Source of the DNA: Romboutsia sp. Marseille-P6047
Lineage (GTDB): Bacteria; Bacillota; Clostridia; Peptostreptococcales; Peptostreptococcaceae
Assembly (NCBI RefSeq): GCF_900604535.1
Contig: NZ_UWOT01000003.1
Location: 186,216 to 210,215 of the forward strand
Direction: 5' to 3'
Length of the DNA stretch: 24,000 nt
Shown: piece by piece, positions 1-24,000 of the stretch
How positions within the stretch are numbered: position 1 is the stretch's first letter
Layout of the letters: every line of letters begins with the position of its first letter
Position numbers and translations under genes: made by a program
Notes under the pieces: generated by a model
Database searches by the model: none
What the model was told of the DNA's origin: nothing
What the model saw: only the letters and a program-made list of their open reading frames with translations

Positions 1-383
1 ATTTAGGGACAGGTGTATTTACATCCATATTGGTTGCATCAATAGCGTTATTTGCAGTATTAGCTAAATTATCAAGTAGAAAAGAAGCTGGACATTATCT
101 GGGACTAGGAAGTATATTATTCGCTGGACTTATAGGTATACTAATAGCATTGATAATTAATATATTTATAGGGGGAGCAATGCTTAGTTTATTAATAAGC
201 ATAGTGGGTGTAGTAATATTTTCTGGCTATGTTCTTTATGATATAAGTTTAATAAAGCATGAGATAGAAAATGGTGAAATAAGAGAAAAGAATGATCTCT
301 CTCTACATGTTTTAAACCTTTACTTAGACTTTATTAATATATTACTAGATTTATTGAATATAGCATCAATTTTAGATGATTAA
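1..383 (+). CDS. BAX inhibitor-1/YccA-family integral membrane protein, C-terminal part (5' end lies outside the window)
   Basis: The frame is open from base 3 to the TAA at 381-383. The TTG at 30 listed in the ORF track is internal to this frame. The sequence is strongly hydrophobic and multi-TM, ending ...LHVLNLYLDFINILLDLLNIASILDD, which resembles the C-terminal region of BI-1/YccA proteins. Confidence 0.6.
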   Translation, partial: LGTGVFTSILVASIALFAVLAKLSSRKEAGHYLGLGSILFAGLIGILIALIINIFIGGAMLSLLISIVGVVIFSGYVLYDISLIKHEIENGEIREKNDLSLHVLNLYLDFINILLDLLNIASILDD

Positions 384-397
384 TATATAATATTTTT

Positions 398-451
398 ATA
401 GAGGTGGCTAAACCCAATTTTAAAATGATTGGTTAAGCTATCTCTATTTTT
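398..451 (+). terminator. Rho-independent terminator after the BI-1-like gene
   Basis: A long imperfect hairpin: atagaggtggctaaacccaat (398-418) pairs with attggttaagctatctctat (428-447), including G-U wobbles. A T-run follows at 447-451. Confidence 0.6.
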
Positions 452-505
452 ATACATATAATGTTATAATAATTATAGTATAAATATAACAAAGGGGTGT
501 TTATT

Positions 506-1510
506 ATGATAACTAATGAAGATTATATAAGATATGAACCTATGGTATATAAGATTGCTAATAAATTTAAAAATAATATATATAAATTAGAGATAGAGGA
601 TTTAGTTCAAATAGGGTCTATGGGTTTTATAAGAGGGTTTAATACATATGACGATACAAGGGATTGTAAAAAAGATACTTGGATATATTCATGTATAAAG
701 AGAGCTATATTAAGAGAATTTCAAAATTTAAAGAGAATAAAAAGACAATCTTTAGCTAATTCAATATCAATAGATACACCTATAGGTGGACTGGATGAGG
801 ATATAACAATAGCTGATACGATAGAAGATATAAATATAAATGTATCAGATGAAACTATAGATAAAATAACAATAGAAGCCTATAAAAAAGAAGTAAATAT
901 GATATTAAATGGAATAGAACATTATATTGCTTATGAAACCTTATTTACTGATAAGACATTAACTGAGGTATCAGCTTCAAAAGGAATAGAATACTCAAAG
1001 GCAAAGCATATACAAAATAAAGCATTTAGAGAATTAAAGTTTAAGAGTAAATTAATACGTTCTAAGTATATGGAGTTAAAAGAGCAAGAGGCGGAGAATA
1101 ACATAATTAATTTATATAAAGATCCTGCAAAATCAATTTATATTCATGAAATAAGCAAAGAATTAAGAAATAAATACAGACATGAGCTTGATGTTATAGA
1201 TACTATACAAACTATATTTGATGGACTAGATACATATAAGAGGAATAAGGTTATACAAGGATTTATATTAAGTTTAGATGATATTGTAGAAGCTAAAGAT
1301 CTATTTATATATAAAACTATTGCAGAAGGTAATAGAGCTTATCTAAAGGATAAATATAGCTTTAGTGATATTTATTTTGTGGAAGATAGAATAAAAAATA
1401 CTATTTCTAAAAATAAAGATTTAGTATATGATTTATGGATAAGTTTTAATGACAATTATAAAGAAGATTTAAATAATGAATTTGATAAAAGTATTATTTT
1501 CGATAGATAG
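506..1510 (+). CDS. Sigma-70 family sigma factor-like protein with a ~140 aa C-terminal extension of unknown function
   Basis: ORF 497-1510. The ATG at 506 lies 8 nt after AAAGGGG (491-497). There is a region-2-like segment (EDLVQIGSMGFIRGFNTYD...TWIYSCIKRAILREF) and a region-4-like HTH (TLTEVSASKGIEYSKAKHIQNKAFRELK). I recognise no motif in the last ~140 aa. Confidence 0.6.
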   Translation: MITNEDYIRYEPMVYKIANKFKNNIYKLEIEDLVQIGSMGFIRGFNTYDDTRDCKKDTWIYSCIKRAILREFQNLKRIKRQSLANSISIDTPIGGLDEDITIADTIEDININVSDETIDKITIEAYKKEVNMILNGIEHYIAYETLFTDKTLTEVSASKGIEYSKAKHIQNKAFRELKFKSKLIRSKYMELKEQEAENNIINLYKDPAKSIYIHEISKELRNKYRHELDVIDTIQTIFDGLDTYKRNKVIQGFILSLDDIVEAKDLFIYKTIAEGNRAYLKDKYSFSDIYFVEDRIKNTISKNKDLVYDLWISFNDNYKEDLNNEFDKSIIFDR

Positions 1511-1650
1511 AGTAGTAGATAATAGTAATAATATTTTTAATAGTAATCAAGTTACCTTAGATATGATTTTAGGACTATAAAAATATCTTCTATGGGTTAC
1601 AGAGAGGTTTTGAATAATAAATAAGGTAATTATACCCATACATAGAGTTA

Positions 1651-1692
1651 AAAAAGAAACTAGGCTAAATAAATGGCTTAGTTTCTTTTTTA
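1651..1692 (+). terminator. Rho-independent terminator downstream of the sigma-like gene
   Basis: aagaaactaggc (1654-1665) pairs with gcttagtttctt (1676-1687), with one G-U. The loop is 10 nt and a T-run extends to 1691. Confidence 0.75.
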
Positions 1693-1768
1693 TTTCGTTT
1701 CCATTTTTGGAATCGTTAATATTTATTTAATATCTAATGTTTTATTGAGGTATCAGAGATTGCATTTA

Positions 1769-1790
1769 TTACGGTAAGGTTACGGTAAGG
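1769..1790. repeat. Tandem 11-nt duplication (ttacggtaagg x2, then partial taag)
   Basis: Direct reading: ttacggtaagg at 1769-1779 and again at 1780-1790. Confidence 0.9.
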
Positions 1791-1927
1791 TAAGCGAGTC
1801 ATAGATGTATTACAACGATTAGATTAGTATAAGGTATGCTAAGTTTGTGTTTAGTAATGTTAAGGTTGAAATATGTGAGAAAATGAGCGTTTAAATTGCA
1901 GATAAAAGACTATATAATTGCTAACAT

Positions 1928-2020
1928 AATGAACGAATATAGTTGCGCACTTCCCCAATCTGCAAATTTGCAGACTGCTGATTTCTTTATCACAATGAAC
2001 ACATATAGTTGCGAACTTCC
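1928..2020. repeat. Two 27-nt direct repeats (24/27 identical, 66-nt period) flanking a perfect 14-nt palindrome
   Basis: aatgaacgaatatagttgcgcacttcc (1928-1954) versus aatgaacacatatagttgcgaacttcc (1994-2020). The palindrome ctgcaaatttgcag lies at 1960-1973, and a related half-site aaattgcaga is at ~1895-1904. Confidence 0.9.
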
Positions 2021-2137
2021 AAAACGACAAATAAAAATTACGAAACCAACTCAAATTTCAATTTCCAAAACAAACAACTCAAATAAAAAACGCGGTCAAA
2101 TGGCTATTTATCAAGCTTTAAGTATTGTAATATCAAC

Positions 2138-2159
2138 GTAGTAGTAATGTAGTAGTAAT
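2138..2159. repeat. Tandem 11-nt duplication (gtagtagtaat x2)
   Basis: Direct reading: 2138-2148 and 2149-2159. A perfect 12-nt palindrome tggagtactcca follows at 2181-2192. Confidence 0.9.
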
Positions 2160-2329
2160 AGGAACGTTGCATACTTTTTATGGAGTACTCCAAATGGCAC
2201 GCTCCAAAAGGGTGCACTTATAAAATAAGCTACAATACTGTATTTTACTAGGGTTTAAGCTTCTAAATCAATGTAGTATAATAAAAAGTATAAATTTGCT
2301 TAGTATTTAGGTTATTCTGGAGGATGTAT

Positions 2330-2977
2330 ATGAATGTCATTGATATAAAGAATATAAAAGGTTTATCAGGAAAATATTCAATAAAGTTTGGTAAAGAAAA
2401 GAAATATGTAAACATAGAGGATGATAAGATAACATTATTTGGTCGTATAAAAAGTTATGCTCATGGAGGTTGGTGTAACTATAAAATACAAGATATATTT
2501 ATATCTAAGCAAAAGACAGGTTTTGGAGAAAAGAAATTCTTTGTTTGCCCAGAATGTGGTGAGCGAAGGACTAAAATTTATTGCTATGATAATAAAGAAG
2601 TATTTAAATGTAGAAGCTGTTTAGGTAAAAATATATATTCTGAAAGATGTAATTTATATGATGGAGGAGGGGTAGCTCTTATTGAATATAAGTTTTTTAA
2701 TTTAATATCGGAGCTTGATTTAAGCGAAACCTCAAAGAAAAGACATATACCTTTTGATAGTAGATATTATGGATCATGCAAACCTAAATATATGAGGTAT
2801 GAAAAGTTTGAGTTAATATTAAAGCAATTAACAGCTTTATCAGCTATGAGAGATACTGTTATATTACAAAAGTGCTCATATAGTACTAAGTATATAAATG
2901 GATTATTGAATAGTAATGTACTAAAGAAGCTTAAGTTAATAGATATACCTGATGCTATATGGTTTCATGAAGTATAA
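2330..2977 (+). CDS. Hypothetical zinc-ribbon protein
   Basis: ORF 2324-2977. GGAGG at 2319-2323 favours the ATG at 2330. A sigmaA-like promoter lies upstream (TTTAAG, 17 nt, TATAAT at ~2254-2282). The protein has a CPEC...CRSC pair (FVCPECGERRTKIYCYDNKEVFKCRSC). No other family was recognised. Confidence 0.55.
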   Translation: MNVIDIKNIKGLSGKYSIKFGKEKKYVNIEDDKITLFGRIKSYAHGGWCNYKIQDIFISKQKTGFGEKKFFVCPECGERRTKIYCYDNKEVFKCRSCLGKNIYSERCNLYDGGGVALIEYKFFNLISELDLSETSKKRHIPFDSRYYGSCKPKYMRYEKFELILKQLTALSAMRDTVILQKCSYSTKYINGLLNSNVLKKLKLIDIPDAIWFHEV

Positions 2978-3094
2978 GTATTAATAGAATATATAGAGTA
3001 ATTATTAGAATATAAATAGTAACCATAATTATAATATTTAACATATTATAATTAAATGTAAGTTATAAGACAATAATTTAAAAAGAGGTTTTTA

Positions 3095-3123
3095 TTGTTA
3101 GACCAACGATAGGATGGTATAAT
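3095..3123 (+). promoter_or_regulatory. SigmaA-type promoter of the peptidase/cyclase/TM cassette
   Basis: TTGTTA (3095-3100), a 17-nt spacer, then TATAAT (3118-3123) preceded by TGg (extended -10). The RBS aaggaagggag (3134-3144) precedes the ATG at 3151. Confidence 0.6.
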
Positions 3124-3150
3124 CTTGTTAATAAGGAAGGGAGTGGTATA

Positions 3151-3678
3151 ATGGATTATCGTACTAGAAATATAATAAATAAATTGGCTGATGAGATTAT
3201 AGAATCTTATAAAATTACCGCACCTATTGATGATTTAGAAAGTTTTGTGGAATCTATTGGAGGTAAAGTGACAGAAAATAATCTTAAAAGTGGGTTCTAT
3301 GATGGTCGTATAACTACTCAAAATACAGATTATGAGTTTGAGATTTTTATTCCGGAAAATCAGTATCTAGAAAGAAAAAAATTCACAATAGCACATGAAT
3401 TAGGACATTTATTTTTGCATATGGGTTACCAAATAGATGATGATTTATGGGAGGAGCAACGAGGTAGAGATTACTATAGAAATGGTAGTTCAGAAGAAGA
3501 GCTTCAAGCTAATGAATTCGCAGCAGCATTATTAATGCCAAGGGATGAATATAAGAAAATAATGGAGAAATATACGGACGGAGTATCCGTTAATACAGCT
3601 GAAATTGCTAGATACTTTGGTGTATCTATACAGGCTGCAGCTAATAGAGGAAAATGGTTAGGGTATTTAGCATGGTAG
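3151..3678 (+). CDS. ImmA/IrrE-family (M78-like) zinc metallopeptidase
   Basis: 175 aa. It has the HEXXH motif in FTIAHELGHLFLH, plus the downstream EEELQANEFAAALLMP segment typical of ImmA/IrrE (DUF955) peptidases. Its stop codon overlaps the start of the next gene. Confidence 0.8.
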   Translation: MDYRTRNIINKLADEIIESYKITAPIDDLESFVESIGGKVTENNLKSGFYDGRITTQNTDYEFEIFIPENQYLERKKFTIAHELGHLFLHMGYQIDDDLWEEQRGRDYYRNGSSEEELQANEFAAALLMPRDEYKKIMEKYTDGVSVNTAEIARYFGVSIQAAANRGKWLGYLAW

Positions 3679-5156
3679 ATAAAAAACTTAATTTGGATAG
3701 TAGTCTTATAAAATCTTTGAAAGAGATACGAGAAAATACTGAAGAAGAAAGTAAGAGTAGCAATGTTATTTTATTTTTTTCGTATGATATAGTTAATTCA
3801 TCTTTATATAAAACTGTTAACTATTCAAGTTGGACTATAGTAATAAATAATATATTTAAATACGTAGATAGTTTAGTTACGGAAAGAATGCCTAATTGTG
3901 AATTATGGAGGATACTAGGAGATGAAGCCGTATATATTGTACAAATAAGAGATATTGAACAGATATATAAAAATATTGACTCAATATTTGAGATACTTTG
4001 CAAAACAAAAGAGTATTTATCTAGTGGAGAAATATTTAAAAATTGTAAGTCTGAAATAGATATAGAAATAATGAAAATGCAAAATATATTATCTATAAAA
4101 GGGTCTTCTTGGTTAGCCATTGTTGCAAATGATATTAATGCAAAGGGGTCTAACGTTGAAAATGCTTATTTGCATTATAATAATTTTGAATCAATAAAAA
4201 ATCCAGGTTTTTTTGAATTTTTAGGTAAAGATATAGATGCTGGATTTAGAATTTCAAAAGAAACAAGAGATAGAAGGTTAGTTTTAAGCTTTGAGCTTGC
4301 ATATATTTTGAAAATGAGAACAGATTACTTATCAAAGCTGAATCTAATAACATTTAGAAGACTTAAAGGTATCTGGCATGAAAAATTATATCCAATTATA
4401 TGGTTTCATGATAGAGAAAAGTTTAAAAATATATCATTTGAAGAAAGTTTTAAATTTGATGAGCTAGAAGAAGATGAGCTATCTAGGGAATATTTTAATA
4501 ATAGAAAAAAAGGTAATAGTAGTAATATAAATCAGTATATTTATGAAGATATAAATGGTGCATTAGATAAGATTTTAGAAGATAGAAATCTAAAAAACAA
4601 GATAGAAAAAATATATTCTACTATAGAGGCTACATCGGAATATCATAAAGACTTTACTAATATAATACCTTTAGAAATGCATTGTGTAGCTATTTGTTAT
4701 AAAGTAAATAAATCTGATGGATCAATACAAATATTAGTTGCAAAGAGATCTAGTAAGAAAAAACAAAATCCATCAATATGGGAGTTTGGATGTGCAAAAG
4801 CTAATTATAAAGATAGTATTATAGATACTATAAAAAATGAGTATAAAAAAGATTTTAATATAGATATTGATCTAATATGTTACGAAGATAGAAATGAAAA
4901 GCAACCTATACCTATAGCAGTATATGAAATTGAAAAAGGTTCAGATATACATAAAGGTGTAATATTCATAGCAGAATGTAAGAATGATGAATCCGTAGTA
5001 CGTATAAATGATAAACATGAAGAAGTAAAGTGGATTAATGTAGAAGAAATAGAAACTTTTAGAGATGAAGAATGTGTATTAGATTTTAAAAATACTATTA
5101 ACATAGCCTCTAAGAAAATAAAAGAAATGAGGGAAAATATATTCGAGTATGCCTAA
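3654..5156 (+). CDS. Fusion protein: N-terminal class III nucleotide cyclase-like domain (PycC/adenylate-guanylate cyclase fold) plus C-terminal Nudix-fold domain with a degenerate Nudix box
   Basis: 500 aa; an alternative start is the ATG at 3672 (ATGgTAG overlap with the peptidase stop). Cyclase-like motifs: ILFFSYD45IVNSS (compare FxDIxGFT), WRILGD90EAVYIV (compare KTIGDAxMAxF), LGKDIDAGFR199ISKETRDRRLVLS (compare GxxVNxAxRxxxxxxxxxIxVS) and ITFRRLKG239IWHEKLYPIIWF (compare LKGxxxPVxVYxL). Nudix-like: HCVAICYKV...ILVAKRS...IWEFGCAKANYKDSIIDTIKNEYKKDFNI aligns to WxxPGGxxExGExxxxAAxRExxEExGU, but REx2EE is NEx2KD. ...HEEVKWINVEEI lies at the end. Confidence 0.75.
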   Translation: MVRVFSMVDKKLNLDSSLIKSLKEIRENTEEESKSSNVILFFSYDIVNSSLYKTVNYSSWTIVINNIFKYVDSLVTERMPNCELWRILGDEAVYIVQIRDIEQIYKNIDSIFEILCKTKEYLSSGEIFKNCKSEIDIEIMKMQNILSIKGSSWLAIVANDINAKGSNVENAYLHYNNFESIKNPGFFEFLGKDIDAGFRISKETRDRRLVLSFELAYILKMRTDYLSKLNLITFRRLKGIWHEKLYPIIWFHDREKFKNISFEESFKFDELEEDELSREYFNNRKKGNSSNINQYIYEDINGALDKILEDRNLKNKIEKIYSTIEATSEYHKDFTNIIPLEMHCVAICYKVNKSDGSIQILVAKRSSKKKQNPSIWEFGCAKANYKDSIIDTIKNEYKKDFNIDIDLICYEDRNEKQPIPIAVYEIEKGSDIHKGVIFIAECKNDESVVRINDKHEEVKWINVEEIETFRDEECVLDFKNTINIASKKIKEMRENIFEYA

Positions 5157-5716
5157 AAGAAATTTTGAACAGGACGTTTTGGATGACTTAAAGTATATAT
5201 TTGAGAATGTAAACAATTGGCTTAACTTTGCGGAGTTAAAGAATGGAGCATTATTAGTATTTCTAACAACAGTCATAATTGGATTAACCCAATTAAATTT
5301 ACCTGATGATAGTAATATACTAATCAAGATATTTTATATAGTATCAATGATTGATATACTTATAAGTATAATTATATTACTACTATCTTTTGTTCCTAAG
5401 ATAAGTAATATAAAGCCTAAATATAATGCTAATATAAATTATCTTAATAAGAATCTTATATTTTGCAGATATAATCAAAGCTAGGGATTATGAAGAATAT
5501 TTAATAAATATATATGAGGATTATTACAATACAATTGTATCCAAAGAAGAGTTAAACTTAAAAGAAAAGCATTTAGCTGAGGAGATTTTTATAAATTCAA
5601 ATATAGCATCTAATAAATATAATTATTTTAAATATAGCTTATATTGCTGTTTACCTGGTATAATTTTATCAATTATACTTATATTAATGATTTATATAAC
5701 AAGCTATATATACTAA
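5149..5716 (+). pseudogene. Small 3-TM membrane protein (putative effector; possibly Pycsar-effector/SLATT-like), interrupted by a 1-nt frameshift
   Basis: The ATG at 5149 overlaps the upstream stop (ATGCCTAA). Frame 1 ends at the TAG at 5482-5484. Frame 2 is open from 5438 to the TAA at 5714-5716 and encodes ...FADIIKARDYEEYLINIYEDYYNTIVSKEELNLKEKHLAEEIFINSNIASNKYNYFKYSLYCCLPGIILSIILILMIYITSYIY. Deleting one T from the T4 run (5461-5464) joins both parts into a ~188 aa protein with three hydrophobic helices. The second part has no start codon of its own near its beginning. Confidence 0.7.
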
Positions 5717-5742
5717 ATTAAATAAATTGTTTTACATATAAT

Positions 5743-5770
5743 AAGGATTCTTGATATAGAGTCCTTTTTT
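5743..5770 (+). terminator. Rho-independent terminator closing the three-gene cassette
   Basis: aaggattc (5743-5750) pairs with gagtcctt (5759-5766), with one G-U. T6 follows at 5765-5770. Confidence 0.7.
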
Positions 5771-6506
5771 ATTACAACTATCAGAACTATAAATATCAGA
5801 ACACAATTACAATTAAATTTAAAGAAAATAAAAAGGTTAAATAAGGAATCGATTAGATATAATGAGATTCAATCTAATTTACAAAATAATAAATAGAGCA
5901 ACTTTTATAGAGATATTGAAAATATTATGATGTAAATGTAATAATTGTTTATTATTATGTTGGCCGATTGCTAAAGAGTGCATCTATTTTGATTTATAAT
6001 GTATCCTTTTTATATATTAATAAGAATATGCAAAACGATGAATAAGAATGATATTTACATAAATATTCAGATCAGAGACTTGATGTTTCAATATTATATA
6101 AATTTTACTTAGTATCATTTAGCTAGTTAATAATTATAAAGTTTATATTTGTTAGAAAATAAGAGTGGAAATAATATAGTATACATGTGTGTTATAAGAT
6201 AAAAAATAAACTTCTTAATATAATAGAATGAGAATGATACCAAGATAGATTTTAATATTTAACGTATAAAAAGTTGTAAAGCATAAATTGGATTATAAGG
6301 CACTCGCATTATATTAGTAATGTATTTATACCTTGTAATGCTTAAAATGGCATATAAAAGATATAACACAAAATAACACAATATTAACACAACTAATATG
6401 AAAAATAATAGAAAGTGCAAATTTTACATTAGCATATTGTATTAGCAAAAGTATTGATATAACTAAGTTTGATTGAATGTAGAAAAATATTAAAATTATA
6501 ATTATA

Positions 6507-6540
6507 GACTCCCCTCGTCTCCACCATTAAAATCCACGAA
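6507..6540 (+). repeat. tmRNA (ssrA) 3'-end fragment plus conserved flank (att-site remnant), copy A
   Basis: gactcccctcgtctccacca (6507-6526) reads as T-loop end, T-stem 3' strand, acceptor 3' strand CGTCTCC and ACCA of a Firmicute-type tmRNA. It is followed by ttaaaatccacgaa (6527-6540), a flank shared with copies B and C. No tmRNA 5' part (GGGGACG..., tag ORF) lies upstream. Confidence 0.65.
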
Positions 6541-6543
6541 AAG

Positions 6544-6570
6544 TCATACTAAATTTAGTATGATTTTTTT
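6544..6570 (+). terminator. Rho-independent terminator immediately after ssrA-like copy A
   Basis: tcatacta (6544-6551), loop aatt, tagtatga (6556-6563), then T7 (6564-6570). Confidence 0.75.
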
Positions 6571-6735
6571 GTATGAAAGAATTATATATTTATTAAAAAA
6601 ATGTTAACTCTATTATAACTAAGTTAAAAGTATATAAACTAAAAAAAAATATGCTAGTATGTTAAATAGGCTATGTTAAACTATTTGTTCAACATAGTCT
6701 ATTAAAAAAATAAATTTAGTAGAGGTAATTAAGTT

Positions 6736-7461
6736 ATGATAAAGAATTTTGCACATCGTGGATTTAGTGGTAAGTATCCAGAAAATACTCTTTTAGCATT
6801 ACAAAAAGCGATAGAAATAGGTAGTGATGGCATTGAATTTGATGTTCAGTTAACAAAAGACGGACAAGTTGTAATTATACATGATGAAACTATAGACCGT
6901 ACTTCTGACGGAACTGGATATGTATGTGATTATACTTATGATGAACTAATAAAATATGATTTTTCAGGACGTTATATGGGGAAAGTTGAAAAACAAAAAC
7001 TACCTCTTTTAAAAGACTACTTTGAAATGGTTAAAGACACTAACATTATTTCAAATATAGAATTAAAAAATAGCATTCTTGATTATAAAGATATAGAACA
7101 AAAAGTGTATGGATTAATAGTGGAATATGGTTTAAAAGATAAAGTTATTATTTCATCTTTCAATCATGAAAGTATAATTAGAATGAAAAAAATTGATGAA
7201 AGTATTGTATGTGGTTTTCTTGTAGATTGTACTATGTTAGATGCACCAATGTATATCAAAAAATATAATGTTGAGTGCTTCCATCCTTCAGGATATAGCT
7301 TAACAAAAGAAAAGGTAGAAGCTCTACAAAATCAAGGTATATTGGTTAATGTATGGTTAGGAAGTCATAACATGGATTACAAAGAACTAATAGATATGGG
7401 AATAGATATACTAATATCAGATAATCCAGATCAAGTAAAAGAAATTATAAGCAACTTATAG
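6736..7461 (+). CDS. glpQ: Glycerophosphodiester phosphodiesterase (GDPD family)
   Basis: 241 aa. The N-terminus FAHRGFSGKYPENTLLALQKAIEIGSDGIEFDVQLTKDGQVVIIHDETIDRTSDGTG is the classic GDPD signature (HRG...PENT...E.D...T.DG..V..HD). Confidence 0.85.
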   Translation: MIKNFAHRGFSGKYPENTLLALQKAIEIGSDGIEFDVQLTKDGQVVIIHDETIDRTSDGTGYVCDYTYDELIKYDFSGRYMGKVEKQKLPLLKDYFEMVKDTNIISNIELKNSILDYKDIEQKVYGLIVEYGLKDKVIISSFNHESIIRMKKIDESIVCGFLVDCTMLDAPMYIKKYNVECFHPSGYSLTKEKVEALQNQGILVNVWLGSHNMDYKELIDMGIDILISDNPDQVKEIISNL

Positions 7462-7469
7462 GAGGGGAT

Positions 7470-8288
7470 ATGAAAATATTAGACAACCATGTGCACACTA
7501 GTTTTTCAAGTGATGCAAAGGATTCTATGGAAACTGTAATAAAAATAGCTATAAAAAAGGGGTTAAACTATTTAACTATAACAGATCATATAGAAAATCA
7601 TATTACAGGAGAATGGATAGACTACAATGACTATATACCTGTATTTAATCATTATAAAGAAAAGTATAAAGGTGAGATAGAGTTATTGCTGGGTATAGAA
7701 GTTGGATATGAAAGTGATAGACACGAAGGTCTTGAAAAAATAGTAAAATCTTATCCTTTTGACTTTGTAATTTGTTCTACTCATTGTATAGACGGTAAAA
7801 AAATACATGATAGGAGCTACTTTGAGGGAAAAAGCAAAAAAGAAGCTTATGATAGATACTTTGAGTATATGAGAGACTGTACTAAAAAATTTAAAGAATT
7901 TAATATATATGGTCATCTTGATTACATCATAAGATATGGGACTTATGAAAATAATGAGATATGTTTTGAAGAGTATAAGCCAATAATAGATGAGATATTA
8001 ATTAATATAATAAATAATGGTAGTGGGATAGAGCTTAATACCTCAGGCTATAGATATGGATTAGATAGCACTCATCCAAATATTAAATTTATAAAAAGAT
8101 ATAAGGAGCTAGGGGGAACTATCATTACTTTAGGTTCAGATTCCCACAGGGCTAAGGATTTATGTGCTGATTTTGATAAAGCTTGTGAAATTTTAGTAAG
8201 TTGTGGATTTGAACATGTATGTATATTCAAAAATAGAAAACCTAAATTTATTAAAATAGAAGAAAAAGATAAAAGTAATATTGCTTAG
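7470..8288 (+). CDS. PHP-domain phosphatase (histidinol-phosphatase HisJ-like family)
   Basis: 272 aa. MKILDNHVHTSFSSDA at the N-terminus, with later TDH, GHLDY and GSDSH motifs matching the PHP metal-binding histidine/aspartate pattern. The RBS GGAGGGG at 7461-7467 sits 9 nt after the glpQ stop. Confidence 0.75.
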   Translation: MKILDNHVHTSFSSDAKDSMETVIKIAIKKGLNYLTITDHIENHITGEWIDYNDYIPVFNHYKEKYKGEIELLLGIEVGYESDRHEGLEKIVKSYPFDFVICSTHCIDGKKIHDRSYFEGKSKKEAYDRYFEYMRDCTKKFKEFNIYGHLDYIIRYGTYENNEICFEEYKPIIDEILINIINNGSGIELNTSGYRYGLDSTHPNIKFIKRYKELGGTIITLGSDSHRAKDLCADFDKACEILVSCGFEHVCIFKNRKPKFIKIEEKDKSNIA

Positions 8289-8293
8289 ATAAG

Positions 8294-8325
8294 GCTGTAT
8301 CAAATTTATTTGGTATAGCTTTTTT
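8294..8325 (+). terminator. Rho-independent terminator after the glpQ-PHP pair
   Basis: gctgtatcaaa (8294-8304) pairs with tttggtatagc (8309-8319), with two G-U pairs. T6 follows (8320-8325). Confidence 0.6.
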
Positions 8326-8545
8326 CCTATTGAGAAAATTATATTGTCTTACTTATATAAAAATTACTATTTTTTGGTTAAATTAAATTTAATAAATTTA
8401 ATAAACACTTAATTAAGTTAACTATGTATTAACTACTACTTAATAATCAGTTAACAAATACACTATAAAATATAATTAAGTTGAGTAAATGAAACAAAAG
8501 GACAAGTTAAGGGAAATAAAATATTAGAATGAAATGGGAGTTAAT

Positions 8546-9613
8546 ATGGCAAAGATAATTTTAGAAAATATTAAGAAAAGTTATAGCAAAAAAAATACTG
8601 TAATAGAAAACTTAAATTTAGAAATAGAAGATGGTTCATTTACAGTATTAGTAGGTCCATCAGGATGCGGGAAATCTACAACTTTAAGAATGATAGCAGG
8701 TCTAGAAGATATTACAGATGGAAATCTATTTATAGGTGATAGGGATGTAACTAAGGTAGATGCAGGACAAAGGGGGATATCAATGGTTTTCCAAAATTAT
8801 GCTTTATATCCTCACATGAGTGTAAAGGAAAATATAGAATTTGGATTAAAAAATAATAAAGTAAAAAAAGAAGAGAGAGAGAAGCTCATAGCAGAAGTTT
8901 CTTCAGTAGTAGGATTAGATGAATATTTAGAAAGAAAACCATCTGACTTATCAGGAGGTCAAAGACAAAGAGTAGCTTTAGCAAGGGCTATGGTAAAAAC
9001 ACCTAAGGTATTTTTAATGGACGAGCCTTTATCAAACTTAGATGCAAAACTAAGAAATCAAATGAGAAGTGAGCTTATCCAACTTCATAACAAGTTAAAG
9101 TCAACATTTGTATATGTTACTCATGATCAAGTCGAAGCAATGTCTATGGCAGATAAGATAGTAATAATGAATAAGGGTGAGATAATACAAATAGATGCAC
9201 CAAAAGAAATTTATCAAAATCCTAAAAATATATTTGTTGCTCAATTTATAGGAAGTCCAGCTATGAATATACTAGATATGAATGTATGCCACGAAAAATA
9301 TGGATTTAGGCCAGAAAAAATTAAGTTAGAAGCAGATGATAATTTTGATGGAATAGTTTTAAACGGAACAATACTTACAAAGGAAATTTTAGGGTCAGAA
9401 GTGCTTTATTGTGTAAACGTACAAGGTAAAGATATAATGATAAAAACTGAAACTGATACTTTAAACTTTGATGAAAAAGTACAGTTATTCGTAAATAAAT
9501 CGGATTTATATTATTTTGATACAAATGGAAATAGAATCGAAAATGAAAAACAAATACAGGGGTTATTTGAATTAATAAATGATAAGGAGAGTTTAAATGA
9601 AAAAGCAATATAA
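8546..9613 (+). CDS. ABC transporter ATP-binding protein, MalK/UgpC/MsmK type with C-terminal regulatory domain
   Basis: Walker A GPSGCGKST, Q-loop, signature LSGGQRQR, Walker B FLMDEPLSNLD and H-loop VTHD. The ORF opens at 8534, but GGAG at 8537-8540 favours the ATG at 8546 (MAKIILENI). Confidence 0.85.
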   Translation: MAKIILENIKKSYSKKNTVIENLNLEIEDGSFTVLVGPSGCGKSTTLRMIAGLEDITDGNLFIGDRDVTKVDAGQRGISMVFQNYALYPHMSVKENIEFGLKNNKVKKEEREKLIAEVSSVVGLDEYLERKPSDLSGGQRQRVALARAMVKTPKVFLMDEPLSNLDAKLRNQMRSELIQLHNKLKSTFVYVTHDQVEAMSMADKIVIMNKGEIIQIDAPKEIYQNPKNIFVAQFIGSPAMNILDMNVCHEKYGFRPEKIKLEADDNFDGIVLNGTILTKEILGSEVLYCVNVQGKDIMIKTETDTLNFDEKVQLFVNKSDLYYFDTNGNRIENEKQIQGLFELINDKESLNEKAI

Positions 9614-10463
9614 ATCTTATCTATATATAATGCCTGCTTTAATAGGAATACTTGTATTTGTAATATATCCAATATTGTACACAATATACTTAAGTTTTCA
9701 ATCGGGAAGTTTGATGAGTCCAACTTTTACATTTGCAGGGTTAGATAACTATAAGGATCTTTTAAAAGATGGAGACTTTATAATAACTTTGAAAAATACA
9801 GCAATCTATACAGTAGCAATGGTTACTATTTCTATTTCATTAGCACTAGTATTTGCAGTATGGTTAAACAAACAAAGTTTTATGCACAAGCTTACACAGA
9901 CTATAATATTTACACCTCATATAGTTTCTCTTGTATCAATAGGTGTACTATTTATGTGGCTTATGAATCCTGATTATGGATTTTTAAACTTTGTACTAGA
10001 GAAGATAGGTCTTGAACCATCTACATGGTTATCTAGTGATAAAACAGCTTTATTCTCAATAATACTAGTTGGAATATGGAAAACAGTAGGATACAATACT
10101 TTAGTGTTTGTAGCAGGTCTTCAAGGTATACCGAAGTATATTTATGAAGCTGCAAACTTAGATAATAGTGGACCAATAAAGACCTTCTTTAAAGTTACAT
10201 TACCTCTACTATCACCAACAATATTTTTCCTATTAATAACAACGACAACAGCGTCATTCCAAGTGTTTGACTTAATAAATGTTATGACAAAGGGAGGACC
10301 AATAAACTCTACAAATATGTTAGTTTACTACATTTATGAAGCAGGGTTTAGATATTACGATATAGGGATAGCATCGGCTGCAAGTGTGTTCTTAATAGTA
10401 TTAGTAGGTATTTTGACTTTTGCACACTTTAAACTATTATCTAATAAGGTTCATTACCAATAA
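9597..10463 (+). CDS. ABC sugar/glycerophosphodiester transporter permease (UgpA/MalF-like)
   Basis: 288 aa multi-TM protein with an EAA-loop-like EAANLDNSGPIKTFFKVTLP. The RBS AAGGAGAG is at 9584-9591. The start overlaps the ATPase gene end. Confidence 0.8.
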   Translation: MKKQYKSYLYIMPALIGILVFVIYPILYTIYLSFQSGSLMSPTFTFAGLDNYKDLLKDGDFIITLKNTAIYTVAMVTISISLALVFAVWLNKQSFMHKLTQTIIFTPHIVSLVSIGVLFMWLMNPDYGFLNFVLEKIGLEPSTWLSSDKTALFSIILVGIWKTVGYNTLVFVAGLQGIPKYIYEAANLDNSGPIKTFFKVTLPLLSPTIFFLLITTTTASFQVFDLINVMTKGGPINSTNMLVYYIYEAGFRYYDIGIASAASVFLIVLVGILTFAHFKLLSNKVHYQ

Positions 10464-10483
10464 AATTAGTAGGAGGAAAGATC

Positions 10484-11368
10484 TTGGAACAATTACAACA
10501 ATCTAGCGCTTATAAAGAAAAAATAAATTTAAAAGAAAAACTATCGATTCTTAAAGTACCGTTAAAATGTTTGGAGTATGTGGTATTGGGTTTAATGATA
10601 ATGATATTTGTATTTCCTTTTATTTGGATGATATCAACATCATTAAAAACTACAGCTGAAGCAATACAAATACCACCAACAATAATACCTAATGAATTTA
10701 TCTTTGAAAACTATTTAAAGGCATGGAATTCAGGGCCATTCTTTAGATATTTAGGAAATAGTATATTTATTACTTCAGCAATACTAATTATGCAGTTTAT
10801 AATTATGGTTCCAGCTGCTTATGCTTTCTCAAAAATTAAATTTAAGGGAGAAAAAATATTATTTGGAATAGTGTTAGTCGGGCTAATGGTTCCACCACAA
10901 ATAACTTTTTTACCTGTGTATATTATGATGAGTAAACTTGGATTAATAAATTCATATGTACCATTAATACTTCCTTTCATGACATCATCATTTGGAATAT
11001 TTTTACTAAGACAAAACTTCATGCAAGTATCGGATGAAATAATTGAAGCAGCGAAATTAGATAATGCTTCAGATTTCAAAATAATGTGGAAGATTATGCT
11101 GCCTATAGCTAAACCAGCTATGATTACATTTGGGTTATTTAGTTTTATATATCATTGGAACAATTATTTCTGGCCATTAGTTATGAGTAATACTGATTTG
11201 GTTAGAACACTTCCTATAGGTGTTACTATGCTTAAGGAAATTGAAGGTATAACAAATTGGAATATAGTAATGGCAGGGAATGTAATGCTTACAGCACCAA
11301 TACTAATAATATATACATTCTTAAATGGTCAAATTAAAAAGGCGTTTGCATATTCAGGAATAAAATAA
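10484..11368 (+). CDS. ABC sugar/glycerophosphodiester transporter permease (UgpE/MalG-like)
   Basis: 294 aa multi-TM protein with the EAA loop EAAKLDNASDFKIMWKIMLP. A TTG start lies 7 nt after AGGAGG (10471-10476). Confidence 0.8.
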   Translation: MEQLQQSSAYKEKINLKEKLSILKVPLKCLEYVVLGLMIMIFVFPFIWMISTSLKTTAEAIQIPPTIIPNEFIFENYLKAWNSGPFFRYLGNSIFITSAILIMQFIIMVPAAYAFSKIKFKGEKILFGIVLVGLMVPPQITFLPVYIMMSKLGLINSYVPLILPFMTSSFGIFLLRQNFMQVSDEIIEAAKLDNASDFKIMWKIMLPIAKPAMITFGLFSFIYHWNNYFWPLVMSNTDLVRTLPIGVTMLKEIEGITNWNIVMAGNVMLTAPILIIYTFLNGQIKKAFAYSGIK

Positions 11369-11394
11369 TATTTTATTATAGGGGAGATTTAAAA

Positions 11395-12696
11395 ATGAAA
11401 TTAAAAAGAACGATATCGGGAACATTGGCTCTTACATTAATAGTAGGAACATTAACAGGATGCTCAACTAAAGGACAAGATACAGCAGTGGACTCAGTAA
11501 GTGATGGAAAGGTTCAAGTAGAATTTTGGAATGCTTTAACTGGTACAAATGAAGAAATCGTAAAGAGTTATGTAGATAAGTTTAATGCACAAAGTGAAGA
11601 TGTAGAAATAAAAATGGTATCTCAAGGAGATTATTGGGAGAATGGAACTAAATTACAAGCTGCAATAGCTGCTGGTAATCAACCAGACTTAACAATGCTT
11701 GAAGTAACTCAAGTTGCTCAATTTGCATCTGTTGGAGCATTAGCAGATTTAGAACAATATGTAAGCAAAGAAAAGATAGATGATTTTTTACCAGGGCTTA
11801 TGAGAGAATCGGAATATGATGGAAAGACTGTAGCAGTACCTTTAAACAGAAGCACTCCATTACTATATGTAAATAAAGAAATGTGTGAAGCTGCAGGACT
11901 TGATCCAGAAGGTTCAAAAAACTGGGATGAATTAAAAATGTATGCTGAAAAGTTAACAGACGAAGCGGACGGAGTAGTAGGTCTTGCAGTACCAATAGAT
12001 ATATGGTTCTTTGAATCATTAATATACCAACAAGGTGGAGAAATGATAGATGAAAACAACAAAGTTGCTTTCAATAATGAAATAGGTTTTAATGCTTTAG
12101 GATTATGGCAAGATATGATGAAAGAAGGAATAATGCAATTACCTCCAGGGGAAGGGTATGATGCATGGGATGCTGCAAAGGATGCATTCGTTAATGGAAA
12201 AGCAGGTATGACATTCCAATCTACAGCAAGTTTAGCAGGACTTATGGAGCAAGCTGAAGGTAAATTTACAGTAAATACAGCGTTCTTACCAGGGGATTCT
12301 CAATATGGAGTTCCAACTGGTGGAGCAAATGTTGTTATGATGGAAGGTTCATCTCAAGAAGAAAAAGAAGCTGCTGCTGAGTTCATAGAGTTTATGACTG
12401 ATGAAGAAAATGCAGTTCAATTCTCTATAGATACAGGATATATGCCAATAACTAACACTGCATTAAATAGTGAAACAATACAAAATTTATATAAAGAAAA
12501 GCCTCAATATTCAACTGCTGCTAAGCAATTAGAATATGCATCTCAAAGACCAGGTGTAGTAGGATACGTTGAAGCTACTGAAAAGTTAATGAACGAAATG
12601 AAAAAAGCTTTAATGGATTTAAATGTTGATGTTAAAGAAACAGTTGAAAAAGCAACTGCAATAATGCAACAAGTAGTAGACAAAAACAATAAATAG
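11395..12696 (+). CDS. Extracellular solute-binding lipoprotein of the ABC importer
   Basis: 433 aa. It has a signal peptide with the lipobox LTGC (cysteine before STKG). The sequence is typical of family-1 sugar/glycerophosphodiester binding proteins. The RBS GGGGAG is at 11381-11386. Confidence 0.8.
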   Translation: MKLKRTISGTLALTLIVGTLTGCSTKGQDTAVDSVSDGKVQVEFWNALTGTNEEIVKSYVDKFNAQSEDVEIKMVSQGDYWENGTKLQAAIAAGNQPDLTMLEVTQVAQFASVGALADLEQYVSKEKIDDFLPGLMRESEYDGKTVAVPLNRSTPLLYVNKEMCEAAGLDPEGSKNWDELKMYAEKLTDEADGVVGLAVPIDIWFFESLIYQQGGEMIDENNKVAFNNEIGFNALGLWQDMMKEGIMQLPPGEGYDAWDAAKDAFVNGKAGMTFQSTASLAGLMEQAEGKFTVNTAFLPGDSQYGVPTGGANVVMMEGSSQEEKEAAAEFIEFMTDEENAVQFSIDTGYMPITNTALNSETIQNLYKEKPQYSTAAKQLEYASQRPGVVGYVEATEKLMNEMKKALMDLNVDVKETVEKATAIMQQVVDKNNK

Positions 12697-12793
12697 TACA
12701 TCTTATCCTCTTAATTTAAAATATACAAAAGGTGATGTTATCATAATTATATATAAATATATAGTAAATTGAAAAGAGATTAATATGCATAAT

Positions 12794-12840
12794 CGTGGGT
12801 GTGATTACTGCGATTCGTTTCCACCATTCAAACCCTCGAA
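12794..12840 (+). repeat. Degenerate tmRNA (ssrA) 3'-end-like sequence plus conserved flank, copy B
   Basis: cgtgggtgtgattactgcgattcgtttccacca aligns to a T-arm plus acceptor 3' end (CGTGGGTTCGACTCCCAC-CGTCTCCACCA type) with substitutions. The flank ttcaaaccctcgaa follows. Confidence 0.55.
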
Positions 12841-12853
12841 AATGAGGATAAGG

Positions 12854-12886
12854 AACTACTAAACCTTATAGTTTAGTAGTTTTTTA
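12854..12886 (+). terminator. Rho-independent terminator after copy B (also terminates the ABC operon)
   Basis: aactactaaac (12854-12864), loop cttata, gtttagtagtt (12871-12881), then a T-run. Confidence 0.75.
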
Positions 12887-13045
12887 TTTTGCCTTTTACA
12901 AATATTTTATTAATATAAGCTGTAGTAAAATTTACGTCATTGGCATCTACTGATTGTAGTCCATGTGCAAAAGTTGAATAGTTCGACCCAAGTTTATTTA
13001 TAACAATAAACAAAAGTTTCAAATAGAGAAATTTCTATGATTACA

Positions 13046-13054
13046 TGATATAAT
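13046..13054 (+). promoter_or_regulatory. Possible extended -10 promoter element for the LacI-type regulator gene
   Basis: TGaTATAAT at 13046-13054, about 30 nt upstream of the start. No good -35 was seen. Confidence 0.35.
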
Positions 13055-13084
13055 GAATATAAAAAATAATAATGAGGTGATATT

Positions 13085-14077
13085 GTGGCGAATATGAATG
13101 ATGTAGCTAAAAGAGCCGGTGTATCAAGAGGTACAGTATCAAATTATATAAATAATGTAAAAATAAAAGAATCTTTAAGAATAAAAATAGAAGAAGCTAT
13201 AAAAGAACTGGGGTATATACCAAATATAGCTGCAAGAGAATTGAAAACAAATACAGCTAGTAATGTAGTATTCATAGTACCTACAGTATGGAATCCATTT
13301 TTCTCTGAACTTACATATTACTTGCAAATAGAATTGAAAAAAATAGGTAAAAAGATGTTATTATGTAATTCTCAAGACAATTACTTATCAGAAATAGAGT
13401 ATATTGAAATGGCAAAACAAAACAAAGTGTATGGCATTATATCTGTATCTTATAGTAATATCTTACCGCATTTGACTGAAAATTTACCATATGTTGCAAT
13501 AGAAAGGTATTATAATGAATCAATACCTTATGTAACTAGTGATAATATAAATGGAAGTAAACTTGCTGTAAATGAATTATATAAAAGAAAATGTAAAAAT
13601 TTATTACACATTACAAGAGAAGTAGAAAATAATAAAGCTTTAATGGATAGAAAGTTTGGTTTTGAAACTACATGTAAGGAATTAAATTTAAATTATAGTA
13701 TTTTTAATTGCCATTGCAAATCTAGTGAATTTAGAAAAGAAGTAAACAAGTTTATAAAAGAATCATATAGCAACAATAATAAATTTGATGGTATTTTTTG
13801 TGCTACAGATAGATATGCACAGTATGTTATTGAAGCTCTTGAAGAAATGGAAATAAGAATACCAGATGATGTTCAGATAATAGGATTTGATGGAGCTAAA
13901 AGTTATTCTAATGAACATCTAAAAATTTCTACTATGAAACAAAATATTGAAGGGCTTGCAATAGAAGCAGTTAACTTACTTCAATTAGTAGTAAATAAAA
14001 GTGAAACTATAAATAATAAAATATTACCAGTAAGTTTTTTAGAAATTGAAACTACAAAAAGAATAAATGAACAATAA
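13085..14077 (+). CDS. scrR: LacI-family transcriptional regulator (sucrose operon repressor type)
   Basis: 330 aa. The N-terminal HTH MNDVAKRAGVSRGTVSNYIN is followed by a periplasmic-binding-protein-like sugar-binding core. GTG at 13085 follows GAGGTGA (13073-13079); the ATG at 13094 is an alternative start. The gene sits immediately upstream of the sucrose PTS genes. Confidence 0.8.
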   Translation: MANMNDVAKRAGVSRGTVSNYINNVKIKESLRIKIEEAIKELGYIPNIAARELKTNTASNVVFIVPTVWNPFFSELTYYLQIELKKIGKKMLLCNSQDNYLSEIEYIEMAKQNKVYGIISVSYSNILPHLTENLPYVAIERYYNESIPYVTSDNINGSKLAVNELYKRKCKNLLHITREVENNKALMDRKFGFETTCKELNLNYSIFNCHCKSSEFRKEVNKFIKESYSNNNKFDGIFCATDRYAQYVIEALEEMEIRIPDDVQIIGFDGAKSYSNEHLKISTMKQNIEGLAIEAVNLLQLVVNKSETINNKILPVSFLEIETTKRINEQ

Positions 14078-14080
14078 TCT

Positions 14081-14115
14081 AAAATCATAGTTTTTCAGAA
14101 CTGTGATTTTTTTTT
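14081..14115 (+). terminator. Rho-independent terminator after scrR
   Basis: aaaatcatagtt (14081-14092) pairs with aactgtgatttt (14099-14110). The T-run extends to 14115. Confidence 0.7.
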
Positions 14116-14146
14116 AGAAAAATTTAAAAAAATGGCAAATGTTTTC

Positions 14147-14175
14147 TTGAAATGATTGGGAATTTATATTACAAT
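14147..14175 (+). promoter_or_regulatory. SigmaA-type promoter of the sucrose catabolic operon
   Basis: TTGAAA (14147-14152), a 17-nt spacer, then TACAAT (14170-14175). Confidence 0.6.
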
Positions 14176-14187
14176 AAAAATATAAAA

Positions 14188-14201
14188 TTGGAACGTTCCA
14201 A
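14188..14201. promoter_or_regulatory. Perfect 14-bp palindromic LacI-family/cre-like operator
   Basis: ttggaacgttccaa lies 13 nt after the -10 element and 4 nt before the RBS of scrA. It fits the TGNAANCGNTTNCA-type operator pattern of LacI/CcpA-family proteins. Confidence 0.7.
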
Positions 14202-14218
14202 AAAAGAGGGGAGAAAAA

Positions 14219-15658
14219 ATGAATTATAAAAACATTGCTAAAGAAGTGATTAAAAATGTTGGAGGAAAAGAAAACATAGCAAGTGCAGCACACTGCGTAA
14301 CAAGATTAAGATTAGTATTAAAAGATACAACAAAGTATGATAAAGAAATACTCGAAAATATTGAAGGGGTTAAAGGTGTATTTTTTAATAGTGGTCAATT
14401 ACAAGTTATATTTGGAACAAAAACTGTAGATCTTGTACATGCAGCTTTGATGGAGATATTAGGAATAAAAGAATCATCTTTAGCTGATGTGAAAAATGAA
14501 GCTAATAAAGATCAAAATAAAATTAAAAAACTGTTTAAAGCTTTTTCAGATATTTTTGTAGGTTTAATACCAGCAATAGTTGGATGTGCAATGATTTTAG
14601 GTTTAAGATCTTTATTTCTTACTGAAGGTCTATTTGGATTAGAAGGTACATTAGCTGATACATATAAATGGGCAAATGATACTGCATCATTTTTAAATAT
14701 TATAGCTACAGGGTTGAATTTCTTACCAGTACTTATAGCTTACTCAGCAACTAAAAGATTTGGTGGAAATCCAGCACTAGGTATAATAATAGGATTAATA
14801 TTAGTTCATCCTGACTTAGGAAATAGATTTGAATATTTACAAGGTACAGCTACTAATGTAGAATACTGGAACTTATTAGGAGTAAATGTACCGGCAGTAG
14901 CATTCCAAGGGGGAATATTCCCAGCTATACTGACATCTTTATTTTTAGCTACATTTGAGAAATTTATCACAAAACATGTTCCGCAAGTACTTTCATTCGT
15001 ACTTGTACCTACATTAACTATAATAGTATCATCTTTAGCTTTATTCATAGTATTTGGACCATTAGGAGATGCTATGGCATCAGCTATTGGATATGTGTGT
15101 GAGATATTATATATGAAAACGGGAATTATAGGTGCTTTTGCATTTGCAGCACTTCTTCAACCATTAGTTATAACAGGAACACATCATGCAATAGGAAGTA
15201 TAGAAGCTCAATTAATTGCACAAACAGGATTTAATTATATACAACCGTTATGGTCAGTATCAATTATAGCTCAAGGTGGAGCTTGTATAGGAATGTTCTT
15301 ATTAGCAAGAAAAAAATCAAAATTAAGAGAAGTATCAGTATCTAGTTTTGTACCTACATTAGTGGGAGTTTCAGAACCTGCAATATTTGCAGTAAACTTA
15401 AAAAATTCTATAGTTCCATTTGTATGTGCAGCATTAGGAGCAGGTTTAGGTGGAATATATATGAAATTACTAGATGTAAAAGCACTAGGTTTTGGATTAA
15501 CAGGAATACCGGGTATAACAATAGTAAATCCACCAGTAATGTTACATTATCTAGTAGGAAACTTAATAGCATTTATTGCTCCTATAGTATTCTTAGTTAT
15601 ATATCATAAAGTTAAAGGAGTACAAGGTATAGAAAAGTCAAAAGTAAGTGTTGCATAA
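14219..15658 (+). CDS. scrA: PTS sucrose-type EIIBC component (no EIIA domain)
   Basis: 479 aa. The N-terminal EIIB carries the phospho-cysteine motif NIASAAHCVTRLRLVLKD. A ~370 aa polytopic EIIC follows, with the GITEPA-like VGVSEPAIF. Confidence 0.85.
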   Translation: MNYKNIAKEVIKNVGGKENIASAAHCVTRLRLVLKDTTKYDKEILENIEGVKGVFFNSGQLQVIFGTKTVDLVHAALMEILGIKESSLADVKNEANKDQNKIKKLFKAFSDIFVGLIPAIVGCAMILGLRSLFLTEGLFGLEGTLADTYKWANDTASFLNIIATGLNFLPVLIAYSATKRFGGNPALGIIIGLILVHPDLGNRFEYLQGTATNVEYWNLLGVNVPAVAFQGGIFPAILTSLFLATFEKFITKHVPQVLSFVLVPTLTIIVSSLALFIVFGPLGDAMASAIGYVCEILYMKTGIIGAFAFAALLQPLVITGTHHAIGSIEAQLIAQTGFNYIQPLWSVSIIAQGGACIGMFLLARKKSKLREVSVSSFVPTLVGVSEPAIFAVNLKNSIVPFVCAALGAGLGGIYMKLLDVKALGFGLTGIPGITIVNPPVMLHYLVGNLIAFIAPIVFLVIYHKVKGVQGIEKSKVSVA

Positions 15659-15720
15659 ATGATGCAAACGATAAAATAGTTTTATAAATATAATAAAAAA
15701 ATAGAAACTTAGGAGACATT

Positions 15721-17154
15721 ATGAAATTTAAAAAAGTAGAAAAATACACATATGTAGAAGATAAACATAAACCTTATTTAAAAGAACTAAGTGAGTTTGT
15801 TAGTAAAAGTGAATACTTACCAAAGTATCACATTTATCCTAAAAGTGGATTAATGAATGACCCAAATGGATTGGCATATTTTAATGGAGAGTACAATTTC
15901 TTTTATCAGTGGTTCCCATTTGAACCTACACATGGTATGAAACATTGGGGATACTTAACATCAAAAGATTTATTAACTTGGGAAGAGAAAGATATAGCAT
16001 TGACACCAGATATGGAGTATGAAAAAAATGGATGTTATTCTGGAAACTCTATAGAAAAAGGTGGATTATTATATTTATTTTACACAGCAAATTATAAAAC
16101 TGAAAATGATAGAATACCAAAACAAGCTGTAGCGATTATGGACAAAGGTGGAAATATAGAAAAGTATATAAATAATCCAATTATAGATGGAGCACCAGAT
16201 AATATGACTGGAGATATTAGAGATCCTTTTGTTTTTAGAAAAGGTGAAAAGTACTATATGCTATTAGGGGCAAAAAGCAAAAAAGAAAAAGGTGCATTAT
16301 TACTATATACAAGTGAAGATTTATTAATATGGAACTATATGGGAGAAATAAATCTTCCAATAGATACAGGATATATGTTAGAATGCCCAAGTTTTATAGA
16401 AGTTGAAGGAAAAGATGTAATAATACTTTCGCCTATGGGTCTTGAAAAAGAAGAATTAAAGTATCAAAATCAATTTTCAACAGTATATTTAGTAGGAAAA
16501 TTAGATATAGAAAATATGAAATTTGACCTAGAGTATATGGATGAAGTAGATAATGGATTTGATTTTTATGCATCGCAAGCATTTTATGGAAAAGATAATA
16601 AGCCTATGATGGTATCGTGGTTTGGATGTGGAGAACAAGATCTTCCAACTGATAAAGAAATGTGGAAGCATGGTTTAACTATGCCTCATACTCTTAGATT
16701 AGTCGAAAATAGATTGTGTAATTTTGTATCAGAGGAATTAAATGATCTATTTAATGATAAGAATGAATTTGACAGCAATATAATAAAAACAAAATCTAAT
16801 TCCTATCATATTAAATTTAATATGCGTAAAGAAGATGAAAATAAATGGGTTAGATTTGGTTATGAAAATGATTATTGGGAGTTAAACTTTGATTTTGATA
16901 AAAATGTAATTCAAGTAGATAGAAGTAATCTAAAATTAAAAGTAGACATAAATAATGGATTGAAAAGATGTGCAGAAGGCTTAAATAAAGAAGAATATAA
17001 AGTTGATATTTATGTAGATAACAGCTTTGTAGAGGTATTTATCAATGAAGGAATGAAGTCATTTGTATTTAGATGCTTTAATCTAAACAATGAAGAACAT
17101 AATATACAATTCACACATGCAAATAAAGGAAGCATAAATTACTACAATAAATAA
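15721..17154 (+). CDS. scrB: Sucrose-6-phosphate hydrolase (GH32)
   Basis: 477 aa. GH32 catalytic motifs are present: LMNDPNGL, FYQWFP, RDPFV and MLECP. Confidence 0.9.
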   Translation: MKFKKVEKYTYVEDKHKPYLKELSEFVSKSEYLPKYHIYPKSGLMNDPNGLAYFNGEYNFFYQWFPFEPTHGMKHWGYLTSKDLLTWEEKDIALTPDMEYEKNGCYSGNSIEKGGLLYLFYTANYKTENDRIPKQAVAIMDKGGNIEKYINNPIIDGAPDNMTGDIRDPFVFRKGEKYYMLLGAKSKKEKGALLLYTSEDLLIWNYMGEINLPIDTGYMLECPSFIEVEGKDVIILSPMGLEKEELKYQNQFSTVYLVGKLDIENMKFDLEYMDEVDNGFDFYASQAFYGKDNKPMMVSWFGCGEQDLPTDKEMWKHGLTMPHTLRLVENRLCNFVSEELNDLFNDKNEFDSNIIKTKSNSYHIKFNMRKEDENKWVRFGYENDYWELNFDFDKNVIQVDRSNLKLKVDINNGLKRCAEGLNKEEYKVDIYVDNSFVEVFINEGMKSFVFRCFNLNNEEHNIQFTHANKGSINYYNK

Positions 17155-17155
17155 A

Positions 17156-17180
17156 AAAAGGCTAGTTTATCTAGCCTTTT
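17156..17180 (+). terminator. Intra-operon hairpin (weak terminator or RNA stabiliser) between scrB and the next kinase gene
   Basis: aaaaggctag (17156-17165), loop tttat, ctagcctttt (17171-17180). The U-tract is only the 4 T inside the stem end. Confidence 0.4.
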
Positions 17181-17207
17181 AACTATAAGAAAAGGAAAGA
17201 TATAAAT

Positions 17208-18140
17208 ATGATATACACAGTAACTCTTAATCCATCTATAGACTACGTAGTAGAAACATATAAATTGAAAATAGGGGAAGTAAACAGAGCTAATAATGAA
17301 GAACTATATCCAGGTGGAAAAGGTATAAATGTTTCACTTATGCTTAACGAACTGAAAGAAGAAAATACAGCACTAGGATTTTTAGGTGGATTTACAGGAG
17401 AATATATAGAAAATACTTTGGTTTCTAGAGGCGTAAATACGGAATTTATAAAATTACAAGAAGGCTTGAGTAGAATTAACTTAAAAATAAAGGATGAAGA
17501 TGAAACAGAAATTAATGGTAAAGGACCTCGTATAAGTGAGGATGAGTTACGATTATTATATAAAAAAATTGAAAAATTAAAAGATGAAGATATATTAGTT
17601 TTATGTGGAAGTATACCACAATCACTAAGTAATACATTGTATGAAGATATAGTTAGTATGGTGGCTAAAAAGGATGTAAAAGTTATAGTAGATGCAACTA
17701 GCAATCTTTTACTTAATACATTGAAATATAATCCATTTCTTATAAAACCAAATATCCATGAATTAGAGGAAATATTTAAAACTAAAATAGGCTCTATAGA
17801 TAAGACTATTTTTTATGCAACAAAGCTTAAAGATATGGGAGCTGAAAATGTAATAATATCTATGGGAAAAGATGGAGCATTATTAGTTGATGAAAAAGGA
17901 GAAATATACTTAAGTAATGCGCCTAAGGGTAACGTTGTAAATACAGTTGGATCAGGAGATTCTATGGTTGCAGGTTTCATTAGTGGATATTTAAGGACTA
18001 AAGATTATAAAGAAGCATTAAAACTAGGAGCATCTTGTGGAAGTGCTACAGCATTTTCAAGTGGAATAAGTGGAAAAAAATTAATAGATATTTTGAAAAA
18101 TGAAATTGAAATTAAAGAAATTTGTAAAATAAATATGTAA
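17208..18140 (+). CDS. fruK: PfkB-family sugar-phosphate kinase, 1-phosphofructokinase/tagatose-6-phosphate kinase type
   Basis: 310 aa. The N-terminus MIYTVTLNPSIDY and the GGKGINV and GSGDSMVAGF motifs are typical of FruK/LacC. Confidence 0.75.
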   Translation: MIYTVTLNPSIDYVVETYKLKIGEVNRANNEELYPGGKGINVSLMLNELKEENTALGFLGGFTGEYIENTLVSRGVNTEFIKLQEGLSRINLKIKDEDETEINGKGPRISEDELRLLYKKIEKLKDEDILVLCGSIPQSLSNTLYEDIVSMVAKKDVKVIVDATSNLLLNTLKYNPFLIKPNIHELEEIFKTKIGSIDKTIFYATKLKDMGAENVIISMGKDGALLVDEKGEIYLSNAPKGNVVNTVGSGDSMVAGFISGYLRTKDYKEALKLGASCGSATAFSSGISGKKLIDILKNEIEIKEICKINM

Positions 18141-18150
18141 GGTGGCAAAT

Positions 18151-19119
18151 ATGAAAAAAGTAATAAGTATAGGAGAAGCTTTAATTGATTTTATACCTAA
18201 TCAAAAAAGTTGTGAACTAAAGGATGTAATAGGTTTTGAAAGAGTAGCGGGAGGAGCGCCTGCTAATGTTAGTGCTGTAGTATCAAAACTTGGTGGAAAA
18301 TCAAATTTCATATCAAAGCTAGGTAGGGATGCTTTTGGAGATCATATAATAGAGGTTTTAAAAGAGGCTAATGTAAATACAGATTATGTATTAAGAACAG
18401 ATAAAGCTAATACAGGATTAGCTTTTGTTTCTTTAAAAGAAGATGGAAATCGTGATTTTTCATTCTATAGAAATCCAAGTGCAGATATGTTACTAGAAGA
18501 AAACGAAGTAAAAAAGGAATGGTTTAAAGATTGTCATAGCTTACATTTTTGTTCAGTAGATTTAATAGAGTGTCCAATGAAGTATGCACATAAAAAAGCT
18601 ATAGAATTTGCACTAGAAAATAAAAGTATAATAAGCTTTGATCCAAATGTAAGGTTACCTCTATGGGATAGCGAAGAGTCATGTAGAGATGCAATAATAG
18701 AGTTTTTACATTTAGCTCATATAGTTAAAATATCTGATGAAGAATTAGAATTTATAACGGGGTATGATACTATGGATGAGGCTAAAGAAGTATTGTTTAA
18801 AGGTAATGTGAAGCTAGTTTTATTTACAAAAGGAAAAGGTGGAGCTGAGGCATATACTAAGGATAAAATTGTTAAAATACCTGGGAATGTTGTGGATGTA
18901 GTTGATACAACAGGAGCAGGGGATTCATTTATTGGTTCATTTTTATTTAAACTATTACAAGATGATATAAATATGGAAAGATTTGATAGTATTAGTGCTG
19001 AAATGTTAAAAGAATACTTAGTATTTTCAAATTGTTATGCCGCCTACAGTACAACTAAAAAAGGTGCGATTGGATCATATGCTACATTAGATGAGATAAT
19101 AAAGTATATGAATCAATAA
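18151..19119 (+). CDS. scrK: Fructokinase (PfkB/ribokinase family)
   Basis: The ORF opens at GTG 18142. AAGGTGG (18139-18145) favours the ATG at 18151. ISIGEALIDFIP, GGAPANV and DTTGAGDSFIG are typical of bacterial fructokinases. Confidence 0.8.
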   Translation: MKKVISIGEALIDFIPNQKSCELKDVIGFERVAGGAPANVSAVVSKLGGKSNFISKLGRDAFGDHIIEVLKEANVNTDYVLRTDKANTGLAFVSLKEDGNRDFSFYRNPSADMLLEENEVKKEWFKDCHSLHFCSVDLIECPMKYAHKKAIEFALENKSIISFDPNVRLPLWDSEESCRDAIIEFLHLAHIVKISDEELEFITGYDTMDEAKEVLFKGNVKLVLFTKGKGGAEAYTKDKIVKIPGNVVDVVDTTGAGDSFIGSFLFKLLQDDINMERFDSISAEMLKEYLVFSNCYAAYSTTKKGAIGSYATLDEIIKYMNQ

Positions 19120-19142
19120 ATTAGTATATAAGTATGAATCTA

Positions 19143-19186
19143 GGGTATTACTCCTATGATTCATCTTCACCATTAAAATCCACGAA
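19143..19186 (+). repeat. Degenerate tmRNA (ssrA) 3'-end-like sequence plus conserved flank, copy C
   Basis: gggtattactcctatgattcatcttcacca followed by ttaaaatccacgaa. The flank is identical to copy A, and the tmRNA-like part is the most diverged of the three. Confidence 0.5.
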
Positions 19187-19217
19187 TACCTATATCCTTT
19201 TGGATATAGGTATTTTT
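19187..19217 (+). terminator. Rho-independent terminator after copy C (also terminates the sucrose operon)
   Basis: tacctatatcc (19187-19197), loop tttt, ggatataggta (19202-19212), then T5. Confidence 0.8.
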
Positions 19218-19329
19218 ATATTTTAAATATAAATACTATTGATAAAACTATCAAAAAAGTATTTACTTAAAGTATAAGAATTCACATAAAAATTACAAAA
19301 ATACAATAAAAGTGTTTCAAGGAGGGGTT

Positions 19330-20042
19330 ATGGTTAGGATAGCAATTTGTGAAGATGAAAAAGAAACACAAATATTATTAGAAAGTAATCTTAATAATAT
19401 ATTAAAACATACAAATAAAGAATATGAAATAAAAAAATATAGCTCTGGAGAAGAACTACTAGAAAGTGAATTAAATCATATAGATATATTACTTCTCGAT
19501 ATACAAATGGGACAAATAAATGGTATGGATACTGCAAGAAAAATAAGAGAAATAGATGATAACATGGAAATCATATTTATAACTTCATTGATAGATTATG
19601 TTCAAGAAGGATACGAAGTAAGAGCGTATAGATATCTATTAAAACCCATAGAATTAGAAGAATTAAAAAAACATATATTAACATGTATCAGAGAAATTGA
19701 AAAAACAAAAATCAGTATATTTTAATAAAGAATAAATCTAACACATATAAGATTTATTCTAATGAAATAACTTATATAGAAGTTCAAAAAAAGGATATGC
19801 TAATACATACAATAAATAAAGATTTTAATGCTAGATATAGTTTAGAAAAAATAGAAAAAGATTTAAATGTAGAAGAATTTGTAAGATGTCATAAGAGTTT
19901 TATAATTAACTTAAATCATGTAGAGAATATAAAGTCAAATGTTGCAATACTAGATAGTGGTGAAGAAGTACCTATTAGTAGATACAGACATAAAGATATA
20001 AAGGAAAAATTCTTGAAATTTATTGGTGATAGAATATGCTAA
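19330..20042 (+). pseudogene. LytTR-family response regulator, frameshifted between the receiver and LytTR domains
   Basis: The receiver domain (RIAICEDE...ILLLDIQMGQINGMDTARKIRE) ends at the TAA at 19723-19725. The LytTR domain (KNQYILIKNKSNTYKIYSNEITYIEVQKKDMLIHT...FVRCHKSFIINLNHV) is open from 19701 in another frame. Adding one A to the A6 run at 19700-19705 restores a single ~238 aa ORF. RBS GGAGG at 19321-19325, ATG at 19330. Confidence 0.75.
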
Positions 20043-21414
20043 ATCCTATAAATGACATGTTACTAATATTATCAATATTTATACCAATGATTATACTAGA
20101 AAGTATATTAACTTATAATAAAGATACAGATAGGTCTAAAAAGATTTCTTTTTTTATTTTATTATTATTAAACTATATTATAGTAAAATAATAATATTAT
20201 TTAGTGTAGGTAAATTTTATGAATATAATATTATTTATATCTTAACTTTTATTATTTGGGGAGCATATTATAATTATTTTTATACACTAGGAATTATTAA
20301 ATATATAGTTTCATTTTTTTTATTTGATGTATATCACTCTTTGATAAGGGATATTATATCTAGAAGTTTATTTTTATAGTTACAGGTAATGTGATTTTGT
20401 CAAAAGAAGCTTTATTGATTTCTAATTATGATTATGCTAAAGTTGAGATATATACATACATAATAATAATATCTATCTATATGATAGCTTATTTGACATT
20501 TAGGCTTTTAAATAATAAATTACAATTATATGAAGATAATAAGATAAATTATATATATTTATCGATTGCTTTAATGGTAAATTTACTTACTATAGTTATA
20601 ATTTATATAAACAAGAAAATAGAGCGATTTGGTGGATATTCAGAACTATATGTAGTTGGGTATATTGTAACACCAAAGTTAATATTAGCAAGTAGTCTTT
20701 TATTATTGTGTTGTTTATAAAAATAATTAGAGAGAATAGAATACAATCTCAAAATGAAATAATAAAAAACAAATTAGATATGCAGTATTCTCATTATTTA
20801 AGTGTTCAGAAATCACATATGAAGGTTAAGAAGCTTTATCATGATATAAATAATCATATATATTGTATAGAAAATCTTAAAAATAATAATAGAGAAATTA
20901 ATGAATATGTAAATAGTTTGAAAAATGAGATCAAAGAATTTAAATCAATCTACAATACAGGCAATATTATACTAGATATTATAATAAATGAAAAAAGTGA
21001 TATATGTATAAAAAAGGGAATTAAATTTATTTGCGATATCAATTTTTCAAAGGTTAATTTTATAAAACCAATAGATGTATCTAGTATATTTGCTAATATT
21101 TTAGATAATGCGATAGAAGCTTGTGATAAAATACATGATGAAAATATTAATAGATATATTAGAATAAAAGGAACTATTTCAAAATGTTACTTTGTACTAA
21201 AATGTGAAAATAGCAAAGTTAATAGTTTGAAGTTTAATAAGAATATTCTATTGACAGAAAAAAAGACAAGTTCATACATGGAATAGGAATTCAGAGTATT
21301 AAATCATCTATACAAAAGTATGATGGAGAATTATTATTTGAAGACGAAAAAAATAAATTTACAATAACTATATACATACCGCTTAATCAAAATACTGACA
21401 GTGGGGGCTTTTAA
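20036..21414 (+). pseudogene. AgrC/LytS-like GHKL sensor histidine kinase, broken into five frame segments
   Basis: The start ATGCTAA overlaps the response-regulator stop. Open segments are 20036-20191, 20140-20379, 20364-20720, 20696-21286 and 21241-21414. The N-terminal part is polytopic. H-box KKLYHDINNHIY, N-box FANILDNAIEA, and the G-box HGIGIQSIKSSIQKYDG (readable only after a shift at the A7 run 21258-21264). Every junction falls at an A/T homopolymer. Confidence 0.7.
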
Positions 21415-21450
21415 CCTACCAGTTGGGGCATATATATTGATACTGAATAT

Positions 21451-21490
21451 AAGGGATGTTATCTTTTAATAGCAAAAGATAAGGTCCCTT
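21451..21490 (+). terminator. Long hairpin after the kinase gene (probable terminator)
   Basis: aagggatgttatctttt (21451-21467) pairs with aaaagataaggtccctt (21474-21490), with a 2-nt internal mismatch. It is followed by tcttagttt (weak U-tract). Confidence 0.5.
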
Positions 21491-21644
21491 TCTTAGTTTG
21501 TGATAGAAAGATCTAAACAATAAATGGAGGAATATTAGATGAAAAGTATTTAACAAGAATGAATAATCAAAGCGTGTAAAATATCTGTAAATCTACTTAA
21601 AAGATTAATTGGATAAATAATTTATAGTAAAATGGGAGGCTTGT

Positions 21645-24000
21645 ATGGGAATTTACTTAAAAATGTCACTAGCATATTTAAGGAGAAATAAACTTAGAAC
21701 GTCATTTTTAATACTTGGAGTTGTATTAGGTGTAGTACTTATATTTGGAACAAATGTTATAAAAGAGTCAAATAACAAAAATGATTTAGAAGCAATAGAC
21801 AAGCTTTATGGCGGACATCATGTAGAATTTAGTGATTTAAATAATGAAGGTGTAGAAAAATTAAAAAAGGATAAAGATGTATCAAAAATTACAACAGTTC
21901 AAAATTTAGGAAGTGTTGTAAATGATAAAGGAAATTATATATTACTAAGGTCAGCAAATGAAGATTATATCAAAGGTAAAGCGAATAAATTAACTGGTAG
22001 GCTTCCTAAAAATAATAATGAGATAGTTCTAGAAAAAAGGGCTTTAGAATCAATGGGAGAACCTTATAAGCTAAATTCTACTTTAAACCTTATAGTAAAA
22101 AAGGATTACAAAGATTCTGAAGGTAATAATCAAATTTATACACAAGATCAAGAATTTAAACTTGTGGGAATTATAGAAAAACCAGAAGGTTACTATGACG
22201 TTGTTTGGACATATGAAGGTTTTACTTATGGTAATTCAGAATTGGATAATATAATTCCAACAGAATTAGTTACATATAACAGTATATTAGATTTAAAAAC
22301 TGGGATAAAAAATCTTGATAGAAATGTTAAAAAAATTAGTGATAGAAATGACTTAGGAAGAACAAGTTTCTTACCAAATGTACCACTTGTACAGAAACTA
22401 GCAGATATTGAAATAGAAAGTGCTAAATCAAAAGAATCAATTCAATTAGAAGTATTAATTATAATTGCAGCAGTAATTTTTATATTTAATATGTTTAACA
22501 TAGCGCTAAATCAAACTATGAAAGAAATAGGACTTTTAAGGTTAATAGGCTCAAGCGAAAAGAAGGTTAGATTAATATTAATATATCGAGCTTTCATTAT
22601 TATGGTTATAGGCATAATTTTAGCGTTAATACTAGGAACTTTATATTCATATGTAGGAGTTAATACATATAATGTTGAGATATATAAAGAAGCCTCGATT
22701 GCTCCAAAACTATATATAAGTAATAGAAATATTGTAAAACCTATATTAGTAGGAATATTCTCAGTATCTATTCCTTGTATCATAGCAATGTGTAAGATTG
22801 GGAATATATCACCTATAGAAGCAATGAGTAACAATGAAAAAGTTAAAAGTTATAGTAAGGGATATAAATTAAATAAAGTTTTAAACAAAATATTTGGATT
22901 TTATGGATTTATGGGACTTAAAAATATTGGAAGAAATAAATCTAGGTCAATTATATCATTAATATCAATTGCACTTGGAGGATATATATTTATAACTAAT
23001 TTCTCAAGCATGCAAGATGAAGTAGGTGCTAAAATTGAGGACATGCAAAATAGATATGATGTAGTTATGCAGTTTAATGGAGCTGTCTCATATTTAGAAA
23101 GCTTAAAATACACAGATACTGATGTAGATAAAATAAAGTCTGTAGATGGGGTAAAAAGTGTAAATACAATAAATGTAGTTAGTGGATTCTTTGATTTCAA
23201 AAAGGATGAAATAAATGAAGAGTTTGCAAAGTATAACGGAATAGAAAATACAGAGCATAAAATGGACTTAAAAATATATGGAAATAATTATATAAATAAA
23301 GATTTAAAAAAATTTGTAGAGTACGGAAATCTAGACGATTTAGGAAAAGAAACTGATGGTTATCCCAATGTAGCAGTATACAATTATTTTTATGAAAGAG
23401 AAAAGGATTATACTTTGAAAAAGGTATTTAAAGATATAGAGGTAGGAGATATTTTAACAATAAAAGTTCCAGCCAAAGAAGACAATAAAACTGTATATAA
23501 AGAAAGTAAAGTAAGAGTATGCTCAACACTAACACCAGACTGGATGTCTATGGGAGATGGTCAATTTGGGAATAACTTTGAAATTGTAACTTCAAAGAAT
23601 CATTCAGAATCATTAATAGGAGAACAAAAATATACAAAGCTAGGTATAAATTTAGAAGACCCGTATGATGAAGTTGTAAATGAAAAGTTAGAAGAAATTT
23701 CAGATAGAATTCATTTATCTACTTTTAAAAGTAGAGTAGGATATGTAGAGTGGGCTAGTGAGTCAAGCCAAGAATATATAAAATCTAAGATATCACTTAT
23801 AGTATTAGTCTTAATAATAGCTGAAATTAATATTTTCTGTACAATAAGAACTAATTTGCTTGTTAGAAGAAAAGAAATATCAACACTTAGAGCCTTAGGT
23901 CTTAGTATTAAAAATATGAGAAAAATGATTATTTATGAAGCATTAGCCTATTCAATATTTAGTTTTATGATTGCTTTAATACCAGCTATAATAAACCTAA
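21645..24000 (+). CDS. Large FtsX/MacB-type ABC transporter permease with two FtsX modules (3' end beyond the window)
   Basis: This ORF is not in the supplied track because it has no stop in the window. My manual translation from the ATG at 21645 (RBS GGGAGG 21634-21639) to 24000 found no stop codon. It starts MGIYLKMSLAYLRRNKLRTSFLILGVVLGVVLIFG. The first FtsX-like block is ...MKEIGLLRLIGSSEKKVRLILIYRAFIIMVIG. A second N-terminal-like segment is FMGLKNIGRNKSRSIISLISIALGG. The second FtsX block is RRKEISTLRALGLSIKNMRKMIIYEAL. The antisense ORFs 22511-22834 and 22901-23200 are shadows of it. Confidence 0.8.
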   Translation, partial: MGIYLKMSLAYLRRNKLRTSFLILGVVLGVVLIFGTNVIKESNNKNDLEAIDKLYGGHHVEFSDLNNEGVEKLKKDKDVSKITTVQNLGSVVNDKGNYILLRSANEDYIKGKANKLTGRLPKNNNEIVLEKRALESMGEPYKLNSTLNLIVKKDYKDSEGNNQIYTQDQEFKLVGIIEKPEGYYDVVWTYEGFTYGNSELDNIIPTELVTYNSILDLKTGIKNLDRNVKKISDRNDLGRTSFLPNVPLVQKLADIEIESAKSKESIQLEVLIIIAAVIFIFNMFNIALNQTMKEIGLLRLIGSSEKKVRLILIYRAFIIMVIGIILALILGTLYSYVGVNTYNVEIYKEASIAPKLYISNRNIVKPILVGIFSVSIPCIIAMCKIGNISPIEAMSNNEKVKSYSKGYKLNKVLNKIFGFYGFMGLKNIGRNKSRSIISLISIALGGYIFITNFSSMQDEVGAKIEDMQNRYDVVMQFNGAVSYLESLKYTDTDVDKIKSVDGVKSVNTINVVSGFFDFKKDEINEEFAKYNGIENTEHKMDLKIYGNNYINKDLKKFVEYGNLDDLGKETDGYPNVAVYNYFYEREKDYTLKKVFKDIEVGDILTIKVPAKEDNKTVYKESKVRVCSTLTPDWMSMGDGQFGNNFEIVTSKNHSESLIGEQKYTKLGINLEDPYDEVVNEKLEEISDRIHLSTFKSRVGYVEWASESSQEYIKSKISLIVLVLIIAEINIFCTIRTNLLVRRKEISTLRALGLSIKNMRKMIIYEALAYSIFSFMIALIPAIINL

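Follow-up and report, generated by a model that had tools for sequence, protein, structure and literature searches.

The 24,000-nucleotide stretch of DNA analysed here, which we call the window, carries on its plus strand a mobile cassette of about 2.9 kb (positions 2999-5863), whose three genes encode a small zinc peptidase, a fusion of a divergent cyclase with a Nudix-like domain, and a PycTM-type effector. The trio has the appearance of a so far undescribed branch of anti-phage immunity based on cyclic nucleotides, and as the best reading we propose, with moderate confidence, a new protease-gated, Pycsar-like abortive-infection cassette centred on a cyclase lineage not recognised before. 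The preliminary description of this DNA had put forward a candidate Pycsar-like system; this was largely right, and none of the checks that could be run computationally overturned the idea. Dozens of species, and phages too, keep the trio together, and PADLOC models match its flanking proteins only (capP for the first, the 2TM effector and PycTM for the third), so that, with the cyclase unrecognised, they would not flag the cassette as a known system. Its extent was read from a blastn comparison with a related genome (L075), which bears the same trio in another context and in which the alignment, at 88% nucleotide homology, is restricted to 2999-5863. A second contig, L076, is 99.7% identical to the window and spans 3434-5848.

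Two tandem sigma-70-like matches, each with a TG extension (TTGTTA-17-TATAAT at 3095-3123 and TTGTTA-16-TATAAT at 3125-3152), precede a ribosome-binding site, AAGGAAGGGAG, ahead of the first gene. The first of them had been described as a single promoter; that sequence is present, together with its second copy, but sigma-70-like matches in this AT-rich DNA are no more numerous than chance would give (43 found against 41.5 expected), and for this reason we call a promoter at 3095-3152 plausible and go no further. Directly upstream of it lies a 21-nt tandem repeat (2980-3021). At the other end, the terminator that had been placed at 5743-5770 was recovered in a terminator scan as an intrinsic terminator-like hairpin of 9 bp with 3 GC (5743-5766), followed by a T-run and extending in all over 5743-5772. 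Three terminator-like sites were found between 2200 and 6800 against 0.4 expected, and alignment shows this hairpin to be kept in L075 and L076.

The first gene (3151-3678) encodes a 175-aa zinc metallopeptidase of the ImmA/IrrE/CapP-like M78 type, which we take to be about the size of ImmA, and its early assignment as an ImmA/IrrE HEXXH peptidase is confirmed by Pfam (PF06114, Peptidase_M78, 1.1e-21). The PADLOC capP model matches it at 8.6e-30 over positions 4-149 of 242, and the best PDB sequence match is CapP 7t5t (1.6e-6); the protein consists of the peptidase domain only, having neither an HTH-like linker nor a GAF domain. The HEXXH motif comprises H82, E83 and H86 (nt 3394-3408), with E117 as the likely third zinc ligand, and in 60 species conservation reaches 95% or more at E83, H86 and E117 and 80% or more at H82.

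Linkage of this peptidase to the cyclase is close. It is encoded immediately upstream of the cyclase in 61 of 63 loci (one genome per species), and M78-cyclase fusion proteins exist (P0209, P0249, P0204). Both gene overlaps reported earlier are read directly in the DNA: the peptidase and cyclase genes share 7 nt, ATGgTAG at 3672-3678, made of the cyclase ATG (3672-3674) and the peptidase stop TAG (3676-3678), and the cyclase and effector genes share 8 nt, ATGCCTAA at 5149-5156. The 7-nt overlap, as ATGGTAR, is shared by 44 of 62 related loci, 7 more having an overlap of 4 nt. As alignment with homologues of the cyclase begins at the Met encoded at 3672 (M7 and V8 being near-invariant) and the overlap recurs, the real start is judged from the alignment to be most likely at 3672; residue numbers of this protein are counted here from an alternative upstream ATG at 3654. 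No HTH gene of the CapH type was found in the window or flanking the cassette in five annotated contexts, and an HTH_19 domain occurs in 2 of the 123 nearest neighbours at 31 loci. A peptidase whose gene overlaps that of the cyclase, and which is fused to it in some relatives, thus points to a partner other than a repressor.

It is, in our opinion, unlikely that the cassette is a cyclase-PycTM defence in which the peptidase acts as a CapP- or ImmA-style switch, cleaving, upon DNA damage or ssDNA, a repressor from another locus (one of the XRE/BlaI type from host or prophage, for instance) and raising operon expression. CapP gives the best peptidase match in both PADLOC and the PDB, phage phiCDHM19 has a BlaI-family repressor about 1.8 kb upstream, the tandem repeat directly precedes the plausible promoter, and CapH with CapP regulate beside CBASS, Pycsar, BREX and DISARM (PMC13373217; bioRxiv 10.1101/2022.04.27.489752), all of which speaks for such a switch. 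However, CapH and CapP are encoded upstream of the adjacent operon that they control (PMC13373217), whereas the present peptidase is inside the operon, coupled by the conserved 7-nt overlap and in some relatives fused to the cyclase; it also lacks the HTH-like and GAF domains, aligning to the first part of the capP model, and HTH genes are as scarce around it as described above.

The second gene (3672-5156) encodes the fusion protein, of 494 aa from ATG 3672 or 500 aa from ATG 3654, whose full-length AF2 model (pLDDT 82.9, pTM 0.70) retrieves class III cyclases together with MutT/Nudix proteins in Foldseek. The class III cyclase fold proposed earlier for its N-terminal part was borne out by the isolated domain (residues 34-262, nt 3753-4439; AF2 pLDDT 82.3), for which all of the top 50 PDB fold matches are class III adenylyl or guanylyl cyclases (E about 1e-9; 1.4e-9 to CyaC; TM 0.70-0.78, normalised to the target), with no GGDEF, Cas10 or CD-NTase protein, and also no PycC structure, among these 50. 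The predicted metal-binding residues are D45 (nt 3786-3788) and D90 (nt 3921-3923), with E91 next to the latter, and the FxDIVxxT and GDE motifs, like the distance of 45 residues between the two aspartates, agree with what is typical of class III. The canonical N-x3-R is replaced by D195-x3-R199 (nt 4236-4250). Among 103 relatives, taken from a library clustered at 50% identity, D45 is present in 101 and D90, D195 and R199 in all 103, the conservation of D45, D90, E91, D195, R199, W85 and K53 amounting to 98-100%; the conserved residues are retained in other phyla at 23-30% identity. Four positions before the second metal Asp stands R or K, compatible with several nucleotides.

At the level of sequence this lineage is isolated. 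Cyclase models of Pfam (E<=10) and PADLOC (E<=1), PF00211 and PycC among them, match neither the window protein nor 10 divergent relatives, and a profile of the domain matches no cyclase sequence of the PDB. These missing matches, and the place of PycC outside the top 50 folds, set the lineage far from characterised PycC, and its product could be other than a 3',5'-cNMP.

The third gene (5149-5716) is a pseudogene of a PycTM or CBASS '2TM' (pJV1-spdB3 3TM) membrane effector, read in frame 0 over 5149-5484 and then in frame +1 to 5716; its two halves match the PADLOC 2TM effector at 5.9e-22 and 2.7e-12. The intact allele of L076, of 185 aa, reaches 33.7 bits with Pfam PycTM (PF18967) against a gathering score of 27.2, and in PADLOC 5e-40 with the CBASS 2TM effector and 7.5e-23 with PycTM. 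The preliminary description had rightly recognised a frameshifted protein with three hydrophobic helices, but had assumed a 1-nt lesion and about 188 aa: alignment with L076 and L075 reveals a 2-nt deletion at 5461-5464, where T4 stands for the T6 of the intact allele, and there is a second 2-nt indel between 5700 and 5701, just 5' of the effector stop. The frameshift cuts the effector after about residue 105, with loss of the cytosolic domain and TM3, and because of this deletion the cassette copy in the window, judged by its sequence, is probably non-functional, or at least unable to kill. The size of the protein had also been taken as a departure from Pycsar, too small for a cNMP-binding domain; this does not stand, since it is a regular PycTM member, the canonical models being 154-165 residues long. 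The 3-TM proteins PycTM and PucTM are experimentally characterised abortive-infection effectors of Pycsar and Pucsar (PMC11224242; bioRxiv 10.64898/2026.08.12.744502).

That the effector scores better with the CBASS 2TM model than with PycTM could be taken to mean that the palm-fold domain makes another signal (a modified nucleotide or an oligonucleotide, be it linear or cyclic), the cassette being functionally nearer to CBASS type I/2TM than to Pycsar. In the same direction point the extreme divergence of the lineage, unmatched by class III cyclases at the sequence level, an R-x-L-G-D-E hairpin that recalls GGDEF, and the swap of the transition-state Asn for the invariant Asp D195, which also counts against our preferred reading. 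But the score difference says little, as both model sets match the effector and also its L001 and L007 homologues, while the uniformly class III mononucleotide cyclases among the 50 best folds, with the motifs and aspartate spacing typical for the class, make us consider a different signal quite unlikely.

The proposed Pycsar-like reading is further illuminated by where the cassette occurs. It is found widely among gut Clostridia and phages of Clostridioides difficile, and 30 IMG/VR viral contigs carry it as well; in phages phiC2, phiCD27 and phiCDHM19 homologous trios belong to the lysogenic-conversion module, between lysin and integrase, and in one lineage the trio sits between dapF and gatC, with phage genes far off. 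PycTM adjoins in 46 of the 61 loci (44 downstream, 2 upstream), and no recognisable PycTM was found within 6 kb in the other 15; on Leptospira plasmids the peptidase-cyclase pair stands without both PycTM and the Nudix-like domain. Given these 15 loci and the Leptospira pairs, PycTM is not obligatory. Most neighbours of the cassette loci are housekeeping genes, those of defence type being BrxC/D (4), ResIII (3), RloB, and a PLD-helicase with an Eco57I-type methyltransferase. By these raw counts the association with defence islands is modest, and the prophage cargo position with the neighbours of BREX and restriction-modification type (ResIII, the Eco57I-type methyltransferase) gives contextual support to a putative anti-phage role. 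Pseudogenisation of the cassette is recurrent, which fits the expectation for a costly suicide system. In the window the ssrA att-like remnant mentioned earlier was found as GACTCCCCTCGTCTCCACCA at about 6507-6526, and no tmRNA or tRNA gene was called across the entire window.

Could the peptidase-cyclase(-Nudix) pair instead serve mobile elements as a module of regulation or addiction and have no part in immunity, as an ImmA-like switch of lysis-lysogeny or stress, or a toxin-antitoxin-like pair with PycTM as toxin? We hold this to be very unlikely. The pair is indeed carried by plasmids and by temperate phages, there next to the integrase, and the island that holds it in the window has its end at the ssrA-like att remnant; a quarter of the loci miss PycTM, and ImmA proteases control the induction of elements (bioRxiv 10.1101/2022.04.27.489752). 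Against it, the cassette also stands alone among housekeeping genes far from phage genes, it has no repressor partner, and PycTM is an established abortive-infection effector. The interval between lysin and integrase, moreover, is a classic place for superinfection-exclusion cargo, not for core regulation.

Behind the cyclase domain of the fusion protein a conserved helical extension (residues about 263-340, nt 4440-4673), recognised from secondary structure, pLDDT of 80-96 and conserved columns, leads to the Nudix-like domain, and it is kept in relatives that have no such domain (a Leptospira homologue of 313 aa and the peptidase-cyclase fusions). The C-terminal part (residues about 341-470 and a C-terminal helix, nt 4674-5156) has the Nudix/MutT fold that had been noticed from the letters (Foldseek match 3grn, E 2.8e-8, TM 0.78 to the target; MutT at 0.0015 with a profile against the PDB), but the conserved catalytic residues of a Nudix enzyme are lacking. 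Its Nudix box is degenerate and departs from the catalytic GX5EX7REUXEEXGU, NEYKKD standing at the REUXEE positions; residues 395, 396, 399 and 400, which correspond to R52, E53, E56 and E57 of MutT, vary across the 103 relatives, where the commonest residue is E in 23, E in 28, E in 24 and D in 44, respectively. As these catalytic residues are not conserved, the domain probably serves for sensing or regulation and not as a hydrolase. An active hydrolase, serving as an effector in cis by depletion of nucleotides or NAD derivatives or as a brake through the breakdown of substrate or signal, we find highly improbable: although the fold is confident, an acidic residue is kept at two box positions (E396 and D400), an output of some kind is required where PycTM is missing and some distant relatives, and only distant ones, pass the Pfam NUDIX cutoff (P0246 with 36 bits and the L057 protein with 22 bits), the variable MutT-equivalent residues and the relatives that retain the peptidase-cyclase pair without this domain speak against it, and Nudix enzymes cleave pyrophosphate bonds, which is the wrong bond type for 3',5'-cyclic phosphodiesters.

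For the protease-gated, Pycsar-like cassette we suggest the following order of events. The class III cyclase domain would mediate dimerisation of the fusion protein, which, triggered by infection, would make a cyclic nucleotide from an NTP. This nucleotide may activate the 3-TM PycTM, so that the membrane is permeabilised and the infected cell killed or arrested. The ImmA-like peptidase, coupled or, in some relatives, fused to the cyclase, could be the trigger or gate with the cyclase as its direct target, the most plausible action being a cut within the conserved helical extension that joins the cyclase to the Nudix-like domain; its target would not be a transcriptional repressor, since no HTH partner accompanies it. 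To our knowledge the known M78 substrates are all HTH repressors, and cleavage of a cyclase would be without precedent. The Nudix-like domain, having lost the conserved catalytic glutamates, may be a nucleotide-binding sensor or an autoinhibitory module in the place that AGS-C holds in Pycsar-2 cyclases.

NrtR transcription factors and the NUDT9-H domain of TRPM2 are non-catalytic Nudix-fold ligand sensors, and in the cassette, too, a Nudix fold with a degenerate box is placed on an output module, which by analogy would suggest nucleotide binding over hydrolysis; unlike in these proteins the output module is a cyclase, and beyond the fold no relationship to them in sequence was found. With CapH+CapP, ImmR+ImmA and DdrO+IrrE the cassette has in common that its operon, as an immune one, begins with an M78 HEXXH peptidase whose catalytic residues are conserved, CapP being the closest solved structure by sequence, but it differs from all three by having no HTH repressor partner, and from CapP and IrrE by its minimal peptidase (CapP consists of peptidase, HTH-like linker and GAF; bioRxiv 10.1101/2022.04.27.489752). 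CBASS type I/2TM likewise combines a nucleotide-synthesising enzyme, which can carry a C-terminal sensor domain (AGS-C) as the present cyclase is C-terminally extended, with a small TM effector from the superfamily of the present one, for which '2TM' is the best PADLOC match; the synthase here, however, has a class III cyclase palm fold and not the Pol-beta fold of CD-NTases, and CD-NTase/SMODS models of PADLOC and Pfam match nothing in the cassette.

The closest relation is to Pycsar, with which it shares a compact mobile operon where abortive-infection logic is to be expected, a class III-fold cyclase with both metal aspartates (45 residues apart against 44 in PycC, D102/D146 and D62/D106; PMC11224242), an additional non-catalytic C-terminal domain and a predicted N-terminal helix, and, beside the cyclase in most loci though frameshifted in the window, a pJV1-spdB3/PycTM 3-TM effector. 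It departs from Pycsar in that its cyclase escapes the Pfam Guanylate_cyc and PADLOC PycC models and that the C-terminus has a Nudix/MutT fold where the AGS-C of Pycsar-2 is Ig-like (Pfam AGS_C gives no match in the fusion protein at E<=1). A search of the main text of the 2026 phylogenomic survey on cNMP cyclases in immunity returned no mention of Nudix, ImmA or M78. The cassette is also set apart from Pycsar by the M78 peptidase, which forms its almost obligatory, translationally coupled third component.

The three genes of the cassette all lie on the forward (+) strand, as both the ORF listing and direct reading demonstrate. Gene 1 is an ORF of 175 aa at 3151-3678; gene 2 ends at 5156 and encodes 494 aa if it starts at ATG 3672, and 500 aa if it starts at the alternative ATG 3654; gene 3 is an ORF of 111 aa at 5149-5484, continued in the +1 frame to 5716. 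Both gene overlaps claimed in the preliminary description, ATGgTAG (3672-3678) and ATGCCTAA (5149-5156), are read at exactly these positions. A consensus-like promoter with an extended -10 element occupies 3095-3123 and a second one 3125-3152, in AT-rich DNA where promoter-type matches are not commoner than chance (43 versus 41.5 in shuffles); of 3 terminator-like sites, with 0.4 expected, one is the hairpin at 5743-5766. Nucleotide similarity to an 88%-identical relative from another genomic context is confined to 2999-5863, and this restriction marks the cassette as a mobile unit. The left boundary of the cassette, which precedes the promoter, falls within an imperfect 21-nt tandem repeat (ATTAATAGAATATATAGAGTA / ATTATTAGAATATAAATAGTA, 2980-3021), and a 15-nt tandem repeat (TACAACTATCAGAAC / TATAAATATCAGAAC, 5773-5802) is located just past the terminator; these could be operator or recombination sites, or could have arisen by chance in AT-rich DNA.

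In the window the cassette is surrounded by a sigma-70-like gene and orphan ORFs. The ORF directly upstream (217 aa, 2324-2977) has a CxxC...CxxC zinc-ribbon with a weak Zn_ribbon_IS1595 match (0.0027); it belongs to no family in PADLOC, PHROG or NCBIfam, and it falls outside the region common to the related cassette. About 650 nt past the cassette, GACTCCCCTCGTCTCCACCA at 6507-6526 is similar to the 20 nt with which a Firmicute ssrA (tmRNA) gene ends; a terminator-like hairpin with a T-run comes after it, at ~6541-6570. No tmRNA gene is detectable within the window, and the 20-mer looks like an att-site duplicate that marks where an integrated element holding the cassette ends on the right.

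By sequence, gene 2 shows no significant Pfam, NCBIfam or PADLOC family except marginal Nudix signals. In a full-length AlphaFold2 model built with 43 homologues (pLDDT 82.9, pTM 0.70) the N-terminal half matched class III adenylyl/guanylyl cyclases in a Foldseek search of the PDB (Cya2, CyaC, RhGC; TM 0.68-0.78 to target). When residues 34-262 (numbered from ATG 3654, as are all gene 2 residues here) were modelled separately (pLDDT 82.3), the best 50 PDB matches were class III cyclases only, with E from 1.4e-9, and no GGDEF, Cas10, CD-NTase or PycC entry was among these 50. The family motifs FFSFD(45)IVNST, W-R/K-x-L-G-D(90)-E and G-x-D-I-D(195)-x-G-F-R(199) are the counterparts of class III F-x-D-I-x-G-F-T, K-x-I-G-D and N-x3-R. 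Across 103 relatives, taken from a library clustered at 50% identity, their key residues (D45, W85, D90, E91, D195, R199) show 98-100% conservation, and they are kept even at 23-30% identity, in Treponema, Floricoccus, Halobacillus, Gastranaerophilales and a gammaproteobacterium. D45 and D90 are 45 residues apart, close to the 44 residues that separate the metal ligands of PycC (PMC11224242). In a library of 50%-identity cluster representatives, 1,787 proteins match the cyclase-domain profile at E<=0.001, of which 1,009 reach E<=1e-10.

The C-terminal third of the same model matched MutT/Nudix proteins in the PDB (3grn, E 2.8e-8, TM 0.78). The positions equivalent to REUXEE read NEYKKD in the window protein and are variable in the family: at the four catalytic Nudix-box positions the commonest residue occurs in just 23, 28, 24 and 44 of the 103 relatives. 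Core residues, the fold-defining W-E-F-G among them, are conserved, and from this combination we read the domain as a probable non-catalytic, nucleotide-binding-type module. In its first strands H343, C344, C348 and C380 (nt ~4680-4793) are conserved in 72-93 of the 103 relatives and might form a metal site.

Gene 3 encodes a PycTM/CBASS "2TM" effector, whose two halves match PADLOC 2TM at 5.9e-22 and 2.7e-12 and PycTM at 1e-10 and 3e-8. A public contig of 2,420 nt (L076) that is 99.7% identical to the window has an identical cyclase and an intact effector gene of 185 aa, which scores 33.7 bits against the Pfam PycTM threshold of 27.2 and 5e-40 against PADLOC 2TM. By eye, the intact protein carries a pair of hydrophobic helices at its N-terminus and a third at its C-terminus, with ~80 residues of helical cytosolic segment in between; this 3-TM layout is the one published for the pJV1-spdB3 family. 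Alignment with L076 shows that the window lacks two T's of a T6 run (5461-5464), so that the disruption earlier described as a 1-nt frameshift is a 2-nt deletion. The PycTM, earlier considered too small for a CAP-type cNMP-binding domain, is of canonical size; with these two corrections the original observation is confirmed. The frameshift takes away the cytosolic segment and TM3, and the copy in the window is therefore probably dead. A second 2-nt (TT) difference from L076, at 5700/5701, just precedes the effector stop; through it the window frame gains a few codons and ends with the stop at 5714-5716. For two TT losses inside 240 nt, real decay is one possible reason and a homopolymer or assembly artefact another. 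Disrupted copies were also found elsewhere, with the effector split at two loci (L002, L021) and the cyclase split at four (L049, L058, L059, L065).

Gene 1 is an M78 (ImmA/IrrE) zinc peptidase (Pfam 1.1e-21; PADLOC capP 8.6e-30), and the nearest solved structure by sequence is CapP 7t5t (1.6e-6). It spans the peptidase part of CapP alone, positions 4-149 of the 242-position model, and is devoid of the HTH-like and GAF domains described for CapP/IrrE (bioRxiv 10.1101/2022.04.27.489752). Across 60 species E83, H86 and E117 are conserved in at least 95% and H82 in at least 80%; this conservation leads us to expect an active protease, with E117 as the probable third zinc ligand.

The trio is a unit. 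Exact-protein look-ups of five homologues returned the M78 - cyclase/Nudix - PycTM order in all five; in one lineage the trio stands alone between dapF and gatC, and in another its neighbours are a PLD-helicase and an Eco57I-type methyltransferase. With each species represented by one genome, a scan gave 66 loci, chiefly in Lachnospiraceae and Oscillospiraceae and in other phyla too, which were searched with HMMs from the three proteins, those with enough flank being counted. The peptidase is immediately upstream of the cyclase in 61 of 63 such loci, and PycTM directly follows the cyclase in 44 of 61 and lies upstream of it in 2 others. In 44 of 62 loci the peptidase stop and the cyclase start share the 7-nt overlap ATGGTAR, and 7 further loci have an overlap of 4 nt; the junction between cyclase and effector differs from locus to locus. 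The peptidase-cyclase pair is the tighter core of the trio. In three divergent metagenomic proteins (P0209, P0249, P0204) the M78 domain is fused directly to the cyclase domain with no Nudix-like domain, and Leptospira plasmids such as L. interrogans pLiSL40 (L078, 3443-4924) encode an ImmA/IrrE peptidase and, after it, a cyclase-only homologue of 313 aa, with neither a Nudix-like domain nor a PycTM nearby.

Some loci of MAGs have other genes after the pair. In a divergent Faecalibacterium/Eubacteriales subgroup (L064, 7442-8563; L066, 6969-8087) the place of PycTM is taken by a GGDEF diguanylate cyclase with a membrane anchor (Pfam 3e-25), together with a solute-binding protein, which could be a coincidence or an alternative output. 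In two Lachnospiraceae/Clostridium loci without PycTM (L028, 7555-8709; L050, 7554-8708) the next gene downstream is a candidate alternative effector, a multi-pass membrane protein of 384 aa that belongs to no family in Pfam or PADLOC.

The family is also carried by phages. A tblastn search of phage genomes found full-length, 47%-identical homologues in the Clostridioides difficile temperate phages phiC2, phiCD27, CDKM9, phiCDHM19 and phiCD508; the gene is present on 30 IMG/VR contigs, and its PHROGs entry is phrog_6174 (8e-131), "unknown function". In phages of the phiC2/phiCD27 group the trio lies between endolysin and integrase, in the lysogenic-conversion module, with the PycTM gene convergent and not co-directional. 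The phiCDHM19 genes (L077, NC_028996.1, 29018-31683) are annotated as "metallo-protease", "putative Nudix hydrolase" and "DUF5706 domain-containing protein" (= PycTM), and a BlaI/Penicillinase_R-family repressor is encoded ~1.8 kb upstream on the opposite strand. The 123 nearest neighbours at 31 chromosomal loci are in their majority unrelated housekeeping genes; four are BrxC/BrxD, three ResIII and at least one RloB, and an HTH_19 domain occurs in just 2 of the 123.

The Pycsar-like interpretation is supported to the limit of computation, which demonstrates the cyclase fold with its conserved catalytic residues, the family of the effector and the linkage of the genes. A Pycsar-like abortive-infection pathway is the best-supported model, its product and phenotype being what we infer: a homodimeric class III-type cyclase would produce a cyclic nucleotide upon infection, and this would activate the PycTM membrane effector. 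As for the peptidase, CapH and CapP are known beside Pycsar and CBASS operons, always paired with an HTH protein (PMC13373217; bioRxiv 10.1101/2022.04.27.489752), and a transcriptional switch of this style could be considered for gene 1. It is unlikely, given the lack of a repressor partner and of the CapP accessory domains, the translational coupling to the cyclase and the fusion in some lineages; on the same four points we propose that the peptidase acts upon the cyclase protein. Known M78 proteases cut inside the helical dimerisation segment of their substrates, CapP cleaving CapH at F82|R83 (bioRxiv 10.1101/2022.04.27.489752). The conserved helical extension after the cyclase domain (residues ~263-340) is kept even where the Nudix-like domain is absent, and by analogy we infer it to be the most plausible target. 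The Nudix-like domain, for its part, may have a sensor or autoinhibitory role.

Taken to its full extent, our proposal is tentative and, in our own estimation, has rather less than an even chance: an ImmA-family protease would sense infection for a second-messenger synthase, or gate it, by binding the cyclase and cleaving it in the helical extension ahead of a pseudo-Nudix autoinhibitory/sensor domain, and the synthesis of cyclic nucleotide would so be switched on. In that case cyclic-nucleotide immunity would have a protease-activated branch, carried by C. difficile phages (phiC2 and phiCD27, for example) as superinfection-exclusion cargo and frequent in Clostridia of the human gut. Intact alleles exist, those in cultured C. 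difficile phages among them, and make the Pycsar-like hypothesis directly testable. If correct, it would add to cyclic-nucleotide immunity a large family that the models applied here (Pfam, PADLOC-DB v2, PHROGs v4) miss, its cyclase having diverged too far. Three genes of well-studied C. difficile phages, long listed in the lysogenic-conversion region as "hypothetical / putative Nudix hydrolase / metallo-protease", would also gain a function, with a bearing on phage therapy and prophage-mediated exclusion in C. difficile, and on the gut microbiota more broadly.

A 2026 phylogenomic survey of immune cNMP cyclases (bioRxiv 10.64898/2026.08.12.744502) distinguishes Pycsar-1, -2 and -3, Pycsar-like-4 and Pucsar, and its main text has no mention of Nudix fusions or ImmA/M78 partners; no description of the peptidase/cyclase-Nudix/PycTM architecture was found in the literature searched. 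Pycsar-2 cyclases and type I CBASS CD-NTases have an AGS-C domain, and the Nudix-like domain sits where these enzymes carry it. New to Pycsar and CBASS would be, if the model is correct, an obligatory, sometimes fused, ImmA-type protease partner without a repressor substrate, and a catalytically degenerate Nudix domain at the sensor position. Compared with Pycsar itself, the cassette would work alike in the proposed model, yet it falls outside the PycC sequence model and has two extra conserved components.

Follow-up and report, generated by a model that had tools for sequence, protein, structure and literature searches.

An open reading frame of Romboutsia sp. Marseille-P6047 probably codes for the enzyme that makes the signal in a Pycsar-like abortive-infection cassette of three genes, and the C-terminal Nudix-fold domain of this enzyme would act as an accessory regulator. 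The stretch of DNA analysed, here called the window, is 24,000 nucleotides long. The following features, all on the forward strand (+), are referred to below.

3095..3152 (+): two overlapping promoter-like sites, TTGTTA-N16/17-TATAAT with TG extension (consensus matches only)
3136-3146 (+): putative ribosome binding site GGAAGGGAG ahead of the M78 gene (consensus match only)
3151..3678 (+): 175-aa zinc metallopeptidase with HELGH motif, a minimal M78 protein of the ImmA/IrrE/CapP type
3654..5156 (+): cyclase-Nudix protein, 500 aa from the ATG at 3654, or 494 aa from the conserved M7 at nt 3672
3672..4457 (+): class III-fold nucleotide cyclase domain, assigned from Foldseek on PDB, secondary-structure positions, invariance and hhalign of the alpha-4 motif
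3786-3788 and 3921-3923 (+): predicted metal-binding Asp residues of the cyclase, D45 and D90
R86 and E188: putative base-specifying pair of the cyclase
4236-4238 and 4248-4250 (+): D195 and R199 of the cyclase alpha-4 motif G191-K-D-I-D195-A-G-F-R199
4458..4652 (+): conserved helical linker between the two domains (AlphaFold2 secondary structure H264-320)
4653..5135 (+): Nudix-fold domain with a degenerate box; WEFGCAK at 4779-4799
4836-4862 (+): Nudix box equivalent N395-E-Y-K-K-D-F-N-I403
5149..5717 (+): PycTM-type (Pycsar/CBASS 2-3TM) membrane effector gene, disrupted; N-terminal part 5149-5484, C-terminal part 5450-5717 in the +1 frame
5743..5776 (+): terminator-like hairpin with T tail, intrinsic type, closing the three-gene operon

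The reading frame exists and codes for 500 amino acids. A per-residue table places D45 (FSYDIV), D90 (LGDE), D195 and R199 (IDAGFR), as well as the Nudix box (W376 to I403, nt 4779-4862, including N395-E396-Y-K-K399-D400-F-N-I), where an earlier note on this DNA had put them. All conservation counts for the protein were made on 120 homologues. Since 113 of these begin at M7 (nt 3672), the real start may be M7, and the residue numbers could then shift by 6. The full-length, single-chain AlphaFold2 model had a pLDDT of 85. Mean pairwise identity was 0.53 in the cyclase domain, 0.48 in the Nudix domain and 0.39 in the linker region.

In Foldseek searches of the PDB the N-terminal half matched class III cyclases (CyaC, 1wc4/1wc5, TM 0.75-0.80, E 5e-8). 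Every one of the top 39 fold matches was a class III adenylyl or guanylyl cyclase (beta-alpha-alpha-beta-beta-alpha-beta catalytic fold); TM (target) was 0.75-0.80, E-values went down to 4.8e-8 and 220+ columns were aligned. In the AlphaFold2 secondary structure D45 stands at the end of strand E30-41 and D90 between E77-82 and E85-92. The motif DIxNS[ST] is found at the end of beta-1, GDE on the beta-2/3 hairpin and GxxIDxGFR on alpha-4, as in class III, and the two predicted metal-binding Asp residues are 45 residues apart, compared with 44 in EaPycC and AnPycC (PMC11224242). D45, D90 and E91 are invariant (120/120 homologues), and D195 and R199 are each found in 119/120.

Of the transition-state pair in GxxVNxAxR, the Arg is kept (R199) and the Asn position is Asp (D195). 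This Asn-to-Asp change had been proposed in the earlier note, and the call is correct under the sole hhalign alignment, in which EFLGxDIDxGFR is paired with ydvwGdtVNlAsR. The form IDxGFR occurs in 119 of the 120 homologues and also in distant cyclase-only relatives. As the ribose-positioning Asn of class III is replaced by Asp, chemistry or product could differ. The putative base-specifying positions are R86 and E188, in contrast to K and D in adenylyl cyclases; R86, four residues ahead of the second metal-binding Asp, matches R142 of the cCMP-forming EaPycC (PMC11224242), a feature shared with Pycsar.

Judged by the searches carried out, the cyclase domain is unrecognisable from sequence alone. 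Pfam gave a cyclase match at E<=10 in none of 23 family members (0/23), the PADLOC PycC models matched neither the window protein nor any of the family members (0/23), and a PDB profile search with the cyclase domain found no cyclase. Comparison with a class III alignment (a class III consensus, validated against PDB, together with real AC8 and AC9 segments) gave hhalign probabilities of 1.4-1.6%, no better than noise except for the alpha-4 motif. The only PDB sequence match was a weak one to a GGDEF domain, aligning D..LGDE with an E-value of 0.8, and PycC structures were absent from the best 50 fold matches. With no significant similarity to PycC or class III cyclases, the predicted catalytic assignment rests on fold and motif position. 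The actinobacterial relative I4BTI8 is named 'Guanylate cyclase domain-containing protein' in UniProt. Clustered at 50% identity, the cyclase superfamily falls into 1,794 groups, and 240 among them are at E<=1e-30.

The C-terminal domain does model as an alpha/beta/alpha Nudix fold, both in the full-length model and in a Nudix-only model with a pLDDT of 88.5; both domain calls of the earlier note, class III cyclase and Nudix, are thereby correct at fold level (AlphaFold2 and Foldseek). The C-terminal half matched Nudix proteins such as 3grn (TM 0.74-0.75), and the 415 PDB fold matches of the domain at E<=1e-3 were essentially all Nudix. The Nudix-only model again gave Nudix matches only, with the NrtR Nudix domain at rank 7, and the Nudix profile matched MutT (5x1x) with an E-value of 4.7e-6. 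AGS-C, the C-terminal domain of Pycsar-2 and CBASS type I cyclases, was considered here and rejected, as AGS-C is Ig-like whereas this domain has a Nudix fold; Pfam found no AGS-C match in it.

The box is degenerate, as had been claimed, but the profile alignment to MutT puts its first Gly at A381 and not at G379, so that an insertion is unnecessary. Against the pattern GX5EX7REUXEEXGU the window reads A381-x5-D387-x7-N-E-Y-K-K-D-F-N-I, which is not canonical. A canonical REx2EE box is found in 0/120 homologues, and the window protein is thus not a lone decayed copy. The consensus of the homologues is x-E/D-Y-K-x-D-F-G/N-I; just two of the three REx2EE carboxylates are present in 87/120, and all three acidic positions in 31/120. 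Residue 387, the position of the Gx5E glutamate, is variable, and position 399 varies freely (N/K/E/Q/S). E396 (as E or D), D400 and K382 are each kept in 118/120, E377, R365, R413, K434, K454 and H455 are nearly invariant, and H343/C344/C348 are invariant and located on the first strand of the domain. In sister clades the domain has a homologue in which WEFGCAK and the box carboxylates are eroded. Judged from the alignment, all three oddities of the protein are traits of the family and not decay.

The earlier note did not mention the operon context, with an M78 peptidase gene upstream and a PycTM effector gene downstream (frameshifted here). Cassettes were counted in roughly 48 species-level loci, where the gene order is M78 peptidase, then cyclase-Nudix, then PycTM. 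In 46/46 loci the cyclase gene is immediately preceded by the M78 gene, and a PycTM gene is found downstream in about 38/45. Genes of the cassette overlap by 4-8 nt: the M78 stop overlaps the cyclase start, and the PycTM gene overlaps the end of the cyclase gene. A sequence scan gave one promoter-like region and one terminator-like site for the three genes, terminator-like sites being found 3 times compared with 0.4 expected. Scans for Rfam families and tRNAs gave no matches in the window, and a repeat scan found no att-like repeats flanking the island.

The M78 protein matches Pfam Peptidase_M78 (1.1e-21). Its best PADLOC match is capP (8.6e-30), covering just profile positions 4-149 of 242, and RmrA models also match. 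The protein is without a GAF domain or the CapP/IrrE C-terminal linker, and when all ORFs of the 1.5 kb upstream were clustered for more than 40 loci, no conserved HTH partner emerged. Membership of the CapH+CapP group was rejected on these grounds. In the window, the gene upstream of M78 encodes an unrelated zinc-ribbon protein. Three independent clusters (P0349, P0355, P0399) contain M78-cyclase fusion proteins. The system of P0355 consists of the fused M78-cyclase and PycTM, with the Nudix domain absent, and its locus adjoins KAP NTPase and SocA_Panacea genes; other M78, cyclase and PycTM systems have a Nudix domain more eroded than in the clade of the window. Additionally, an M78-cyclase pair without Nudix or PycTM is conserved in Leptospira, Mycolicibacterium and Rhodococcus. 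As these Leptospira and actinobacterial pairs have no recognisable effector nearby, the cyclase family may not only feed PycTM.

Region 5149-5484 of the window was matched by PADLOC as a 2TM effector (5.9e-22) and as PycTM (1.2e-10). The Pfam PycTM family (PF18967) is above cut-off for the intact orthologue of locus L009 and for phiC2 p40, and it was found on cyclase neighbours in L001, L002, L004 and L009. DNA alignment with L009 and L001, both with an intact 185-aa gene, showed that a T6 run has lost two nucleotides in the window (T4 at 5461-5464), which splits the gene there into its two parts. The cassette copy of the window is thus probably disarmed, and inactive as a killer. The effector has been lost or frameshifted repeatedly (the window, L005, L020, L016, L019, L023), which is expected of a toxic abortive-infection effector.

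The cassette is common in gut Clostridia; the loci counted span Lachnospiraceae, Clostridium, Sarcina, Megasphaera, Leptotrichia and Gastranaerophilales. It is also carried by the temperate C. difficile phages phiC2, phiCD27 and phiCDHM19, between the lysis and lysogeny modules, and in phiC2 it adjoins AbiF. The gene pair has been seen before under other names. The phiC2 annotation already says 'similar to phage LE1 ORF 1/ORF 2', and in PHROGs the full-length protein is matched by phrog_6174 (8e-131), the cyclase-only form by phrog_18024. These LE1 and PHROG entries describe the same gene pair as the M78-cyclase pair here and carry no function, being listed as 'unknown function', 'hypothetical protein' or 'putative Nudix hydrolase'. 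Literature searches did not find a cyclase-Nudix-M78-PycTM system described, and a prior mention in Tal et al. 2021 is possible.

With Pycsar the cassette shares a class III-fold cyclase gene followed by a PycTM-family effector gene (Pfam PF18967, PADLOC PycTM), a mobile or defence-related setting and the repeated loss of the effector. It differs in that PycC HMMs and Pfam Guanylate_cyc (PF00211) miss the cyclase, and in the Asp at the position of the ribose-binding Asn. Pycsar, with cCMP or cUMP as product and effectors of the PycTM or PycTIR type, consists of two genes, whereas the cassette adds an M78 peptidase gene that is obligatory, overlapping and sometimes fused. Furthermore, the C-terminal domain here has a Nudix fold, and Pycsar cyclases have none, or an Ig-like AGS-C in the Pycsar-2 clade. 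Five Pycsar-related subclades have been described (10.64898/2026.08.12.744502), none of them reported with the M78, Nudix or Asp features. As in CapH+CapP, ImmR+ImmA and DdrO+IrrE, an HExxH zinc peptidase of the M78 type heads an immune operon; unlike in those systems, the M78 of the cassette has no HTH partner gene and no linker or GAF part, the latter two being present besides the peptidase in the CapP structure (10.1101/2022.04.27.489752).

For the C-terminal domain there are two groups of relatives. Non-catalytic Nudix sensors likewise combine a degenerate-box Nudix fold with a signalling or regulatory protein: that of NrtR binds ADP-ribose, and NUDT9-H of TRPM2 is a non-catalytic sensor domain. 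A further precedent is the NUDIX domain of the CBASS effector Cap16 (PMC10419184). Those sensors sit on a DNA-binding domain, a channel or an effector, whereas here the domain sits on a signal-making enzyme, and two box carboxylates and a Lys are conserved, so that residual catalysis may remain. The best relatives by sequence and fold are NTP pyrophosphohydrolases of the MutT/NudG/NudI/MutT2 type (5x1x, 2rrk, 3grn, 5zr*), which share the WEFxGxK motif and the Nudix helix. The box differs from theirs (x-E/D-Y-K-x-D-F-G/N-I compared with R-E-U-x-E-E-x-G-U), with the Gx5E Glu and the Arg lost, and the domain has an invariant H-C-x3-C on strand 1 and a Cys in WEFGCAK.

In the reading that we prefer, the N-terminal domain would be a highly divergent, catalytically competent class III-type cyclase making a 3',5'-cyclic mononucleotide. 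The cyclic nucleotide would activate the PycTM membrane protein, which in turn would halt or kill the infected cell. M78 would be an obligatory regulatory partner of the cyclase. As M78 has neither HTH partner nor GAF part and is overlapped or fused with the cyclase, its likely target or partner is the cyclase and not a repressor, and we infer that it probably gates the cyclase upon infection or stress, by proteolysis or direct binding. The Nudix-fold domain would be a clade-specific accessory with a (Mg-)nucleotide as ligand and a tuning effect on the cyclase, and not a canonical pyrophosphohydrolase. A more elaborate version is tentative and in our view rather doubtful as a whole: a proteolysis-gated immune pathway in which M78 would sense infection or act as gatekeeper through cleavage or tight binding of the cyclase, the Nudix domain would give a second, nucleotide-sensing input, and temperate C. 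difficile phages would carry the cassette for the exclusion of competitors.

The earlier note had favoured a sensor or regulator over a hydrolase for the Nudix domain. The free variation at position 399, the erosion in sister clades and the existence of Nudix-less systems speak for this part of the claim, and the conservation of E396, D400 and K382 speaks against it. These near-invariant residues, together with the other polar Nudix residues, are also compatible with an active non-canonical hydrolase, in which E396, D400, K382 and a backbone carbonyl would bind Mg. Such an enzyme would act on an NTP or another nucleoside-diphosphate-X compound, and would either set a threshold by consuming the cyclase substrate or an activating ligand, or be a second, nucleotide-depleting effector. 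The domain is constrained like the cyclase domain, a minority of homologues has all three acidic positions, and the closest relatives are (pyrimidine) NTP pyrophosphohydrolases; E396 and D400 correspond to MutT E53 and E57, which we take to be the two most critical glutamates in the mutagenesis literature. A working hydrolase is possible but unlikely: REx2EE occurs in no member, neither the Arg nor the Gx5E Glu has been retained, position 399 is random, the motifs are eroded in sister clades, and there are PycTM-coupled systems that function, or have at least survived, with no Nudix domain. A signal-degrading role, which had also been considered, is unlikely, because Nudix enzymes cleave pyrophosphate bonds and not 3',5'-cyclic phosphodiesters.

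Two further explanations are both considered improbable. M78 could be a transcriptional switch of the CapP/ImmA type, cleaving a repressor encoded elsewhere (e.g. in a prophage) and controlling a two-gene Pycsar rather than the cyclase. The capP match fits this, as do the transcriptional regulators 2-3 kb upstream in phiC2 and phiCDHM19 and the known location of CapH+CapP beside Pycsar, CBASS and other systems (PMC13373217; 10.1101/2022.04.27.489752). It fits poorly with the lack of a conserved HTH gene within 1.5 kb and of the CapP linker and GAF part, with the overlap of M78 and cyclase everywhere and their fusion in three clusters, and with the persistence of the pair in other phyla without a Pycsar effector. 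Alternatively, the N-terminal domain could be a non-enzymatic scaffold or a palm-type nucleotidyltransferase of another kind, GGDEF-like or forming oligonucleotides, and the cassette would then serve in prophage regulation or resemble a toxin-antitoxin module, and would not be a cyclic-nucleotide defence system. A class III signal is indeed absent at the sequence level, the sole PDB sequence match, a weak one, is to a GGDEF domain, Asp replaces Asn, and the best PADLOC effector matches are to CBASS 2TM effectors, which are oligonucleotide-sensing, and not to PycTM; M78 (COG2856) proteins are moreover often antitoxin-like partners, and the RmrA models match too. Against this stand the uniformly class III fold matches, the motifs placed exactly as in class III, the UniProt name of the actinobacterial relative and the Pfam PycTM matches above cut-off in neighbours.

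For the Pycsar-like cassette as we read it, the joining of a cyclase to a dedicated protease and a nucleotide-binding fold gives two testable handles on activation. If true, the proteolysis-gated pathway would explain, for this branch, how phages switch on Pycsar-type cyclases. Both the Asn-to-Asp change, which is invariant, and the R/E pair at the base-specifying positions may point to a different product or chemistry. As Pfam and PADLOC miss this cyclase superfamily, defence censuses of gut Firmicutes undercount cyclic-nucleotide signalling. That well-studied temperate phages of C. difficile carry the cassette suggests that it takes part in superinfection exclusion by prophages, in a pathogen against which phage therapy is being explored.

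The open reading frame at 3654-5156 (+) encodes a protein of 500 amino acids, but where it truly starts is uncertain: the conserved C-terminal end of the gene before it contains the upstream ATG, and 113/120 homologues begin at the equivalent of M7 (nt 3672). Residues are counted here from the ATG at 3654. Clustering at 90% identity gave over 400 clusters with the full architecture (475-520 amino acids, 40-48% identity), every one annotated as 'hypothetical', and 120 homologues of this kind were used for the conservation counts.

An AlphaFold2 model of the whole protein, built from 120 homologues, had a mean pLDDT of 85.4. When this model was compared with the PDB using Foldseek, the top 39 matches were class III adenylyl/guanylyl cyclases (CyaC 1wc4/1wc5; target TM 0.75-0.80 over about 225 aligned columns). 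The earlier note had placed the two metal-binding aspartates at D45 (FSYDIV) and D90 (LGDE), and a per-residue check bears this out: both are invariant, as is E91, and in the model they occupy the class III metal-site positions, at the end of strand beta-1 and on the beta-2/beta-3 hairpin, respectively.

Sequence searches do not recognise the cyclase domain. Pfam gave no match to it at E<=10, a PDB profile search with the domain returned no cyclase, the PADLOC PycC models matched 0/23 family members, and hhalign against a class III alignment gave a probability of about 1.5%. The sole segment aligned by hhalign, EFLGxDIDxGFR against ydvwGdtVNlAsR, matches D195 to the catalytic Asn and R199 to the Arg, which is the assignment already proposed for IDAGFR; G191, D193, I194, D195, G197, F198 and R199 are each kept in at least 119/120 homologues. 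The class III positions that specify the base (Lys at -4 from the second Asp, Asp at -7 from the Asn) are R86 and E188 in the cyclase-Nudix family, and K and D (adenylyl-like) in cyclase-only relatives. At -4, the cCMP-making EaPycC likewise carries Arg (PMC11224242), and the R86/E188 pair may be taken as a lead to the nucleotide product.

The C-terminal third of the whole-protein model matches Nudix proteins in Foldseek (3grn, TM 0.74). Residues 332-500 modelled by themselves (pLDDT 88.5) returned Nudix folds only, i.e. MutT, Ap4A hydrolases, NUDT7/11, the NrtR Nudix domain with ADP-ribose and MutT2 with CTP/5mdCTP. The profile of this domain reached MutT at E 4.7e-6, and NUDIX_4 and NUDIX were touched in Pfam by 11/23 and 8/23 members. 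Most of the degenerate box described earlier (W376-I403, nt 4779-4862) stands, with N395-E-Y-K-K399-D400-F-N-I in place; the Gly of GX5E had been misassigned, as the HMM alignment to MutT pairs it with A381 and not G379. The Glu of 'X5E' then falls on residue 387, which is variable, and an insertion is unnecessary.

Among the homologues the box reads x395, E/D396 (118/120), Y397 (120), K/R, x399, D400 (118), F401 (120), G/N and I, where position 399 is a mix (N in 33, K in 28, E in 26, others). Two of the three REx2EE carboxylates are present in 87 of the 120 and all three in 31, and canonical REx2EE is found in 0. The earlier note had allowed that this copy might be a decayed outlier among canonical homologues, or that the C-terminal domain might not model as a Nudix fold; neither holds, since the degenerate traits are family-wide and AlphaFold2 with Foldseek gives a Nudix fold. 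Judged from the alignment, the oddities of the protein are thus family traits. Constraint is about equal in the two domains (mean pairwise identity 0.48 for Nudix, 0.53 for cyclase), and the Nudix domain has invariant residues of its own: H343, C344, C348, R365, W376-E-F-G-C-A-K382, R413, P418, P420, K434-G, K454-H and D477. The invariant His-Cys-x3-Cys (H343, C344, C348; nt 4680-4697) lies on the first Nudix strand and C380 (nt 4791-4793) is near-invariant in WEFGCAK; these four residues could form a candidate metal or redox site.

The gene lies in a small low-GC island (approximately 500-6700) bounded by a Bax1-I gene (30-383) and GDPD (6736-7461), with the following features:

497-1510, phage-type sigma factor (Sigma70_r2; phrog_351, 5e-24)
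1922-1954 and 1988-2020, two 33-nt direct repeats, 85% identical, 66 nt apart
2324-2977, orphan zinc-ribbon protein, 217 amino acids, no family match
3151-3678 (+), M78 (ImmA/IrrE) zinc peptidase gene, 175 amino acids, HELGH motif, Pfam 1.1e-21
3654-5156 (+), cyclase-Nudix gene
5149 to 5717 in the second frame (+), PycTM effector gene (PADLOC CBASS '2TM effector' 5.9e-22, PycTM 1.2e-10)
5743-5766, terminator-like hairpin after PycTM
5770-6735, ORF-free stretch of about 1 kb past the operon terminator, GC 0.22, no match in Rfam and tRNA scans
6539-6568, palindrome/terminator-like element of 30 nt within that stretch

The repeats sit in an ORF-poor stretch between the sigma-factor-like and zinc-ribbon genes and may be operator-like sites. 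A homologous locus, L001, has a similar neighbourhood (sigma70_r2/DUF1492). Outside the islet the window carries ordinary chromosomal genes: a Bax1-I family membrane protein, GDPD, PHP phosphoesterase, sugar ABC transporter, LacI, PTS EIIBC, GH32 sucrase, two PfkB kinases, a response regulator and a GHKL fragment.

A promoter-like site and RBS precede the M78 gene, whose stop overlaps the cyclase start, and the PycTM gene overlaps the cyclase stop by 8 nt. M78 matched PADLOC capP at 8.6e-30, but the match stops at position 149 of the 242 in the profile. The PycTM frame ends after 111 codons and the remainder of the protein continues in the +1 frame. Alignment with L001 and with L009, an independent, otherwise identical metagenomic contig with an identical cyclase protein, shows T4 at 5461-5464 where L009 has T6; the 2 nt, missing relative to both loci, were either lost by genuine inactivating mutation or dropped when the homopolymer was assembled. 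PycTM is intact in L009 and L001 (185 amino acids, Pfam PF18967 above cut-off). Given the frameshift, the window copy of the cassette is probably disarmed.

Scanning one genome per species, with neighbours called by local HMM searches, gave 48 loci, mostly in gut Lachnospiraceae, with others in Clostridium, Sarcina ventriculi, Megasphaera, Catonella, Leptotrichia and Gastranaerophilales. M78 is directly upstream of the cyclase in all 46 loci with upstream DNA, and PycTM directly downstream in about 38/45. Clustering within 1.5 kb upstream found no further conserved gene, notably no HTH gene. PycTM is split at L005 and L020, besides the window, and absent at L016, L019/L023 and L028/L049; the split copies and the absences at L016, L019 and L023 suggest recurrent counter-selection of a toxic effector. 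L028 (5546-6700) and L049 (5542-6696), two Clostridium/Lachnospiraceae loci, have in its place a 384-aa multi-pass membrane protein without Pfam match, which may act as a substitute effector or be a neighbour with no connection to the cassette. Two species-level genomes have a frameshifted or fragmented cyclase-Nudix gene as well (L048, Nudix region; L057, cyclase region), which shows that in some lineages decay affects the cassette as a whole.

The trio is also found, at 47% identity, in the C. difficile temperate phages phiC2, phiCD27, phiCDHM19, CDKM9 and phiCD508, between the lysis genes (endolysin/holin in phiC2 and phiCDHM19) and the integrase/repressor region. PycTM is convergent to the cyclase in phiC2 (L058, 25150-36553) and phiCDHM19 (L059), a layout shared by Sarcina ventriculi L053, and in phiC2 an AbiF gene lies two genes away from the cassette. 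Phage annotations read 'metallo-protease' for M78, 'hypothetical / similar to phage LE1 ORF1 / putative Nudix hydrolase' for the cyclase-Nudix protein (phrog_6174 in PHROGs, 'unknown function') and 'DUF5706', which is PycTM, for the effector.

A profile search with the cyclase domain returned 1,794 representatives of 50% clusters, 240 of them at E<=1e-30. Cyclase-only relatives, one of which is named 'Guanylate cyclase domain-containing protein' in UniProt, have M78 immediately upstream and lack PycTM in Leptospira plasmids/prophages, Mycolicibacterium and Rhodococcus. Such pairs were seen at L060, L062, L063 and L067/L068 (Leptospira, LE1 ORF2/ORF1-like; a Mycolicibacterium plasmid; a Rhodococcus chromosome), with no recognisable effector found beside them. 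An alphaproteobacterial branch (L064-L066) has a 263-aa cyclase without M78 and may serve in housekeeping signalling. Every one of its loci has as flanking neighbours a gene for a Gcw_chp outer-membrane protein and, in convergent orientation, one for a HAMP-SpoIIE (PP2C) phosphatase.

Natural M78-cyclase fusions form three clusters, P0349, P0355 and P0399 (loci L069, L070, L071); P0355, on two contigs, has no Nudix domain, has PycTM directly next, and adjoins KAP-NTPase and SocA/Panacea genes. In the sister clades P0323, P0324, P0346, P0389 and P0350 the C-terminal domain is homologous to the Nudix-like domain (hhalign 97.5%, E 6e-12), with WEFGCAK and the box carboxylates eroded; the P0324 locus consists of M78, cyclase-(eroded Nudix) and PycTM-SH3. 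At L072 (2303-3085) a PycTM-SH3_3 fusion effector of 260 amino acids follows a cyclase with a strongly eroded Nudix-like domain. Comparison of these branches points to a conserved core of M78 and cyclase (with or without PycTM), to which the Nudix-fold domain is accessory.

We propose that the cyclase, probably dimeric, would synthesise a 3',5'-cNMP, and that this nucleotide would open or oligomerise PycTM, whereby infection would be aborted. The gene overlap, the occasional fusion, the missing repressor partner and the lack of the CapP GAF sensor domain are best explained if M78 acts as a direct regulator of the cyclase. The likeliest role of the Nudix-fold domain is to bind a nucleotide and modulate the cyclase. 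A precedent for a nucleotide-binding Nudix regulator is the Cap16 NUDIX domain (PMC10419184). The NrtR Nudix domain is a second one. That the domain is instead a non-canonical hydrolase seems to us rather unlikely, but it is a serious rival to nucleotide binding because E396, D400 and K382 are conserved in the cyclase-Nudix clade. On general enzymology, a Nudix fold is unlikely to degrade the cyclic nucleotide product.

In its proposed mode of working the cassette resembles Pycsar, but its cyclase is outside the PycC family and it has three genes instead of two. Its accessory domain is a Nudix fold, and AGS-C, described as Ig-like, was ruled out for it. Membership in CapH/CapP fails, since M78 has neither a CapH partner nor a GAF domain. 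The 2026 Pucsar preprint (10.64898/2026.08.12.744502) has five Pycsar-related subclades, none described there with a Nudix fusion or M78 partner. No published description of the cassette was found in the literature searched, and an earlier mention is possible, e.g. in Tal et al. 2021. The cassette offers a concrete and testable activation mechanism, and is therefore of clear interest to phage-defence specialists.

Follow-up and report, generated by a model that had tools for sequence, protein, structure and literature searches.

What is the 3′ end of a tmRNA gene (ssrA) doing in a stretch of DNA that holds no tmRNA? We asked this of 24,000 nucleotides from Romboutsia sp. Marseille-P6047 (contig NZ_UWOT01000003.1, positions 186,216 to 210,215; hereafter the window, numbered from its first letter). 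On the plus strand at 6507-6526, the window carries GACTCCCCTCGTCTCCACCA, which comprises the last 4 nt (GACT) of a T-loop (TTCGACT), the 3′ strand of a T-stem (CCCCT), the 3′ strand of an acceptor stem (CGTCTCC) and ACCA. A first-pass annotation, made from the letters of the window, had recognized the layout of a tmRNA 3′ terminus in these nucleotides and proposed that they mark the boundary of an element inserted at ssrA. The fragment sits in a 1.25-kb non-coding stretch of ~20% G+C between ORFs that end at 5484 and start at 6736. It is the only match to GACTCCCCTCGTCTCCACCA on either strand of the window, with up to three mismatches tolerated, and none of 100 dinucleotide-preserving shuffles yielded a match. 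ARAGORN called no tRNA or tmRNA genes in the window, and Rfam returned no tmRNA or tRNA at the gathering score for the whole window or at E ≤ 10 for positions 5800-6800. The fragment is therefore isolated, as first annotated: the tRNA-like domain, tag reading frame and pseudoknots of a functional tmRNA are absent from the window, and 20 nt are all that it holds of the gene. We read 6507-6526, with a probability of about 0.93, as the attR scar left where a 17.07-kb element integrated into the 3′ end of the single Romboutsia ssrA gene, the attR core being the displaced last 20 nt of that gene. The fragment itself is without function; it is a boundary marker and would be the substrate of excision.

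The empty site and the chromosomal flank

Contigs with the same locus were found by exact-protein look-up of the GDPD phosphodiesterase gene to the right of the fragment (6736-7461, plus strand), the usual downstream neighbour of ssrA. One of them belongs to a conspecific, island-free Romboutsia genome (GCA_900066495.1; L002), in which the genes for RNase R and SmpB are followed by ssrA, 210 nt and the GDPD gene, with a gap of 700 nt between SmpB and GDPD. ARAGORN, the tool that the first-pass annotation had recommended for locating the gene, placed ssrA at 9439-9791 of this contig (353 nt, tag ANDNYALAA), and the last 20 nt of the called gene are identical to the window fragment. The 3′ end that had been described as near-perfect is in fact perfect, matching the real ssrA at 20 of 20 positions, and the 5′ acceptor strand, guessed at the time as GGGGACG, reads GGGGGCG in the island-free genome and forms two G-U pairs, at positions 3 and 5. 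By BLAST, the window is homologous to L002 from precisely position 6507 onwards, over 10,955 bp at 99.66% identity. The comparison with a genome that lacks the insert, proposed at the outset, thus supplies an empty site with its breakpoint at window position 6507.

To the right of the breakpoint, the 210 nt from the CCA to the GDPD start codon are common to the window and the empty site, a hairpin and T-run included. Positions 6527-6570 (plus strand) are the native ssrA 3′ flank left at attR with its original intrinsic terminator and are identical to 9792-9835 of L002. Folding placed the terminator hairpin at about 6538-6569 (plus strand) and its T-run at 6564-6570; the combined segment 6538-6570 folds with −15.6 kcal/mol (z = −4.3) and is, base for base, the native ssrA terminator of the island-free genome. 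A simple terminator scan misses this A+T-rich site because the stem has fewer than three G-C pairs, and the hairpin is recovered by folding. The earlier statement that the fragment comes with its own terminator therefore needs qualification: a terminator is present, but it is the original one of ssrA, left behind at the junction. We also considered, and rejected, a placement of the island on the right-hand side of the fragment, since the right flank is the native ssrA flank of the empty site. GDPD is the first chromosomal gene beyond the island. The boundary is fixed to the base, with mobile DNA to the left of 6507 and chromosome from 6527 onwards.

Some features of the A+T-rich DNA at this locus are recorded here in their own right. 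Ahead of the GDPD start codon, an imperfect hairpin of 39 bp (6665-6703) is present as its exact in-place reverse complement relative to L002, a micro-inversion of the hairpin; at the island-bearing loci checked (L001, L003 and L004) its orientation is that of the window. The simple terminator scan of 5400-6800 returned a sole site (5743-5766), located after the PycTM gene described below, where the cargo cassette is non-coding. Very low G+C content (about 20-25%) is found a second time at 19100-22500, downstream of sucrose-utilisation genes, in DNA with few long ORFs.

The occupied site and its proposed recombination

The window itself holds neither ssrA nor an integrase, and the whole element was read from a 99.96% identical contig (L001, L007 and L018). 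The Logan contig SRR29119085_124 (L001) matches the window at 99.96% over 17.5 kb, and the differences are only five small deletions of 1-2 bp, including those at 1491, 5461, 5701 and 5788. Walking upstream via the zinc-ribbon protein (L007) led to a partial integrase gene, the N-terminus of which matches a protein (P0007) annotated as from Romboutsia sp. Marseille-P6047; look-up of P0007 then led to L018. In L018 an intact ssrA follows SmpB, and its 3′ end reads ...GGTTCGACTCCCCTCGTCTCCACCA continued directly by ATAATTGC... When L018 and L007 are joined, the distance between the two exact copies of the 20-mer is 17,068 bp, and 10,536 nt separate the ssrA 3′ end from the start of the window. 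The fragment at 6507-6526 is thus an exact direct repeat of the intact ssrA 3′ end at attL, and the identity of the 20-bp repeat extends on neither side. Island-bearing (L018 and L017) and island-free (L002) copies of ssrA are identical at 353 of 353 positions, which indicates that the island regenerates the gene exactly.

Window positions 1-6506 (plus strand) constitute the right-hand 6.5 kb of this 17,068-bp ssrA-integrated island; its left 10.5 kb, which lies upstream of the window as does ssrA, carries the integrase, a regulatory switch and replication genes. The first-pass annotation had assigned the cyclase cassette, the sigma-like gene and the zinc-ribbon gene to an element at ssrA and had expected the intact ssrA and the integrase upstream of the window. 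All of the former lie inside the island, and both of the latter are on the 99.96% identical contig, where the gene for a 394-aa tyrosine integrase is 2.1 kb from ssrA. Two outcomes named beforehand as arguing against insertion did not materialize: both the strand of ssrA and its 3′ end are those expected from the fragment, and, among contigs that carry the left-hand genes and reach far enough, all have either the ssrA fragment to the right or the integrase and ssrA to the left. The same data bear on the notion that the 20-mer is a chance match, or the relic of a decayed ssrA duplicate, that arose without any insertion. Short match length is the sole point in favour of such an origin, which is rendered exceedingly improbable by the shuffles (0 of 100), by the exact homology breakpoint against the empty site and by the exact direct repeat of the intact gene end 17 kb away with an integrase in between; we rejected it on these grounds.

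The arrangement is that of a tDNA island. Islander searches apply the tDNA-island principle through a signature of an intact tDNA and a displaced fragment of its cognate end, and ssrA is the most enriched tDNA target (PMC4383910). On the 99.96% identical contig, the 353-nt ssrA and the 20-nt fragment share strand and replicon and are 17,068 bp apart, within the 2-200 kb range; the fragment is a terminal 3′ piece that includes the CCA, lies downstream of the intact ssrA and overlaps no conserved coding domain; and a tyrosine integrase is encoded between the two. The unoccupied site exists in L002, and the target is restored at all 353 positions. As in Islander/TIGER islands (PMC4383910), a tyrosine integrase, an attP copy of the gene 3′ end and a regenerated target are accompanied by a displaced 3′ fragment, which shares the orientation of the gene and, from its downstream position, delimits the far end of the island. 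The identity block runs from the T-loop across the T/acceptor junction, as in the T-stem-region class of Islander (PMC4383910), and the CP4-57 prophage of Escherichia coli and the ssrA islands of Dehalococcoides (PMC3146451) are kindred examples with no difference in kind. The literature searched yielded no description of the island family, with its Peptostreptococcaceae hosts and 20-bp core. Within the scope of that literature, the element represents a previously undescribed island family of a well-known class, and the understanding of tDNA islands is unchanged by it.

Integration would involve recombination by the tyrosine integrase between the 20-bp identity block of attP and the last 20 nt of ssrA (attB), with attP composed of a P arm, GACTCCCCTCGTCTCCACCA and a P′ arm. 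The copy of the gene end in attP accounts for the intact ssrA at attL, which is followed by an island-borne terminator; the original 3′ end, with the native terminator, is displaced by 17 kb to a place just before GDPD. A hairpin and T-run of island origin directly follows the CCA of ssrA at attL in all three variants examined, and the working ssrA copy now uses this island-borne hairpin. Excision would yield a circle with the attP junction ...TTATAGACTCCCCTCGTCTCCACCAATAATTGC... and a repaired attB that would read ...CCACCATTAAAATCC... directly after ssrA. Searches of viral and metagenome contig collections returned no match to the circle junction (P arm, core and P′ arm).

The P arm of the island attachment site (6202-6506, plus strand) is non-coding and conserved between variants that differ in cargo; the homology of the window with one such variant (L003) resumes at 6202. 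At 6364-6392 (plus strand), the motif (T)AACACAA occurs as three direct repeats with spacings of 10 and 11 nt. They include all three copies of TAACACAA in the 24-kb window, 115-143 nt before the core, and a cluster of three such repeats appeared in 1 of 2000 shuffles of the island. The reconstructed attP has two more AACACAA copies in the same orientation, 79 and 90 nt past the core, on the attL side and outside the window. The repeats are kept in seven related contigs (L003, L004, L008, L009, L017, L019 and L021), where their flanks diverge. Both arms retain AACACAA in L003/L017 and in L019/L021 despite diverged surroundings, and L004, which also has the motif, carries a different island at the same site. 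These repeats are putative arm-type binding sites for the integrase or an excisionase. The variant L003/L017 also offers a clue to the crossover point, as its attR reads GAATCC where ssrA has GACTCC (A for C at position 3). The A at position 3 must come from the variant attP, and thus strand exchange would have occurred to the right of this position, inside the last 17 nt of the block.

Gene content and class of the element

From attL, the island terminator and the two AACACAA repeats are followed by three genes (encoding 381, 94 and 155 aa) and the integrase. Next come an HTH_3 repressor-like protein, a cro-like HTH, an HTH_17 protein, a replication initiator and DnaB; then five small ORFs, a DUF3885 protein, a Bax1-I protein, a sigma-70 region-2 protein and a zinc-ribbon protein; and, at the right end, an M78 peptidase, a 494-aa protein, a PycTM effector, about 1 kb of non-coding DNA and attR. 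PADLOC, Pfam and PHROGs gave nothing usable for the three genes between attL and the integrase. The integrase gene is convergent with ssrA, and its 394-aa product contains PF14659 and PF00589 domains and matches PHROG 1 (E = 8e-81); its RLGE, HGLRH and DIYTH motifs are predicted to supply the catalytic Arg, His-x-x-Arg and Tyr. The 291-aa HTH_3 repressor-like protein is encoded divergently from the 65-aa cro-like HTH. A weak HTH_17 match and similarity to PHROG 66 (excisionase; E = 2e-5) make the 103-aa HTH_17 protein a candidate excisionase. The replication initiator carries a Phg_2220_C domain and matches PHROG 428 (E = 2e-39), and the DnaB helicase matches PHROG 19 (E = 8e-84).

Within the window, the island genes begin with the C-terminal part of the Bax1-I family membrane protein (30-383, plus strand), whose gene starts upstream and encodes 221 aa in L007. 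The sigma-70 region-2 protein (497-1510, plus strand) matches PHROG 351 (sigma factor; E = 5e-24). In the window it is shortened to 337 aa, as opposed to 358 aa in other copies, owing to a 2-bp deletion at 1491, and the exact-protein look-up of the window gene returned no match because of this frameshift. The 215-aa zinc-ribbon protein (2330-2977, plus strand) is kept in variants with and without the cyclase cassette.

PHROG and Pfam searches of the 22 island proteins detected no packaging, head or lysis family and no terS, and a megablast search with 14.2 kb of island sequence matched none of 50,697 phage records. We scored the island against the criteria for phage-inducible chromosomal islands (PICIs) of the SatelliteFinder model (PMC10085698), using Pfam and PHROG profiles. 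It has an integrase and a primase/replicase module, and no tail, holin or portal genes were found in it; since neither terS nor a capsid-morphogenesis gene was recognized among the 22 proteins, we did not class the element as a PICI. The similarities to PICIs and SaPIs (PMC10085698) include the size of 17 kb, the int gene, the divergent repressor/cro-like pair, the excisionase-like HTH protein and the replication initiator plus helicase, as well as the position of accessory genes after the replication module and of anti-phage cargo near the ends. Unlike PICIs, the island has no recognized helper-hijacking gene and at most three of the five core components, and it encodes its own sigma factor. 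Judged by its genes, the element appears to work like a tDNA-targeting integrative island of a satellite-like kind. The combination of a phage-like switch and replication module with a lack of virion, packaging and conjugation genes leads us to conjecture that its movement may require a helper, most likely a phage.

Many of the small integrase-bearing islands of Firmicutes are mobilizable elements, and the island could in principle be an integrative mobilizable element that is moved by conjugation on an ICE or plasmid rather than by a helper phage. Such a mode of transfer would agree with the lack of detected packaging or capsid-remodelling genes. We consider it quite unlikely, however, because Pfam and PHROG calls included no relaxase, coupling protein or other conjugation gene, and the modules that were recognized are of phage type (the repressor/cro-like pair, HTH_17, PHROG 428, PHROG 19 and PHROG 351).

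Cargo, variants and hosts

The cargo cassette at the right end of the island comprises three overlapping genes (3151-5484; L053-L058). The first (3151-3678, plus strand) encodes an M78 (ImmA/IrrE, CapP-like) metallopeptidase (PF06114, E = 1e-21; PADLOC capP, E = 9e-30). The second (3672-5156, plus strand) encodes the 494-aa protein, with a predicted class III nucleotide cyclase fold in its N-terminal part and a predicted Nudix fold in its C-terminal part. The third (5149-5484, plus strand) encodes a PycTM/2TM membrane effector and is frameshifted in the window, where a 2-bp deletion at 5461 reduces the product from 185 to 111 aa. The intact effector of L007 matches the PADLOC models 2TM (E = 5e-40) and PycTM (E = 8e-23) and PF18967. 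The 494-aa protein had no Pfam, PADLOC-cyclase or PDB sequence match. Its family consists of hypothetical proteins of roughly 480-520 aa, the alignment of which contains the motifs FFSFDIVNSS, WRVLGDE and FxFDIxN, with FFSFDxxNS and GDE invariant. An AlphaFold (AF2) model built from 43 sequences had a pLDDT of 82. Foldseek aligned the N-terminal half of this model with CyaC (1wc4, TMt 0.73) and the model with CyaC, Cya2 and CyaB at TMt 0.66-0.76; the C-terminal part aligned with the MutT/Nudix structure 3grn (TMt 0.80).

Taken together, the M78, cyclase-Nudix and PycTM genes resemble a Pycsar cassette. As in Pycsar, a protein with a class III cyclase fold precedes an overlapping gene for a PycTM/2TM effector; the adjacent effector gene is intact in L007 and frameshifted in the window, and the likeness to a class III cyclase lies in the modelled fold only. 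In contrast to Pycsar, the island cyclase has no match among the cyclase models of Pfam and PADLOC and bears a Nudix-fold domain in its C-terminal part; translationally coupled upstream of it is the gene for a CapP-like M78 peptidase, without a CapH-like partner; and the effector is frameshifted in the window copy. We therefore describe the three genes, on the basis of their predicted products and order, as a putative Pycsar-like cassette. The cassette travels as a unit between genomic settings that are unrelated to one another, as seen in contigs that carry a homologue (P0161, annotated as from Lachnospira sp.), and it is also found between DAP epimerase and gatCAB in another genome.

The island itself recurs with different cargo and in different hosts. 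In L008, L009, L010 and L013, the same right-hand island and 20-mer are followed by 16 conserved nt and then by other terminators and host genes, flanks that place the same island in other host backgrounds. We rejected the alternative of tandem islands for L008 and L009, where different ssrA terminators and host genes follow the 16 conserved nt. Overall, the gene order of roughly 17 kb is repeated across many samples and no fewer than three chromosomal backgrounds, with cargo swaps only at defined slots. The variant carried by Romboutsia sp. 1001713B170207_170306_H8 (L003/L017) lacks the 3.2-kb cyclase cassette, and a different set of genes separates its sigma gene from its zinc-ribbon gene. 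The DNA from attL to int is a variable cargo slot: it is filled by three genes of no recognized family in L018 (11240-13159), by a UvrD-like (UvrD_C_2) helicase and DUF2290 pair in L017 (11310-14161) and by the toxin-antitoxin pair RnlA/RnlB throughout L019-L026 (11220-12758 in L019).

Five metagenome contigs contain the attR junction, as does a single IMG/VR contig of 19.8 kb, and the listing of the latter as viral is among the observations that would suit a decayed, immobile prophage remnant with the fragment as a fossil attR. So are the frameshifts of the sigma and PycTM genes in the window, the lack of an attP junction in public contig collections and the absence of virion genes. The frameshifts could be real decay or sequencing or assembly errors. 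A remnant nevertheless appears unlikely to us: the att repeats are identical at 20 of 20 positions, the integrase is full-length with its catalytic motifs, the island has no DNA similarity to deposited phages, and the recurrence of the ~17-kb gene order in at least three backgrounds argues for a maintained, transferring element.

At least two further islands use the same ssrA site within this species, in L004 and L005, with identity blocks of 18 and 12 nt, respectively. The element in L004 (1-9791) is unrelated, encodes DUF927, EAL and histidine-kinase proteins and has the 18-nt block; that in L005 (1-97) is also unrelated and shares only the 12-nt block (TCGTCTCCACCA). Integrases with 78-85% identity are encoded in Paraclostridium dentum, P. 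ghonii, P. tenue, Romboutsia lituseburensis and Asaccharospora irregularis (one genome per species). In each of them the integrase gene is convergent with a tmRNA gene that lies 1-3.5 kb beyond it. The linkage is shared by a Fusobacteriaceae MAG whose integrase is 37% identical, and over all of these relatives the distance is 1-5 kb. In Clostridioides difficile GCA_018743805.1 (L059, 1-10830), a 72%-identical integrase adjoins smpB, and the accompanying module resembles that of the island, with HTH regulators, an HTH_17 protein, a replication protein and DnaB. The island family thus probably extends to C. difficile.

A more far-reaching interpretation, which we put forward tentatively and regard as possible rather than probable, is that these elements constitute an undescribed ssrA-targeting satellite family of gut Peptostreptococcaceae (Romboutsia, Paraclostridium, Asaccharospora and C. 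difficile relatives) with defined slots for anti-phage systems, whose own sigma factor might take over the late genes of the helper and so replace the role of terS or capsid remodelling. The slots would be the attL-int interval (RnlAB; UvrD-like plus DUF2290; or the three genes) and the region near the P arm (M78-cyclase/Nudix-PycTM).

These results show that ssrA is a much-used target for insertion in Romboutsia, where no fewer than three kinds of island have settled in it. The pair of attP and attB sites with a 20-bp core, together with the cognate integrase, is ready-made for gut anaerobes that are poorly tractable. Furthermore, one island family carries interchangeable anti-phage systems at this site, with relatives in Paraclostridium sordellii and, probably, in C. 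difficile.

Follow-up and report, generated by a model that had tools for sequence, protein, structure and literature searches.

Probable tandem accretion of horizontally acquired modules at the 3' end of ssrA in a Romboutsia genome

We analysed a 24,000-nucleotide stretch from the genome of a Romboutsia gut bacterium, called the window in the following. Horizontally acquired units have very probably accumulated in tandem behind the 3' end of ssrA, the tmRNA gene, and the window would cover the two-thirds of this array distal to the gene, with hybrid att boundaries and trans-mobilised cassettes. The evidence supports tandem accretion at ssrA, and the array in this genome reads rnr, smpB, ssrA, island 0, copy A, the GDPD cassette, copy B, the sucrose cassette, copy C and the chromosomal backbone. 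Accessory-gene stacking behind ssrA is a kind of arrangement already known, for example from the Dehalococcoides ssrA islands and from cis-mobilizable elements (CIMEs). The features are as follows.

1..6506, + strand: island 0, the right-hand ~6.5 kb of a ~17 kb integrative element (Pfam; absent in L072)
6507..6526, + strand: copy A core, 20-nt duplicate of the ssrA 3' end, GACTCCCCTCGTCTCCACCA, from the T-loop to CCA (identical to tmRNA ends)
6527..6572, + strand: trailer TTAAAATCCACGAA and terminator A (hairpin 6541-6566 and T-run; RNAfold -9.9 kcal/mol; same sequence behind four left arms)
6736..12696, + strand: module 1 cargo, glycerophosphodiester-type uptake (Pfam; in L071-L076)
12790..12842, + strand: copy B, type-2 repeat (nhmmer 59 bits, E=1e-16)
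12850..12891, + strand: terminator B, P' arm of the sucrose module (hairpin 12850-12885; RNAfold -15.2 kcal/mol)
13085..19119, + strand: module 2 cargo, sucrose PTS (Pfam; replaced in L074)
19137..19187, + strand: copy C, type-2 repeat (nhmmer 47 bits, E=8e-13)
19184..19222, + strand: terminator C and start of the conserved chromosomal backbone (hairpin 19184-19215; RNAfold -18.8 kcal/mol; terminator scan)
19223..24000, + strand: backbone flank (Pfam; gene calls in L095)

Repeat copies, terminators and the tmRNA gene

A search of the window for TCYYCACCATTMAAAYCCWCGAA with up to three mismatches gave exactly three matches, all on the + strand, with cores at 6518-6540 (copy A), 12818-12840 (copy B, with one mismatch to the earlier note's own pattern) and 19164-19186 (copy C), so that successive copies are spaced by 6300 and 6346 nt. 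None of 100 dinucleotide-preserving shuffles contained any core match (chance expectation 0), which confirms the three ssrA-3'-like cores described previously. A hairpin with a T-run lies 3' of every copy, and the three hairpins show no sequence relationship; RNAfold and sequence comparison thus agree with the previous claim of a separate, unrelated terminator behind each copy. A simple consensus terminator scan listed solely the third hairpin, because the stems of terminators A and B are too A+T-rich for the scan rule. The terminator differences between the copies are not incidental, as trailer and terminator together are the P' arm of the right-hand module.

At six Peptostreptococcaceae loci, the motif corresponds to the last 5 nt (CACCA) of the ARAGORN-called tmRNA gene plus the next 14 nt, and real tmRNA ends with a matching trailer occur in Terrisporobacter, Paeniclostridium and the window's own species. 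The ssrA 3' end proposed as the origin of the repeats is borne out by window positions 6507-6540, which match the end of ssrA and the trailer behind it in a sister strain without any difference. ARAGORN and Rfam found no tmRNA or tRNA gene inside the window; the real ssrA of the same genome lies ~10.5 kb left of the window start. The data support an origin of the repeats as fragments of the ssrA 3' end that site-specific integration left behind. A longer 5' similarity to tmRNA, suggested earlier for copies B and C, holds weakly: their left arms resemble GGGT..GATTC, the 5' half and loop of the T-arm, only when a 3-nt indel is allowed, and a profile of such arms aligns to the real ssrA T-arm of three Terrisporobacter loci with a gain of ~5 bits.

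Copy A is the right end of island 0, an integrase-bearing and intact-looking element. In the sister strain GCA_900066495.1 (L072), smpB and ssrA are directly followed by the GDPD module, island 0 is absent, and homology to the window begins at 6507, inside the T-loop. Because L072 joins ssrA to the GDPD module at this position, copy A can be assigned as attR of the ~17 kb element, and its 20-nt core, identical to the ARAGORN tmRNA gene ends in L072 (9439-9791) and in the window's own genome (L091), is the identity block. Within the window, island 0 encodes a truncated Bax1-I, a sigma70_r2-like protein, an M78/IrrE peptidase, a 494-aa protein and a PycTM-like protein (Pfam), the last followed by a ~0.8 kb non-coding P arm at the right end. 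Leftwards in the same genome (L077, L091) lie DnaB, Phg_2220_C, HTH_17, HTH regulators and a 394-aa tyrosine integrase (PF00589/PF14659), which adjoins ssrA. The post-CCA trailer of island 0 itself begins with ATAATTGC and has its own terminator; both its left arm and its trailer differ from those of the type-2 sites described below. No conjugation genes were seen in island 0, which has the look of a phage satellite or an IME. The earlier note had overlooked island 0 filling 1-6506 and the functional ssrA ~17 kb upstream of copy A.

Metabolic modules and their hybrid junctions

Segment 6527..6572 serves the GDPD module as its left (P') arm. In L072, this trailer and terminator A stand directly 3' of ssrA, where the terminator would end the ssrA transcript. 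Module 1 comprises a GDPD phosphodiesterase, a PHP-domain protein, an ABC ATPase, two permeases and a solute-binding protein, and module 2 a LacI-type regulator, PTS EIIBC, a GH32 sucrose-6-phosphate hydrolase-type enzyme and two PfkB kinases (Pfam). Copy B, between them, consists of a left arm AATCGTGGGTGTGATTACTGCGATTC from module 1, the core GTTTCCACCA and a trailer TTCAAACCCTCGAAAA from module 2; terminator B closely resembles the terminator behind ssrA and many repeat copies in Terrisporobacter (compared with L062, L035 and L026). Copy C is composed of the left arm AATCTAGGGTATTACTCCTATGATTC from module 2, the core ATCTTCACCA and the trailer TTAAAATCCACGAAT. Terminator C is likely the original ssrA trailer and terminator; together with its flank it stands behind a type-1 arm in L086 and L100 and behind an unrelated type-2 cassette in L099. 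The flank 19223..24000, with 77% DNA identity to that of L099 and L100, carries a LytTR-type two-component system (receiver, LytTR, GHKL kinase) and an FtsX/ABC gene leaving the window. Pfam and phmmer found no recombinase in module 1 or 2, in keeping with the earlier description of both as integrase-less. The cassettes show no foreign-composition signal, with base composition and GC3 equal to the surroundings.

The right part of copy A occurs behind four left arms, namely native ssrA in L072, island 0 in the window, a type-2 arm in L075 and another island in L074. For copy B, one left arm is combined with two different right parts, and for copy C, one right part with three different left arms. 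In L074, an alpha-glucoside PTS module (EIIA, PRD antiterminator, EIICB, GH4) takes the place of the sucrose module with the breakpoint inside copy B: the left arm is as in copy B, but trailer, terminator and downstream module are others, and this alternative module has 84% identity to a module of a Terrisporobacter MAG (L046) that likewise lies to the right of a type-2 repeat. T. vanillatitrophus and P. hominis share, at 96.8% identity, a metallo-beta-lactamase cassette that has its own trailer and terminator, a cassette of the same type in a Clostridium MAG has 80-82% identity, and the left arm differs at each occurrence. Arms and modules thus segregate independently between strains and genera. 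The empty site of island 0, the replacement in L074 and the varying neighbours of terminator C likewise uphold the modules as independent units in the strain comparison that the earlier note had proposed. Neither the GDPD nor the sucrose cassette itself was seen as an excision product or a circle, or with an empty site, in the compared loci; the one change observed was the replacement of the sucrose module.

The chronology proposed for the array fared less well. The "age gradient" amounts to 0, 1 and 2 substitutions in 12 nt only and is not shown; the G-to-A change, one of the two in copy C, is the Terrisporobacter ssrA allele and may be a donor signature instead of decay. A strict order with the newest unit next to ssrA does not match the GDPD module, proximal and present in 6/6 related contigs (L071-L076), and the distal sucrose module, which varies. 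Insertion always beside the functional ssrA is indistinguishable from integration at internal att sites.

Type-2 repeats and the origin of the array

Copies B and C belong to a family of ~52-nt dyad-symmetric repeats that we name "type 2", found in Romboutsia, Terrisporobacter, Paeniclostridium, Clostridioides mangenotii and Clostridium spp. (24 full-length copies, mean column identity 87%). Same-orientation arrays with a spacing of 1.5-3.4 kb occur in L056 (four copies), L028, L046, L003 and L040, and P. hominis has one copy 3.2 kb downstream of ssrA. The scanned cassettes between repeats, about 1.45-6.7 kb long, contain no recombinase by Pfam, and phmmer against all ORFs of the compared loci likewise revealed none in them. 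No recombinase could be tied to type-2 sites; besides the island-0 integrase, the only one seen near a type-2 copy is a frameshifted large serine recombinase (L085).

Each boundary in the array would be a hybrid att site, with the P arm on its left derived from the left-hand unit, exchange at the short core common with the ssrA acceptor strand (..TCGTCTCCACCA; core ..TCTCCACCATT..), and the post-CCA trailer and rho-independent terminator supplied as P' arm by the right-hand unit. The unit adjoining ssrA would rebuild the gene end and provide its terminator, which would explain the different terminator of each copy. We infer that the cassettes entered, and can be swapped, via site-specific recombination at these sites, presumably through an ssrA-specific recombinase acting in trans; the cassettes would therefore behave like CIMEs. 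Island 0, which carries the tyrosine integrase, a repressor, an Xis-like HTH protein, replication genes and defence-like cargo, provides with its type of integrase the only recombinase candidate found nearby.

It is possible, albeit doubtful, that the repeats are inert att scars and the modules remnants of ICEs, IMEs or prophages with deleted integrase and transfer genes, the strains differing by homologous recombination after transformation or transduction and not by any site-specific step today. Homologous recombination via ssrA, the ~50-nt repeats and the conserved flanks would yield the same static picture, and such scars are in line with the lack of a recombinase in or adjoining the cassettes, the lack of an integrase in L072 from rnr to the sucrose module, the B and C cores substituted relative to ssrA, the weakening of copies with distance in some arrays (39, 22 and 21 bits in L028) and no detectable repeat 3' of the metallo-beta-lactamase gene in L012 and L049. 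However, ~17 inter-repeat intervals of 1.45-6.7 kb contain zero remnants of mobility genes, the non-ssrA left arm is highly conserved in at least five genera despite unrelated cargo, which is unexpected for neutral scars, and the breakpoints fall within a stretch of ~12-25 nt, short for RecA-dependent exchange.

An improbable alternative is that type 2 is a REP- or MITE-like dispersed repeat, or an operon-end transcript element such as a 3' stabiliser or tRNA-like decoy, unrelated to integration and no more than similar to the tmRNA end. The repeat is indeed an imperfect palindrome (87% of cells pair, versus 23-50% in slid controls), it always lies between stop codon and terminator on the coding strand, and copies are widely separated in two genomes: those of T. 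vanillatitrophus lie on opposite strands at a distance of 1 Mb, and those of MGYG-HGUT-00102 on different large contigs, so that not every copy need sit in an ssrA-proximal array. Nevertheless, neither possible helix shows covariation (compensatory cells do not exceed those in shuffles and are zero for the outer helix), Rfam gives no match to the repeat, and its right half is ssrA sequence itself, following the host allele (CGTCTCC vs CATCTCC). Wherever ssrA is in view, moreover, the copies lie downstream of it in the same orientation (in the window's genome, in L049, and on the contig where L020 and L062 are separated by 20 kb), and their halves re-assort exactly like attP x attB products. 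We give hardly any credence to the repeats being 5' regulatory leaders (antiterminator or riboswitch plus terminator) duplicated with related regulation: each copy with its terminator does lie 100-200 nt upstream of the next module's first gene, and the left arm of copy B presumably has a superficial likeness to PTS RAT sequences, but the cargo behind the repeat unit is unrelated (MBL, TIR protein, nitroreductase, methyltransferase, type I R-M, two-component systems), copy A is a plain ssrA end, no covarying alternative pairing or Rfam match was found, and the downstream modules have their own regulators (LacI-type with sucrose, PRD antiterminator in L074).

Comparison with known systems

Accretion at ssrA as favoured here has a close counterpart in Dehalococcoides, where several tandem islands lie downstream of the single-copy ssrA and every repeat is immediately preceded by an extra conserved motif; some of these islands have no integration module and are proposed to be cis-mobilizable through accretion, and the integrase is the ~540-aa serine recombinase DsiB of a six-gene module by attL in 16 islands (McMurdie et al., 2011, PMC3146451). 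Tandem units downstream of ssrA, a conserved motif upstream of the repeats and integrase-less members are common to both. Here, in contrast, the only complete element has a tyrosine integrase, not a DsiB-type enzyme, the inspected type-2 units lack a recombinase except for the frameshifted one in L085, units are smaller (1.5-6.7 kb), the conserved flank is a ~25-nt arm making the site dyad-symmetric, and the right arm carries a terminator.

According to the review PMC5704250 (on work by Pavlovic, 2004, and Bellanger, 2011), CIMEs are decayed ICEs or IMEs by definition, flanked by attL and attR but devoid of genes for integration and transfer; their tandem partner is a functional integrative element targeting the same gene end, and cis-mobilization by an ICE was shown experimentally. 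The units here are likewise att-flanked, free of mobility genes and in tandem with an integrative element at the same gene end. Unlike CIMEs, they have no visible decay remnants, their mobility is putative, and the neighbouring element resembles a phage satellite or IME rather than a conjugative one.

Among the tDNA and tmRNA-gene islands of Islander/TIGER, ssrA is the most enriched tDNA target, and every member of a tandem must possess an integrase itself to be admitted by Islander (Hudson et al., 2015, PMC4383910). Island 0 is an exact fit, with an intact tmRNA gene at one end, the displaced 3' fragment at the other, an internal tyrosine integrase and an identity block from T-stem/loop to 3' end; under the own-integrase rule, the GDPD and sucrose units would be overlooked or fused. 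Such islands are reportedly also covered by Williams (2003) in "Traffic at the tmRNA gene".

As an analogy only, integron cassette arrays also combine small, recombinase-less, genus-crossing cargo units in the same orientation with imperfectly palindromic recombination sites between them. Unlike integrons, however, the array described here has no intI/attI/Pc platform, its type-2 site lacks structural covariation, its cassettes bring their own regulators, promoters and terminators, and its anchor is the tmRNA gene.

Copy A and an integrative element at ssrA

The 23-nt core of the ssrA-3'-like repeats was found three times in the window and in none of 100 shuffled sequences, bearing out the three repeats described in the earlier note. 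Copies A, B and C are spaced by 6300 nt (A-B) and 6346 nt (B-C), and behind each stands a hairpin with a T-run; the fold energies are -9.9 (A), -15.2 (B) and -18.8 (C) kcal/mol. Only the third hairpin passes a consensus terminator scan with a G+C rule. The three hairpins share no sequence relation, in line with the different terminators noted before. ARAGORN detected no tRNA or tmRNA gene in the window, and no Rfam family reached its gathering score; the copies consist of 12-20 nt of the gene and a trailer (the sequence after CCA) and are not complete tmRNA.

Repeats and units in the window
1-6506: right part of island 0, an integrative element
6507-6526, + strand: 20-nt ssrA fragment of copy A, type 1 (an ssrA-end copy)
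6518-6540, + strand: core of copy A
Between copies A and B: glycerophosphodiester (GDPD) module
12818-12840, + strand: core of copy B, type 2 (a dyad-symmetric repeat of about 52 nt)
Between copies B and C: sucrose PTS module
19164-19186, + strand: core of copy C, type 2

The real ssrA of the window genome lies about 10.5 kb to the left of the window start (locus L091, 14678-15030). The corresponding locus was recovered from related assemblies via exact-protein look-ups. L071 (SRR29119085) represents the window's own genome, with zero substitutions. L072 (GCA_900066495.1) has the order secG, rnr, smpB, ssrA (9439-9791), GDPD module, the last two directly adjoining. It is homologous to the window from 6507, within the T-loop, onward, with 99.7% identity, and its sequence after the ssrA CCA is identical to the window trailer and terminator A. 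Leftward in the window genome (L077, L091) reside DnaB, a Phg_2220_C replication protein, an Xis-like HTH_17 protein, two HTH regulators, and a tyrosine integrase of 394 aa (PF00589, E=1.7e-32, and PF14659; L091 11374-12558). Three small genes separate the integrase from ssrA, beyond which smpB and rnr follow (L091). Because the site is empty in L072 and the integrase and ssrA are found leftward, copy A is the attR of island 0, an integrative element of ~17.06 kb. Its attL comprises ssrA followed by the island's own trailer (CCACCA followed by ATAATTGC...) and own terminator, and the identity block between ssrA and island 0 is 20 nt long. As Islander defines islands, island 0 has an intact ssrA at one end, a same-orientation displaced fragment (6507-6526), an internal tyrosine integrase, and an unoccupied site in a close relative (L072). 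An IMG/VR search with the island-0 DnaB returned no relatives. The repressor of island 0 has a 100%-identical counterpart that NCBI assigns to Romboutsia sp. Marseille-P6047, which identifies the organism.

The right end of island 0 (window 3151-5706; L077 10001-12556) encodes an M78/IrrE peptidase, a 494-aa protein without annotation, and a protein with a PycTM domain, which look like a defence-type cargo trio. In other island copies, the interval between ssrA and the integrase holds either a UvrD-like helicase and DUF2290 or HTH, M78 and DUF3368 genes.

When L071 and L095, from the short-read assembly of its own genome, are taken as reference, the window shows no substitutions and seven deletions of 1-2 nt (1490, 5460, 5700, 5787, 20184, 20370, and 20697), which leave the repeats untouched. 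They shorten a sigma70_r2-like gene from 358 to 337 aa and a PycTM-like gene from 185 to 111 aa and split a GHKL kinase (417 aa) into fragments; they probably stem from indel errors, or else from frameshifts that arose very recently. Two independent short-read assemblies (contig ends of L071/L096/L103) both stop at window ~18740, in the second PfkB gene some 600 nt from its start, and the next contig, L095, begins at window 18729. This break near copy C is probably an assembly problem, not a biological junction.

Hybrid junctions and exchangeable modules

We aligned 13 junctions on CACCA. The right part of copy A (trailer, terminator A, and GDPD module) is preceded by four alternative left arms, an arm being the flank half of a repeat.

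Left arms before the right part of copy A
L072: native ssrA
Window: island-0 arm
L074: type-1 arm of another island
L075: type-2 arm

The left arm of copy B leads in the window to a Terrisporobacter-like trailer, terminator B, and the sucrose module, and in L074 to another trailer, another terminator, and a module of EIIA, PRD antiterminator, EIICB, and GH4. The right part of copy C consists of terminator C and a LytTR two-component flank that is 77% identical among the relatives; it is preceded by a type-1 arm in L086 and L100 and by an unrelated type-2 cassette in L099. Because arms and right parts re-pair among these junctions, the left arm can be assigned to the left unit, and the trailer and terminator to the right unit, the switch falling within about ..TCTCCACCATT... 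Such re-pairing is the pattern expected of attP x attB products (P-O-P', P-O-B'). Each arriving unit would supply the terminator that is to serve ssrA, which would account for every copy having its own. Terminator C and its flank are the conserved backbone. The comparative junctions thus support tandem accretion at ssrA, in which the modules can be exchanged independently of one another.

The age gradient proposed in the earlier note found no support. The cores of A, B, and C do differ from ssrA at 0, 1, and 2 of 12 positions, but the G-to-A change in copy C is the Terrisporobacter ssrA allele and the trailer of copy B is likewise Terrisporobacter-like, so that the differences may mark donors instead of age. 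The supposed rule of insertion always beside ssrA is likewise not shown. The proximal GDPD unit is present in 6/6 related contigs and the distal unit is variable, in a strain comparison that for the right end of the array leaves out L072, L073, and L074. Since the distal and not the proximal unit varies, a simple series with the newest element next to ssrA fits poorly unless internal sites recombine or whole segments are exchanged. Base composition and GC3 reveal no contrast between modules and flanks (all GC3 0.11-0.21), a comparison of no informative value, the likely donors being just as A+T-rich. Exact-protein look-ups for window 497-1510 and 2324-2977 and for the receiver, PfkB, GH32, and SBP proteins gave nothing or same-sample matches only; the exact matches of the latter four were confined to contigs of SRR29119085 or SRR29119121.

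The type-2 repeat family and its cassettes

A search with the motif CACCATTMAAAYCCWCGAA in one genome per species identified 70 loci. Beyond Firmicutes, the matches have unrelated sequence surroundings and the look of chance hits. The motif is found in Terrisporobacter, Paeniclostridium, Clostridioides mangenotii, Clostridium spp., and other Peptostreptococcaceae, where it falls into three classes. The first consists of true tmRNA ends (L021, L026, L035, L049, L062, and L063) with an ARAGORN gene encoding the tag ANDNYALAA, the motif covering the final 5 nt of the tmRNA gene and 14 nt beyond. In the type-1 class, identity with ssrA begins in the T-loop (..GACTCCCCTCGTCTCCACCA). The type-2 class has a recurrent non-ssrA left arm, AATYGTGGGTATGATTCTTGTGAATC, joined to a G or A followed by TCTCCACCA. 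The similarity to ssrA that copies B and C were thought to extend further 5' is reduced to a weak likeness of the type-2 left arm to the 5' half of the T-arm and the loop; the type-2 profile reaches into GGGTTCGATTC of the real ssrA in three loci, with a gain of ~5 bits.

The 24 full-length type-2 copies have a mean column identity of 87% and form an imperfect palindrome, of which the right arm is the ssrA acceptor strand. Pairing holds in 87% of the cells, as compared with 23-50% when the partner is slid. Compensatory changes were not above shuffles in the palindrome, and there were none in a second possible helix with the trailer or outer inverted repeat (AATCGTGGGT / ATCCACGA). With real dyad symmetry but no covariation, neither the palindrome nor the outer repeat was accepted as evidence for a structured RNA. 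Because the pairing comes without compensatory changes, the symmetry looks more like a conserved site for protein binding than like an RNA or DNA fold under selection. A PTS RAT or riboswitch leader was dropped, as the unit of repeat and terminator also precedes unrelated cargo.

A profile made from 16 type-2 copies detected same-orientation arrays.

Arrays and copies of the type-2 family
L056: array of four copies, 1.8-2.3 kb apart
L028: array of four to five copies
L046: array of three copies
L003, L040: pairs, 1.45-1.5 kb apart
L049 (P. hominis): one copy, 3.2 kb downstream of ssrA
T. mayombei: one copy, 20 kb downstream of ssrA, same strand

The cargo between copies is ordinary accessory genes. 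It includes an MFS transporter, nitroreductase, methyltransferase, SNF symporter, CWB2 wall proteins, and GH1, together with a metallo-beta-lactamase (MBL) fold, two-component systems, a TIR protein, an OLD-like ATPase, and a Cap4 nuclease. T. vanillatitrophus and P. hominis share the MBL cassette at 96.8% identity, and a Clostridium MAG has it at 80-82%; it travels with its own trailer and terminator, and its left arm differs in each genome. The module that L074 has in place of the sucrose unit finds a counterpart of 84% identity in a Terrisporobacter MAG. Different genera thus have cassettes in common, along with the cassettes' own trailers and terminators.

The MBL cassettes of L049 (3245-3700) and L056 (4560-5100) contain an extra conserved segment between terminator and gene (…taggctccaagcaaagactgtaaaaca…ttggagcc…), which is missing from L012, the third genome, and may reflect either a minor insertion or a hairpin with a regulatory role. 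An insertion sequence encoding a 510-aa DDE transposase (PF13751, PF05598, PF01609) resides directly behind the trailer (…CGAAAACGAGGAAAAG followed immediately by AGGGGTTGTCTC…) at three repeat copies, one of them a genuine ssrA (L021, after ssrA; L038 3097-4629; L065 5215-6747), suggesting that it targets the trailer sequence of the repeat or its terminator. In T. vanillatitrophus, the copies lie far apart, at 1.796 Mb on the + strand (L012) and 2.81 Mb on the - strand (L040), and the copies L065 and L068 of MGYG-HGUT-00102 lie on different large contigs. Some arrays or single copies may therefore be located away from ssrA, possibly by rearrangement or secondary sites.

Recombinases and comparison with known systems

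Pfam searches of all 11 genes and phmmer with tyrosine and serine recombinase queries found no integrase in the GDPD and sucrose modules, as the earlier note had stated. Pfam likewise identified only ordinary cargo in the scanned genes flanking type-2 copies elsewhere, and the phmmer queries against 945 ORF segments of the examined loci gave none within type-2 units. The only exceptions in these searches were the island-0 integrases and a frameshifted large serine recombinase in L085. The action of a recombinase on type-2 sites and the present-day mobility of the cassettes are inferred.

The L085 recombinase, in a genome other than the window's, lies at 5206-6769 (L101 10001-11564), 3.5 kb to the left of an attR-side type-2 repeat, and adjoins a Cap4 nuclease and a 562-aa protein. 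It has no relatives in the examined loci, and IMG/VR returned its own contig alone.

It is conceivable, though on balance doubtful, that Peptostreptococcaceae and some Clostridium carry an ssrA-anchored, integron-like cassette platform in active use. Its site would be a dyad-symmetric stretch of ~52 nt, composed of the type-2 arm, the ssrA acceptor-strand core, and the trailer, followed by a cassette-borne terminator. The cassettes would be compact single-gene or single-operon units for metabolism, resistance-like functions, or defence, none with a recombinase, and an ssrA-specific recombinase acting in trans would insert, shuffle, and exchange them between genera. If so, the array would be a working gene-capture system and not a graveyard of decayed islands.

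Independently of that reading, the array explains how a gut anaerobe keeps sucrose and glycerophosphodiester use as swappable units behind an essential RNA gene, and why this region differs between near-identical strains. As an HMM, the type-2 site offers a simple sequence handle for finding, in Romboutsia, Terrisporobacter, Paeniclostridium, and relatives, integrase-less accessory cassettes that would escape finders demanding an integrase per unit. The cargo of some includes defence genes (TIR, Cap4, OLD-like ATPase) or genes with a metallo-beta-lactamase fold, and one cassette is nearly identical across genera. If a recombinase for type-2 sites exists, the array would rank as the Gram-positive equivalent of a cassette-capture system and could become a tool for ssrA-targeted insertion.

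It is textbook knowledge that elements integrate into the 3' end of tmRNA genes and that a displaced fragment then marks their far end; among tDNA targets, ssrA is the most enriched (PMC4383910). In Dehalococcoides, tandem ssrA islands are bounded by 20-bp repeats with an extra conserved upstream motif, and several units without integration modules were read as cis-mobilizable through accretion (PMC3146451). The array described here similarly has tandem units downstream of ssrA bounded by direct repeats of the ssrA 3' end. Unlike the Dehalococcoides islands, it is without a DsiB-type large serine recombinase module by attL, and island 0 has a tyrosine integrase instead. The GDPD and sucrose modules also resemble CIMEs, a concept that, with accretion, originates in streptococcal ICEs (PMC5704250): they are flanked by attL/attR-type sites (A/B and B/C) with hybrid arms and are devoid of integration and transfer genes. 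As for traces of a decayed ancestor, no pseudogene remnants were seen, and the intergenic gaps beside the repeats measure only 45-200 nt, which speaks neither for nor against such an origin. Whereas an integron is expected to have an intI/attI/Pc platform, promoterless cassettes, and attC hairpins, L072 has no integrase at the array head, the cassettes have their own regulators and terminators, and the palindrome is without covariation. We found no description of such an array in Peptostreptococcaceae in the open-access literature; tandem ssrA accretion is already known, and its occurrence in Romboutsia-like bacteria is new. Four features depart from the known ssrA arrays and make the integron-like platform conceivable, namely the conserved dyad-symmetric type-2 arm, a terminator borne by the right arm, units of small size, and the near-total absence of recombinases.
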